Positions 1-64,000 of a DNA stretch of 64,000 nucleotides are shown here, piece by piece; the first letter of the stretch is position 1; every line of letters begins with the position of its first letter. Under the pieces are notes generated by a model. That model saw only the letters and a program-made list of their open reading frames with translations, made no database searches and had not been told where the DNA came from. Source of the stretch: Phoronis australis. Lineage: Eukaryota; Animalia; Phoronida. Location of the stretch: assembly GCA_002633005.1 (NCBI GenBank), contig NMRA01000260.1, positions 365,559 to 429,558 of the forward strand, read 5' to 3'. Made by a program: the position numbers and the translations under genes.

Positions 1-2199
1 AGAACTTTATGAGCTTATTAAACTTGACAACAGGTGTCACTAAAAACTAGGTCACATCAGAACTCATGTTAGTAGTACTTAATATGTCTAATTGATATTA
101 AAATCGGCATTGGTATTATTAAAGGAACTTTTGATCTTTTGTTTGCTGCTCTTGGTCTGTCAAATGCTTTGGAGAAATTATGAGATGCATTGGTAGGAAA
201 GCTAAACTTTGAAGTGTCTAAGAAGTAGGTCACACCAGTGCAGTGTGCAGTTTTAAACCATATATAAATACCTCCAGCATGACCATGCTTATGGGTAGAC
301 ACAAAACAATGTCAATAACTGACATTCAACATTTGCGTCGAGTTTGGAATTTATAATGTGGAGAACACTGTTACTCAAGGAAGAGTGTAGTTTTTAATGA
401 CATTAATTTTGTGTCAGATTTTATCTTACCACTTTTCTACCCATATCGGTACAAAGCTGTATATTTAGTATATACAGCTTCGTACCAAGCCATGTCATCG
501 GAGTGATGGAAATTGTGATAGCTTGCTGCCGCTGGACAGTACGTTAGTAGACAGCGACCACCGTCTCTAGCTGGCTCAGTAGAGACAGTGTAGCCAAGCC
601 CGCGCTCGACTTTCATAGGTTTTGGCCAAAATGGCTATAGCACATGAAAACTTTGGCCATTTTCAAAATTATTAACATCTGTCACTTTTCACAACACCCG
701 CAATTGATAAAGATGCAGTTACACGGACCGGACTTTATTTTTCATGTTAGGCACGGGTCCTTTTCATAATGTATTAAAAGAAAAAAACAAGTGATCAGCA
801 CCCCAAGGTCCTGTAGCAAAAACACAAATGTTCGATTTCGGCTCTGACTGAGACTTAAGTTATGATACCACGCGAACACTATTTTCTAATGCACCTAGGG
901 GTGTGGGTGATTAACACACTAATGAGACCACAGATACACCAAACTCTAGCAAGTGTCTGACTTAAGTAGCTTTCAAATTAGATGTCATATTCCCTGGTGT
1001 GCGCAATGCATAAATGACCAGTCACCGATTTTGGGAACTGGACGAGGTCCTGGCACTAATCTGGCCACCTTAGCAAGGATGCCCAATGTATCGTTTGGAT
1101 GCTCACTGTCAATCACAACCTTTCAAGTTTGGACACACACATGGTATGATTACTAGGAAGCCTAGGCACACAGCTGAAGAGTGAAGTGAGCTCACAGTGT
1201 TGACTTTTCTTTCAAAGCAGAAAGAAAAATACAATGTATATACAATGTTGCCATGTTCAAACTAGGTTGAAAGCATTGAGTATCCATCACCTTTGAAGCA
1301 TTAGCACATCTTTGGTTCTCAACTGCAGCTCTGGTGGCTCATTTTACAGAATATTAAAGCTAGTTAAGATGATATAGTAAACTCATACCATCAATTCGAC
1401 TCTAGATCACCAAAAGCATAGTGCACTCTTCATTCAACCAATTTCTGTAATATTTGTATGGTAAGCTACTGGGCTGTTTTCGTAAATTTAGATGTAAAAG
1501 TCTTGGTCTGCACAGTTTTTTTTATTGAAGAAGCTCGCTATAGAGGACTGTTTTGTAAACTTAGATGTAAAAGCCATGGTCTACGCCTTTTTTGTAAACC
1601 TCGTGTGTGTGGGGGGGGTTACGCGTCGTCGGAATCATGGACGCCCTGGAATATTGGGAACCCCATTTTGGACATCCTATTTTCGAAATCTTGGATAAAG
1701 CCCTACTAGGGACTGCTCGAAGAAATGTTTGATAATGGGAGTATTTGTTAGAGTTGGAAGGACTTAAAGACATTGACAGCCTCTTGGAAGCACATTGGCA
1801 TTGGCATAATATAAAAGTTTAGAAATAATTTAAGATACAAAAACTTAAGTGCAGAACCATGTCTCCGGATCAACATGCCACATTATGAGTTATTTGACCC
1901 GGGAGTCATAAAAATAAGACCAAACATTAGTTCTTGTACCCCTGAAAAATTGGGAAGCCCATTTTGGGCGCCGTATTTTTGAAATCTTGAATGAATCCGT
2001 TCTTGACAGCCGACCATTCTTAGGGCCAGGTACCAACTTTTTTCACTGGCATGCTGGTTTACCCCATTCTTTTGTAAGAAGCTGCATTATTTTACTTCAG
2101 TTACCGATGAAAGTCTTAATATGCATACGGTTTAACCTGAATCTATTGGTCTTTTTTGTTCTTGTTTCTCTACATAATATATTACGTTATATTTTCCAG

Positions 2200-5100
2200 A
2201 AAACCGCTACTGCTGTCGCCCACTGCAAGAACGGTAATGGTTTGATCAAAGTCAATGGGCGACCCCTGGAGCTGATGGAACCTCAGATACTTCGTGAGAA
2301 GGTATGTCTGCTGCTTGGTCTGCGGGACCCATTAACTGCCTTAGTTTATTCAATCCTGACCTTGACATTGGCTTCGTACAGTTATAGCTCATCAAAACGG
2401 GAATTGTTAAGATTTTCATATTAGTCAAGTTGTTCACATAATTTGTTCACTGCAGTCTTGACAAGTTGTGGTAAGATGAGTGTTGTATGCTCACCATATA
2501 CTTACGTGTTATGGTTGACATTGATCCAGCTGTATCAGTGTTCTCCACAACCCAATTTGTTACGAGTGTGCAAGCATCAAGCTTCCACACTGTGTAAATG
2601 TATTTACAGTGCATTAATCTGTCTTGTTCACTGATAGACGTGCTCAGAAGTGCAGAAAAACATTTGTTCACGTTTTGTTTTCAAGCTGATGACTTGTTTA
2701 CGAAAAGAAGTCACAATTATTCCATTCACTAACAGTATTTAGTATTGATCTCCTCACTTGGAAACCAAAACATGGCTGGAATTTTCCTCTTTAAAGAAGA
2801 TATTCTCTTTTGGTTTCGATTTTCCTCTTATTTGATTTCCAGTCTCTTCATTTTGCGTCTCTTTTTTATCTTTATTTTAACTTAATTCGCACAAAAATGT
2901 TTATTTCTTTTACATTTTACAACACAAAAAGTGTTTTTGTCACACATATCTTTATTTGTGCAACTGCACTTCACCTGGAAATTTTCCTTTTTTTGTCATT
3001 TGTCATTCCAAGCCCTGAAGTCTATTTCTCAGCTGCAAATCATCTATCTTTAGCTTCTTTTAAAACTTTTCAATTGTGAAGCATACCTGATCTATCACAT
3101 TTGATGGCACTGTATCTGCAATAATTCTTAATTATCAATTAAAACAAGTACCAAATAAAATCCTTTTTGATTTTTTCAAATGTAGTTTTTTTGTTATTTT
3201 CTCAGCTTCTAGAGCCAGTCAATCTTCTGGGTCGTGACAGATTTGCTGGCGTCGACATCAAAGTGCGAGTAAAGGGTGGTGGTCATGTAGCACAGATCTA
3301 TGGTAAGTGGTTACAAGACCTTGGCCATGATTAGGTCAGCTGGAAATATGACTAAACCTGAGATTCAAACTTTGTCTTCTTGAGTTGAAGTGTGTGTTTG
3401 ATGATTGGATCCTGGGTACTAATTATAAAATCAAAGTGGACCTAATCTAATTATGTAGATTGATCAGTGCATATCCATCTAGCCTCCAAAAATTCTGGCA
3501 ATGGTCAATCCTGCCAAATGAGTGTTATCCCAGTGGACAAGAGTAATCTTGAGGATTTTTATGTGCTCATATATGGACACATTGTGCCGTCATCCGTAGT
3601 CGTCCATCTGACTTCTATTGCTCTAAAATCCTTTGACGTATGTTCATGATGTTTTGCACATATGTTCCTGTCATGGATCGGACAGCAGGTGCGAAATTTT
3701 TGTATGGATCTGAATACTGGCGTGCCCCCTAATGGCAGTTATAGTGTTTTTGTAAGGTAACCTCTGTATCTTCAAAGGTCCTCTTCATATTTTCATAAAA
3801 TTCGGAATATATGCATCTATTGGCGAGATGATGCTATCCTCCTGTTTTCGGATAGATTCAAGGTATTTTGTGCCACCTAGTGGTTATTTTTGCCGTTTTC
3901 AAGTCTGTTTTTGGCATCCGTCCCTCTATCAACCAAACGATTCTAAGGATGATTTTGAAAATTGGCGTATATGTTTTGTGTGAAGACAGTGATTGAGGAT
4001 GACAACTGCTACTAGTGTGGCACCTCCTAGTGGCAGTTTTGTTGCGCCTACAGCTGTATCTCTTAAACTCACTTCATTTATATAAAGTTAACAACAGACG
4101 ACTACTCGGACGTGTCCTACAAACGTTGTGCGTTTTTTGGCAATTTCCTGGACAGATTTTTTGAAATTTGTAGCATAGCTTTCTATTAAAGACCGGATGT
4201 CATGCCTCCGATTTCAGGTAGATTTGACGTATTGTGCCATCTAGTGGCCATTTTTATGATACAAATAAACAACCCTAGAAGCACATCGTTGATGGTGGGT
4301 TTTCGGGAGCATTTCAATGCTCTGCATTGTTCTTGGTTATCCGATTTGGTGTACAAGTAGTTGACGTGTTTCATTCAAATATCCAAAACCAATGCTCAGT
4401 CTTACAGGCCATGTTACCTGTCAGGAGACCATCTGGTTCATAACCACTGGACATCAGGCAAAGGCTGCTGATATCGACCAGCTATTTGACACGGGCTGGT
4501 TGATGTTAGACAGCATTACGCATTGATCTGCTGACATGTTGCTACTGAGAAATAAGCTCGGCATATGAAATTCTTTTTGCGTTGTTCACTGATTGTTGAT
4601 TTTTTACGTGGACACTACTGAAAATTGGCTCATAGGACCATTTTATGCCTGTTAGCTAATCGGATCTGAGCGCAAGCCTTTTTGTGATTCAAGTGTGAAT
4701 AAGGATGAGAATGGCTTGCTACAATAAACTGCAAATTACTGTGATGTTATTATTAGAACCTAGTGAGTACAACTGTTTGTATTCTTGGTGCATTCTCCCC
4801 TTCAGTTAATCAAATCCAAGGTGACGTCTCAGAAAGTTAGTTTCGTTTCACCACGAAAGTTCTAAGATAGTTATGTAGTTCATCAGTATTTTTAGTTTAG
4901 TTCTGCAGCACCTGGAGTGTGTTGATTGTGAACCAATGAAATGTTATGTTAAACAGGGCTTGGAATTTTCCTCAGAAACGCGGATTTCCGCTTTATTCAA
5001 ATGTTCTGTCCGCATATTTTATTATATTTCCACGTAAAAAAATCGGATTTGATAAAAAATTTCCACGGCAAATTTCTTTCTTACCGCGGCGTTGCCGACG

Positions 5101-6218
5101 ACTTTCACCTCGAAAAGCAGAAGTTGCTCTTTATGTTTCGGAAGAACGTAAATTGTCATCATTGCTGGGGCACCTGGGATAGCGTGGTATTCTTGAATGG
5201 CTATCTCGTCAGATTGTAAATTGCGGTGACAAATGCTACGACTCTGCAGCCAAAAATGTGTGGAGGTGGACGTGGGAGTGGACGGACGAGCTAAAAAGAT
5301 GCAGACGCACGCTTCTGGAGGTGGTACCCTTTTTTTAGTCCTGATGTTTTGTCAGCAAAAGGTCCACATCGGCAAAAGTTTGAGCCCTCAACATTTTCAA
5401 GGCTGGGTGCGCGCATGTTTAGGGCCGTAAATATTTCAGCTTTTTTTGTCATGGGTCATTCCAACCCCTGGTTAAAGACTACCTATTACTAATTGTTTTG
5501 CATTTTTTTCAGCTATCCGCCAAGCCATCTCCAAAAGCTTAGTGGCTTACTACCAAAAGTGTAAGTGTCTTCAACTGTCTGTTGACATTAAAAAGCAGTA
5601 GCTTACAAACAATGTAGCAGGAAGCCTTGTGATGTTTAAGTCATGTAATTAGCTTATGAATTTCCATGATTCAAATTAACAACTGAAGGCTCCTGTTCAT
5701 ATTGGTGTCTAGCTGTTATAGCCGCGGGATATACGTGTCATACTGCAGTGAAGTTAAATCCCCATGTAACACATTGAGAGGAAGCAAGAAGTGCAAGCAT
5801 TTTAATAGCTGAATTCAAAGTTACAGAGGTGTGTTGAAGCCTATTTCATAGCAAAAGGTTTCTGCATGTATTCACATGCTTTTTTCTAAAAATCCATTTT
5901 TACTCTTACTTAAAGTTGAACTTATAAGTAAAGTGTTAGTTTTGACCTATCTTTTTGTTATCTACAGAAAACTTAATAGTTCAGATAATCTAAAGATTTC
6001 CCAGAACTAGCCTTGAGCACTCCCGTCATGTCTCTGTGTGGAATTGTAACTTTATCATCTGTATTGTTTCAGATGTGGATGAAGCCTCCAAAAAGGAAAT
6101 CCGAGACATACTTGCCCAGTATGACAAGTCTTTATTAGTTGCTGATCCCAGGAGGTGTGAACCAAAGAAGTTTGGTGGTCCAGGCGCTCGTGCACGCTAC
6201 CAGAAATCTTACCGTTAA
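2200..6218 (+). CDS. RPS16: 40S ribosomal protein S16, partial. Exons 2200-2301, 3206-3302, 5513-5560, 6073-6218; first coding exon not found, probably upstream of the window.
   Basis: Spliced translation [34 protein letters not shown]|[32 protein letters not shown]|[16 protein letters not shown]|[48 protein letters not shown] matches uS9/RPS16. All introns are GT-AG with matching phases; AATAAA at 6252-6257. Confidence 0.98.
3559..4338 (+). mobile_element. Degenerate HINE (non-autonomous Helentron, family A) in RPS16 intron
   Basis: 5' end ttatgtgctcatatatggacacattgtgccgtcatc and 3' end gagcatttcaatgctctgcattgttcttg resemble the intact copy at 30536-32013; ~150-bp central repeats contain cctagtgg motifs. 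Confidence 0.75.
5618..5695 (+). ncRNA. Candidate intronic box C/D snoRNA
   Basis: Terminal stem caggaagcct/aggctcctg, box C variant GTGATGT (5629-5635), box D CTGA (5683-5686), possible internal D'/C' (atga...atgatt). It sits in a ribosomal protein intron, a typical snoRNA host site. Confidence 0.4.
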
Positions 6219-6382
6219 TTTCGATGTGCACTTAATGTCTTATGTACATAAAATAAAAAATTATAAAAAATTGATAACTGACCTTTGCTTCAAAACGCAT
6301 CAAATTCAACTCTCCATGTCTACTCAAAAATTGTGCTTCTCATGACTTTTAAGTGACAATGTGCATCTTGGAAACCCATAGT

Positions 6383-8040
6383 TTATGTTCCCACATTTTT
6401 ATATGTGGATGCATTATGCTGTCATCCCTGTCTGCTGCTCTGTTTCCAAAACCCTGTAATGTATGTTCATGAAACTGTACAAATGTTGATGGTATGAGCA
6501 ATTTTCCCAACAGATTTGACTGCCGGTTTGATCTCTAGTGGCAATTGCAGTTTTTTACGTAAGCCTCGGTATCTTCAAAGGTCCTCAGCAGATTTTCATA
6601 AAATTTGGAAATAAGCATCTATTGGTGAGGTGATGCTACCATCCCTCTATCAGGGCTGTTCCAGCAAAATCTGTGTGGGAGGGGGGGAAGGCAACTGAAA
6701 TAAAAATTTATGGGTGGTTGCGTTTGATTTAAATTCAAAATGGCTGGTGGTCGTACTTGAAAAAAAATAAAATTTACAGGTCGTTGTTGTTTCATTGGGC
6801 CATAAATGTTTGATGGTGGGTAATTTTAGTAAATTTTATAAACAATCTGCACAGAATCAAAAACTGAAACAAAAATGCAACTTGCAAAGAGCTCCGACTT
6901 TTTCACTCCCTCTGATCTCATCGGCATGCCCATAACACAATTTAACCACAGATGCTCGAATTTCTCGATGGCTAATAACCATATATAAGAAACATATGTT
7001 TTCTTAGTAATGAATGACGTTAGTGGTGATGGAGGAACAGATAAACTCAAGCGCCTGTGCAGTCGACCACAAAAACAAAAAAAATTACGGGTGGTTGCAT
7101 TTCAAACTTATAAAAAATTACGGGTGGTAGGCTGAAGAAATAAATGAAAATTATGAGTGGTGGGTGCGAAAAAAAGGTGCCTTCCCCCCCTCCCATACAG
7201 ATTTTACTGGAACAGCCCTCATCCAAATCACTGTTATGTATCAGTGAAAATGCCGTATGTTTCAACTGTGAGGAGGACGGCAGACAATGATTTTTTACTA
7301 CCATGGCGCCTTCTAGTGGCAAACCCTCTGCTGCATCTTTATTAAATTTAGCAATTGGTGTACTTTTATGAAGTTGACCTCGACAACTAATGGACAGATT
7401 TAATTGTTTCTGTTTCTCTGTCAGAAGTAACTTCACACATTTTTGTGACCTTTGGTAAACGACCGTTGACATGTTTCCATTTTTGCTGTTATCTAGTCTG
7501 CCCCTCTGTCAACCAAATCACTAAGGATGATTTTGAAAATTGGCGTTGGTGTTTCTACTGTGCAGTGGTTGGCTGATGATGATTTTATGTAGTCTCGGAC
7601 TATTGTGGCACAACCTAGTGGCAGTTTTGTTTGTAAATGGCCACATCTGCCAAACAATATACAGGGTCTTTATTAAATTAGCAAGTGAATTTATATGAAG
7701 TTGGCAGTGGACAGCGATGACATTTGGACATTCTTTGTATCTTTGAAACTGCGGCAGATTTTTATGAAGTTAAATGAATAGGTTCTATTAAAGAGTCTAC
7801 ATGTTCCTGTTTTTGGTAGAGACAACGTATAGAGACTCAGAAATTTTGCAAATAGACATGCATTACGGAGTCGAAGACACTCTCGATGATATTGTCAACT
7901 GCTCTGGCACCCCCTATTGGCAATTTTTTATGTCCATGGCTGCATGTTCCTTTACCTTTTGCAAGATCTTTGAAAGTTAGCAAATGTGTTCCTATGAAGA
8001 TGAGAACATATGACGGCGAGTTTCGTACCAATCCAACCTT
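6383..8040 (+). mobile_element. Old HINE family A copy interrupted by a MITE; 3' end not resolved
   Basis: Starts ttatgttcccacatttttatatgtggatgcattatgctgtcatc, followed by degenerate central repeats with ctagtggc motifs. Confidence 0.65.
6653..7218. mobile_element. PIF/Harbinger-like MITE
   Basis: ~40-bp TIRs gggctgttccagcaaaatctgtgtgggagggggggaaggca / tgccttccccccctcccatacagattttactggaacagccc; 3-bp TSD TCA on both sides; subterminal aaaattacgggtggt repeats. Confidence 0.8.
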
Positions 8041-10715
8041 TAAAATTGATCTTTACTTCATACCAATCTACGGGGTTGTGTGCACATGTCTTTGTGATAA
8101 ACATTAGCAAAAAAAAAAGAAAGGTACCGTACATCTGTAACAAAACTATGGTATCAATGGTATGTATGATCAATGTAAGTGTTCAAAATGTCTCAAAAAT
8201 GATGCTACAGTTTTCTAAATTATGATTTCGTTTTATTCAAGTTGTTTTTGATTAGTAAAAATCAGGGCTGGGTTGCATAAAACTTCAAAATTATCTGCTG
8301 AATAAGTTTGATTGTTGCATAACGTCAGGTGCATTGTTCAATAATAACGTGGTGCATGATGATGCGACGTCATTGTTGCCATACGGTGTATAACTTTTAC
8401 GCAACTAGGCCTTGAAGTCTCATTTTTGATGGCCATTCATGCTCGAGTGGAAAATTATAAAAACGATTCCTAACAGCATTTCGGAGAACACTGCTTAAAT
8501 CATGGTATCTGACTTTCATACTGCATCCGATTAACAAGTTCTGAAATATGACGTTCCGACTTTTTTCAAGGGTCCAACATAACCAAAAAGAGGTTAAAAA
8601 CCCTCACTAACTTTTGACACAGGTCACTTTCCGTAGTAAAGCAGTTAATCTATTTCTGACAAGTGACTTTTGGTCTTGCAAATAACTGAGAGTTTGATCA
8701 GTATTGCTCACAACTATGCTCGGCAAATAAATGACACGCAATAACAAGTAAATTTTGTAGGGAGCCGGATCTCAGGCAATAATGAACACCAAGGTATTTC
8801 GAAGCCCAACGTGACATCTGTTTTGACTATGGATTAGTTTGAGACCTATTTCACGGAAGTTGTGGAAGTCAAAATTATTTGTCCTTATGCTGGAAGGTGG
8901 GGTTGCTGTATCCCCACTTAAGACCAATCATAGTGCAAAGTGTTCATACACTTAGTAAAAATGTCACATACATTTTAGTGAAACAGCCTCTGTAGAATTA
9001 CCGCGTTTCCAATTGTGCTAGAGTAAACAAACGTTTCACTAAGGGATTGGGAGTTAGTTGCAACTTGGTTTGGAGATCTACACAAACTTACATTACCGGT
9101 AATTGTCTTGAACGCAAGACCAAATTTCTGACTTAATTCTCACTTATTTTCATGAAACAGATCCCTGGTTTGTGCTTGCTGGCTTATAACATTTCATAAG
9201 TCTCAAACCAAGTGCCCTATATATTCAAATTCCTTTGGTCACAATGAACATTTGTCTCGGGTAGATTCATTATTAATATACTTTGACTGTATTTCAAATT
9301 TACATTAACCCCCACTCCAGTTGAAATTATGAATAGAATACCTATGAACAACACTACCATACCAGACGAGGATCGACACAAGGTCTAGACCTGCCTGGGT
9401 CAATTCTACTGTAATGAAGGAACCTGTGGGAAAATCCTGGACGTGCGGCTGCATACCTGATGTTAACATGCTACAGATAGTGAAAGAGTACTGAGAGAAT
9501 ATTTTAACGTTTATTTAGCAGGGATCCAAACTTAATAGTGGACAAGATCCATCAACAATTTATACATTTCTCAACTCCAAGCAATTAAGCACTGAGAATC
9601 AAAATCACTGCATCCTACACATATATTAGCCACTGGTAAAAGTGTGCCTGAATACACGATAATTGCACATTCTATGACTTAACAATTAGCAAACCCCATG
9701 CAGACACTTGTACACAAGGTGAACCACATCTGATTGGCTTGCTTAGCGCTAGAATTTTCCCATTCAGCCTGGATAGCCACTCAGTTGAATAACAGATGAT
9801 AAATCTAATGTACATTTAATGACAAAAGTTACTTCTGAAAAAACTTGTTTCAGCAGGGCATCGTTAATTTCTGAGATTCCGACAAGTCGGACCTCACACA
9901 TAATGTTGAAGGTACCAATTACCGACTTTGGGGTCAGGTGAAGAAAAGTGCTAATGATCATCAACTACTTAGACCAGAAGAGAGCAAATAAAGGTTAACT
10001 GGAATGATGCTGGATCAAACAAAATTAAAAGGAAAACCGAAAGTTTGGTGTAATTTTCAAAGCACTGTTGTGTGCATGGAATAATAATCACCTGATTAAA
10101 TACAATGTGATATACAAATGTGCTGAACACAAAAATTTCCAAGATGAGCACACGTGTAACTTAAAAACAAGAACAAGCTTTTTCATGCTGATATCCTTGT
10201 AATTAAACTTTAAATAAGTTAGTTGACCAATCACACAAGTCCCAGCTATATAAAAGGCACTGTTATTCCTGCTAGTTGTCACTCCTGATGGAGAAACAAG
10301 CATGAGTTTTGAAACATTGAAAACAATTTATTACTACATAGTGTAAACCGAAAAAAAAAGAAACTTTCTCAAATCCTTGTAAATAATTGTCTACAGCAGA
10401 CTCTCAGTAGCTGAACTACTGAAAACATATGTACAATTGCTCATATGGAACCTCATTATGTAAACAATAAAGAGATCATCATCTGTACAGCAACATCTGT
10501 TAACAAAACAACATTGTTCGACTTCCACATGATTTTACTATATTTGTCCATAACAAACACTTTCCTTAAGCCATATGGTCCAATGGAGGAGGCAGTGTGA
10601 CCTATAAATGTTCCGATAAAGTTTCACGGAAAATTTGCTTTCCTTAATCTAGACAAAAAAGCATGGAATACAATCCATTATCACATTAAAGACAATAAAT
10701 ACACAGTGTCCATCT

Positions 10716-13700
10716 TCACTGCAAAAGTGCCTTCATTTCTGAGTCTTCTGCACAGTCTGCATAGGAAGAGCCATCCGGCGCTTTCCCATTTTTATCTGCA
10801 CCCTGAAAAATATTTTTGAATAAATAAGCATATTAAGGGAAGGCTTAGCTAGGCTCACGCTAGCCGCTCACCAGCTCGCCATTGACAATTTCTGAGTGGC
10901 AATGGCGATGGCAGAGCCAAGTACATTTGCCAGCTTGGCAATTGCTTTCACAACTTAACGGGAAACCTACTGGTATGTCGACTCAAAGTCACCTCGAATT
11001 AAGTAGTGCTGCAAACGACATTCTTACTTCGATTCGGAGTCTTGAAAGTAGCAAGCGAATGTGTACAATTTGTCACGTCAAATATTGTTTTGAGACTGGA
11101 CACTGACAGGTTTTCGTTGCATGGAGTAAAAGGCGCAGACGATGACAGAGAGAATGAGTTTGTTGTTTCTTTTTAAATCATACATAGTGAGCCATTTAAC
11201 TGTCGCAAGTGTAAAAACAGGGTACTCGATTATCCGAGAGGAAAAGTGCCTTTGTCTTTTGAGAGGGTTTTTTTGGGGCGAGTGGAAAATTCTACCTCGC
11301 GATCACCATCAGTAGCATCCGCCACCCTCATAGGCTCAGCCACAAGTAACCAAAAGTAACCTTTTGTGCTCTTTCAAATTGTGACCTATGTGAGTACGAA
11401 ATTATTTGACCCTCGAGGGGAAATTTTGGGCTTCGTGAGGAGAATTTTGCGTGATTATTCAATATCTTTCAGAGGGGAATGGGGTCGATATTCTGCCCCG
11501 AAATCAAGGGATCGAAGGCCCTGAAAAAGTTATTAAGAGACTGAGACGCATTTGCATTTCACCAGGTGGGGGCTGAAAGAAAGCAAGGAAAAGTAAATAT
11601 CAATTTGTTTCTTAATGAGTTTTATATTCAATACTCTGCTTTATTTTGCAAGTCACATGATATTTTTTGGACCTAAATGTCTTGCTCATCAAAATGCCCA
11701 CGTTGGCCGGCGTACGCTGTACCCCCGCCGTAACCTGGGGATAGGGGGAACCCCTGCCCAATTATTTTTAAGGTCAACATCATTTAAATGCCCATGTGGC
11801 CGGCATACACACGCACTAACTCGGGTATAGGGGAAACCCTGCGAAAACTTTTTAGGTCATAATGAAACCCATGTTGGCTGACATCCCGTTTAACTTATTA
11901 GGTTACAATATGATTTTGGAATGTTGATCATTTGTTTTATGTTCTTAAGGCAAACGTCTTTTATTACTCAGCGCGTGTAATTACTCTGCGCGTGTAAGCG
12001 CAGAGTACTGTTGTTCCTGGGTTTTCTTCAATTTTATTCTTCTTATTCTTATTCTTATTCTTATTCTTCTTCCGACCAACTTTGAGGCTTAATAACTCCA
12101 TGACTTTTGACAGTATATAAATTTTGATTGGTTATATAACCATATTCCATATTGCACCGGAAGAGGTCGTTTGGTGCAAAGGTCGTATAATTTTCAAAAT
12201 GCTACTACTCCTCCTTCAGTTTTAAAGCTATCTTTTTCAAATTCGGTGCACAGGTATGAGTCAACATGACAATTTAAAAAATTACTTTTCTAAGTAATCG
12301 GGTCATCCAATCAGGTGAAATAGGTCAAAGGTCATTAGGTGCAAACTAAAATTTTGATCTAGACACTTCAAATTTACAGGTCTGATTGCCACAGGTAAAT
12401 CAAATTGGAATCCAAAGTTTCAGGTCATTTAGTGCAAACATGGGGTCATTAGGTGCATTTTTCTTCTGAAAATTTGACCTTTTCAATCAGCAAGTATTCT
12501 GATGTGTAGACCGTTAGACAACTGTGATTCTCAGCGTTAAACACATTTTCCATGGGCTTTGCAATAATTCTCCTAAAGATGCTTAAAATGCACCGGATAA
12601 GGGCAATTAGTGCAAAGGTCATCTAACGTTCAAAATCTTATATCTTACGTTTTTCAAGGAATTCTTTTCAATTTCAGCACACTAGTGTAAGTCAACATGG
12701 CAATTGAAAAACCTACTTAACTACGCAATAGGCCCAACCAATCAGAAAAAATAGGTCAAAGGTCATTGAGTGCAAAATTAAAATTTTGAGCTAGAGACTT
12801 CAAAATTATATATCTGTTTACTAAATGCGATTGAGTTTGAATTTTCAATTTTTGGGTCATTTGGTGCACCCATGGGGTCATTAGGTGCATTTTTCTTCTG
12901 AAAGTTTGACCAATTCATTCATGTTGTATTCTTAAGTGCTTAAAGTAAAACATCTGTGATTCTTAGCATTAACCACACTTTAAATTGGTTTCATCGGGGT
13001 TCACAATGCACCGGAAGAGGTCAGTTAGTGGAAAGGTCATCAAAATTTTAACATGTAATTTCTCCTACAATTTTAAAGAATTCCTTTTCATATTGGTAAC
13101 CGGGTTGCTGTCAGTAACTTCCCATAACTATTCCTTTAATACGCACGCGCAGAGTCCATTATTGTCACGCTGTGACAATAATCTTTCTAGTTATAGTGCA
13201 TTTATGAAAAATAAAAAGTTCCGTCCGTGTAACTGTTTCTATCAATTGCGGGGGGTTGGGAAAAGAGAAAGTATTTGGCTAATAATTTTTGAAAATGGCT
13301 AAAAGTTTTCAGAATCTTTAGCCATTTTGTCTAACACTTTTAAAAGGCTAACACAAGCATAGCTCGAGTCTTTTGTGTCTGCTAGAACCAACTGTATTAA
13401 TATACCATATATTGTCAGAGAACAAAACATCAATGAATTCTGTGAAATGGAATGGAATTTGCCACAAAAGACATAAATTTGGTGGTAGGCTACTACTATT
13501 CTCTCATATTTGCTGTACATATGCATATATAATCGCATAATGTTTTTTTTTTCAAAGAAAATTGCTTATAAAAGATTTCCGCACATGGGCGCATACAAGA
13601 CCATTGCAAGACAGGGTTTTTAATATTTACATATTTGCAAAGGATGAACAAAACTAGTGCATTATTAATTGAACCATACCTGGAGGGAAATTAAGACATG

Positions 13701-16700
13701 CTCGGCTGGCCTAAATCATTTAACCTTCCCGGGTACAACCAATGAAGAAACCTCACAATTCTCAAATGAAAAACAAGCAAGAGCAAACTAAATACATTGA
13801 CATGAACATGAAGTACATCTAGGCGTAACAAGCAAGCAAAATTCTTAACTGCATTCCATATGCCAAATATCTGAGAACATTAAAAAAAAGGATGCGCCTA
13901 TATCCAGAGCATCACTTTCAAGCATGATTCTGGATCCAGGCGCAGGTTCAATTTTATACACATTTACCTATATTTTTCCATTTGCACAATCTCTTAGGGA
14001 ACATTCACATATTACGTCATCACAGGGGGTTTAACTCACGGTGACGTCATCGTGTGGTTAATTGGAAAACTGGTGCACCTTCTAGGGGAACTGACCAATT
14101 GCAAAACCAGAACCTGCTGTTTCACGCTTCTAAGATTTGATATATTTTACCTCATGAAACAAGGAAACGACAGACCCACTCCATCATCACTGCCTAAACA
14201 GGGGTAGGGTTTGGCTTCAATGATGTAATTAGAGGCAAGACTGGGGGGTATATCATGACGGCTGGTGATGACAGGGGGGAGGGGGGCAAATTTTGGACGT
14301 AATACGTGAATGCTCCCCTGCCGTTTAAAACAGGGCACAAAACCTTTCATCAGTGAAACATCAAGATTGGAACAGTAAATCTTATCTTGCTAACCAACTT
14401 GTGTGTAGTCACGTGTGGGCAAAGCACCAGTTTTCAGAATAACACATATACAATCTCTAGTGATAAGGGTGCTTCAGTTATTATGACTGAACTAGTTAGA
14501 CTCAACCTCTTTGTTTATACCTGTGAACCACCTCTATATAGCCAAAACACATTTTCCCCTACATCACAATCAATAAAGTATACGTAAGTTTCCTAACACG
14601 TGCTGCAATCCTTTATTCTCGCAATGAACAAAGCCCACTTACGCTATCCAGAAGTAATTTGGCAGTGTCCAGGTGACCCTCGAAAATAGCAGCTAGTAAT
14701 GGGGTGATGCCATGTTTGTCTTGAACCTTTGGAACAAAATATTGATACCTCAAACATATGCTTGTTGTTTCAGCAGAAAAAATGAAAGTAACTTCTGATC
14801 AGTTATTAGTGAACGTAAAAGATACTGAAAAGTTGGTAATTTTTTAAAAAAACACAATTCTACAGACGAATAATTAACATAGGCATGATTTGAGAAAAAC
14901 AGGAATTTGCGAACAAAATATCCCTTTAAAGTGCCTAAAATCACCAATTTCATAAAAAGAACAGCATAAACAACCTCAGGAATCCATCTGGTGTCAAAAT
15001 ATAACAATGCATTAGAAGCCAAAGCGGTAGTCGTCGAATCTGTCCATCTCCTGTCAAGTTAATAGGAATACGATTGCAAGATTTCAAAAACATCTTATGA
15101 GTTTAGGAGATACAGCCAGAGATGAGAAAAATGTCACTGGCGGACCACAGTATTTGGACATATTTATAAATGCATGTCAGTAATGCTCTTATCTTTAGGA
15201 ACACATCTGCCAATTTTCTTAACGATCCTCTGCGCGGTTTGGCAGATACAGAAGCAGACGACAAAAAAACAGACCAAAAATACAAAAAGGGCACTAGTTG
15301 GTGCAGAACACGTCGAATCCATCACAAAATGGTAAGGTGCTGTCGTCGTCGTATTAGAATTTTCATGAAAAAGCATAAAAGAACTCTGAAATTACAGAGG
15401 CAAATAACGTAAAAAAAATAAAATTGCAACCAGGGAGCATAGCTGTAGTTGGATTGGTCTGAAACTTACCGTCATCTGTTGCCATCTCCACAGGAAAACA
15501 TCTGCTAAATTTCAGAAAGATTTTCCTAAGGGTAAAGGAAATACAGCCATGGTCGCAAAAAACAATAAAATTGCCACTTGGGGGTTGCCTCGGTCTTCTC
15601 ATCAAGAAAAACATCTTCAAATTTTAATAATGATCCTTCAAGGGTTTTGGTAGCTGGAGAGGGTGATGTCAAAAACATACTCAAAAATATTTAAAATTGC
15701 CACCAAGGGGCACAAAATATGTCAAATCTGCCCAGAAATCAGAAGGCATCGTTGTCTCCTTAATAATAACCTTATTTGCAAAATATGGTAATAAAAATCT
15801 GCCACGAAATGTCTCATCTACAGGAAAACGGGAACCTGTTGACTCTATTTAACAATTCCATAAAAATCTGTCAAGGAGTTTCAAAGATACAGAGGACTGC
15901 GAAAAATAAAATAAAATTGCCACAAGAGGGGCCCAGGTGTAGTCGGACCCATCCCAATGTCGTCATTATCCATTGTCGACATACACTTGCCAAAGTTAAT
16001 AAAGATCTTGTACAGAGTTTGGGAGATATGGCCGTAGATGCAAAAACATTGCCACTAGGAGGCGCCACAATGGTCTGAGTTGTTCGAAAATCATCATCAG
16101 CCATCCTCTTCAAAATAGAAGCTTAAACACCAGTTTTCAAACTCATTTTTAGAGTGGTTTGGAGGAGCGGAAGCCAAAAACAGACTTGAAAACAGTAAAA
16201 ATGGCCACCAGATGGTGCAAAATATGTCGGATTCATCCGAAAATGGGAATATGACGTTTCTTTAATTCAAAGATATTTACCAAGTTTCAAAAAACCGTCA
16301 AGAAACAGTTGTCCGTTGTCAACTTCAAATCAATACACTTGCTAAATGTAATAAAGATCCTGCAGAGGGTTTAAGAGAAACAGTCATGGGTGCCAAAAGG
16401 TGGCACAAAAGGTAGTCAAGTTGCCGGAAAATCATCAGCCATCCTTTCACAATAGGAACATAAACGCAAATTTTCAAAATCATCTTTCGAGTGGTTTAGT
16501 TAATAGAGGGGTCGACATAAAAAAGCAGACTCGAAAACAGTAAAAATGGCCACTAGATGGCGCAAAATACCTTGACTCCATCCCAAAACTAGAGGGTAGC
16601 GTCATCATACTAATAAATGAACAATTGTCAAATTTTATGAACAGTTGTCGGATCTGTTCCAAAGTTCGATCATGCCGTCCCATTCATGGAAGGAACACGT

Positions 16701-19700
16701 GCAAAATTTCATGAGGGTTTTGGAGACAGAGCAGCCGATGCCAGACAGATGGACGGACAGGGGCGACGGCATAATGTGCCCACATATATGTGGGTACATA
16801 ATAACAAGGAATGGCGAATCGTTGCATGTGTGTTTCTTCATACACATAAGTGTGGCTCTTTTCACTTAGTGCAGGGAATCAGAGAAGCACAGATATGACA
16901 TAAGTTTGTACAAGAAACTCGTGTGTTGGTGGATATGACATACTGGAGCTGGGTACATTTATACATCACACTCATGTCCGTGGAGCTAAAAGACTTTCAG
17001 TGGAATTCACTAAACTTCTCAAGGTAAATGGTGATTTTAAGCTCTTTAACTTCTCACAGAAGAGTCTAGAACTAGCCCAAGTGTGTTACAATGTAACATA
17101 CTCACATTGACTTGGGCACCCTTGGATATCAGATAACGAACAGCACTGGTCTGTCCAAAGTCGGCAGCGAAATGCAGTGGATACCTGCCATACGCACCAA
17201 TCGCAGTATTGAGATCAATGTTCTGTAATAAATAAAAAGTTGCAAATAGACCAGGTGGACTATAATCAGTGCCATGTAACTCTTCTACGACCCTACTCTA
17301 CTACTACCCATTCTTAACAACATAAACTTGACACAGACAGACGTGGGATGCTTTCCGTAGAGGCAAGACACTTGCGTTGCACTTGTGGTAAGAAATCTTT
17401 GCTTATAAAACGGACACAGTGAATTCTATCGATAATAAAATAAAAAAAATCAATCCAAAGCATTGAAATGTACTTACAACTGTACTGCAAACAGTATGCT
17501 TCTAGGGGTGTTCATTAGTATCGAAAAACAGCTATAAGATGGCATAAAATATGTCAAACCCACGCAAAAATGGGAAGGCCACATCTTCTCCTTAATGAAA
17601 ACCTATAAACCCAAATTTCAAGAAAACCGATGCAGGAACTCCGAAGATACAGGAGGCTGTATGGACACATCCATGTTTAAATAAACTGAATGCTCGAAAA
17701 TGTTCTTCTTAAATAAAGCTAATATTAATACTTCAGAAATAACCACCAGGCCTACTCAAAATCTATCTTGTACTTCAACAGTACGGGACGTTTCATTTTA
17801 AGCTTGCACGCTCGCTGCCCAAAATCTCTGGACCATATTAGTTAAGTATACTGCAGTCTATGAAAATACCACCAATTAACCAGTTTCGCCTTCTTTGCAA
17901 ACATGGAACAGGTACATTAAAAGGGGTTGAAGGTTGTTTTTATACAATTATAAGGTCAAATTTTTGTAACACATGCAAACGATTTTAAAATTTTCGCCTT
18001 AGAGAGACATTGAACTTGAAAGCTCATCAAAAATATTTTTTAAACAATTTCTGACGAAAGTACCATCTCACAATGTCTATTACAGAGTTATTCACTTTCC
18101 CACATGAGGGAGTTTCCAGAAAATCACAAAATACACGATTTTCGAAACACCTAAGGAGAAATTATTAAGGTACCACATAGTTTGTAATGCCACTCCCACT
18201 AATGATAAATGCGTGCACGCGCTCAGTCATTCCAGAAAACAGCTGACTGACCAGGTGGATATTTACGGCAGATTATCATTTGTGCTCACACTCCGAATCT
18301 GAGGTCGACAGCACAGTATGAGGCAAGCCAGTGAAGCAAGCAATTTCTTTATAACCAATTTTAACTGTCAAGACTTGCATCAATTGTTGCTAAACCAGAT
18401 AGACTGATGGTTGAATGGCCATTGGTGTGTTTACATCAAAGGTCAAAGGTCACATTTTCCATATAACAGACAAGTCCTCCGTCTATGTCTTGCCAACCAA
18501 ATAAGGAGATGTGCTAAGCTTTGTTGGAAAATTAATCTACGAAGCGACGATCAGTTGAGATCATTTTTTGAAATTTGAAACTTAACAAATGTTTTGCCAT
18601 ATAAATCTGCTTTGCCTTGTGGTAGAAAAGTCCTACTGATCACCAGCTGACAGATCACTTTTTTGAAATTCGAAACAAAAGAAAAAGGCTTTGACATCAA
18701 TAGAAATTCTAAAATTTACAAAACAAACTGTAAAAATACCTGGTGACCACGTTGAATTCTGTTTCACTGGCTGAGAACCACTTTGAATTACGCAATTTAG
18801 TCTTGTTTTCAAATGAAAATTCTACGACAAAATAAAATTCTTCAACTGGTTTTGGAAAGTTCAATTAATACCACCTCTGAATAATGCACCCATCCTACTA
18901 CTGATGCAACGAAAGGATCCCGTGCGCAAAAGATACTAAGTTTGACCCTTCTGAAATACTGAATTGGTTCAGCAGATGCAACCTCATGAAAACTGTCACA
19001 CAAAAACTCAAGAGATATTTTGGTCACGTATAAATAATGCAACAGACTTGGATGTCCAGCAAAGCACTTCTATCCTAATGAATATGATAGTCACTCAGAA
19101 AACTTGAAATCATGAGGGATGAAAATCATCCAATGTGTTTATTTACCACACCGACAAAATTTTGTATAGTTGAAATAGCCACTAGCTTAAAACCCCTTCA
19201 AGTAAGCAGCAAATCAGTCCTTAAAGGCGAAGGCAACCTTTTTTCATGACACTTTTAGCAAAAATAAGGTCTGTTGATTATCCCAGACATATTTTTCATC
19301 TCATTAAAGCTTTTCGTAATTTAATGAATTTCTTGTCCTCTACTCCAGAAGTGACGTTTTGGGAGGCAAGAATTTCGCGCCAATTTCTTTTCATACAGTC
19401 AGACTGTGAGAGCTGTCAAGTCAATCATTGTTCTACCTCGGATGTGATAAGTTCGGTCGTCGTTTGCTTTTGATTATGAGTCAGTCAACATGCCACGCTG
19501 TTGCTGCGTACCAGGATGTACTCATTATCGTCTCACACGCTTTGGGTACCTTGCATCGCTTTCCGAAGGATGACACACTTCGTCATACTTGGCTAGCTCG
19601 TTCGCTTGAAGAACGCAGCGCTACTCGTTCACGCAACGTACAAAGCATTGGCAAGCATTTTCAGCCATCAGATTACGACAGAGATAGGCCTATGTACGCT

Positions 19701-22700
19701 GAATTGATGAAGGTCCTGCGAAACAACGCCTGAAGAAGGGTTCCGTACCGTCGCTGTTGATTCCCGTCAGTGCCCCATCGCCACCCCCGAAAAGTGCGTT
19801 TTTGAGGCGAGAAGCCTCGCGAGCTGTAGCCACTATAAACGGTGACTGGAGGCACTTCATCTACTGTCACCCATTCCTCCGAACGTACCCCATAGCGTGC
19901 AATTCCAGGAACTAGCAGTGATTCCCCGTGTGCTGTTGTCTCTAGCCCAGAGCCTGTAAGTAGCCCTGCAGCAATGTTGAGTAGTGGGAGTAAATACAGG
20001 CCCAGTTTGACACCCAATGAAAAGGACAGTTCGTCATCCAGTGAACAGATTGGTGAACCTAAGTTTGATAAGTTTATTGTGGACTTGTATTGGAGCTATT
20101 TAGAAAGTGCCGGCAGGATGTAAGCAGTTTGGGTACTCAAGTCACCTTCGGGAGTGTGTCGCGTGACACTCGGGCAAGTGGGACATTTCTTCCTCTGCAC
20201 GTGAGACGATAATGAGTACATCTCGGTAGGCAACAACAGCGTGGCATGTTGACTGACTCATAAACAAAAGCAAACGATGACCGAACTTATCACAACAGAG
20301 GTAGAACAATGACTGACTCGACTGCTCTCACAGTCAGACTGTATGAAAGAGAAATTGGCGCGAAATTCTTGCCTCCCAAAACGTCACTTCCGGAGTAGAC
20401 AAGTAATTAATTAAATTACGAAAAGCTGTAAATAAGTGAAAAATATGTCTGGGATAATCAACGGACACTATTTTTGCTAAAAATGACATGAAAAAAGGTT
20501 GCCTTCGCCTTTAAGCCAACCCCTATGGTAGAGGATCAAGTTGCAGAAACATCAGAATGGGCAATAATAAGCAAATTTAATGAATCAACAGACTTGGCAC
20601 AAATAAAAATAAGACACATAACAATCCAACAGTGCACACCTGCACATTAACTACCATTTTGTACCTGAGCCAATCAGATAACCAACGCTGCAAAAATTTT
20701 TGAGAACAATTGATTCTAACACAGTCCCCTTGATGCACCAACACAATAAATTTCTTCCAAATTTTACAGTGTTACAGTTTTATGAAAATCCATCAAAGAG
20801 CTTCAAAGATACAGAGGCGTAAAAAACTGGCATAAGGAATCACAGCAGTAGTCAAATCCGTCCACCTTCTCTCAAATTAATAGGAATATAATTGCAAAAT
20901 TTCAAAAACATCTTGCAAGGGGTTTAGGAAATGCAGCCACAGATGCAAAAAATGCCACCACTGCGTGACTTGGCAGATACAGAAGCAAACGACAACACAC
21001 TAAAAACATTTAAAATGGCCGACCCTAGGCTCACGCTAGCCGCTCGCCATTGGCGAATTCTGAGCGACACTGGCCGTGGTAGAGCTAAAGTCTATTTGGC
21101 AACTTGGCGAATGCTTTCACAATTTCTCGTGATGACTCACAGTCAGCTTGAATCAAGTCGCACCATCAATGAAATTCTTACTTCGATTTGGACTCCTAAT
21201 CTAAAAATAGCAAGCGGCCTCCTAAGGTGTCCCTCTATGCGCAAAAGGTATTACCGTAATAACAACGTCACTTAGATGTTTTAGTCAGTGCGAGTGACTG
21301 CTCGAACAAAAAGCTCGATAATGGAAGTATTTGTTCGAGTTGGAAGGAATTAAACACACTGCCAACCTCCTAAGGTGTCCCTCTATACGCAAAATGTATT
21401 TATAACATGACTTTAATGTTTTAGCCAGTGCGAGGCATAATTCACCTAAAAGCTTCAAGCGTATGGAGCGCCTATAGGAGTAGGCAATGACCATCGCCTC
21501 TGTTGGCCCGAAGCAGAGGCGATGTAGAGGCTATAGGCGCTCTGTACGCTGGAAGCTTTTCGGCGAATTATGCCTCGCACCGACTAAACCATCAAAGTCA
21601 CGTTGTTATAAATACCTTTTGCGCATAGAAGAACACCTTAGGAGGTTGTCAATGTGTTTAAGTCCTTCCAACTCGAACAAATACTCCCGTTATGAAACTT
21701 TTTCTTCGATCAGTCCCTATTTCAGTTCCCAAAATCGTGAAATCAAAATTTGCATTTTTTTAACCAGGCCGAAGGTCAGAAGTTGCGATCCTACCGGCGA
21801 ACTTTGAAAGCTGAAGTTCCCGCCCTTTGCGTACGTCTGCCGGGAACCAGCCGTGCATTTGGCAGAATGGTGAATGTTGGCCAATTCCCCTTTTGTCCAC
21901 TGACGTCACAAGCATACTGGCGCCCCCAGTGGAGGCCCTAAGAATTCGTAAACAAGCATGCTGGCGACTGTGGTTAAAGCATTTTTTATGATTTTTCCAG
22001 AGTCACTATGTTTTAGTGCGTTTTTAAAATAATGTTGCATGTCATACCTCTCAGAAAATTAATATTGTTCCAATAAATTAAGAAAATTGGAATATTCATT
22101 CTCGCGATCCTGCAACACTATCCAAATGTTCTTCTGTGTTACACACGGCAAAGCCAAAGTTTTATCCCCACGCGAAATAGCCTCGTTTACGCTCGACTAA
22201 AAAGGAATCTTTCAATCATAATTAATTGATACTATATACCATTCATTATTATATTTCATGCATTATGTTTTTAGAAAAAAAACGATACTCAACGTCCCAC
22301 AATAAATACAAGTCTGTTCGCCAGCTTGGCTCGGCCGTTGCTAGGCTGGATACTATCGGGTTCATGAACTCGGTTTATGTACGAGTTCTCAGGGCCTCCA
22401 CTGGGGGCGCCAGTATGCTTGTGACGTCAGTGGACAAAAGGGGAATTGGCCAACATTCACCATTCTGCGTGCATTTGCCGTGTTGTTAAACATTAAAATG
22501 TCAAATATGTGCACAAAGACTATTAAATGTCATATCAAAAGCATTTATTTTTATCAAATACAAACAATAATTCATTGAAATACAAACAGTTTCAAGTAAC
22601 GCCAATTAAAGACAAGTATAAGTGGTGGCATTTTGGAAACGAACATTTGACTGACAAGACCGCAATGGCTCACCTTTGGCCTATTTAAANNNNNNNNNNN

Positions 22701-23376
22701 NNNNNNNNNNNNNNNNNNNNNNNNNNNNNNNNNNNNNNNNNNNNNNNNNNNNNNNNNNNNNNNNNNNNNNNNNNNNNNNNNNNNNNNNNNNNNNNNNNNN
22801 NNNNNNNNNNNNNNNNNNNNNNNNNNNNNNNNNNNNNNNNNNNNNNNNNNNNNNNNNNNNNNNNNNNNNNNNNNNNNNNNNNNNNNNNNNNNNNNNNNNN
22901 NNNNNNNNNNNNNNNNNNNNNNNNNNNNAAAAAATGGAACAGTGACATATTGTCAGTTCAATGAGATAGTGTCATTGTGGAAAAAGATTTTATTTTCAAC
23001 TTTTATAACCGATTGATGCGATCGTCCATTTTAGGCCGACTTGGGGGTCTAAATTGCACCCTCTCTCGGTGAAATCAAAACGAGGCAACGCTGTAAAAAA
23101 ACGAGACGGTGCCGGACATTGAATGCATTACAACGGAACAAAAATTGGTGTCATTTAATTCTCAGATTATGCTTCAAGTAAGATTCTATGAAATGTCCGA
23201 TATTTAGGTTCCGTCCGATAATTAGGTACACTATGTGTAGGCCAAGGTAGGCTGTGTGTGGACTGTGGACGGGACTTAATATTGTCTTGTCGGATGGTAA
23301 TACTCACAGAATGTTCAACAGTAGCCGTTAAAGCCTCAAGATCGCCATTTTTCAATGACCAAATAAACTGTTCCAT
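10716..23376 (-). CDS. MTPN: Myotrophin (V-1), 118-aa ankyrin-repeat protein. Exons 23376-23308, 17222-17106, 14726-14643, 10802-10716.
   Basis: MEQFIWSLKNGDLEALTATVEHS|NIDLNTAIGAYGRYPLHFAADFGQTSAVRYLISKGAQVN|VQDKHGITPLLAAIFEGHLDTAKLLLDS|GADKNGKAPDGSSYADCAEDSEMKALLQ* carries the myotrophin motifs WxLKNGDL, PLHxAADxGQ, DKHxITPLL and KALLQ. Three phase-0 GT-AG introns. Confidence 0.95.
11961..13192 (+). mobile_element. HINE (non-autonomous Helentron, family B) in MTPN intron 3
   Basis: 5' hairpin tactctgcgcgtgtaagcgcagagta, (TTATTC)n microsatellite ~12035-12070, ~430-bp internal repeat (tgcaccgga at ~12153, ~12589, ~13008), 3' subTIR cacgcgcagagt, stem-loop attattgtcac-gct-gtgacaataat, ends ctagtt. 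Confidence 0.8.
14900..16802 (-). mobile_element. Degenerate HINE family A copy with a long central repeat array; left boundary approximate
   Basis: Right end gacggcataatgtgcccacatatatgtgggtacataa is the reverse complement of the family 5' end; repeated ccactag(g/a)(a/t)ggcgc motifs at ~16051 and ~16550. Confidence 0.7.
17920..19200. repeat. Dispersed repeat (probably a TTAA-type DNA element) with a second copy at ~63480-64000
   Basis: aggtcaaaggtcacattttccatata...gtctatgtcttgcc...ccaaataa.gagatgtgctaa and downstream blocks are shared between ~18440-18810 and ~63700-63990; ends resemble aggggtt...aacccct. Confidence 0.5.
19225..20510 (+). mobile_element. Kolobok-like DNA transposon deletion derivative with ~310-bp TIRs and a frameshifted THAP domain
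   Basis: TTAA TSD (19221-19224, 20511-20514); TIRs aggcgaaggcaacc...; broken peptide MPRCCCVPGC / TLHRFPKDDTLRHTW / KHFQPSDY / RLKKGSVPSL follows the THAP pattern; KFIV..LELFRKC fragment near 20070-20115. Confidence 0.75.
21290..21720. repeat. Imperfect fold-back of a dispersed repeat (~180-bp arms)
   Basis: 21300-21479 and 21531-21715 are inverted copies (cctcctaaggtgtccctctat... / ...atagaagaacaccttaggagg). Related fragments lie at ~1707-1785, ~44385-44445 and ~47730-47830. Confidence 0.65.
21862..22468. mobile_element. Mutator (MULE)-type MITE
   Basis: Perfect ~78-bp TIRs starting gcagaatggtgaatgttggcc; 9-bp TSD GTGCATTTG at 21853-21861 and 22469-22477. Confidence 0.9.
22690..22928. other. 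Assembly gap (run of N) in MTPN intron 1
   Basis: 239 consecutive N. Confidence 1.
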
Positions 23377-23742
23377 CTTAATTCTTAGTTTTATCACTGT
23401 TTGAAATTCAACACTGCTCCCATAAACCGGAAGCCGCCCCTATAGTCTCAAAACTATCTAGCGATAATAATCGTTCGAGTAAAAAATATACTTTATAAAA
23501 CATATTCCTCTATTTTATCCATTTTTGTCGAATATTTTTAACATTTTGCTACATGCATTTTAAGTTTGACATTTTCTTAGATTTTACACAGCTCATTGTT
23601 AATAACACTTCGCATTGTTGTTATATGACTCACCTCCGGTGGCGCGAGGTTGGAAAACATGTACTGGGGATTTCCCATAATAATTTTCCAGGAAATTCTT
23701 AAGGCAACAAAATATCAAATTGACAAACGTGAATGTGAAGAA
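23377..23742. promoter_or_regulatory. Probable bidirectional promoter between MTPN and the orphan gene
   Basis: Only ~366 bp separate the divergent ATGs. ETS-like ccggaag plus GC box at ~23427-23440, E2F-like gtggcgcg at ~23639, YY1-like aaatggcg at the + strand ATG. Confidence 0.55.
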
Positions 23743-26700
23743 ATGGCGGGATTCGATCGACAAGAAGACAACGCTTTTCAAGAACTAGATTTTTTATCAA
23801 TATCTGGTTTACTGTTGTCCTCATTAGAATCTCTCGACAATGTCAATGAAGACGAAGTCGTCAATGCCCACGAATTACAGGCCATACACAACAAGAAACG
23901 TATATTAGAAATGATGCGCGACTTGAAGGATTTCTGCACTGATTTCGACCAACCATATCTCGATGCCTTGCAGCAGAATATTGCTAAAGACCTTCAGCAA
24001 AGGGGAGACCACATCGACGATATCGTCTTGGACCGCTGCCAGCGGATGAAGAGAAAGCTGAGGCAGATACGAGACTGTTTCCTTAAAGTTGCTGATGTTG
24101 CTGATGCAGTGTTTGATTGGCTGGAAGAGAGTGGTTCAGATGTTCAAAACAATATCAAGAAACAAGAAGGCGTGCTTCGAGGAATTGTTCACATTGCAGG
24201 TACAAAATTGCCTATGTTGCTGGACAGCATTTGACACGGGCAATCACAATCAAGGTCCATATTCGGTGACCACTTTTGGTGAAAATGAAGGTTGTCATAT
24301 ATCTGTAAAAGCAGGGTTATTTCAAAGAATCATCTTTCCAAGTTAGTAATCTAAAGTCCCGTTTACATGCCGTGAATAATACGCTGTGACACGAAAGTCA
24401 CGCATTTCTAAAAATATGCGTGACGTTTCACCGCTTGTCCTTCGGAGCTCTTCTTGCCGGGATCAAAGAGAGCGTGGCGCCAGACTCAGTTGCGATGACT
24501 GCATTGTCCGGTGCGAGCAAGTGTAATTTAACCCGACCTTAAACTGTAGTAAACATCTCTGCCTGTACATACTGGAGAATTTTCGAATATAAATCGGTAA
24601 ATAAAACAACAAGAATGGATCAACTGAAATTTGAAATTTTCGGAGGTAACAACTTCCTTTATTTTTTTTGTTGATAAAGGAAGTTGTTACCTCCGAAAAT
24701 TTCAAATTTCAGTTGATCCATTCTTGTTGTTTTATTTACCGATTTATATTCTTCATTTCACGAAACAATAGTATCCTTGGGAGGATCTGGATCGCCTTAT
24801 TTAGTTTCAGATATATTTTCTACGGAGAATTTTCAAAATGCATTAACTAACAGTTTATGTTAAAAACTAATATGACAGCTGTATTCAGATGGAAAAAACA
24901 ATCAAGTTTGGTTTTCGATTTTTAAAAATCGATAAACTATTAAGCTAAAAATACAAACATTGGGTTGGATTGAAGATAAACGACTGCATGCGTATTGATA
25001 TACTCGGTGATTTTCAAATGCTGATCAGTTAACAATATCACGTGGATTAGTCCTTTAATACACAACTGAGTTTGGTTAAAACGATAGCAACTTAAACCAG
25101 TAAGAAAAAAGTAGGCTAGAGTATTAAAATAAAGTAATGAAAACAGGTAAGAAACATATTTAAAACCAACTGTCAGATGATTGACTGTGGGTTTTTTTAA
25201 AAGGTAGCTATGCTTTGAGATTGTGCGTAGATGTAGAGTGAATAATCAAATCCAGTAATTAATTTGTTATGTGATAACCCATAATTAGACAAATGAAACC
25301 TATTGTTAATTAAGTAATCAACTACAAAGAGTAACTACGCTAGCGCCCTCTTTAAAGATTACTTTAATCAAACAACAAAACAATCAAATGTCTTATCTGC
25401 TATCCAAGCTGGGACTCTCCACTTGTTGGATGTCTTTCCTATTGGTGAATCTTCGAACTACACACACACTGTATAGCGACAGTGTACTTGCTGGTCACTG
25501 TCTCTGGTGATGCAACACTTGCAGGCTATTTCTTCTACCCGCGACTCTTCTTGCTGGTCACAGTCTCTGGCTGATGACGCAACACTTCAGGTAGTATCTT
25601 ACTACCCACAATGCAAGTGACAAGCTCTTAGTTAACTTCCTGTTCGTTAACCCTTGCTCTTGCCAAGATCCTTTAACTAGAATCTTCCATGAGATGGCTC
25701 TGTTGTACAATTTCCTCTGTACACTGTAGCAAGTCTTTATGCTTCAACTACTATAGCGCATCTAATTATCTTGTTGATTTCAGCCCATAATATAACATTC
25801 TACTCATTTAGTGATTGGCTAATAAAAATCACATGATCATATCCACTCGTATTATTGGCTGTTACAATTTGGTCTCAGAATATTCTAGAATCTCTAGAGT
25901 TTAACCCCAGAACCCAAAGTTGTAAACACCATCTAAAAATAGATTTTGACTTAAAATACATGTCAACAAGTCTGACCCCATGATTTAAAAGTACATAATG
26001 CACAAATTTTGGGCAACTTAAAATGGATCTATTCTTACTAATTACTTAATCAATATTTATTCTGACACCAACGTTCCTTTGTGAAGTGGCCCTTTGTCAA
26101 GATCAATGTAAATTAACTGTTTAGTCATTTTGTAATATTTAAAATTTACCAAGTTAAAACTGCTCTCCACATTGCAGACTTTAATTCTGTGCAAATGCCA
26201 GAGAAAAACAGTAATAACGACCACCATTGCTACCTATTACCTTTTCCCTTCATTAGCTCAGATCTACATCAATACAAAGGGCGTGATGAATAGGGATTGT
26301 AAAAGTTGTCTGGGGTTTCGGGACTCAGAGCAGACACGGAGCAACTTGATCGGTGTCAAGTGGCCGTTTACACATGCAATTTCATTAACTGTGGCAAGAC
26401 GGAAGTTGTACTCTGGGGTTTGGAATGCACATGCGCAGGTTTTCAAATAGCGGGAGTTGCAGAGACAGAGAACCCATATGTAGGTCATTGCACAAGAGCA
26501 GTAGAGATGATCCTTTCCGCCTTGCCCCAGTTGCGCGTTTAGACATATAATTGACATGGAGCAAGATGTTTGAGCACAAATTGCCTCACCTCACAAACGG
26601 GTGGCAAAAGTTGTCACTGCAGTGTAAATTAGGTTCGTGTCTGTCCCGTTTACACACTGGAACATCTCGTTCCATGTCAGCTGATCCAACCCAACTTTTG

Positions 26701-29700
26701 TAGTGTAAACAGCACATAGAATATTTTTGCACAAAACCACCGAATAAAATTTTCCGGTCTGATGCATCACAGTTGTATCAGAAAGGGTACATACACTACA
26801 ACTTATGGTCACAGACCACTTCTATCATCCAGAAATTCATAAAGTAGCTGTTATTTTAATAACTTATTGGATCAACTTGAAGAAGTATCAGATACTAACG
26901 TAAGAAAAATTATTAGTTACTGTGCTGCTCAAGTTAATCTATAGATGATGATGCATTGCATATCTTATCACATTATAAGGAGAACTTTTTTCTCTTGCGA
27001 TATGATGCTTACAAATAGAGAATGACAAGTAATTACTTTTTTCAAAAACTTTGTTGGTGCTATTTACCTAGTTTTAATACATGCACCAGTTGGTCAAAAT
27101 AGTTAATGCAATACTAGGTCCAGTGTTCAACTTGTAAACAGTAAAAATGGGACTGGTGGGGGGTACATACACTACGTGATTATACAGTTAATCAACATCA
27201 AATGTTGACTATGTTACAAATGTATGGGATGGTCTCAAGTTTTGGGCTGCCACTACTTGTTGGTTTGCTTCAAGTTGTCTTGAGAGATGGAGTACCTGCC
27301 TCTGCAGCATCAGTTGTCACACGACGTGTTGCCCACACATTTGATGATGTCCAATGTTTTTTGTGAGACTGGATGCATTTTGGAAATATCAACGTTGTTC
27401 ATGAGAACAGCAGTATGTAAAAATACTCGTTGGCAATACTTTGAAATACAGAGGTTGAAGGTGCGTACACTACACAGGGGTACATACACTACTACATGTC
27501 AATGACATGTCAGTTTTACTAAAGTACTTAGAATCTACTGAGAGTTAGTTTTGCCAAATCTATTCAAAGAAAACAAATAAAAAGTACAGCATACATGTGC
27601 ATATGTGTCTGTCATTCTTTCAAAATAAGCACATGTTGAAATATAGGGGTACGTACAGTATACAAATGCTAATATTTCACTCAATACGAATGTATTTTGT
27701 TATAAACACCATTTTAACCTAACATTTTAAGGGAAGAAACTGTCTGTGACAAATAGTGCTTATTTACCGTGTAATATTTTTGTTTATGATTGACATATGT
27801 CCCGAATTATAAATAAATGACATGTGCCTCGTAAGCTCGTTACCAAAGACATTTTGCCAATCTTCTGTTAATTGGGCCACATATCTTTAATAAAACTTGA
27901 CAAACAAAAATAACATTGATAACAAATTAATGATGGATCAATAACATGATCAAATTTTATTTCGTATAGATGAAATCTCAAAAAGAAATTCAAAATATTT
28001 TGTTTTAGTTTTTTAAAATGTTAGAGCAATTTTTTTCATGAGTTATCATGATGAAAGTTTTCGTGCAAAAGTAGAACATTTAAAAGTAATTCCTAAAAGT
28101 GTTTTGGAGAACATTTCATAAAGCATAGATTAGTATCTGAAAGTTTCAAACTAATTTAAGCAGCCATTTTTGATCATGCAGGCTACTCTTGATGGTCTTT
28201 CACTATCAATTAGCATTACCACATGAACTTCTTTTACAATGTTGTGTACAGTTCGTTACACTGCTGGTGCTGGTTTCACTTCATAACGAATTTTTAGTGT
28301 TTTATTATCAGCAAATTGAATTTCTGAGGGCAACATATTTGAGTTTTCTTGAATAATACACAATACATTCAAGCTCTGGTCTAACAAAAATGCAAAGCAG
28401 CTGATCAACGCTACATATTGCTGACCTAAATAACAGTGTTAGCGATGTTGTCTAGTATATCATGAAAATATAGACCCCAACAGGATATACGTATTTTGGC
28501 AAAAATTAAAACACAGTTATGGTAACCGCTCTATATTTTCACACTAAATAAAATGATTGAAATTTTCAAGAGGCAGAGGTGTGCAAAAATAGTAGAATGG
28601 CCAGAAATATTGTAAGGCCAGTGTGCAAAGTGAATAGAAAGTAAAAAAACATTCGTCAGCAACCAGTTTGAGAATTAATAGAAAGGTTGATGTTTCGGCA
28701 CTGATATGAGTGGGAAATTCCGTTTTATGAATATGTTAGTATGCTTTCAAGGGATGTGCAAATGAATAGAAAGTAAACAAGATCAGAGCCATAAATTGAT
28801 GTGCGAAATTTTAGAAATAGGTCAACATGCTTTCACAAGGGATGTGCAATGAATAGAAAGGAAACATGCAGGCTTCTGCACCATGTTTAGATAAAAAGAA
28901 GGGTAAAGTCATTAGTTGTGTGAAATAATTTTGGGTGTGCGAAAATTTAGAATGTACAGAATAGTAGAGCAGTTACCATGGCCATTTAGACCAATCACTT
29001 ATCTCAGAAAACTGAGGTACCAGTCAAAATAACATATATTATATAAAACTCCACCGAAAACTTGATTTGTCAAAGAGTGGCTTATAGTTTTGAGGTCCTG
29101 TGGTGAATTGACACATAGCCATGTTTTACTGAAAGTATCCCTGCAATTTAATAAGACAATAAATGACACAGCGGTATGACAGTGTGCAACAATTAGTAGG
29201 GATTAATCTGGGAGCTGTGTTTTCAGGTACAAGAGCCACGTTTGCAGTCCGTGAGCCATGTTTGTTGTCTAGGGTGCATGGTTTTTGGGTGCACGCTTAA
29301 ATCATGTTTTGTGAGTGCTGGTCAGGCTTATGAGTCAGCGAACTAAGTTTACAAGTCAGGAGTCATCTGTTCTTGTTTTCTTGTTTTTGTGAATTTATAA
29401 CCTTTACTGTTTTGTTTATGGATCCCTTTTTGGATAGGGGTTACTGGTGATAGCTAACTGAAATTGATAACTCCTTCCCATAAGCTATATTCTCTCTTTT
29501 AGATTTGGCCAACAAGTCAGCAAGTTTTGCTATTCTTCAACTGTCATGCATCTTGCTGGAAAGTTTCGTTAGTCCATGGAAGGAGAAGGTGTCTTTCATA
29601 CTAAGTTCATTGGAAGAAATAAGTGAGAAACAAGAAAAAATCACGAAAGAGGTCGGTATAGCTTGTGAGGTCTTGGAAAAGATTGTTCAAACCAATGAAT

Positions 29701-30128
29701 GGGACCAGTCAAAAGCAGACATCTTTGATAACCAAGTTCGGAAATGCGTTGATGCAATATCAAAGTGTCAGCGTGATGTAGAAGGAGTTGAGAAGGAAAC
29801 AAATGAGTTGCTGTTCAAATTTAATTGTGTTAAATGGTTTGAAAGGGTGATTCGAATGGTCTGTTTAATAGTATCGTGGGTTTCTATTCACGAGTACTAT
29901 GTTAACGGACAAGTCAACAAAACCACTTTCTTGGGAGCCTGTTTTCTATCTGGTGTCATGTGTTTTGGTTTATTTCCTTCTTCAGTGCGCAAATACTGCT
30001 CAGAGATTAAGACATTGGCAATGGAACATCGAAAACTTGAAACAAAACTTTACGATTTGAAACGTTCCCTCCACAGTGCCTACAGTTATAGGCATAGGGT
30101 CGAACGACGAAGGAATAATACATTGTAA
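23743..30128 (+). CDS. Uncharacterised ~360-aa alpha-helical/coiled-coil protein with a C-terminal hydrophobic hairpin. Exons 23743-24199 and 29503-30128.
   Basis: Two long ORFs join in phase 1 via donor gcag|gtac (24200) and acceptor tctctcttttag| (29502). Strong ATG context gaaATGG. Hydrophobic segments VIRMVCLIVSWVSI and FLGACFLSGVMCFGLF are flanked by heptad-rich helices. Confidence 0.75.
24585..24823. mobile_element. Hairpin insertion, Penelope-like inverted pLTR fragment
   Basis: Perfect 78-bp inverted arms (24585-24662 / 24674-24751) plus a 72-nt unpaired tail, flanked by 11-bp direct repeat GGAGAATTTTC (24574-24584, 24824-24834). Confidence 0.6.
25270..26067 (-). mobile_element. Possible solo LTR
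   Basis: TG...CA termini (tgtgataaccc...ttctgaca), internal duplicated cttgctggtcac.gtctctgg block, ATTGG boxes and a ttctagaa motif; no TSD found. Confidence 0.3.
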
Positions 30129-30535
30129 TTGTACTTTATCATTAAAAACCAGACCAGGTGAACAACATGCTGGGAATCATAGATACCAATTTACGGTTTG
30201 GCTCAACTGTTAACACCAACACTCTGTGCAGAAGACAGTTGTTGCTTCACAATTATTGAGTTGTTAAAGTTATGGAAATGAATTTGTGAATTATTTCACA
30301 AGCTTAGAGTTGCTGAAACACGAGATAGATGCATTCACAGTATTTGGCATGAGTGGTACCAATACAACTGAATTTTCTTTGCAAAAAGACAAACATGTGT
30401 CTATGAAGTGGAAGGTTAAAAATATACATCCTCATATTTTTTACTTACAAATGAAGTTTTTCATTGTACGTCTATGCAAAGATATATTTGTAAGAAAGGT
30501 TAAGTTATAGAGGTATGTGGAGTTCCAGAATAATT

Positions 30536-32013
30536 TTATGCGCCCACATATTTATATGTGGACGCATTATGCCGTCATCTTCGTCCGTCCGTCCGTCTGG
30601 CGTCCGCTGCTTTATCTCCAAAACCCTTTGACATACGTTCATGAAATTTGGCACATATCTTCCATTCATGAATGAGACGGCATGTGCGAACTTTCAGACG
30701 GATCCGCCTACCGGTGTGCCCCCTAGTGGCAATTTTAGTTTTTTACGCTTTGTATCTACAAAAGTCCTGAACGGATTTTCATGAAATTTGGTATGTAGGC
30801 ACCCATTAGTGAGATGACGCTATCCTCCCGTTTTCAGATGGATTCGACATAGTTTGTGCCACCTAGTGGCCATTTTTAGTGTTTTCGAGTCTGTTTTTGT
30901 GCGTCCACCCCTCTATCAACCAAACCGCTCAAAGGATGATTGTGAAAATTGGCATGTATATGCTTACTATGTAGAGGACGATTGACGATGATTTTCTGAC
31001 GATTTCGACTACTGTGGCACCTCCTAGTGGCAGTTTTTTTTTGCGCCTGTGGCTGTATCTCCTAAACCATTCGCAGGATCTTTACGAAATTGTGTAAGTA
31101 TATTTATATGATGTTAACAACAGACGATGACGACTTTTGGACGGATCCGCCTACCAGTGTGCCCCCTAGTGGCCTTTTTTATGTTTACCTCTGTATCTTC
31201 ACAAGTCCTTAACGGATTTTCATGAAATTTGGTATGTAGGCACCTATTAGTGCGATGACGCTATCCTCCCATTTACGAATGGATTCGAACTAGTTTGAGA
31301 CACCCAGTGGCCATTTTTACTGTTTTTGAGTCTGTTTTTTGGTGTCCACCCCTCTATCAACCAAACCGCTCTAAGTATGATTGTGAAAATTGGCAGGTAT
31401 GATCTTACTATGAAGAGGACGGTTGACGCTGAATTTCCCATGACTTTGATTACTGTGGCGCCTCCTAGTGGCAGTTTTATTTTTGCGCCCATGGCTGTAT
31501 CTCCCAAACCGTTTGCGGGATCTTTACTAAATTTAGCAAGTGTATTTATGTGATGTTGACAACGGACGATGACGACTTTAGGATGATTCTGACTACCGGT
31601 ATGCCTCTAGTGGCAATTTAAGTATTTTACATTGACCTCTGTATTTTCATAGGTCTTCAGGTGTATACTTTGTGTTACTTCGTGACTATGAAGGAAAAGT
31701 TCCAAGAAGAAATTTGTTTCTGGCATTCTAATGCTGTGCTAATCTCGTATGTTGGTAAATTTGTTTTTAATTCTATGTTTCTGTGGTGCTTTAAGCAACT
31801 GATGTATAGGATGTGCTTGTATTATGAAGATCACTCACATTTTGCCCCTATCCTATTGAGGAGACAATGACCATGCCTTTCCATTTAGCTAAGTACAACA
31901 TACTACATATATGCCCTCTACTGGCCACTTTATGGTACCAATAAACAACCCTAGAAGGATACCGTATACTGTGCAATTGTGGGCCCATTTCAACGCTCTG
32001 CGTTGCTCTTGTT
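30536..32013 (+). mobile_element. Young HINE family A (DINE-1-like non-autonomous Helentron)
   Basis: 5' subTIR/IR atgcgcccacatatttatatgtggacgcat, (GTCC)n microsatellite, ~150-bp central tandem repeats, 3' subTIR tgtgggcccat, hairpin caacgc-tct-gcgttg, TT flanks. Nearly identical to 35724-37018 and 46162-47205. Confidence 0.88.
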
Positions 32014-34019
32014 ATAACTTTGATTTAGGGAAGTATGTGGTTTGTGTAAGTGTGCGTTTATAATGTTCGCTGTTATGGTATTTATATATTTATTAAATGC
32101 TTATACTTTTGAAAGTAGACAACTGGGCTCCATGCCACTGCAATTGTGGCTGTTGAAACATGGTAGAAATGTTGATCATTAGGAATAGCTGCCTAGGTCG
32201 TCTTGTTTAGAGGCCAAAAATGCCTTTATCAGTGCAATGAGCTATGAATATTGAATGTGAATTACAACATGTAGTTGATAAAGTATATTGAATAATACTT
32301 AAATGGTGTATTTTTATCACAACACTCAGTACACATACACAAAAGAAATAGATAAAAAATATAAGTTACGAAAATACAAAATTATTAACGCGAGATCACA
32401 TGTAATTCCATTGTCATTATTCTTACATTCTGTCATAAAAGTAAAGCTAAAAGTTTTGAAATTTACATAAACTTCACTGCGTTTTTATGGTCCCAGCATG
32501 TGTTGGGGTATATTCATCTTTTCAGGATGTCATTTTCCATGCAGTATTACAACAAAAAAGGAGACAGTAAATTTGCCAACATTGCCGATCATGAAATGCC
32601 ATCTGAGAGTGAATAGGATTCATTTCCCATAAAATTTTACAAGAGTATCTGTCTCAGTTTCATTTTCCAGGTATGGGGTTAATTTTTGCCCCTTTCCAGG
32701 CTTTCCACAGTGAGCGGTGACGGGATTTTTCATCTTACATATCAGTTCTAAAATATGTTGTTCTAACTCTTTCACTAACATGTAATTTGTACTTAGGTCT
32801 ATTTTTTCACATTTGGAATTTTTGATAAATCTTCACAAAACTGACACTGATGACAATGGCAAAGTTGCCACAATACATTGATGGTGTTTTTAAATTCAAT
32901 CCAACACCAAATCCCATCATTTCAACTATCTCATGGACATCATCATTCATCCACGTGAAATACTGAACACCAAAAGTGTCCATCTTATATTCTAGAAAAT
33001 TGCTTGAATATTCTTCCTGGCGTGTTTCCAGGAAATTACACTTCCATCATGTAAGCCGAACACGCGCTCAAATGATTTAAACTTGCCAAATTAGTCTAAA
33101 CTTTACACTAAATCACGCTATGTGATAAGGATTCATGTTAATAACAAGAACGTTTTACTTGGCTTCATGGTCCTTGTTATTAAGCATGTCGGAATAATTT
33201 TAAATTCATATTACAGAGTGTATAAAGTTATTCCACAAGACTCGTTCATTTTTGGAAATGCTGAAAGCAAGTCCTGAGACGAATATTTGGAGAATTACAC
33301 CTTTTTAGTCATTTTGTACCCTAAAATTAAGCCTGGATATACCTATGTGCAATATGAAAATATGTTTTGAGTTGGACTAAATTAGGCTTGCAAGACAAGA
33401 TGGAAAGAGAACTGAAGTACTGCTGTTGAAAATAAGGACTGAAAATAAACATGTTTTGTAACTACAAACCTTGTTTAGTTTGAGAAACAACATAAATTAC
33501 TAAAAATCATAAGTGTGACTCCAAACACGAGCCAACAAATCTTTGCTAAAATACAAACCCATGGGTTTGCCTGTGCTCTTGACACTCAGAAATTTAATTG
33601 ATAACCTTTCTACATGTCCCCATACAAACTGAATATGTTTTTATGTTACAAATGCACTCAATAGGCGAACACGGACAACATTTTCCTACTATAACAATGC
33701 TAATTTTCGACATTTCACGACAAATGACTCTAAAGCAGATTTTGCAATGAGATGTTTCCATTATTAAACATTCCTATCATAATAAACGAGGCAATAAATG
33801 CAAGACAACACTTCGGCCAATGAACGAAATCTCACTTAACCCAGACAAACACAAGATTCCCTTATTCACATGTGCAAAAACATATGTAGCCTTTAGTCTA
33901 TACCCTGCATATTACTCGAATTTCCACACAATTACAAAATAATCAAAATACCGTCTTGGAATGCCAGGGTACTTAGGAAGTTGTTTACATGAATACACTT
34001 TTCATTTCTATCCTCTTCC

Positions 34020-37000
34020 TCATACCATTGGAATTTCTGGCCAACTGATATTTTCTAAATCCACACTTCCGTTCTCATCGACACCATCAAGTGGAAAGTC
34101 AGCAAATAGCTTGCTGAAGCTGGTATTGCCTAGACTTGTATTTCGGCTAGGGCACAATGGCGTTAACCCTTGAAATCCGAAGTCACGCATTGACCCAGTT
34201 CCAGGATTCCGTTGATGTTCCGGTGACATGAGCGAGGTTGGGTTAAGAGAAGTGTTGCCACGACGACAGGGTGTGAGGTTTGCGTCATGCAAGCTCCTCA
34301 GTGGGGAAATCTCACAAAGGGATGTGGAGAACTGTGGGCTCCTATCTTTGACCCTGTAAGGAGTTGAGGTAGCTCGTGATTCAGAAAATTTGGGCGGGGT
34401 CAACAGCAGCTGCCGTATTGGTGATGAAAAACCATTTTCAAGACCAGCGAGAAAGCTATCTGAGAGATTTATCGTGCCTGATGTCGACATGATATCTGTC
34501 ACAGGAGGTTTTGGATCTAAACTGTCATTTCGCGTTTTGTTCACCGCCTTGCGCTGGCGCCTACGGCCTTTCAATTTTTTCCTTGAGGGTTGTAACAATG
34601 GCTGTGTAACACTGTTATGGCTGCCTACGACTGACTTTTCAGAAACCTGTGATTCGAATCCTGAGTCGTGGCTTGGAGACTCAGTGCCTGATGAGCTGAG
34701 ACCAACGCAAAAGCCACTGGATGAAAGTTGTTCAGAGAAGTGACCAGCACTCAAACTGGCATTCAGCCATGCTTGACTGATAAGCTGTGATCCATCGCAG
34801 ACGCTCACGCGCGGGGCGATCTTCACGTGTTTCTTGGTCCCAGCAGGTGTTCGCAAGTCACAGGACCTTTTCAGACTGGATGGAATGTGCTTTTCTAGAA
34901 CAGCAATAAGGAATGGCTTTAGCCACCATTCAAAGATTTAATCATCATTATCATGCACGCACCCAGCCTAAAAATGGGGGGTTCAACTTTTTGAGAATGT
35001 GGAAAGTTTGCTTAGATTCAAGGGGTACGCTATGAATTCGCCAAATTTTGGTAGTTCCTGAATTGTTAGTGGACGTTTGTCTCGTTTTTTATACTTTTTT
35101 CAGTTTTAGTTTCTTGGAGGTGAACCTTTTTGCCTACTTTGCCGAATGGGGGGCTTGAACGAGCCCCCCGCATGGTTATCATTTATAATCATTGTCAACT
35201 TATTATAAACCTTACATTAAGGTCAAATACTGTTGACGCTTACATGAGGGGAGACATTAATTTTGTTTTGACAAAAAAATCGAAGAAGATATATGTATCT
35301 TGTGTCTGGAGTCATACTAACAGCCAACATTGGACAGAATGCCTCCCAAGCTAGTACCTCACAAATATGTCGAAGTCTACTAAGATCACACAAGGTTTCC
35401 CATTGGGCATTTGTCCACCTTATAAACTGGTATACTTACAGTACTTCTAAGTAACTCATCCTTGGAAGTAAGCTTGACATAGTTCAGTTTTCATCAAAAA
35501 ATAACCCTAATCAGCATCTGATTCAGTAGAATGCTAAAGAAAACACCTATGTTTGTGGTCTCATACACTCAATACACTCACCAGTATTTGTGGCAGACGT
35601 TGACTGTAGCAACTGTATGGTCTGTAATGGTACAATCGTCCAGTCGCTGTTGCCAGGGGCTAAATGACACAAACAGACAGAGAAATGGAGAGTTCAAAGA
35701 GTAAACAAATGATTGCTTGTTAATACAAGAGCAACGCAGAGCATTGAAATGTGCCCACAATTGCACCGTATACGGTATCCTTCTAGGGTTGCTTATTGGT
35801 ACCATAAAGTGGCCAGTAGAGGGCATATATGTAGTATGTTGTACTTTGCAAAATGGAAAGGCATGGTCATTGTCTCCTCAATAGGCTAGGGGCAAAATGT
35901 GAGTGATCTTCATAATACAAGCACATCCTATACATCAGTTGCTTAAAGCACCACAAACACATAGAATTAAAAACAAATTTACCACCATAAATTTAGTAAA
36001 GATCCTGCAAACTGTTTGGGAGATACAGCCATGGGTGCAAAAAGAAACTGCCACTAGGAAGCGCCACAGTAATCAAAGTCATGGGAAATTCAGCGTCAAC
36101 CGTCCTCTTCATAGTAAGAACATACATGCCCAATTTTCACAATCATACTTAGAGCGGTTTGGTTGATAGAGGGGTGGACGCCAAAAAACAGACTCAAAAA
36201 CAGTAAAAATGGCTACTGCGTGTCGCAAACTAGGTCGAATCCATCCGAAAATGGGAGGATAGCATCATCGCACTAATAGGTGCCTACATACCACATTTCA
36301 TGAAAATCCGTTAAGGACTTTTGAAGACACAAAGGTAAGCTTAAAAAACTAAAATTGCCACTAGGGGGCACATCGGTAATCGGATCCGTCCAAAAGTCGT
36401 CATCTTCCATTGTGAACATCATATAAATACACTTACACAATTTCATAAAGATCCTGAGAAAGGTTTAGGAGATACAGCCATAGGCGCAAAAAAAACAAAA
36501 CAGCCACTAGGAGGCGCCACAGTAGTCAAAATCGTCGGAAAATCATCGTCAACCGTCCTCTACATAGTAAGCATATACATGCCAATTTTCACAATCATCC
36601 TTTGAGCGGTTTGGTTGATAGAGGGGTGGACGCACAAAAACAGACTCGAAAACACTAAAAATGGCCACTAGGTGGCGCAAACTATGTCGAATCCATCTGA
36701 AAACAGGAGGATAGCGTCATCTCACTAATACGTGCCTACATACTAAATTTCATGAAAATCCGTTCAGGGCTTTTGAAGATACAAAGGTAAGCGTAAAAAC
36801 CTAAAATTGCCACTAGGGGGCACACCGGTAGTCGGATCCGTCCAAAAGTTCGCACATGCCGTCCCATTCATGAATGGAACATATGTGCCAAATTTCATGA
36901 ATGTATGTCAAAGGGTTTTGGAGATAGAGCAGCGGACGCCGGACGGACGCCGCCCGTACGGACGGACGGACGGAGATGACGGCATAATGCGTCCACATAT

Positions 37001-40000
37001 AAATATGTGGGCGCATAAAAATCAAGAAAACGAATACACTTTTGTTGAAGAAGGTAAAGGAAAATGCAGTTATAAGCATCACTTTCTTCTACAAGCGTTT
37101 TGTAACCATCAGACTAGAATGTTATATGTTATTACTGAAAGTGGCCTCCTGAAAAAACAATTGACATGAAGATTCAACATTCTCATCCATAGACATCCTC
37201 TTTGACAAGAAAAAATTGTTTCAATCTGATAACTTTTAAATTTTCCACAAATGGCTTACCAGCTATGATGCCAAGGGAAGTGTTGAATGGACTTGCTGTC
37301 ACTGAGTCAGAGCCAAGGGAGGGCTTTGGAGCTGCAACATGCACAGTAAGTGAACTGATAACATAAATTTCATGTTAATTTTACAAGGGGATTCTCCCAA
37401 CGCAGGCTCAAACTTTAGCATTTTTTTACAATAAAGGCAAGAACTTACAATTTTGAAGACTGTAAACCTGATGTACTGAGCTCATGCTGACACTGAACTT
37501 TTTTTAACGCTTGCATTTTCAGCACTGCCTCAGCGGTTTTCTCCCGACACTTGGTCCGTTTAATCCATTGTAGCATGAAGAGATGTGAAATTATGTTTGT
37601 CAAGATGGTTTAGCCGAGCCGAGTAGACAAGAAAGTCTAATTGAGACAAAGTCTTACAATTATAAATTCTAACACTTTTACAGTAGGTACTGTAAATATC
37701 TCCATCAGCATCGAAGCACAACTCAATGGGTCTTTCCAAAATGAAAAGCACACGCCCTATGGAATGCATCTACTGAGCATGAAATTGACACACTGCCAAA
37801 AAACCAATGACAAAGGGCTTTGAATAATTTTTTCACAGCACGTGCTGCAGCAGTTGTTTACAATAGAATTGTGAAGCTTATGCAAAATTTCAGGTACCTA
37901 GCTCAAGTAAGAAAATATTAGCAAAAGTTCAAGATCTGTTTTCTAGAATCACCCTGTATCTCAACCTTAGCAGCGTCACAATACACAATCCTTTGAGGCT
38001 ATTTTTAATGACAATTAAATCAATGCAGCTCGATATTCAAAGAGATTATTTATTTACTGTTGATAATTTAGCAAAGAGAATGACTTTAAGAAACAAAGGT
38101 ATTAGCGTGCAGGAACTCTGTGCCAACAAGTCAACTCCATTTACCTATTTTTGAGCCAGCTCCTTGTTGAACTGTTGGCTTCTTGTACGGGTCCTCCTTG
38201 CGTAGGGTCCAGAAGGAGCCTACGAGTCCAGGGGTGCTCACACGCTCCCGCACAAAGATGTCATACAGTGACAAGTTGTGTCGAATGGAATTCTGCAACA
38301 GCAGAGATGGCAAAGCTAAACATACATGTTTAATTTCATCTTGACCGTCAACAAACATAACAAAGAAACTACACATTCTTGGACCATACACATTCTTGGA
38401 CCATACACATTCTTGGATCATACACATTCTTGGATCATACACATTCTTGGACTATACACATTCTTGGACCATACACATTCTTGGATCATACACATTCTTG
38501 GACTATACACATTCTTGGACCATACACATTCTTGGACTATACACATTCTTGGACTATGCATATTCTTGGACCATACACATTCTTGGACTATACACATTCT
38601 TGGACCATACACATTCTTGGACCATACACATCTTGCTTATTGCTCATGTTCAGATCAAAGCCCACCCTGAAAATTTTTAAGTTTACATTTTCATCAAACT
38701 CCCGCACTCAGCTTGGAACCCAACCCCAACGTATACGAACAAGACTTCTCTAGAAGTGCCAGTGTCTATATGAGTGTCGTCACGCATGAATTTTAGCTCC
38801 CAAAATGTAGACAACTGACATTCCATTGGGTAACAAACATTCACTTTGAATGGCAACGTGTCACATTCAAGCATGAAAATACCCACTTATTCTGAAGAAG
38901 ACATGAAGTGGTTCTTCTGTCTCATGAGCAATTATAATACAATTATGCTTGTATGCCAAAAATGATGATGACATTTGGAAGACCAAATTGATTGTTCAGG
39001 TAAACGCCTTCCCTGACCTCTCAAAAATTTCATGTTTTACTAGCCACACTTGACTTACCACCAACCCTTGTGGTATTTCTGATCTAACCCAGACAGGATT
39101 GATGTTAACACCACGGTTCACTTAGGACTAGGGTGAAAATATTATCAGATGCAGTGACTGAGTGACATCAGACTGACCTTCCAGCCCTGCTTGGCTGTGA
39201 ATCTGTAATAGGGGAACTTGCCCTCAATCCAGCCATAGATCTCGCGCAGTGTCATTCGCTTGTCTGGTTTGCTGTTGATGGCCATCTGGATCATAGACAT
39301 GTAGGAAAATGGCGGACGTTTGTCCCGGCCACACTCACGACTCACCTGGAACCATTGAATAGAAGTTAGACATTCCGACGTATTATTCTCAAATTGCAAT
39401 GGGACTGCATGCCACAGGCTGACAAACGTCAGTGTAGACAGGGCCCTTGATGCCTTGATTTAAAAATCCCACAGAATTCCCCTTATCAGCCCAAAAATTC
39501 CTCTCTAATGATTAAAAAATTCCCCTCAAGGTCAGGTGTGATTTCCCCCCAACCAAAATATTCCCCTCCTTGAAGGTACAGGCACTTTCACTTTTCCCCT
39601 GAGGTGAGTGAGGGCCCTGAGGGATGAATGTTTGGAGCATTAAACAAAATGTCAATGATAGACTTCGCTCTATGACAAAAAAGGAAGTAACTTTGCTTTG
39701 TTGTTGGCACCATCTGTACATTACAGCTGTGCACAAAATAACTTTTGGTAAAATTTAGAGCTCTTGCAGTAAAGATTTCAAAATTAGGAATTGTTTTTGT
39801 CTAAAACTGAAGATTTTTGTACTGCACATAGAATTGTATAAAAAGAAAGTTAATCAATTACCAAGTGTTCAAAATGGGTTAGAATCTTTTTTTGTTTCAA
39901 TCAGTCAGGACTGCTGTAACATTGGATTTTAGCAGCTTCAACTTTAATAAATAAACATTGCAAGGTTAGGAATATTAAGATGTGTGAAATGAAAGGAAAC

Positions 40001-41767
40001 AATATGATTCACAAATCTGCTATTACCGGTACTAAATTGTTGTTGCCATGAATAAAATTTACTTATCATGTGATTAAGAATGAAATGGTCTAAATTTTCT
40101 GACCTGAAAGTCAGCAGTAAGCAGATTCGATACAAGAATACAAAGTGGGAGATGAAGTGATTGTCCTCCTTTATCCACGATTCAGGATTAGTGACATATG
40201 ACAGAAATACGCAATGCAAAAGAATATCAAGAAGTGCTGTGTATTTTGTAGGACACTACACAAACACAATTAAATTGTTTTCTAGGCTTCAGTTTAATAT
40301 ATCAAGCTATATGCTGAAGCTTCCAAGTGAGAAACCGTACAGTAATACTTTACTGCAAAGTTTCACCACTTTACGACACAACATTGCAAACAAGTGAAAT
40401 TTCACTTTTTCCTCAAAGTAAAACCAAACAATGCTTTATCATTTTTAATTTCTATGAACCATAACTACTGTCAGACAATGTTTTGGGGAACTGTTGACAT
40501 TCACAACAATGCTAAAAGCATTTGAAAAATGAAAAAAAAATCAATTTTGGTAATTGCTTTATCCAAAATGGGAAGTTACACAGTAACAGAAACTCACCTT
40601 CTCAATCTGCTGCTCACTGACGAAGACCTTGTGATTGATCTGGTTGTTGTTGCGGACCAGTGTATCGCCCGACATTGTGCCCAGCCATTGGATGTTTGTG
40701 AGTGATGTGTTCAGCGAGTCATTAGAGTTCAGCTGGTCACCTACAAAGGGGGAAGTATCAGAGGAACAGGTAAGAAAGGAGGGACATTGTCAGACAATTG
40801 TCCACTCTTGGCTATTTACGTCACAGGACCAAAGTATTTGGGAAAGTGTCCACCCAATGTAAATGCAAGCACAGTGTTGTTCCATGATTGAAAAGTTCCA
40901 AACCACATTTTGGAAATCTTGAACCAAAAGCTCTGAGCCATGTTTAAAATGATAAAGCTATGTTTGAAAAGTTTTGCTTTACATGACAACTGATTGCATG
41001 GTGGTTTTTGCATTTAATTTTGTAGTAAAAATGAGTGACAAGGGAACATATGTTACTGTAGTTGTTTCTGTGAATTAGACTATAAAAACATAATATGTAA
41101 TTTGAGCCATGTTTGGACTTTTGCCCAAGACAACCTTCAGAAAGCAAGAATTTTTAACCATTTTAATGTCGGTGTTAATCTAATCAATTCTGTCTATGAA
41201 AAATATAATTTTCATCATCACCAAGTAAGTCATTGTTAGAGATGACTGCAAGAAGTCCATACCTGAACAGGATGCTTGAAACAACCCCTCTGTTGACAGA
41301 ATGGTATATCTCTTGTTCACACTACTTGGTGGCAGCACTACATTAAAGCCTCGAGTCTGTTGTTGAAGGTGATTGTTTACGGCGCTGACAACACCCTCTT
41401 TGGACTGATTGTAAGGTGGCGTTGGTTGATTGAGCAGGTGTGAGATCCGATTTGTATTTGCATGTGGACGGTACTGTAATGTGACTGGTGCTTGACTCTG
41501 GTGATCAGAGGTTGTGACTGCATTCATCAGGCCATCTTGAGAAGCCAACGAACCCGCATAGCCAGTCTGGTCAGGAATTTTGGTTATTTCAATGACAGTC
41601 TCCTTCTTGAGGCTATCGACTGGCAGTGGACGGTTTGACAAGAGATGGTTGAAAGCAATACTAGTTCTTTTAAATTCGGTTTTACCTTCCATAGATTGTA
41701 TGTTAATAGGAACTAAATGTTTCTCATCTTCAGTAATATAGCCAACAAGATGGCCAGCTCCATTCAT
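34020..41767 (-). CDS. FOXM1: Forkhead box protein M1, ~636 aa. Exons 41767-41263, 40740-40598, 39345-39178, 38292-38145, 37331-37260, 34894-34020.
   Basis: LNTSLTNIQWL motif; forkhead domain [64 protein letters not shown]...SFWTL; many S/T-P sites; C-terminus NTSFSKLFADFPLDG...LENISW resembles the FOXM1 transactivation domain. Intron phases 1,0,0,1,1 are consistent. Confidence 0.92.
35724..37018 (-). mobile_element. Young HINE family A copy in the last FOXM1 intron
   Basis: Reverse complement of 30536-32013, with acaagagcaacgcagagcattg at the left end and gtgggcgcataa at the right end. Confidence 0.88.
38371..38631. repeat. 17-bp minisatellite (acacattcttggaYYat), ~15 copies, in the intron splitting the FOXM1 forkhead domain
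   Basis: Direct tandem repeat visible in the sequence; it explains the overlapping repetitive ORFs. Confidence 0.95.
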
Positions 41768-42923
41768 TCTACTGGCAGTCAATGTCTAAACCATTCCATT
41801 CTACAAAATTAAAATGACAGATCAAAGTTTAACTCTTAATGATGAACAGTACTTCTATCACTTTTAATCTCAGTAGCATTGGTCACATTTTAGAAGCTTC
41901 TTAATTAGCCACAATAAACTTGCAACTAGTATCCATCAAAAATATAATTCTTTGAACTTACCACAATAAACCTGCTCTTTACTCAAACTCAAGATGATTC
42001 ATGGGTTTTGCGTAGAACTGACATTTTATATAACTTGAGATAACGCTCGATAAGTTGAGATTTCATAGCACGTCATTTTATACACCGAGCATGGTTTCAA
42101 CCCCTACCAAACTTTCAGGTCATCATTTCTCATGTGAGTTAACAAACGAGTTGAGACCAATTTTACTTCAGAAAGTGGTTTAAATCAAGTTAGTTTCTTG
42201 GGCACTGAAAAGAAAGTTTGTAGCCACTTTAAACACCTTTTTACATGCACCAAACAAAAAACAAACTGTTATTGCTTAATGTCATCATTTTCTGGAATAC
42301 CTGATTGTAACAGCTATTCTAGCTAAGTGAGTCTTACTAGATGGATTTTTTTTCTCAAAGTGTGTTAGCCTTATGTCATCTACGTCAGTAGCTCACATTT
42401 AGTGTTATGTAAGACCCAAGCAAGATGTCCAGATTTGCCTGACTTCCCTAAAATCAGAGCTTCAATATTAACTGTGGTTAATCACTCACTTAAGCTTTTG
42501 TGTTCCGATCAGCTTTGGAGTTATTAGCTGGAAGGATTTTTATATGCAGGCAATTAGCCTTAAAAAGACTAATTGCCTCCACACTCCACAGGTATAGATC
42601 AGACTTCATCTACACATGAAAGGTATATTAACCATATTAACCATAGTAACTTGACTTTGATATCCAGAGTTTAAAGTAAAATTTGCAGAAAATGTTCGGC
42701 CGCACTGGATTAAGATGAGACACTGACTAACTGCTTGTACAGCCTGTACAACACAACTAGGCGATTGATAAATTGCCTAGAGCAGACGGATGGGTAACCT
42801 CCCCATTACCTTCGGTAAGTTTCCATTTGACCTGAAACACATTAACTGTAAATGAGTTAAGTCTTCAATTTCCTTGATGGATTGAAGGACTACTGTTGAT
42901 TGCTTACTGCAATATTTAGCCAA

Positions 42924-43524
42924 TGTTGTGAAAGTGTTTCCGGTGAATCATATATATGAGCCTCTGTTAGCCACATGCTAACGGGCAATTGCCTATTAGC
43001 TGAATGGTTAGCACGCTCGCCGGTTAAATCGGGGTCATTGGTTCGATTCCCCTATTACGACATTTGGCGTAGTTAGCAAACGGATGATATACCGTTGAAG
43101 GACTTCATAGAGCATGGGGCCTGAGAAAGAACGCTTGGTGGTAGGGTACAGGCATAATGTAAGGTACATGTGCAGGCATGATGTAAGGTGCATGCACAGG
43201 CATAATGTAAGGTGCATGTACAGACAGGGTGTAAGGTATGTGTACAGGCATAATGTAAGGTACGTGCAGGCATGGTGTAAGGTGCATGTACAAGCATAAT
43301 GTAAGGTACGTGTACAGGCACAATGTATACACCTGGCTGATGGCGCGCTTGTTGATAGGAAAGGGGGGAATGTTGTGGACGTGCTTCCGGTGAATCATTA
43401 TGAGCCTCTGTTAGCCACTCGCTAACGGGCAATTGCCTATTAGCTGAATGGTTAGCACGCCCCACGGTTAAATCGGGGTCGCTGGTTCGATTCCCGAGAT
43501 CGGGCAATCTCGGCTATTACGACA
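42924..43524 (+). mobile_element. TRIM (non-autonomous LTR element) with tRNA-derived sequence in both LTRs
   Basis: LTRs 42924-43062 and 43371-43524 (TGTTGTG...CGACA); PBS-like tggcgtagtt at 43065; PPT aggaaaggggggaa at 43357-43370; A box tagctgaatggttagc and B box ggttcgattcc in each LTR; internal ~25-bp tandem repeat 43150-43330. No TSD. Confidence 0.85.
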
Positions 43525-43914
43525 CCTCCTTGACTTTGTTTGAGCTGGATCATTCTAACTCAACTGCATCAAATGTTGGCAATGGTCGGTTATTCCCTGA
43601 TTTAGAGAACTATTTTCATCCACAGAATAAAGGGCACGTTATTCAGTGATTGCCTGGTTCTCTAAATTACTGGGTTGCCTTGCATCAGTTCAGAACTTCT
43701 ATGGCATGCCTTCTAAATTCTGCTTTCTGCCTTGTATTGCCATGTCTAATGCCGCTTCACGCTTGCCTTGGATTTTGACAGATTCTTGATTGACAGTTTG
43801 CTACTTCAGTAGACACTGATTAATAATAAACAGAAGATTGAGAGGTAACGCAAATCAAATATTTTACATTTTCCCAAAACGTAAAGTCCTGCAATATTCA
43901 TTAACAATCACAAC

Positions 43915-44160
43915 ACTTACCACTCCGCACACCAATCCTGTTCAAAATTCGAACCATTAATATCGACAACCAATCAAATCATAGAAGCATTTCACGTGAT
44001 GACGAAGGCATTTCTTAAGTCAATGTTGATTTGTCATTTACCAAATGTTTGACCAATGAAATTGACTTTAACAAACTTTTAGAAAGCTTATTTACTTCCG
44101 GTGAAAATTAAATGGCTGTGTTTATCGGATTCCTGTGTTCAGTATTACTGTAAAGTAAGT
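43915..44160. promoter_or_regulatory. FOXM1/RHNO1 bidirectional promoter with inferred non-coding first exons
   Basis: Outward-facing GTAAGT donors on - (43915-43920) and + (44155-44160); CHR TTTGAA on - (43941-43946); CCAAT at 43932, 43970, 44053; E-box CACGTG 43993-43998; ETS acttccgg 44094-44101. Confidence 0.7.
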
Positions 44161-46161
44161 TTAAAAGTTGATTAAACGTAATTGTCCTTCGTCTAATTAT
44201 TAGACACCGCGTATTTTAGCTAACCCTGGAAGTGCAGAAGCACGTTTTCAAATCCGAAAAATTTCGCCGTATCGTGTGACGTGAATTTTAAGACAGTGTC
44301 ACTGTCAGTGACCACACCGACACTCTCTGACACTGACATCTCTACTCTAGCTGGCCCAGAACTGCAATAGAGAACGTCTCTACCGCAAGCTAGCTTTTTG
44401 GTGAATTATGCCTCAAGCGGATTGAAAAATCAAAGCCACGTTGGCACTGGTGGGATATAGTGGTCCCTGATTTAGAGAACCAGGCACTCACTGAATAACG
44501 GGCCCGTTATCCAGTGTATGAAACTGGTTCTGGTCAATTCCGCGAAAAGGTCAACCTCGAGACAAAAAATTAAAACTGTGGCTACACTAACGTTTCTGGT
44601 CTCACCTGAAATCCCATTATCTCTAGTTTCAGGACCCGTATTTGACTGTCCTATAACTTTCAATTTTTTGCCTAAATAGACCCATTTTGGGGGGTCACTT
44701 GACCCTAAAAAATTAGCTCGATTTTCATGTGTGTTGCTAATTGTTGTCAAAAAAGCTAAGTATGGGTATTTCACTATACTATAAAATTTGTGCAATCTCA
44801 TGAACCCCAAACTTTATAAAAGATAATATTTCAACTTTGGCACATCATCGAGCTCTTGGTGCCAAAGGTCAACTCCTGGATATCATGGTGCCATATGTCC
44901 ATCACAAAAAGTGTTAAAAAGTTTAGTTACGTTAAAAGTTTTGAATCAAAATTAAAATAATTTCAGATTCTCTTTTAAATTGTTACTCAATATTATCGAC
45001 CAAAATTTTAGATCCCAGGGATTATTTGTTAAGCCAGAAATTGTGTGACAGACGTATAGCAAATTTGTACGTCCGTCACACCCATGAAATTACAATTTTC
45101 AGCAAATAAAAGTAACCTTAGGTCATATTTTTTACTTTCTAAACTTACAAATAAAATGTATCTCACACCTAAGAACTTTAAAACGATAAAATATTACAAA
45201 GGCAGCTTTAAAATCACGTGAAGAAGTTGCTACAGATTTAAACTAAATGCATTGGATTTTTCAATTTCAAAAGTATTTGCAGAAAGTTATAGTTTTCAAT
45301 GTCATCTAGATATTCATAATAGAATTCAACTTATTAAAATCACACAATTGGCCCTCATTATAAAATGTAAATAAAACAAAATGGTAATTTAATGAACTTA
45401 TTGTTAATCTGTTAGTACACCGTGTTTGTAAAGAAATGCTTAGCTTTTGGGAAATTCAAGATGCAAAAATATTCATACAAAAGAATTCCTAAGGTGCTCT
45501 AGAGTATTATAAATAACAAGAGACCTAAAGGAATACATGTCAGTTTGCTATTGCGCTGGAATCAACATGTTACTTCTCTGACCTGCTATGCTGTGTTTTG
45601 TGTTGAAGAAGCCGATACTGGGCATTTTTAAGTGGTAGGAACCTGTCACCTACTTTATTGGGCATTTTTGTCACACTCTCACTGACCGTAGTCATCCTTG
45701 TTGTGTTTTTCAGTGTGTTGGGATATTGGGTGGCTTGTGTGAAATGATTCAAAGCAAATGACTACATTGTTTCATCTTACGTCTTTTTGATCCCTCAATC
45801 TTTTTAAGAATTAGACTATTTTTTTTCTGCTTAGCTTCGAGGAGATTAAACTGGTGTTTAGAAACAATTGAGGAAATTGTTGGAGACCACGGGAAGAACA
45901 GATGCCACTGGAATAAGAATAAATACCTGCTCTAATATTCTTTGAAACTCGAAAAAAATGCCATGGTGGATGGAGACATTCTTAATAATACTTGCACACA
46001 CTGTGATGTGACATTATTTCAAGCAGCCTCTCCTTAACTTTAAAAAAAAGGCATGAGTTAAAGAGCTGGGTGAAAACCTAATCATGTTAATCACTAAATA
46101 GAAACCAACATCTGATAAGTTAGTTTACATATTCCTAAATCATAACCCCAAATGCAATTAA

Positions 46162-47205
46162 TTATGCGCCCACATATTTATATGTGGACGCATTATGCCG
46201 TCATCTCCGTCCGGGCGGCGTCCGGCGTCCGCTGCTCTATCTCCAAAACCCTTTGACATACGTTCATGAAATTTGGCACATATGTTCCATTCATGAATGG
46301 GACGGCATGTGCGAACTTTCGGACGGATCCGACTACCGGTGTGTCCCCTAGTGGCAATTTTATTTTTTTACGCTTACCTTTGTATCTTGAAAAGTCCTGA
46401 ACGGATTTTCATGAAATTTGGTATGTAGGCACCTATTAGTGCGATGACGCTATTCTCCCGTTTTCGGATGGATTCGACCTAGTTTGCGACACCCAGTGGC
46501 CATTTTTACTGTTTTTGAGTCTGTTTTTGGCGTCCACCCCTCTATCAACCAAACCGCTATAAGTATGATTGTGAAAATTGGCATGTATGTTTTTACTATG
46601 AAGAGGACGATTGACGCTGAATTTCCTATGACTTTGATTACTGTGGCGCCTCCTAGTAGCAGTTTTTTTTTGCGCCCGTGGCTGTATCTCCCAAACCGTT
46701 TGCAGGATCTTTACTAAATTTAGCAAGTGTTTTTATGTGATGTTGACAACGGACGATGATGACTTTAGGATGATTCTGACTACCGGTATGCCTCTAGTGG
46801 CAATTTTAGTATTTTACATTGACCTCTGTATTTTCATAGGTCTTCAGGTGTATACTTTGTGTTTCTTCGTGACTATGAAGGAAAAGTTCCAAGTAGAATT
46901 TTGTTTCTGGCATTCTAATGCTGTGCTAATCTCGTATGTTGGTAAATTTGTTTTTAATTCTATGTTTCTGTGGTGCTTTAAGCAACTGATGTATAGGATG
47001 TGCTTGTATTATGAAGATCACTCACATTTTGCCCCTAGCCTATTGAGGAGACAATGACCTTCCCTTTCCATTTTGCAAAGTACAACATACTACATGTCAT
47101 ATATGCCCTCTACTGGCCACTTTATGGTACCAATAAACAACCCTAGAAGGATACCGTATACGGTGCAATTGTGGGCGCATTTCAACGCTCTGCGTTGCTC
47201 TTGTT
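46162..47205 (+). mobile_element. Young HINE family A copy in RHNO1 intron 1
   Basis: Same termini as 30536-32013 with exact subTIR pair atgcgcccaca / tgtgggcgcat; lacks one ~450-bp three-monomer block relative to that copy. Confidence 0.88.
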
Positions 47206-49459
47206 AAAAAATGCCTTGCTTTCACACTTGAAGACAGCACAGGTGATTTGAATCGAGATATGAATGCCAAAAGTCAACGCTGTCTACTAAACCATGCTTC
47301 ACACTTTGTTTTAAGAAGATACTGAAGGCCTGTTACTAATGCTTTTAAAACATCACCATTATTACTTTCATGGGCATGCATCAGAGCCATCAACAGCATG
47401 GTCCAGAGAATAATTTTGTGCAAGCTTAGGGTGAGTTCTAATTTGAAAAGCAATTAACTAAAATGCATTTTTATGACAGTGATTAGTAATGTTTTTAACT
47501 TTATTTCACATTTTATATTTTGACAGTCACATTTTCTTATTGGTTTTGAATTGGTATTCTATTTAATGCATAAAAACAGGTTTTCCTGATAACTAATAGC
47601 TGTCAAAATGATTATCACTCTCATTTCCACAAAAATGGCTTACCATCTTTAAAGGGAAGTAAAGATTTTAGGCGCTTGTTTTATAGAACTCTAAATCAGG
47701 GACCGCCGTAAACGACCAGTGTCAGCCACATTGTTATAAGTACCTTTCCCGCACATAGGGACACCCAATCTCTTTAATTCTTTCCAACTCAAACATATAC
47801 TCCCGTAATAAATTAACTTTTTCTTTGAGCTGTCAGTTGCCCATCATCAACTTGCCATTTTTAGTGCTGCATTTGCTCCTGGTGGGTGCAGTAAAAGTAG
47901 ATAAAAAGTGACATTCATTACATTGTTTTTCAACACTTTAACGTCTATATCTGGTAAGTGTCGTTTGATTTGATAATTTTGCATGCACCCCGTTCTTTTG
48001 TTAGGTCTTCATATTGAAGTTTCATGACATAGGTGATGAACTGAACTACCCGGGTGTTATGAAATTATGAGGTCTGTATATATCATGTGAAGTTAACACA
48101 CAGCGATTCCTAACTGGCAGGTTAAACTTATGAATAACTACTAGTAGGCTATATGCAACCTTTTGGAAAAAATATTTGATTTATTGAATTGGCAAAAATT
48201 GCCTAATTGGTTATGTTGTATTTCATGGTGCTGAAAGTCAGTCTTATCCCTCCATAAATTTAGAAGCAGTACAAAATACTAATTTTATAGCACCGGTAAC
48301 CTATTAGCTCTACTCAAATAAAAGCGTAGTTTTTGATGATGTTAACTTTTGAGTCAGATGTTATTTCGCCAGTTTCCCCCATATTAGTCCAACTCCAAAG
48401 TTCTATTTTCAAACAGTTACTACCAAGGCTGTCTCACAGGCACACCTTGTACTATACTAATACTTTATATGCAGTGCATCGCCTATGAATGTCGTAGGAA
48501 TGCAGTATAGAGATAGCGTTGTAATATAGCTGGGCGGTCCTTGCATTAGAGAAACAATCAATCACCGAATAATGGTCCTGTTATTCAGTGGAGGATGATG
48601 GTTCTTTCTAGAAAGATACCTTTATCCAGATATTTGTTTCTTTTTGTGAATGAACTATTGAAGAAATGAAAGTTTGTTTTTATCTCCTATAAAAAGTACA
48701 TACAACATTTGCACATAGTACTAGAAAATGTGAATATGGACCCTCTGCATTTCCTCCAAGTCTGAGACTGGGGCCCAGAGACTCAGCCATTTTGAATGTA
48801 ATTGACTCAGTGTAGTTGCCCATTGTTGGATTTGGGAAATACCTATTAAGTGATCAAACACTGAAAAATAATAAAAAGTGTTAAAAATGAACGTTTTGTC
48901 AGTTTTCATTCAATTTTTTCCTGTCTTCTGAAGTATGAACAACTTATTGTTTTTTAATATTTTTTTAATTCTATACTTGACTAGGAGCCAAAATCACAAG
49001 CACACAAATTATGTGGTCAAAACAATTTTCGTGTCATTGGTCATCATCCCCTTGAAAAACTTGGTTTCCCTATTTTTGAAATCTTGGATGAACTTTTGCG
49101 ATGAAACCCAAAAAACACCCCCCCCCATTTACTGTCAAGTGTAACCAGATCTATGTCAGGCAAAAAATTAAATGTAGTTGATATTTCTTCATCAGAGACT
49201 TACCTAAAAATAACAATTTATACTATAATTTGTTGATATTACGGTATGTAACTGTTTGTGTATGAATTTAGCTGCTGTACTAACTTCATCCTGGGTGAAC
49301 CAAAAAACAGAAATCTTAAAAATTTCGTGCAAAATTCTCAATTCTAAAATAATTACCTTAATAATTCCTTTCTTGACAGGAATGAGGAAACAAAAATGTG
49401 CCACCTGAAATTTTCTGCCATTAATGCTCTCTATCCACCGTCACCTTTGATTTGCAGAA

Positions 49460-52400
49460 ATGCCTCCAAGACGTCGAAAAAAATCTAATCAGCATCGCAA
49501 GCGCCCATTAGCATTCGCTGAGAGCCCTGTCAACATCTACCATGATATTCCATCTCCCATTGCTTCGGCTAAGAACCCACCAACAGCAGACGTTGTTCCA
49601 TTTGATGACACAAAGCCATGGGTAAATATTTGTCGGAAATGTTCTTACAAATAATTTTTCTTAAATATGACAATGCTGTAGTTATTGTAGATGCAAAACG
49701 ATGTTTTGATTTATAGTGTTTTGATGTTTGTTGTAGCTCAAAAAATTAGTTTTGGGTATTGGATTTAAAACTCATAACAGCTTTGTGGATGCGTGTCATA
49801 TTCAAGCGTTCCTCATGCTTTCTATATTGTTAAAATGACATACATTCTAGGGAGACTAAATGTAAAATATAAAGTTGCTTTCAAGCAAGTAGTAGGGTAT
49901 GCCAAGTCTTTACTGTGAAAATATAAGAGCAGATATTGTGTGGTACTTGTGATAAAATCTGACCTATTTCAGTCAAAAATAACACGAAAACTTATCTTTT
50001 CAGTCTTTAAAAGCATCAAACACTGCTGTGGATGCCCACTTATCAAAGCATTAGGTGTTTGATGGCAGCCATGGTGTTGAACAAAATCGATATTCCTGTT
50101 ACCCTGCCGACCATTGTGTATTTTTGTAATCAAAGCACTGTCCACACTGAAGCAATTGTAACTTTCAAAACCAATTTAGAGGTTGTTACTGTTTCTTGGT
50201 TACCGGGTATGGCTTTCTGTGAGGGTGGTTTAGCAAAAGGTTTTAACTGTTTAACTTTGAGTGAACACAGCAATTGCAGAAGTCAATCTGTAGGTGGCGT
50301 TGCTGTCAAATCTCTTTCGAAACAATGGCACACCGAGGTATTACCTCGTGTGAATCAGAACACGATAGCACTGACAACTAGCATCTAAAAACCACAAATT
50401 AGGGTTACAACAGGTCTGACTGTCTGCGTGACCTTTAATAATTAGATAACAGTTGTAACTGTAGAAAGAGTTATAACCAAATTTAGTCTGAATACAGCTT
50501 AAGAAGTCATTTTATGCTCAGTTTAAGCTCATTAGTTGTCTCAGGTGACGCTGTTATTTGTGATTAGCAATACACTGTATCTACTATTAATTTGGCCCAA
50601 TAAACTCAGTTCCCTTTTTCATAAACATGGCTCCCCGACCACCAAAGTTGGTTCCGGCCTAAAAACATGACTGAGGCACACAGAAACAACTTCTGGCTCA
50701 GAAACATGGCTCACTAAGTACCCATGAGTCTGCACCGTGTTTGTGAGTGGGAAGGTTTTTAGGATGGGTAAGCCGTCTTTTTTCAATCTGGTCACGAGTT
50801 TGGGTACTCGTAGCATGCATTGTGATGAACTAAATATTTGCCAGTGCCTGGTCGCATGAAGAAATCCCAAATAGGGAATCAACTAGGTCCCCAAAATCTA
50901 CTGTGTATTTGTGGGCTTTGAAAACATCGATTGTCCTTTCTTACGCCGTTTCAGTCTCATTACTAAGTCAATTTTTGGCTTTGATACAAATCGAGAGTGA
51001 ACTCTACATTGAATTCTGAATACTATTGAAAATAAGTAGGGATATTTTCATGCAAGTAAGACTAGTTCTATTATTAGAAAAAGCCATTCGTCAAAGAGGA
51101 ACTCATAATAAAGAAAAAAAGCCATTCGTCAAAGAGGAACTCATAATAAAGAAAAAAAAGCCATTCGTCAAAGAGGAACTCATAATAAAAAAAGCCATTC
51201 GTCAAAGAGGAACTCATAACAAAGAAAAAATTACATGAAGTTGTTACATCTGTAAGTAATGAATAAAACAAATCTGCAAAAGATGTAGGGAACTTAGTCG
51301 AGTCCCTATTTGGGACTGTTTCACGCAACCGGGCACAGGTCACCCAGTTTTCCACCGAACATATCTTTGATAATACAGCAATCTTGTTGAGAAATCTTCC
51401 GTATTATTATAGGCTTACCAATCCTAGAGAGAATGTGTGTAACTTGATATATGTAGGACCTTGCAGACATGTCTGTACTGGGTAAATTATCTACAAAACT
51501 TTAACCCAGTAAAAGTATATATTTTCTGTAAGTGGAAAGGCTGTGCGATTTGATTTTTGGTGTTTTAACTGTTAATTGGGTCTTGTGATCGTGTCTTTTG
51601 AGTAAAATTTACCAAAAAAAACAAAAGTACATTGATAGCAAAACAAAAGTTATCAATATAAATGTTCCAAGATGAAATCTCAAAAACTCTGTTACAGTTT
51701 TCTAAATTACTATCTCATTTTGAGCTTATGCAACTTTTGATTTTTTCTTTAAAATCATAAATTTGAAAGTCATATTATTGATAGCCTCTTATCTGAAGTT
51801 GTAGCATTTGAAAAGAATTCCTAACATATTCTTGGGAACAGTACAAAAGGCTCAGTACATGTAAGTTATATATAGATCCTATCAACCATGTCTGAGATAT
51901 GTTTCAGAGTTAGCCAGATTTGAAAATTTTCTGGGTTCCTGCATATCCTTAAATATTTTGTTATTATACTTTCTGGCTTAGGCATTGAACACAATAGTTT
52001 GATATTTTGCGGATTTGCATGGCTGTTGTCTTAGAATATTCACCAACTTTCATCCCATTTGCTCTCAGATTTCGCCGCAATTTCAACAGCAATATCCAGG
52101 TGACGTAGTGCGTCGTAGAATCACCAGAAGTCGCTCTAGAACTGCACGACAAGCCAATGTCAACTACACGTCGTTGAGCATCAGTGAGACAGCAGTACAG
52201 AAAAATGCAAAACAAAAATACAGTGCGTTAAAGTTTCTTGGAGAGACGACCGAGATTGATTCACCGATAATTGAAATATCATATTATGGTCAGGAGAATG
52301 AAAATGTGAACAGCGCTGATCTTGAAGATGGTATTTTGACTCGAGAAAAAGACAATAATGATAAAGATATCAATAAAAAGTTTCATGCATCCATGGACAA

Positions 52401-52878
52401 TACTCGGACATCTAGTGCTGATCGTGTACAACTAGCTACGCAGGAGAAAAGTGGTTTGTGCTGCAACAAACGGACCAGGTTAATTGATGGTTCTGGTGTG
52501 ACAGATTGTAAAATTGACTGTACTCGAGAAATTACATCCTGTGTGATGACGACTTGTCATAAGGACCACCCGTTGAGCTGTGACCAGCTGGTAAACTCAC
52601 CATTAAGTCATTTAAGTGAAAATGATCAGAATAGACGAACTCGTGCTAAGCGCTTGTTCAGTAGCCAGCGTTTTGTCAATAGTGCCCAGTGCCGTAGTTC
52701 TCCAAGACTTGTGGCAGAGCGTCAATTTTTCAACTTATTACAACAAACTCCTGTTGCCCAGTTCCGTGATTTTAAGGTTTTAGTGGAAGATACTCCCGAC
52801 TCTGAAAAAGGATTGTCTGTGCTGGAGAGGAGACATTTGCGTGTGTCAAAGAGAGCTGGGTGGGCACTGAAGATATGA
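49460..52878 (+). CDS. RHNO1: RAD9-HUS1-RAD1-interacting nuclear orphan 1 (RHINO), ~323 aa. Exons 49460-49621 and 52069-52878.
   Basis: N-terminus MPPRRRKK...KRPLAFAESP, PW|ISPQF across a phase-0 intron, and C-terminal VLVEDTPDSEKGLSVLERRHL match the RHINO blocks (MPPRKK, PLxF, WVSPxF, VLVxDTP). Position opposite FOXM1 matches vertebrates. Confidence 0.82.
51077..51230. repeat. Four tandem copies of a ~35-40-bp unit (aaaagccattcgtcaaagaggaactcataataaa)
   Basis: Direct tandem repeat with variable A-tracts, embedded in a dispersed repeat whose inverted copy at ~55700-55970 lacks it. Confidence 0.9.
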
Positions 52879-53398
52879 CACTGTCACCAGTAATTCTCCA
52901 TCGATTTATCATAAAATGTACAAAAGGAATCATGAATAACAAGAAAGTTCTGGTTTAAAACTAGCTTGGTTTGTACTGTGTAGATGTCATAAAACCACAT
53001 TTGTGTAGTTCCTGTTATTGACATCAAGGTGAACAGCCTCTGAGAAAATGAACAATGACAGGTTTGACTTGTATGTTTGTGTAAAATAAGTGAAGAATTA
53101 CCGTGGGTTTGACATGATGTCACTCCGATGTTACGCGACACTGGTAACAATTTTTTTTTCTAAGGTTCTGTGTAAACTTGGCAGAAAGTGTGTAAAGTTA
53201 GCTGCAATTCTAACAATTTAACTGCAACTCAACCAAACTACAGGATTTAACTCAGTGCTCCATAATGTGGTTATTTTTGGAAGTTCATTTGGAATTTATT
53301 TTTGGATGTACCACCAATCTGCCACTGTGTCATGCATTGTAACTGTTTTTTAGTACAAATGGAAGGAATAGTTATAAGAAAAGTTGGATCATTATATT

Positions 53399-53990
53399 TT
53401 ATTACTTGGCGAAATTTATTTCGCCAAGTATGTTGTTCTTTCATCACGAAATTTACACATAACACATAGCTCTGGAAGTACTGGAAGCCTATTGTTTTTC
53501 GTCAAAATCGAATACAAGATGGTGGCTGTGGCGGCCATTTTGTTTTCATTTTAAGATTCAAAGGCTTCTGGAGGCTACAATTTTTTATGTACAGGGCTGA
53601 CAATCAGCAGAATTATTGGACCGGATGTGCACTACATGTATACCGGAAATTGTTCACTTCCGCTTAAAGATGGCGGAAATATAGGCACTCGCACATGCGC
53701 ACCTCGATTTCAGGAAAAAAGTTTTCTCCTGTAGAGGGCGCATTATAGGGCCAATTCCTTCGAATATTTGCAGATATTAGTTTCTTATGACATGCTATTA
53801 TACAAAGCCAAAAAACCGGAAGTTGCTTTCAAGATGGTGGATCTGGCGCATGTTGACCCATTTTCAGTCGTGGTGAGATGCCATTTTAATGGGAGAAGGA
53901 AATGACGTGAATTTTTGCATGTGGATTCTTTGAGGTATATTCTTTCAAATGAATTCTAACAATTTTTTTCTCAGACTTACTGTTTTCGAG
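53399..53990 (+). mobile_element. 5' part of a third HINE-like family (C)
   Basis: 5' hairpin ttattacttggcgaaatttatttcgccaagta followed by degenerate repeats with aagatggc/ggccattttg and agagggcgc motifs. Confidence 0.45.
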
Positions 53991-55030
53991 TTATTTGACT
54001 TTGAATTTCTTAAACAAACGCAAAATTTCATTTTTTTTCAAAAAATTTACGGAATTAGGCGATACCATCAGTTTAGATAGAATTTTGAACGGGTTTTCAG
54101 GAGATGTTTTCCATTTTTTGCTAGGACGTCTACTTTTTGAATTATTTGAGATTTTCTGATAACGCTGTTCCTTTGTTGAGTGCTCTTGCTGCATTGATGT
54201 TGGTTTATCTTCTATTGAACTAGGCTGTAGCCTATTTCTTATTGATTTATGACATCTAAGTTCGTCATATGAATGTTGTGATGTTATCATCATCGCCGCC
54301 ACCATCATCATATTCGTCATCATCTTCGTCATCATCTCCGTCGTTGTCTTTTCCGTTAATTTCGCCAAGTGTCGCTCAAGACTGTAGCCTTTTTCTTACT
54401 GATTTCGGACTTCTACGTTCGTCATGTGTATGTTATTATTACTTCTTTTGTTCATCCTCGCCACCATCGTCGTCATAATCGTCATCTTCGTCATCATCTT
54501 TATCGTCATCTTTTTGGGTAATTTCGCCAAGTTTCGCTCCTCAAAGCGCTTTCATTTTTACCTTGTCTTGACGAGGTCACGACCATAACTCAATTGTTTC
54601 CCCGAGTCTGTCTTGCGTTTATCTTGTGTTTGGCGCTTTATCTATGAAAAGAAACACCGAGTCCCGCATTAAGAAAATTTCTGTTGAAAATACTAATGGG
54701 AAACACACGGAAGGCTGTAATTTTTCGCTGTAGCACGACTGACGTGCTCTGGTTTAATTAGATCATGCTTTTTGACATCCGACTGTGACATTGATGTTAC
54801 ATGCCCGACACCAACTTGTGTGTTTACGAAAGTTCTTATAAATGTCTTGTCTTTTGCAAATGCCCTTGTCAATGGCTAAAAACTCCTGACGACGTGTCCG
54901 GATTTTATCCATGAATATTTTTTGTTTAGGCCCCCATACACAAAACAGCCAAGTCTGTGCTTTGGATATCGCGCATTCAAAGTTGTGTAGATATTGAACA
55001 GCTGCAGCCGAATGGGATGGAGCCAAAGTA
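53991..55030 (-). pseudogene. Decayed coding fragment with a BED/C2H2-like finger remnant and a duplicated Asp-rich tract, probably transposon-derived
   Basis: HTSWCRACNINVTV frameshifts into SDVKKHDLIKPEH; two copies of LGEIxxKDxDxDDDEDDxxYDD (~54290-54377, ~54455-54538); multiple stops. Confidence 0.35.
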
Positions 55031-55214
55031 GAGCTGGTTACAAAGCTAACTGAACATAACTAAGTCGCAAACCGTGTGATCCCAACGGAGGCTGCATCGT
55101 GCACGGGAGATTTTATGGTTCTCCGTCTAGTCGATTGACTATCGTCAGACAATAAGTTTGGCAGCCGCTTACCTGCACCCTGGCGAATGATTGAAAGCTT
55201 CATGCAACTGTTCT

Positions 55215-55446
55215 CCCGCGTGAGAATTTTACACGTTTGACACGCTCCTGAGCGTGTCAAATGTGTAATACGTGTCAAAATTGTCACGCTTACGTGTAAA
55301 AGGTGTAAAAACATGACATTAGCGTGTCAAACGTGTAAAATTTTACACACTAGCGTGTCAAACGTATAATAATGTGCCACGCAAGCGTGTCAAATGGGTA
55401 AAATTTGCCACGCTAGCGTGTCAAACGTGTAAAATTCTCACCCGGG
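55215..55446. mobile_element. Small MITE with CCC...GGG termini and internal ~30-bp repeats (EnSpm/CMC-like)
   Basis: TIRs cccgcgtgagaattttacacgtttgacacgct / agcgtgtcaaacgtgtaaaattctcacccggg; repeated agcgtgtcaaa units. Confidence 0.65.
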
Positions 55447-56191
55447 AAGTTTCCATAATTTGCAGTCAAGTAGTCAGCTTTGAAAAAAAGAAAATTTTAC
55501 AATTTTATTATTTACTTTTCTGAAAAATAAATGAATAATTACTGTAACTATAAGAAAGGCAATTACCTTAGACACATGGAAAAAACATCCCAGGTTTTAG
55601 TCTAATGCCCACCCCCAATTTAGCAACAAATCTTTTAACGCCTATTCTCGCTTGAACATCCGGCCCCCTTAATTGGGAGAATTTTTCAATTCTGATGCCA
55701 GTGCTCCGTTGTGTGAAACAGTCCCAAATAAGGACTCAACTAAGTTCCCTAAATATTTTTGGTATTTGTTTCGTTCCCTTAGCAAAGATGCAATATTTTC
55801 TTAGTCCTTAGTACATTAGGGGCATTGCATGAAAAGATCCCATCCTATTTTCAATAATATTGAGAAATCAATTTGATTTGTATCAAAGTCAAAAATTGAC
55901 TTAGTTATGAGAGTAAAAGAGCATATGAGGGGACATTATATTTTTCGCAGGCCCTCAAATACGGCATAGATTTTTTGAACTTGCAACCCAACACTGCGGG
56001 GTTTATTACATGAAAAGTGACTTCAGAGTTTTGAGTCAGAAATTGGGCCTTGTGCTCCATTCGGCTATTGCTGAAAAATAATTAAAGTGAATCTCACTTG
56101 AGCAGAAGTGCACAAAGTATCTGAGAATAGAACATAACTGTTAGTTACTGAAATACTTTCCATCTGGAAATCATTTCTAAACTTTGATGTA

Positions 56192-56407
56192 CCGTAAACC
56201 CCGCGGGTTAACACCTTGGGCGCTTAAATTGGGAAACCCTAAGACAGGAGGGTGGGCTATTACCCAAGCAGTGGGCACTTAAACTGAAAAATTGGCAAAA
56301 AGTCAGCGGTGGGCGATTCCCAAGCAGTGAGCGCTTAAACCAAAAATTGACCATAAGTCGGGGATGGGCAATTACCTGGGCATGGGCGTTAACCCACGAG
56401 TTTGCGG
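56192..56407. mobile_element. Tc1/mariner (pogo-like) MITE
   Basis: TA|ccgtaaaccccgcgggttaac ... gttaacccacgagtttgcgg|TA; a second, shorter copy lies at 59998-60155. Confidence 0.75.
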
Positions 56408-59400
56408 TACTCATAATTCTCACAATTGACCTGGAATGTGTATAACAATGCTAATAACACTGAGTACTTAATTTTTTCAGTGACATTACAAGCCTTTTAC
56501 AGCAACCGTCAAGTGGAAGCTTAAGAACAATAAAGCTACTTTCATGAAATGTACCCCTAATGAATATGGCCATGCTTTATCACTATTACATGTTGTTTCT
56601 CTGTTGTCATTGTTGTTGGGTTGTTGGCCCGAATTCTACAAGTAAAACAGTATAGTCACTAAGATAGGTGAAAACGACACAACAGAGTCATCCCATCCTC
56701 ATAGGTTTATCACCTATATAAGGTGCCCAGACTTGTGTCAAAGGTCTTAGAAGCTGTTCTTTTCTGCTCTGTGATCTGCAATAATGCTGTGACAATGACT
56801 TTTTGTTTGACGTCATGAATATATCGACCAATCAATTTTGAGTTGATAATCAATATTCCATTGTAACTGAGCATCATGGTATCAATAAAGCAATTCCAAA
56901 ATCAATAATTATGTATGGGATCTAGTCATGTCTAACTTACTCTTTCCACAGTGTCAGGAGGAGTATCGGGGACATTTTACAGCTCCTGTTGATTATCAGC
57001 CAAGTTGTGCCTGAAGTAATGCATCTTATAACTGTGATTACTTTTGCTGCAACAATGGATTCATATAATCACTAGGAATGAGAATGTCCTGTGAGTAATA
57101 GTCCTACAGTGCTCCACTTTGGAACGCTGGAAAACTCTTCAGACAGTACAACAGTGGGCATTGTATCCATTGTTTCATCGATGACATATGCATGTTTGCT
57201 CCTGTGTAGATTATTGGATCCACTCTGGGTTTTGTTTCAACTATTTTTGAGTTGGTTTCGGTTAGTTACTACTAGTTGGTGATGGAACTGTTTGGATTAT
57301 AGACTATGGAAGTAAAGCAGTGTCAGTGTAAAAACTGTTGATGTCTTTCAGGTATGTACCAGAACTCACTGGGCCCTATTTCTCTGGTCTACTATTACTA
57401 CTGTTATTGTTAGGATCCCCAACTATGCTTTGCACTTATTCCACAGTTACAATGGTCCTAACCACAATATACGCCTTATAATTTCCCTGTTGTGATGTTC
57501 TGCCGGCCTTGTCATGTTCCCCTGGCCGATTATTAAGTTCATCATTTATCAATCAAAAACTTGCCAATCTTCAAACATTGAGGATAAATGGTATTGAAAG
57601 GTGGAACAGACTGCCATTTATACCAGTCTCTAATAATTTTACTTGATTTTCTCAAAGCATTGTCCAATTATTCATAAGTGCCCCACCTGCAATTTGGTGC
57701 AAAGCTGTAAACATGCAGACTAATCCACTTTTTTCTTTCAGTGTTTTTTTCCTTACCATTTTATCAATGGTTCCATACCCCTAATGTGGTGCAAAGTAGC
57801 GCATTTTAGTAATAGAAACTGAATTGGCAAAGGGGGGCATTTGGCCAGTGGAACATGGAGCTGGAACAGGGCCGGGAAAATATCAAGATCGAGAAGCATT
57901 AGGACTTGAAAGGGTTGAACATTGGTGAAAATTTAACGGAGTCACAGGATACTGGTATTGGAGGCAAAATTGTTGAGACAACCGGTGATGTTATCCAAGT
58001 TAACGAATCATGGCCTGTTGCAAGAAACTGCCTGGAGTTCATTTTTTACTTAATTGCGAGATTTAGCTCAACTTCCAAATTTGAAACTTCCACATCCTAT
58101 ATGTTAGTCAAACTCAAGACAAATTTTAATATTAAAATATGTCAAAAACTTAAGTCAAACTTAAGACCACTGTCTAATGGAATGGTCTTCAGTGAAGTTT
58201 TTTTCTTAAAATTGTCTTAAGATTTGTCTTGGCTAAGTCAGTTTTCTTCAAATGGGTCCCATATCCATAGCTTAATTAATACTGGATCTTAGCATGGAAT
58301 TACGGTATGTGTGTTCTAAACTTCTGAAATTTCTTGCTTATGTCACTTTCCCAATTGCCTAAATTATAAAAGCAATTTTGAATATGCTGTAGTTCATGAT
58401 TTGTAAAACATTGCATGTTACATCACATCTACCTGGAGACGGGCATCAATGAAAGCTTCTTACTGGTTGGGATTACAATAATCACAAAGACAGAACTTTT
58501 ATGACCATGACCTTCTTTTGTTTGAGAATTAGGAATGAGAGATGGGTGTCAGTGATAACCAAAAAACTGCCTGTTTGTGACGACATTTTTCCCCATAAAT
58601 TTAAAACTCTGTGAGCTATAAGAACTGTCCGAAAATTGAACTTAACAATGTTTTGAAGGCTAAAAATCGGTCAACATCGTAAAGAAAAATAACACTCATT
58701 GCAGATGCTGTTGGTAAATGCCAACCTCTACTAATCTGCCTGAGCAACACGATTTGACTTGTGTAGACCACCACTTACCGACGTGATCTTAATACAAAGC
58801 GATCTCACTTAACCCGTCATCATCTGTCTCCATTAGTCATCATTTTTTTCTTTGTCCCGATAACACACCCATTCATTTACATGTATAAGTCTGCGGTTAA
58901 GTCATTGTTTTTAAGCCATTGTGTATGCTCAAAAGCGGAATCTGTCCTGACGTTTCCATGCAAAATTTTTTTTGTGTATTTCGTCACCAATAGACTATGT
59001 TATCATGTACATTGGTGACAAGTATGATCGTAATGGCTTGAGTTCATACAAAGTGACAGTGTGTGAACATTGAATGGAGTTAAGTCATTTTATTGATCCC
59101 GTTGTTTTGTAATCATAATGTGCATTTCTTTTTTCCTCTCCTGAAGTTTACTTAAAAACATAGGCAGATTTAGGGGAGGGGGCCTTGATTCCTGAAGTAT
59201 TATCCAAGAAAAAAGCAAAGAAAAAAACCCATGGCGAAAGTGTCAAACATGAAAAACTGCGATTATCACAGACTCAAACTCACGTGAGTTTGAGTCTGTG
59301 ATAATCAAGGAAAATGCTTGATTTTTAGAGGAAAAAACACAAAAATTTTCCCGACCTTCCCCCATTCGGTGCTATGCGCATCTAATCGGGCTTTGCACAA

Positions 59401-59997
59401 ATGTTTTCAGACAAAATGTTGGGCCCCCCTTGTGATATCCTAGATCTGCCACTGAAAAGACCGTGATCACATAACCTATTTGGAAGAAAAATTGATGAAA
59501 AGTCAAAAATTGAACTCTACATGCTTCCAGAAATGTTATCCGTTTACTGAGTTGAATCTGTAGTTTTAAAGATTTTCTGTTAAATACACAACATTATTGA
59601 TTGTGTCTTCCAGTAAAACTTAACTAAAATGCTGAATTGAGTTGAGCACTGACAAACTGAAAAGGGCAACATTCATTGCAGGAATTCTGCCTCTATTAAT
59701 TTCTCCTTTTGACATTGGAATCCCTATCAACTTTTACTGATAGACTGTTTTTTGAATTTTCACAAAATTATATCGTATTTCTCATTGATGAAGTTAATTC
59801 TTACACCACTCATTTCAGAAGTTACTTCGGCTGCATAGTCTCAACATTGAGGGTGGTGGTGTAACATACCGCATTGAAACTTTAAAGTGACAGGATTTTC
59901 ACTGTGGTGATCAAAATGCTGGCTGTGTGCACACTGTACCAAGCAGAACTTTCATCATTGCTGGTACTCACATTGGTTACAGGGGGTGAGTACCTTA

Positions 59998-60155
59998 CCG
60001 TAAACTCCCGGGTTAACATCCTGGGGACTTAAACTGGGAAACCCTGAGATAGGGCGGTGGGCGATTACCCAAGCAGTGGGCACTTAAACTGAAGATTGGC
60101 AAAAACCGGGGATGAGCGATTACCTGGTTATGGACGTTAACCTGTGAGTTTATGG
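59998..60155. mobile_element. Second copy of the Tc1/mariner MITE
   Basis: ta|ccgtaaactcccgggttaac...gttaacctgtgagtttatgg; internal blocks shared with 56192-56407. Confidence 0.7.
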
Positions 60156-60788
60156 TGTATAATTACTGTAAAATCTCACTTAAGTTTAGGACGAGTGAAA
60201 TTTTCTTTTGCTTTTCTTAAAAAACAAGTAAAACAAAATAGTATGTATTGTAACTATACCAACCGGCAGTGTTTTGAGAAACTGGGCATTCCCAACAATG
60301 TTAGGAGTTTTTGAAAACTGAAACAATGTCAATGTTGACAACTATTTTTGTCCAAAATTGGTAGCATTTCATTGTAGTGTATAATTTTTTTCCTAATGTT
60401 TTGTGTGTTGTAACAATGTAATTTAGTTCATTTTCCATCTGAAAGAACATTCAAGTCGACTAAACTCAGATTGTGTCCAAGAAGGGAACTTTTGATTCTG
60501 AATACATAACTACGGTACTATGAAATTGGCCTCATTACTCTGATGTGAAGTTATTTCTGAGTTGGCAAAGAATTGGCAATTTGTTATTTCTGAGATTATG
60601 CATCAATGACATGCCATAACATTGTAAGCCATTATGTAGAGCCTGGTCTGGAGCAATAGCAGTTTGTCTGTTCTTTCAGTGACGACTACAAATTTGAGTA
60701 ACTATAAAAATAATTTTGAGATCAGTTTCGTAACAGTAATTGCTCTAAATTAAACTTTGGTTATTATAATGGAAGACGGGCTTATAAT

Positions 60789-61307
60789 GGATTGTTCTGA
60801 AACCCCCTAGACCCTCTCGACCCCACAAACACCTCAACCCACGACCCCCTCGAACCACGACCCCCGCGACCCAGAACCCTGTCAAACCAGTCTACAAAAG
60901 CTCGACTCGATCTGAACGTAGAACAACCGCTGACTTGAAGGACCAATGAGTTGGGCCGTGAGCTCGGCTGGCTTTTCCCTGTTTTTTTTGCAATTAAGGC
61001 AGTCGATTTGGCAAGTTTGAACGCCAAAAACAGAAAAAAAAACAACGCGACCAAATCAAATCAAAGACCTACCAACCTTACTAATGTCATTCGCTGCAAA
61101 GTGCAATCGTCTCGTCTGCTCTTCTGAATTGCAGAGGGTGAGGAACCGACGAAATTAAATTCACCAGTAAATACAGTTTGAAAAATTTTGTTAAGTAAGA
61201 AGTATTTCAACATTGTATGGAGTAAACGAAGGGGTCGTGGGTCGAGGGGGTAGTGGGTCGTGGGTCGAGGGGTGTGTGTGAGTGTCGAGAGGGTTTTAGA
61301 GCAATCC
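60789..61307. mobile_element. MITE with TIRs and subterminal (cgaccc) repeats
   Basis: ggattgttctgaaaccc / gggttttagagcaatcc with mirrored acccacgacccc/ggggtcgtgggt arrays; no TSD recognised. Confidence 0.65.
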
Positions 61308-62363
61308 GGTTTTTTGCGCCCATGGATGTATCTCTAAACACTATGCAGGTTCTTTACAAAATTTAACAAGTATATTAAATTTTATATGAAGTTGACAATG
61401 GACAACGACGACTTTCAGGCAGATCTGATTACAAAGAGTGCCTAACTAAGTCCCAATTTTATTTTTTACGTTTACCTTTTGTATCTTCAAAGGTCCTCAA
61501 CGGATTTTCATAAAATTTGGAATGTGGGCATCTGTTGGTGAGATAACACTATCCTCCCGTTTTCTGATGAATTAGAAGTATTTTGCACCACCTAGTGGCC
61601 ATTTTTGCTGTTTTCAAGTCTGTTTTGTGGCGCCCGCCTCTCTATCAACCAAACCATTCTAAAGATCAAAAACCGGAAGATCGCCGCACAAATAAAAAAG
61701 TTCATATTCAATTCAACGTTTCGTCTTTTCATTAGGCATCATCAGGATCATATTTACAACAATTTAGGACAAGTGCCAACATACAGCTCTATGGATATTG
61801 CCTGAGCTGTATGTTGGCACTTGTTGTCCTAAATTGTTGTAAATATGATCCTGATGATGTCTTATGAAAAGACGAAATGTTGAATTGAACATGAACTTTT
61901 TTATTTGTGCGGCGATCGTCTGGTTTTTGATCTTATTGTGGCCAAAAATTTAATTAACATCATTCTAAAGATGATTATGAAAACAGTTGATGATGACGAC
62001 TTCGACTACTGTGGCACCTCCTAGTGGCAGTTTTGTTTTGTTCCCATAGCTATAACTCTTAAACCCGCTGCAGTGTCTTTATTAAATTTAGTTAGTGTAT
62101 TTATATGAAGTTAACAACGGACGACGATGGCAATTTCATTTTTCTGTTTTCCTTTGTTTCTCCGAAGTTCCTCAACAGATTTTTATGAAATTTGGTAAAT
62201 AGCTTTCTATTAAAGAAACGATGGCATGTTCCCGTTTTTGGATGGATTCGACATATTTTGCATCATCTTGTCGCCATTTTTACGATACAAACAAACAACC
62301 CTAGAAGCACATCGTTCACGGTGCATTCATAGGCGCATTTCAATGCTCTACATTGCTCTTGTT
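61308..62363 (+). mobile_element. 5'-truncated HINE family A copy carrying a nested hairpin insertion
   Basis: Central repeats with ccacctagtggc and cctcctagtggc; 3' end aggcgcatttcaatgctctacattgctcttgtt. Confidence 0.75.
61667..61960. mobile_element. Penelope-like inverted pLTR fragment with hammerhead ribozyme cores
   Basis: ~128-bp inverted arms, 14-nt loop (61790-61803), short tail, 12-bp TSD CATTCTAAAGAT (61655-61666, 61961-61972). CTGATGA-t-gtctt-atgaa-aagac-GAAA-tgtt at 61851-61881, mirrored on - at 61715-61745 with GAAACGTT. Confidence 0.75.
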
Positions 62364-62755
62364 TTAGAAAGTGGGCGGGGTTTCCTCAGAAACCTCATTA
62401 CAACATTGCGGCATGTGAGTTCCCTCAGTGCATGAATCAGCTGTCACTCACTAGTGTACGGCAACCATTTTAGGTGATGATCCACCATCAAACATTAAAA
62501 TTAAACTAAAAAATTGATATTTAATTCAATTATGCTTGAAAATATTTACTGTGCGACATGAATTTTATTTGTTTTTAAGTTTGAACTGAATTAAGTTTTA
62601 TTACAGTCAATCTGTTTTTTGAAGTTTTTAACTAACATGAAGTGGAAAGAATACCTTTAAATCAAAGAATCATTGTTGGATATTTTGCTGTTGATAAGCG
62701 TGTTATATTCTTGAGAAAGTTACTTGACTGTGCAGCAACACAGTCCAGTTATTCA

Positions 62756-63068
62756 ATGCACGGGAGTTACTACTCTGTGCTACTGATCTCTTATGTTTTT
62801 ACATTAATAGTATGGGCACCTGCTGCAAGTTGCCAATCGACCTGCGGTGGCCATAGCAAGCATTATGGTGGAAAGCAGAGCACAACAAACTCGGGGAAAA
62901 CATGCAAGAATTGGGTTGTCACAGGGTGGTATGGTGACAATGATTTTCCGTGCGATAGTTCAGTTTCTGCAGCTTTGAATTACTGCCGAGATCCAGACAA
63001 GAGTGGGACACTCTGGTGTCCTACACATGATGGCTCAAATGCATGGGAGTACTGTCCATGTGTAGATG
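62756..63068 (+). CDS. First coding exon of a secreted or membrane kringle-domain protein (partial)
   Basis: Signal peptide MHGSYYSVLLISYVFTLIVWAPAASC, then kringle signature C...YxGxxSTTxSGKTCxxW...NYCRDPD...WC.T...WEYC; phase-1 donor gatg|gtacgt at 63069. Confidence 0.85.
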
Positions 63069-63479
63069 GTACGTATGTGTGTTTTGAAGTTGCATGCATA
63101 GTTTTAAAAAAAGTTATAGCATGTACTGGAGCTAAAACAATAACAAGTTGGTTTTATAACTTGCAATTAAATGAGAGTGTATGTATGTGTGTTGTATATT
63201 TGTTTGTATGAATGTATTGGACAGGTGTAACTCATTTACGATATAGCACAGCATTCAGGGCCATTTATAACAGCCACCTTCAGTAACGTGATTCCTACTT
63301 CAGTTGTTCGCAGATGTCATCAACTGGATGTTGCCCTTTAGACAAAATTTTTGGTGAAATGTATTGCATGTTTATGAATTAGAATAAACTCTGTCTTTTT
63401 GAGGAAAACAATGTCACAGCTCAATTTTGCTGAGTCACATCAGTTTTGTTATTTGGTGGAACTCTCTTGCAAGGTTATT

Positions 63480-64000
63480 TAAAGAGGCATAGAACTCGAA
63501 AGCTTGTCAAAAATATCTTTTAATCAATTCCCGACAGAAGTAAGATCTCGCAACGTCTTGTGAGGAAATTTCCAAAAAAAATCATAAATTTCATGATTTT
63601 GAAGACGCGCAAAGGAAAAACTGTGGTCTCCACAAAGTTTCTATTGTCTCTCACACTTATGATAAATGCACGCATGCACTCACAGTCAGTTGCTTGAAGT
63701 CGCTTGAGGTCAAAGGTGACATTTTCCATATAAGGGAAATGTACTATGTCTATGTCTTGCCGTACCAAATAAGAAGATGTGCTAAATTGTCTTGTAGGAA
63801 AAAAATCAACAAAGTGGTGAGCAGTTGACAGATCGGTTTTTTGAAATTTGAAACTAAAAGAAAATGCTTTGATATGAACAGTAATTAAAAAAATCTTTAT
63901 GAAAAAACCCTACAATTTTGGTGAGCAGGTTGGATTCTGTTTTTGGGGAGAACCACTTTCAACATGCCAATTTAGTCTGTTTATCGTGTTCCAGGCCTCA
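63480..64000. repeat. Dispersed repeat homologous to ~17920-19200, running off the window
   Basis: Shared blocks listed for the 17920-19200 feature. Confidence 0.5.

What the first reader, a model, noticed from the sequence alone, without database searches (positions are those of the whole stretch)
34020..52878. FOXM1-RHNO1 head-to-head pair in an apparently invertebrate genome
Seen: FOXM1 (-) and RHNO1 (+) diverge from a ~234-bp segment bounded by two outward-facing splice donors. It contains a CHR (TTTGAA, plus TTCGAA), three CCAAT boxes, an E-box and an ETS site. Both genes appear to have a non-coding first exon and a TE-filled first intron, while the core itself is TE-free. Known: human FOXM1 and RHNO1 share a bidirectional promoter, and CHR + NF-Y sites mediate DREAM/MMB-FOXM1 cell-cycle control. 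Inference: coupling of a G2/M transcription factor to a 9-1-1/TOPBP1 checkpoint adaptor may predate vertebrates. RHNO1 is short and divergent, so it is easily missed outside vertebrates.
Basis: partly seen in the sequence, partly recalled or inferred. Interest (0 to 1): 0.78.

Follow-up and report, generated by a model that had tools for sequence, protein, structure and literature searches.

The report
Ancient back-to-back FOXM1-RHINO gene pair
In this animal, likely not a chordate, and in two other unnamed animals, the cell-division regulator FOXM1 and the DNA-damage adaptor RHINO sit back to back as they do in humans, with a cell-cycle switch sequence beside the FOXM1 start, so the pairing likely predates vertebrates and the switch likely acts mainly on FOXM1.

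Summary
Confirmed and extended. RNA reads splice both non-coding first exons (43921>41800, 44154>49458). Read ends put the two 5' ends about 158 bp apart; human is about 150 bp. The + gene has the RAD1-binding and both RAD9-binding motifs of RHINO, but its exons alone score under the Pfam cut-off. FOXM1 residues match molluscs and Lingula, not chordates; the phylum is unresolved.

Of 33 animal FOXM1 loci from metagenomes, 6 reach far enough upstream. Two carry RHNO1 head-to-head; four do not, and three of those face a twist-like gene. The window and both carriers share an inverted double CHR, which in the window straddles the FOXM1 5' end; human has one CHR at the FOXM1 start. It occurs once in the 64 kb window.

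Corrections: one of the three CCAAT boxes and the TTTGAA lie inside FOXM1 exon 1, and the first introns are no richer in repeats than the window average. One of three RNA runs has RHNO1 but no FOXM1, so co-regulation is not tight.

This is a new member of a known kind (ancient head-to-head pairs). My searches found no paper on it outside vertebrates, and no earlier scan note on this pair.

The parts
43921..43948 (-). FOXM1 exon 1, non-coding, about 28 nt (5' end from read ends, not cap-mapped)
   Evidence: joint 41800/43921 (X2 7 reads, X3 2); 5 of 7 X2 molecules end at 43948
41263..41800 (-). FOXM1 exon 2; two short upstream ATG frames, main ATG at about 41767
40598..40740 (-). FOXM1 exon 3 (SLTNIQWL motif)
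   Evidence: joint 40738/41261 (8 and 11 reads); loose ends read into exon 4
39178..39345 (-). FOXM1 exon 4, first part of the forkhead domain
   Evidence: PF00250 E=1.8e-17; best PDB hits FOXM1 68 bits, next family 51
38145..38292 (-). FOXM1 exon 5, rest of the forkhead domain (predicted splice sites; outside the stretch laid with reads)
34020..34894 (-). FOXM1 last coding exon (predicted acceptor; exon(s) between 38145 and 34894 not resolved)
   Evidence: Lingula FOXM1 428-710, E=1.7e-22
43941..43953 (-). Inverted double CHR straddling the FOXM1 5' end (TTCGAA, one base, TTTGAA in FOXM1 sense)
   Evidence: only match in 64 kb (0.14 expected); same pattern in L001 (2446) and L003 (3122) and in no other of the 33 loci
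43949..44106 (.). Inferred interval between the two 5' ends, about 158 bp, with CCAAT at 43970 and 44053, E-box 43993-98 and ETS-like site 44095-101
44107..44154 (+). RHNO1 exon 1, non-coding for the main frame, with a 13-codon upstream ORF; 5' end inferred from the longest exon-1 side of joint reads (48 nt; X1 contig starts at 44115)
49458..49621 (+). RHNO1 exon 2 (ATG 49460): basic N-terminus, first KYxxL+-type motif, ends at the W of WISPQF
   Evidence: PF15319 18.1 bits (cut-off 25); joints; HMM of L001+L003 E=6e-13
52069..52878 (+). RHNO1 exon 3: ISPQF, second KYxxL+-type motif (KYSALKF, residue 104), C-terminal VLVEDTP motif; protein 323 aa
   Evidence: joint 49620/52068: 5, 8, 6 reads; PF15319 13.4 bits on the C-terminal 72 aa

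Best explanation
FOXM1 and RHNO1 are transcribed in opposite directions from one short interval here, an arrangement likely inherited from an ancestor shared with vertebrates, and the double CHR at the FOXM1 start likely works as a mainly one-sided cell-cycle switch. Shown: both spliced transcripts on opposite strands, 5' read ends about 158 bp apart, the same gene pair and double CHR in two other animals, and RHNO1 expression in a sample with no FOXM1 reads. Inferred from human work: MuvB (LIN54) binds the CHR, so DREAM shuts FOXM1 off in non-dividing cells and MMB/FOXM1-MuvB turns it on in G2/M, closing a positive feedback loop. RHNO1 keeps a basal start near the ETS-like site and would get only a cell-cycle boost. 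The encoded RHINO is predicted to bind RAD1 through WISPQF and RAD9 through two KYxxL+-type motifs. Overlapping promoter elements would keep the pair together until one gene gains its own promoter, as seems to have happened in the L030/L023 lineage.
For: RNA joints and clean strand separation: no - mate reads in 43934-44067 and no + mate reads in 44068-44201. Human intergenic span about 150 bp by RLM-RACE with bidirectional reporter activity (PMC8104967, passages). Human TTTGAA at position 0 of the FOXM1 TSS, DREAM-bound, the same site at -49 of C12orf32/RHNO1 (PMC4176359 Table S3 rows). TTCGAA is one of the three commonest functional CHRs, and CHRs work in both orientations and lie at or near the TSS. 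RHNO1 head-to-head in L001 and L003 with the intron predicted after the same W; L003 exon scores 26.2 bits, above the Pfam cut-off of 25. Double CHR once in 64 kb and in exactly the two RHNO1-bearing loci of 33. Asymmetry: RHNO1 exon-3 depth 7.4/7.9/6.9 in X2/X3/X4, FOXM1 exon-2 bin 11.2/7.8/0. PMC4176359 reports that CHRs at head-to-head genes did not co-express both genes. Non-chordate signatures: ECG..KRP in 11 of 13 named spiralian rows and 0 of 9 chordate rows; IQM in all 13 versus IQF in all 9.
Against: No binding, reporter or cap data. Only three RNA samples of unknown tissue, 18-19% of each run read. Single window RHNO1 exons score 18.1 and 13.4 bits, under the cut-off. The gene tree does not fix the phylum: window+chordates p-AU 0.38, window+vertebrates 0.34, window+amphioxus 0.32, window+molluscs 0.39; no echinoderm, hemichordate, named annelid, cyclostome or cnidarian FOXM1 was in the set. 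L001 and L003 are close to each other (88% over 197 columns), so they count as one lineage. The cores are not alignable beyond motifs. 4 of 6 informative loci lack RHNO1 upstream. Human Table S3 gives both genes a G2 or G2/M peak, which favours some two-sided control there.
Confidence: 0.62

Rival explanations
1. Ancient but passive linkage. The genes share an open promoter region by descent; the CHR serves FOXM1 alone and RHNO1 gains nothing from the position. The pair persists only because a break in 160 bp is rare.
For: FOXM1 absent while RHNO1 is unchanged in X4. L030 and L023 keep a conserved CCAAT-ETS-CHR block upstream of FOXM1 without RHNO1 and face a twist-like bHLH gene.
Against: Human F/R-BDP drives both genes and their expression correlates across tissues and single cells (PMC8104967 section 6). 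The double form of the CHR was seen only where RHNO1 is present (two lineages with it, one without, so weak).
Confidence: 0.22
2. Tight two-sided co-regulation: the inverted CHR pair gives each gene its own MuvB site, so both rise together in G2/M.
For: Two CHRs in opposite orientation in three animals; human G2 and G2/M peaks for both genes; human co-expression in the top 1% and 9% of bidirectional pairs.
Against: X4 has RHNO1 at the same depth as X2 and X3 but no FOXM1. The double CHR lies about 155 bp from the RHNO1 5' end. Stable RHNO1 mRNA could hide co-transcription, so this is not excluded.
Confidence: 0.12
3. The age claim is wrong: the + gene is not a RHINO orthologue, or the window comes from an unsampled chordate, so the pair need not be much older than chordates.
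For: Sub-threshold Pfam scores; no hits; AU tests do not reject placement next to chordates.
Against: Collinear RHINO profile matches at positions 1-49 and 187-219; WISPQF against human 56-WVSPDF-61 and two KYxxL+-type motifs; nesting with ray-finned or lobe-finned vertebrates rejected (p-AU 1.6e-5 and 6e-4); Lingula is the best match for both halves (the comparison set was seeded with Lingula, but one search found Lingula from the window's own exon).
Confidence: 0.05

Closest known systems
Human FOXM1/RHNO1 bidirectional promoter, F/R-BDP (Barger et al. 2021, PMC8104967; abstract, passages and section 6 read)
   Same: Same two genes, head-to-head, about 150-160 bp between 5' ends; E-box present (human MYC site per that paper).
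   Different: Conservation was reported for vertebrates only. Here the core is AT-rich with no CpG island and no E2F pattern match in the core, it has an inverted double CHR, and one sample has RHNO1 without FOXM1.
[quoted passage not shown] 2014, PMC4176359; passages and Table S3 rows read)
   Same: TTTGAA and TTCGAA at the start site with CCAAT boxes upstream; human FOXM1 has its CHR at position 0.
   Different: Human rows list one CHR plus an adjacent E2F site; the three invertebrate-type cores have two CHRs in inverted order, one base apart. Binding untested.
Conserved ancient microsyntenic pairs, CAMPs (Irimia et al. 2012, PMC3514665; abstract and section 7 read; supplement not available)
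   Same: Unrelated genes, 5'-5' orientation, under 1 kb apart, kept across distant animals.
   Different: I could not check whether FOXM1-C12orf32 is in their list of about 600. Here a specific cis-element also keeps its position.
Vertebrate RHINO (Pfam PF15319; PMC10937111 and PMC12907562, passages read)
   Same: RAD1-binding W-x-S-P-x-F, two KYxxL+-type RAD9-binding motifs, basic stretch between them, conserved C-terminal motif.
   Different: PMC10937111 calls RHINO a protein found in vertebrates; these proteins are 320-337 aa against a 239-position profile.

Membership tests
FOXM class forkhead gene | Forkhead domain closest to FOXM1 among Fox classes | tested here: met
   three FOXM1 chains at 68 bits, next FOXG1 51
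FOXM class forkhead gene | Similarity outside the forkhead domain to named FOXM1 proteins | tested here: met
   SLTN.WL motif and last exon E=1.6e-24 to Lingula, 2.5e-7 to amphioxus
RHINO (PF15319) | Profile score at or above 25 bits | tested here: inconclusive
   window exons singly 18.1 and 13.4 bits; the joined protein was not scanned; homologue L003 exon 26.2 bits, linked to the window by HMM E=6e-13
RHINO (PF15319) | RAD1-binding motif (human 56-WVSPDF-61) | tested here: met
   WISPQF at 54; WVSPQF in L001 and L003
RHINO (PF15319) | Two KYxxL+ RAD9-binding motifs (K/R-Y/F/K-x-x-L-x-hydrophobic) | tested here: met
   window RKRPLAF at 13 and KYSALKF at 104 fit the published consensus; L001 fits once, L003 only loosely
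RHINO (PF15319) | Physical binding to 9-1-1 and TOPBP1 | not testable with these tools
Bidirectional gene pair | Divergent spliced transcripts with starts under 1 kb apart | tested here: met
   about 158 bp by read ends
Bidirectional gene pair | Correlated expression | tested here: not met
   1 of 3 raw-read runs has RHNO1 without FOXM1; three samples only
CHR/DREAM-MMB promoter | Common CHR variant at the start site, conserved across species | tested here: met
CHR/DREAM-MMB promoter | MuvB binding and G2/M peak expression | not testable with these tools
   needs ChIP, DNA pull-down or synchronised cells
Conserved ancient microsyntenic pair | Same adjacency and orientation in lineages split over 600 My ago | tested here: inconclusive
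   human (literature), window and L001/L003 share it; phyla unresolved; no named invertebrate genome could be checked

The most novel reading that the evidence does not exclude
The FOXM1-RHINO pair and the CHR at the FOXM1 start go back to the last common ancestor of bilaterians, so a single transcription-factor site has kept its place for over 550 million years. RHINO, with all its 9-1-1 binding motifs, is then a general animal checkpoint adaptor and not a vertebrate one, and the inverted double CHR is an undescribed two-MuvB docking form that lets one promoter silence FOXM1 while RHINO stays on.
Probability: 0.5. Interest if true: 0.66.

Novelty: new member of a known kind. Interest (0 to 1): 0.5.

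Why it matters
The human pair is studied as a co-amplified cancer unit, with conservation noted only in vertebrates, and RHINO is described as a vertebrate protein. A much older pair with a positionally kept CHR would date FOXM1 autoregulation through MuvB to early animals. It also points to the CHR as a candidate answer to the open question in PMC8104967 of which factors drive the promoter and whether they act symmetrically, and it offers a natural control in a lineage where the pair is broken. Ancient head-to-head pairs as such are common, which caps the surprise.

Tried and rejected
No whole genome is held for this window, so DREAM/MuvB and 9-1-1 genes could not be sought. RHNO1 searches that found nothing: word-index search with exon 2 (4 candidates, 0 hits), phmmer of exon 3 against 1.84 billion representatives (0 hits), PDB, ESM Atlas (no usable hit; best 0.80 TICRR fragments at low recognition, not used). 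So no named invertebrate RHNO1 was obtained, and the plan to test adjacency through neighbouring accession numbers gave FOXM1 ids only. The look-up of sequencing runs listed no RNA holder by index; the raw-read runs came by species label. The Irimia supplement was not available, and file 1 of the PMC4176359 supplement was not searched. The first tree run did not finish. The 23-row tree left out 14 of 37 rows (long, partial or near-duplicate) and both finished trees used LG+G4 without the mixture model. Placement with bivalves or with gastropods was rejected (p-AU 0.0008 each). Global alignment of five promoters did not register the motifs. ARAGORN found no tRNA gene in the tRNA-like intron repeats. 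Literature searches for the pair or for RHNO1 outside vertebrates: 20 of 33 listed; 3 of 3; 1 of 1; 4 of 4; 40 of 1949 listed, none with RHNO1; none of the listed titles or abstract openings reports it. 'TE-filled' as a special feature was rejected.

Full report
Observation. The window holds a forkhead gene on the minus strand (34020-43948) and a three-exon gene on the plus strand (about 44107-52878). The forkhead exon matches FOXM1 chains in the PDB at 68 bits against 51 for the next Fox class, and Lingula FOXM1 matches along the whole gene. The plus gene encodes 323 aa. Its coding exons hit Pfam RHINO at profile positions 1-49 (18.1 bits) and 187-219 (13.4 bits), each below the cut-off of 25. 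The full third exon gave no Pfam hit. The protein carries WISPQF at 54, against human 56-WVSPDF-61, the RAD1-binding site (PMC10937111, passages), and two motifs that fit the published KYxxL+ consensus for RAD9 binding (PMC12907562, passages).

RNA. Three stranded raw-read runs with the same species label, and one contig set, were laid on 39000-53800 and 40450-44440 (18-19% of each raw run read). Both first exons are real: 41800/43921 in X2 (7 reads) and X3 (2); 44154/49458 in X2, X3, X4 (2, 11, 9) and X1. Joints 49620/52068 and 40738/41261 are also seen. Five of seven FOXM1 molecules in X2 end at 43948. The longest exon-1 side of RHNO1 joint reads is 48 nt, which puts that 5' end near 44107; the X1 contig starts at 44115. 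These are read ends, not caps. The gap is about 158 bp; the human RLM-RACE figure is about 150 bp (PMC8104967). Expression is asymmetric. RHNO1 exon-3 depth is 7.4, 7.9 and 6.9 in X2, X3, X4, whereas the FOXM1 exon-2 bin reads 11.2, 7.8 and 0; X4 is also 0 over FOXM1 exons 2-3. Tissues are unknown.

Promoter. The informative feature is the pair TTCGAA-N-TTTGAA (43953-43941), which straddles the FOXM1 5' end. The pattern occurs once in 64 kb against 0.14 expected from 100 Markov samples. In human, Table S3 of PMC4176359 lists a conserved, DREAM-bound TTTGAA at position 0 of the FOXM1 TSS, and the same site at -49 of C12orf32, the old name of RHNO1. That paper finds TTCGAA among the three commonest functional CHRs, 45% of CHRs reversed, and no co-expression through CHRs at head-to-head genes. 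Its table nevertheless gives both genes a G2 or G2/M peak. The CCAAT at 43932 lies in FOXM1 exon 1, leaving two between the starts. First-intron repeat cover (25%, 22%) equals the window average (25%); the core has none.

Other animals. A metagenome scan with the forkhead exon returned 33 host-derived FOXM1 loci out of 132 pattern matches. Six reach more than 2.5 kb upstream of the predicted exon 2. The other 27 have the forkhead exon within 4.2 kb of the contig start and at most about 1.3 kb upstream of exon 2 where I located it. L001 and L003 carry RHNO1 on the opposite strand, head-to-head, with a predicted intron after the same tryptophan; an exon of L003 passes the Pfam cut-off at 26.2 bits and the other three exons score 17-22. 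An HMM built from these two alone finds the window's exon 2 at E=6e-13 and exon 3 at 0.003 among 2935 six-frame fragments. Both loci have TTCAAA-N-TTTGAA with a CCAAT box within 20 bp upstream, and no other locus in 158 kb matches the pattern; no RNA was available for them. L030, L031 (twist-like protein identical to L030's) and L023 show no RHNO1 match. They face a twist-like bHLH gene 2-2.4 kb from a conserved CCAAT-ETS-single CHR block (the name twist is recalled, Pfam gives only HLH). L010 shows neither gene in 3.9 kb. So 2 of 6 informative loci have the pair; counted by lineage, one has it and one long-branched lineage (L030+L010, 100/100) does not.

Which animal. The window is not inside ray-finned or lobe-finned vertebrates (p-AU 1.6e-5, 6e-4), bivalves or gastropods (0.0008). 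Sister positions to vertebrates, amphioxus, chordates or molluscs are not rejected (p 0.32-0.39). Signature residues side with spiralians: ECG..KRP before the forkhead in 11 of 13 named mollusc and brachiopod rows and 0 of 9 chordate rows; IQM in all 13 against IQF in all 9 (the Priapulus row gave no match and is not counted). Lingula is the best match for both halves. Echinoderms, hemichordates, named annelids, cyclostomes and cnidarians were not in the set, so the signatures could be ancestral. I put non-chordate at about 92% and spiralian at about 75%. An earlier scan note on another piece of this genome says 'likely mollusc' (e1-10581269); it is a lead only and fits an unsampled mollusc class. 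The window is about 1.5 changes per site from L001/L003 in FOXM1, which are 0.15 apart.

Mechanism. Shown: divergent spliced transcription, conserved adjacency, a conserved CHR pair, RHNO1 on while FOXM1 is off in one sample. Inferred: MuvB binds the CHR at the FOXM1 start, DREAM represses it outside the cycle and MMB/FOXM1-MuvB activates it in G2/M, while RHNO1 keeps a basal start by the ETS-like site 6-12 bp upstream of its inferred 5' end. Interleaved elements in 160 bp would make separation costly. Passive retention and tight two-sided control are the rivals. That RHINO also acts in mitotic end joining is recalled and was seen only as a search listing.

Novelty. Ancient 5'-5' pairs with short gaps are a described class (PMC3514665 section 7); its supplement could not be read and may already list this pair. 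The human pair is known, with conservation stated for vertebrates, and RHINO is described as found in vertebrates, though automatic annotation of invertebrate genomes may already name it (not checked). Five searches showed no report of the pair outside vertebrates; subscription papers are mostly outside the library. The scan's own index has no note with RHNO1 and no look-alike of the forkhead exon. Verdict: a real, well-supported new member of a known kind, with a conserved start-site element as the extra. Interest 0.5.

Noticed in passing
window 30534-32017, 35719-37020, 46162-47209 (older copies at 3569-4338, 15855-16802, 61310-62364): A dispersed non-coding element with terminal hairpin-like ends, a TCCG microsatellite and one to two 440-450 bp core repeats; copies 87-95% alike. 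Reads pile up on it at depth over 1000, almost all on one strand. It resembles Helentron-associated or pearl-like elements (recalled).
   Followed up: no
window 42922-43051 and 43369-43524: Two 90%-identical tRNA-like short repeats in FOXM1 intron 1 flanking a 24-bp tandem array (43146-43327); ARAGORN calls no tRNA.
   Followed up: partly
L030:2568-3356 and 5740-5800; L023:2273-3112 and 5150-5210; L031:1339-2127: FOXM1 faces a twist-like bHLH gene head-to-head in this lineage, with a conserved CCAAT, ETS, CHR block upstream of FOXM1 and no RHNO1 match in between.
   Followed up: partly
L001:2461-2467, L003:3136-3142, L023:about 5197-5206: An AAGATGG or AAATGGCGG run follows the CHR within three bases in FOXM1 sense; it looks like a YY1 start-site motif (recalled). 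The window has GGATTGG at the same place and AAATGGC just inside RHNO1 exon 1.
   Followed up: no
window 44112-44153 (+); 41790-41799 (-): Upstream ORFs in both leaders: 13 codons ending just before the RHNO1 donor, and 6- and 2-codon frames before the FOXM1 ATG.
   Followed up: no
window 2200-3301 (+): Exons of ribosomal protein S16 (PF00380, E=2.7e-5).
   Followed up: no
window 23629-24234 (+), 29484-30128 (+), 62636-63211 (+): Two open frames of 201 and 214 aa with no convincing Pfam family, and a kringle-domain exon (E=1.1e-9).
   Followed up: no
window 21293-21718, 24585-24751, 61662-61934, 19220-20515: Long inverted-repeat (foldback) elements, 80-93% self-complementary.
   Followed up: no
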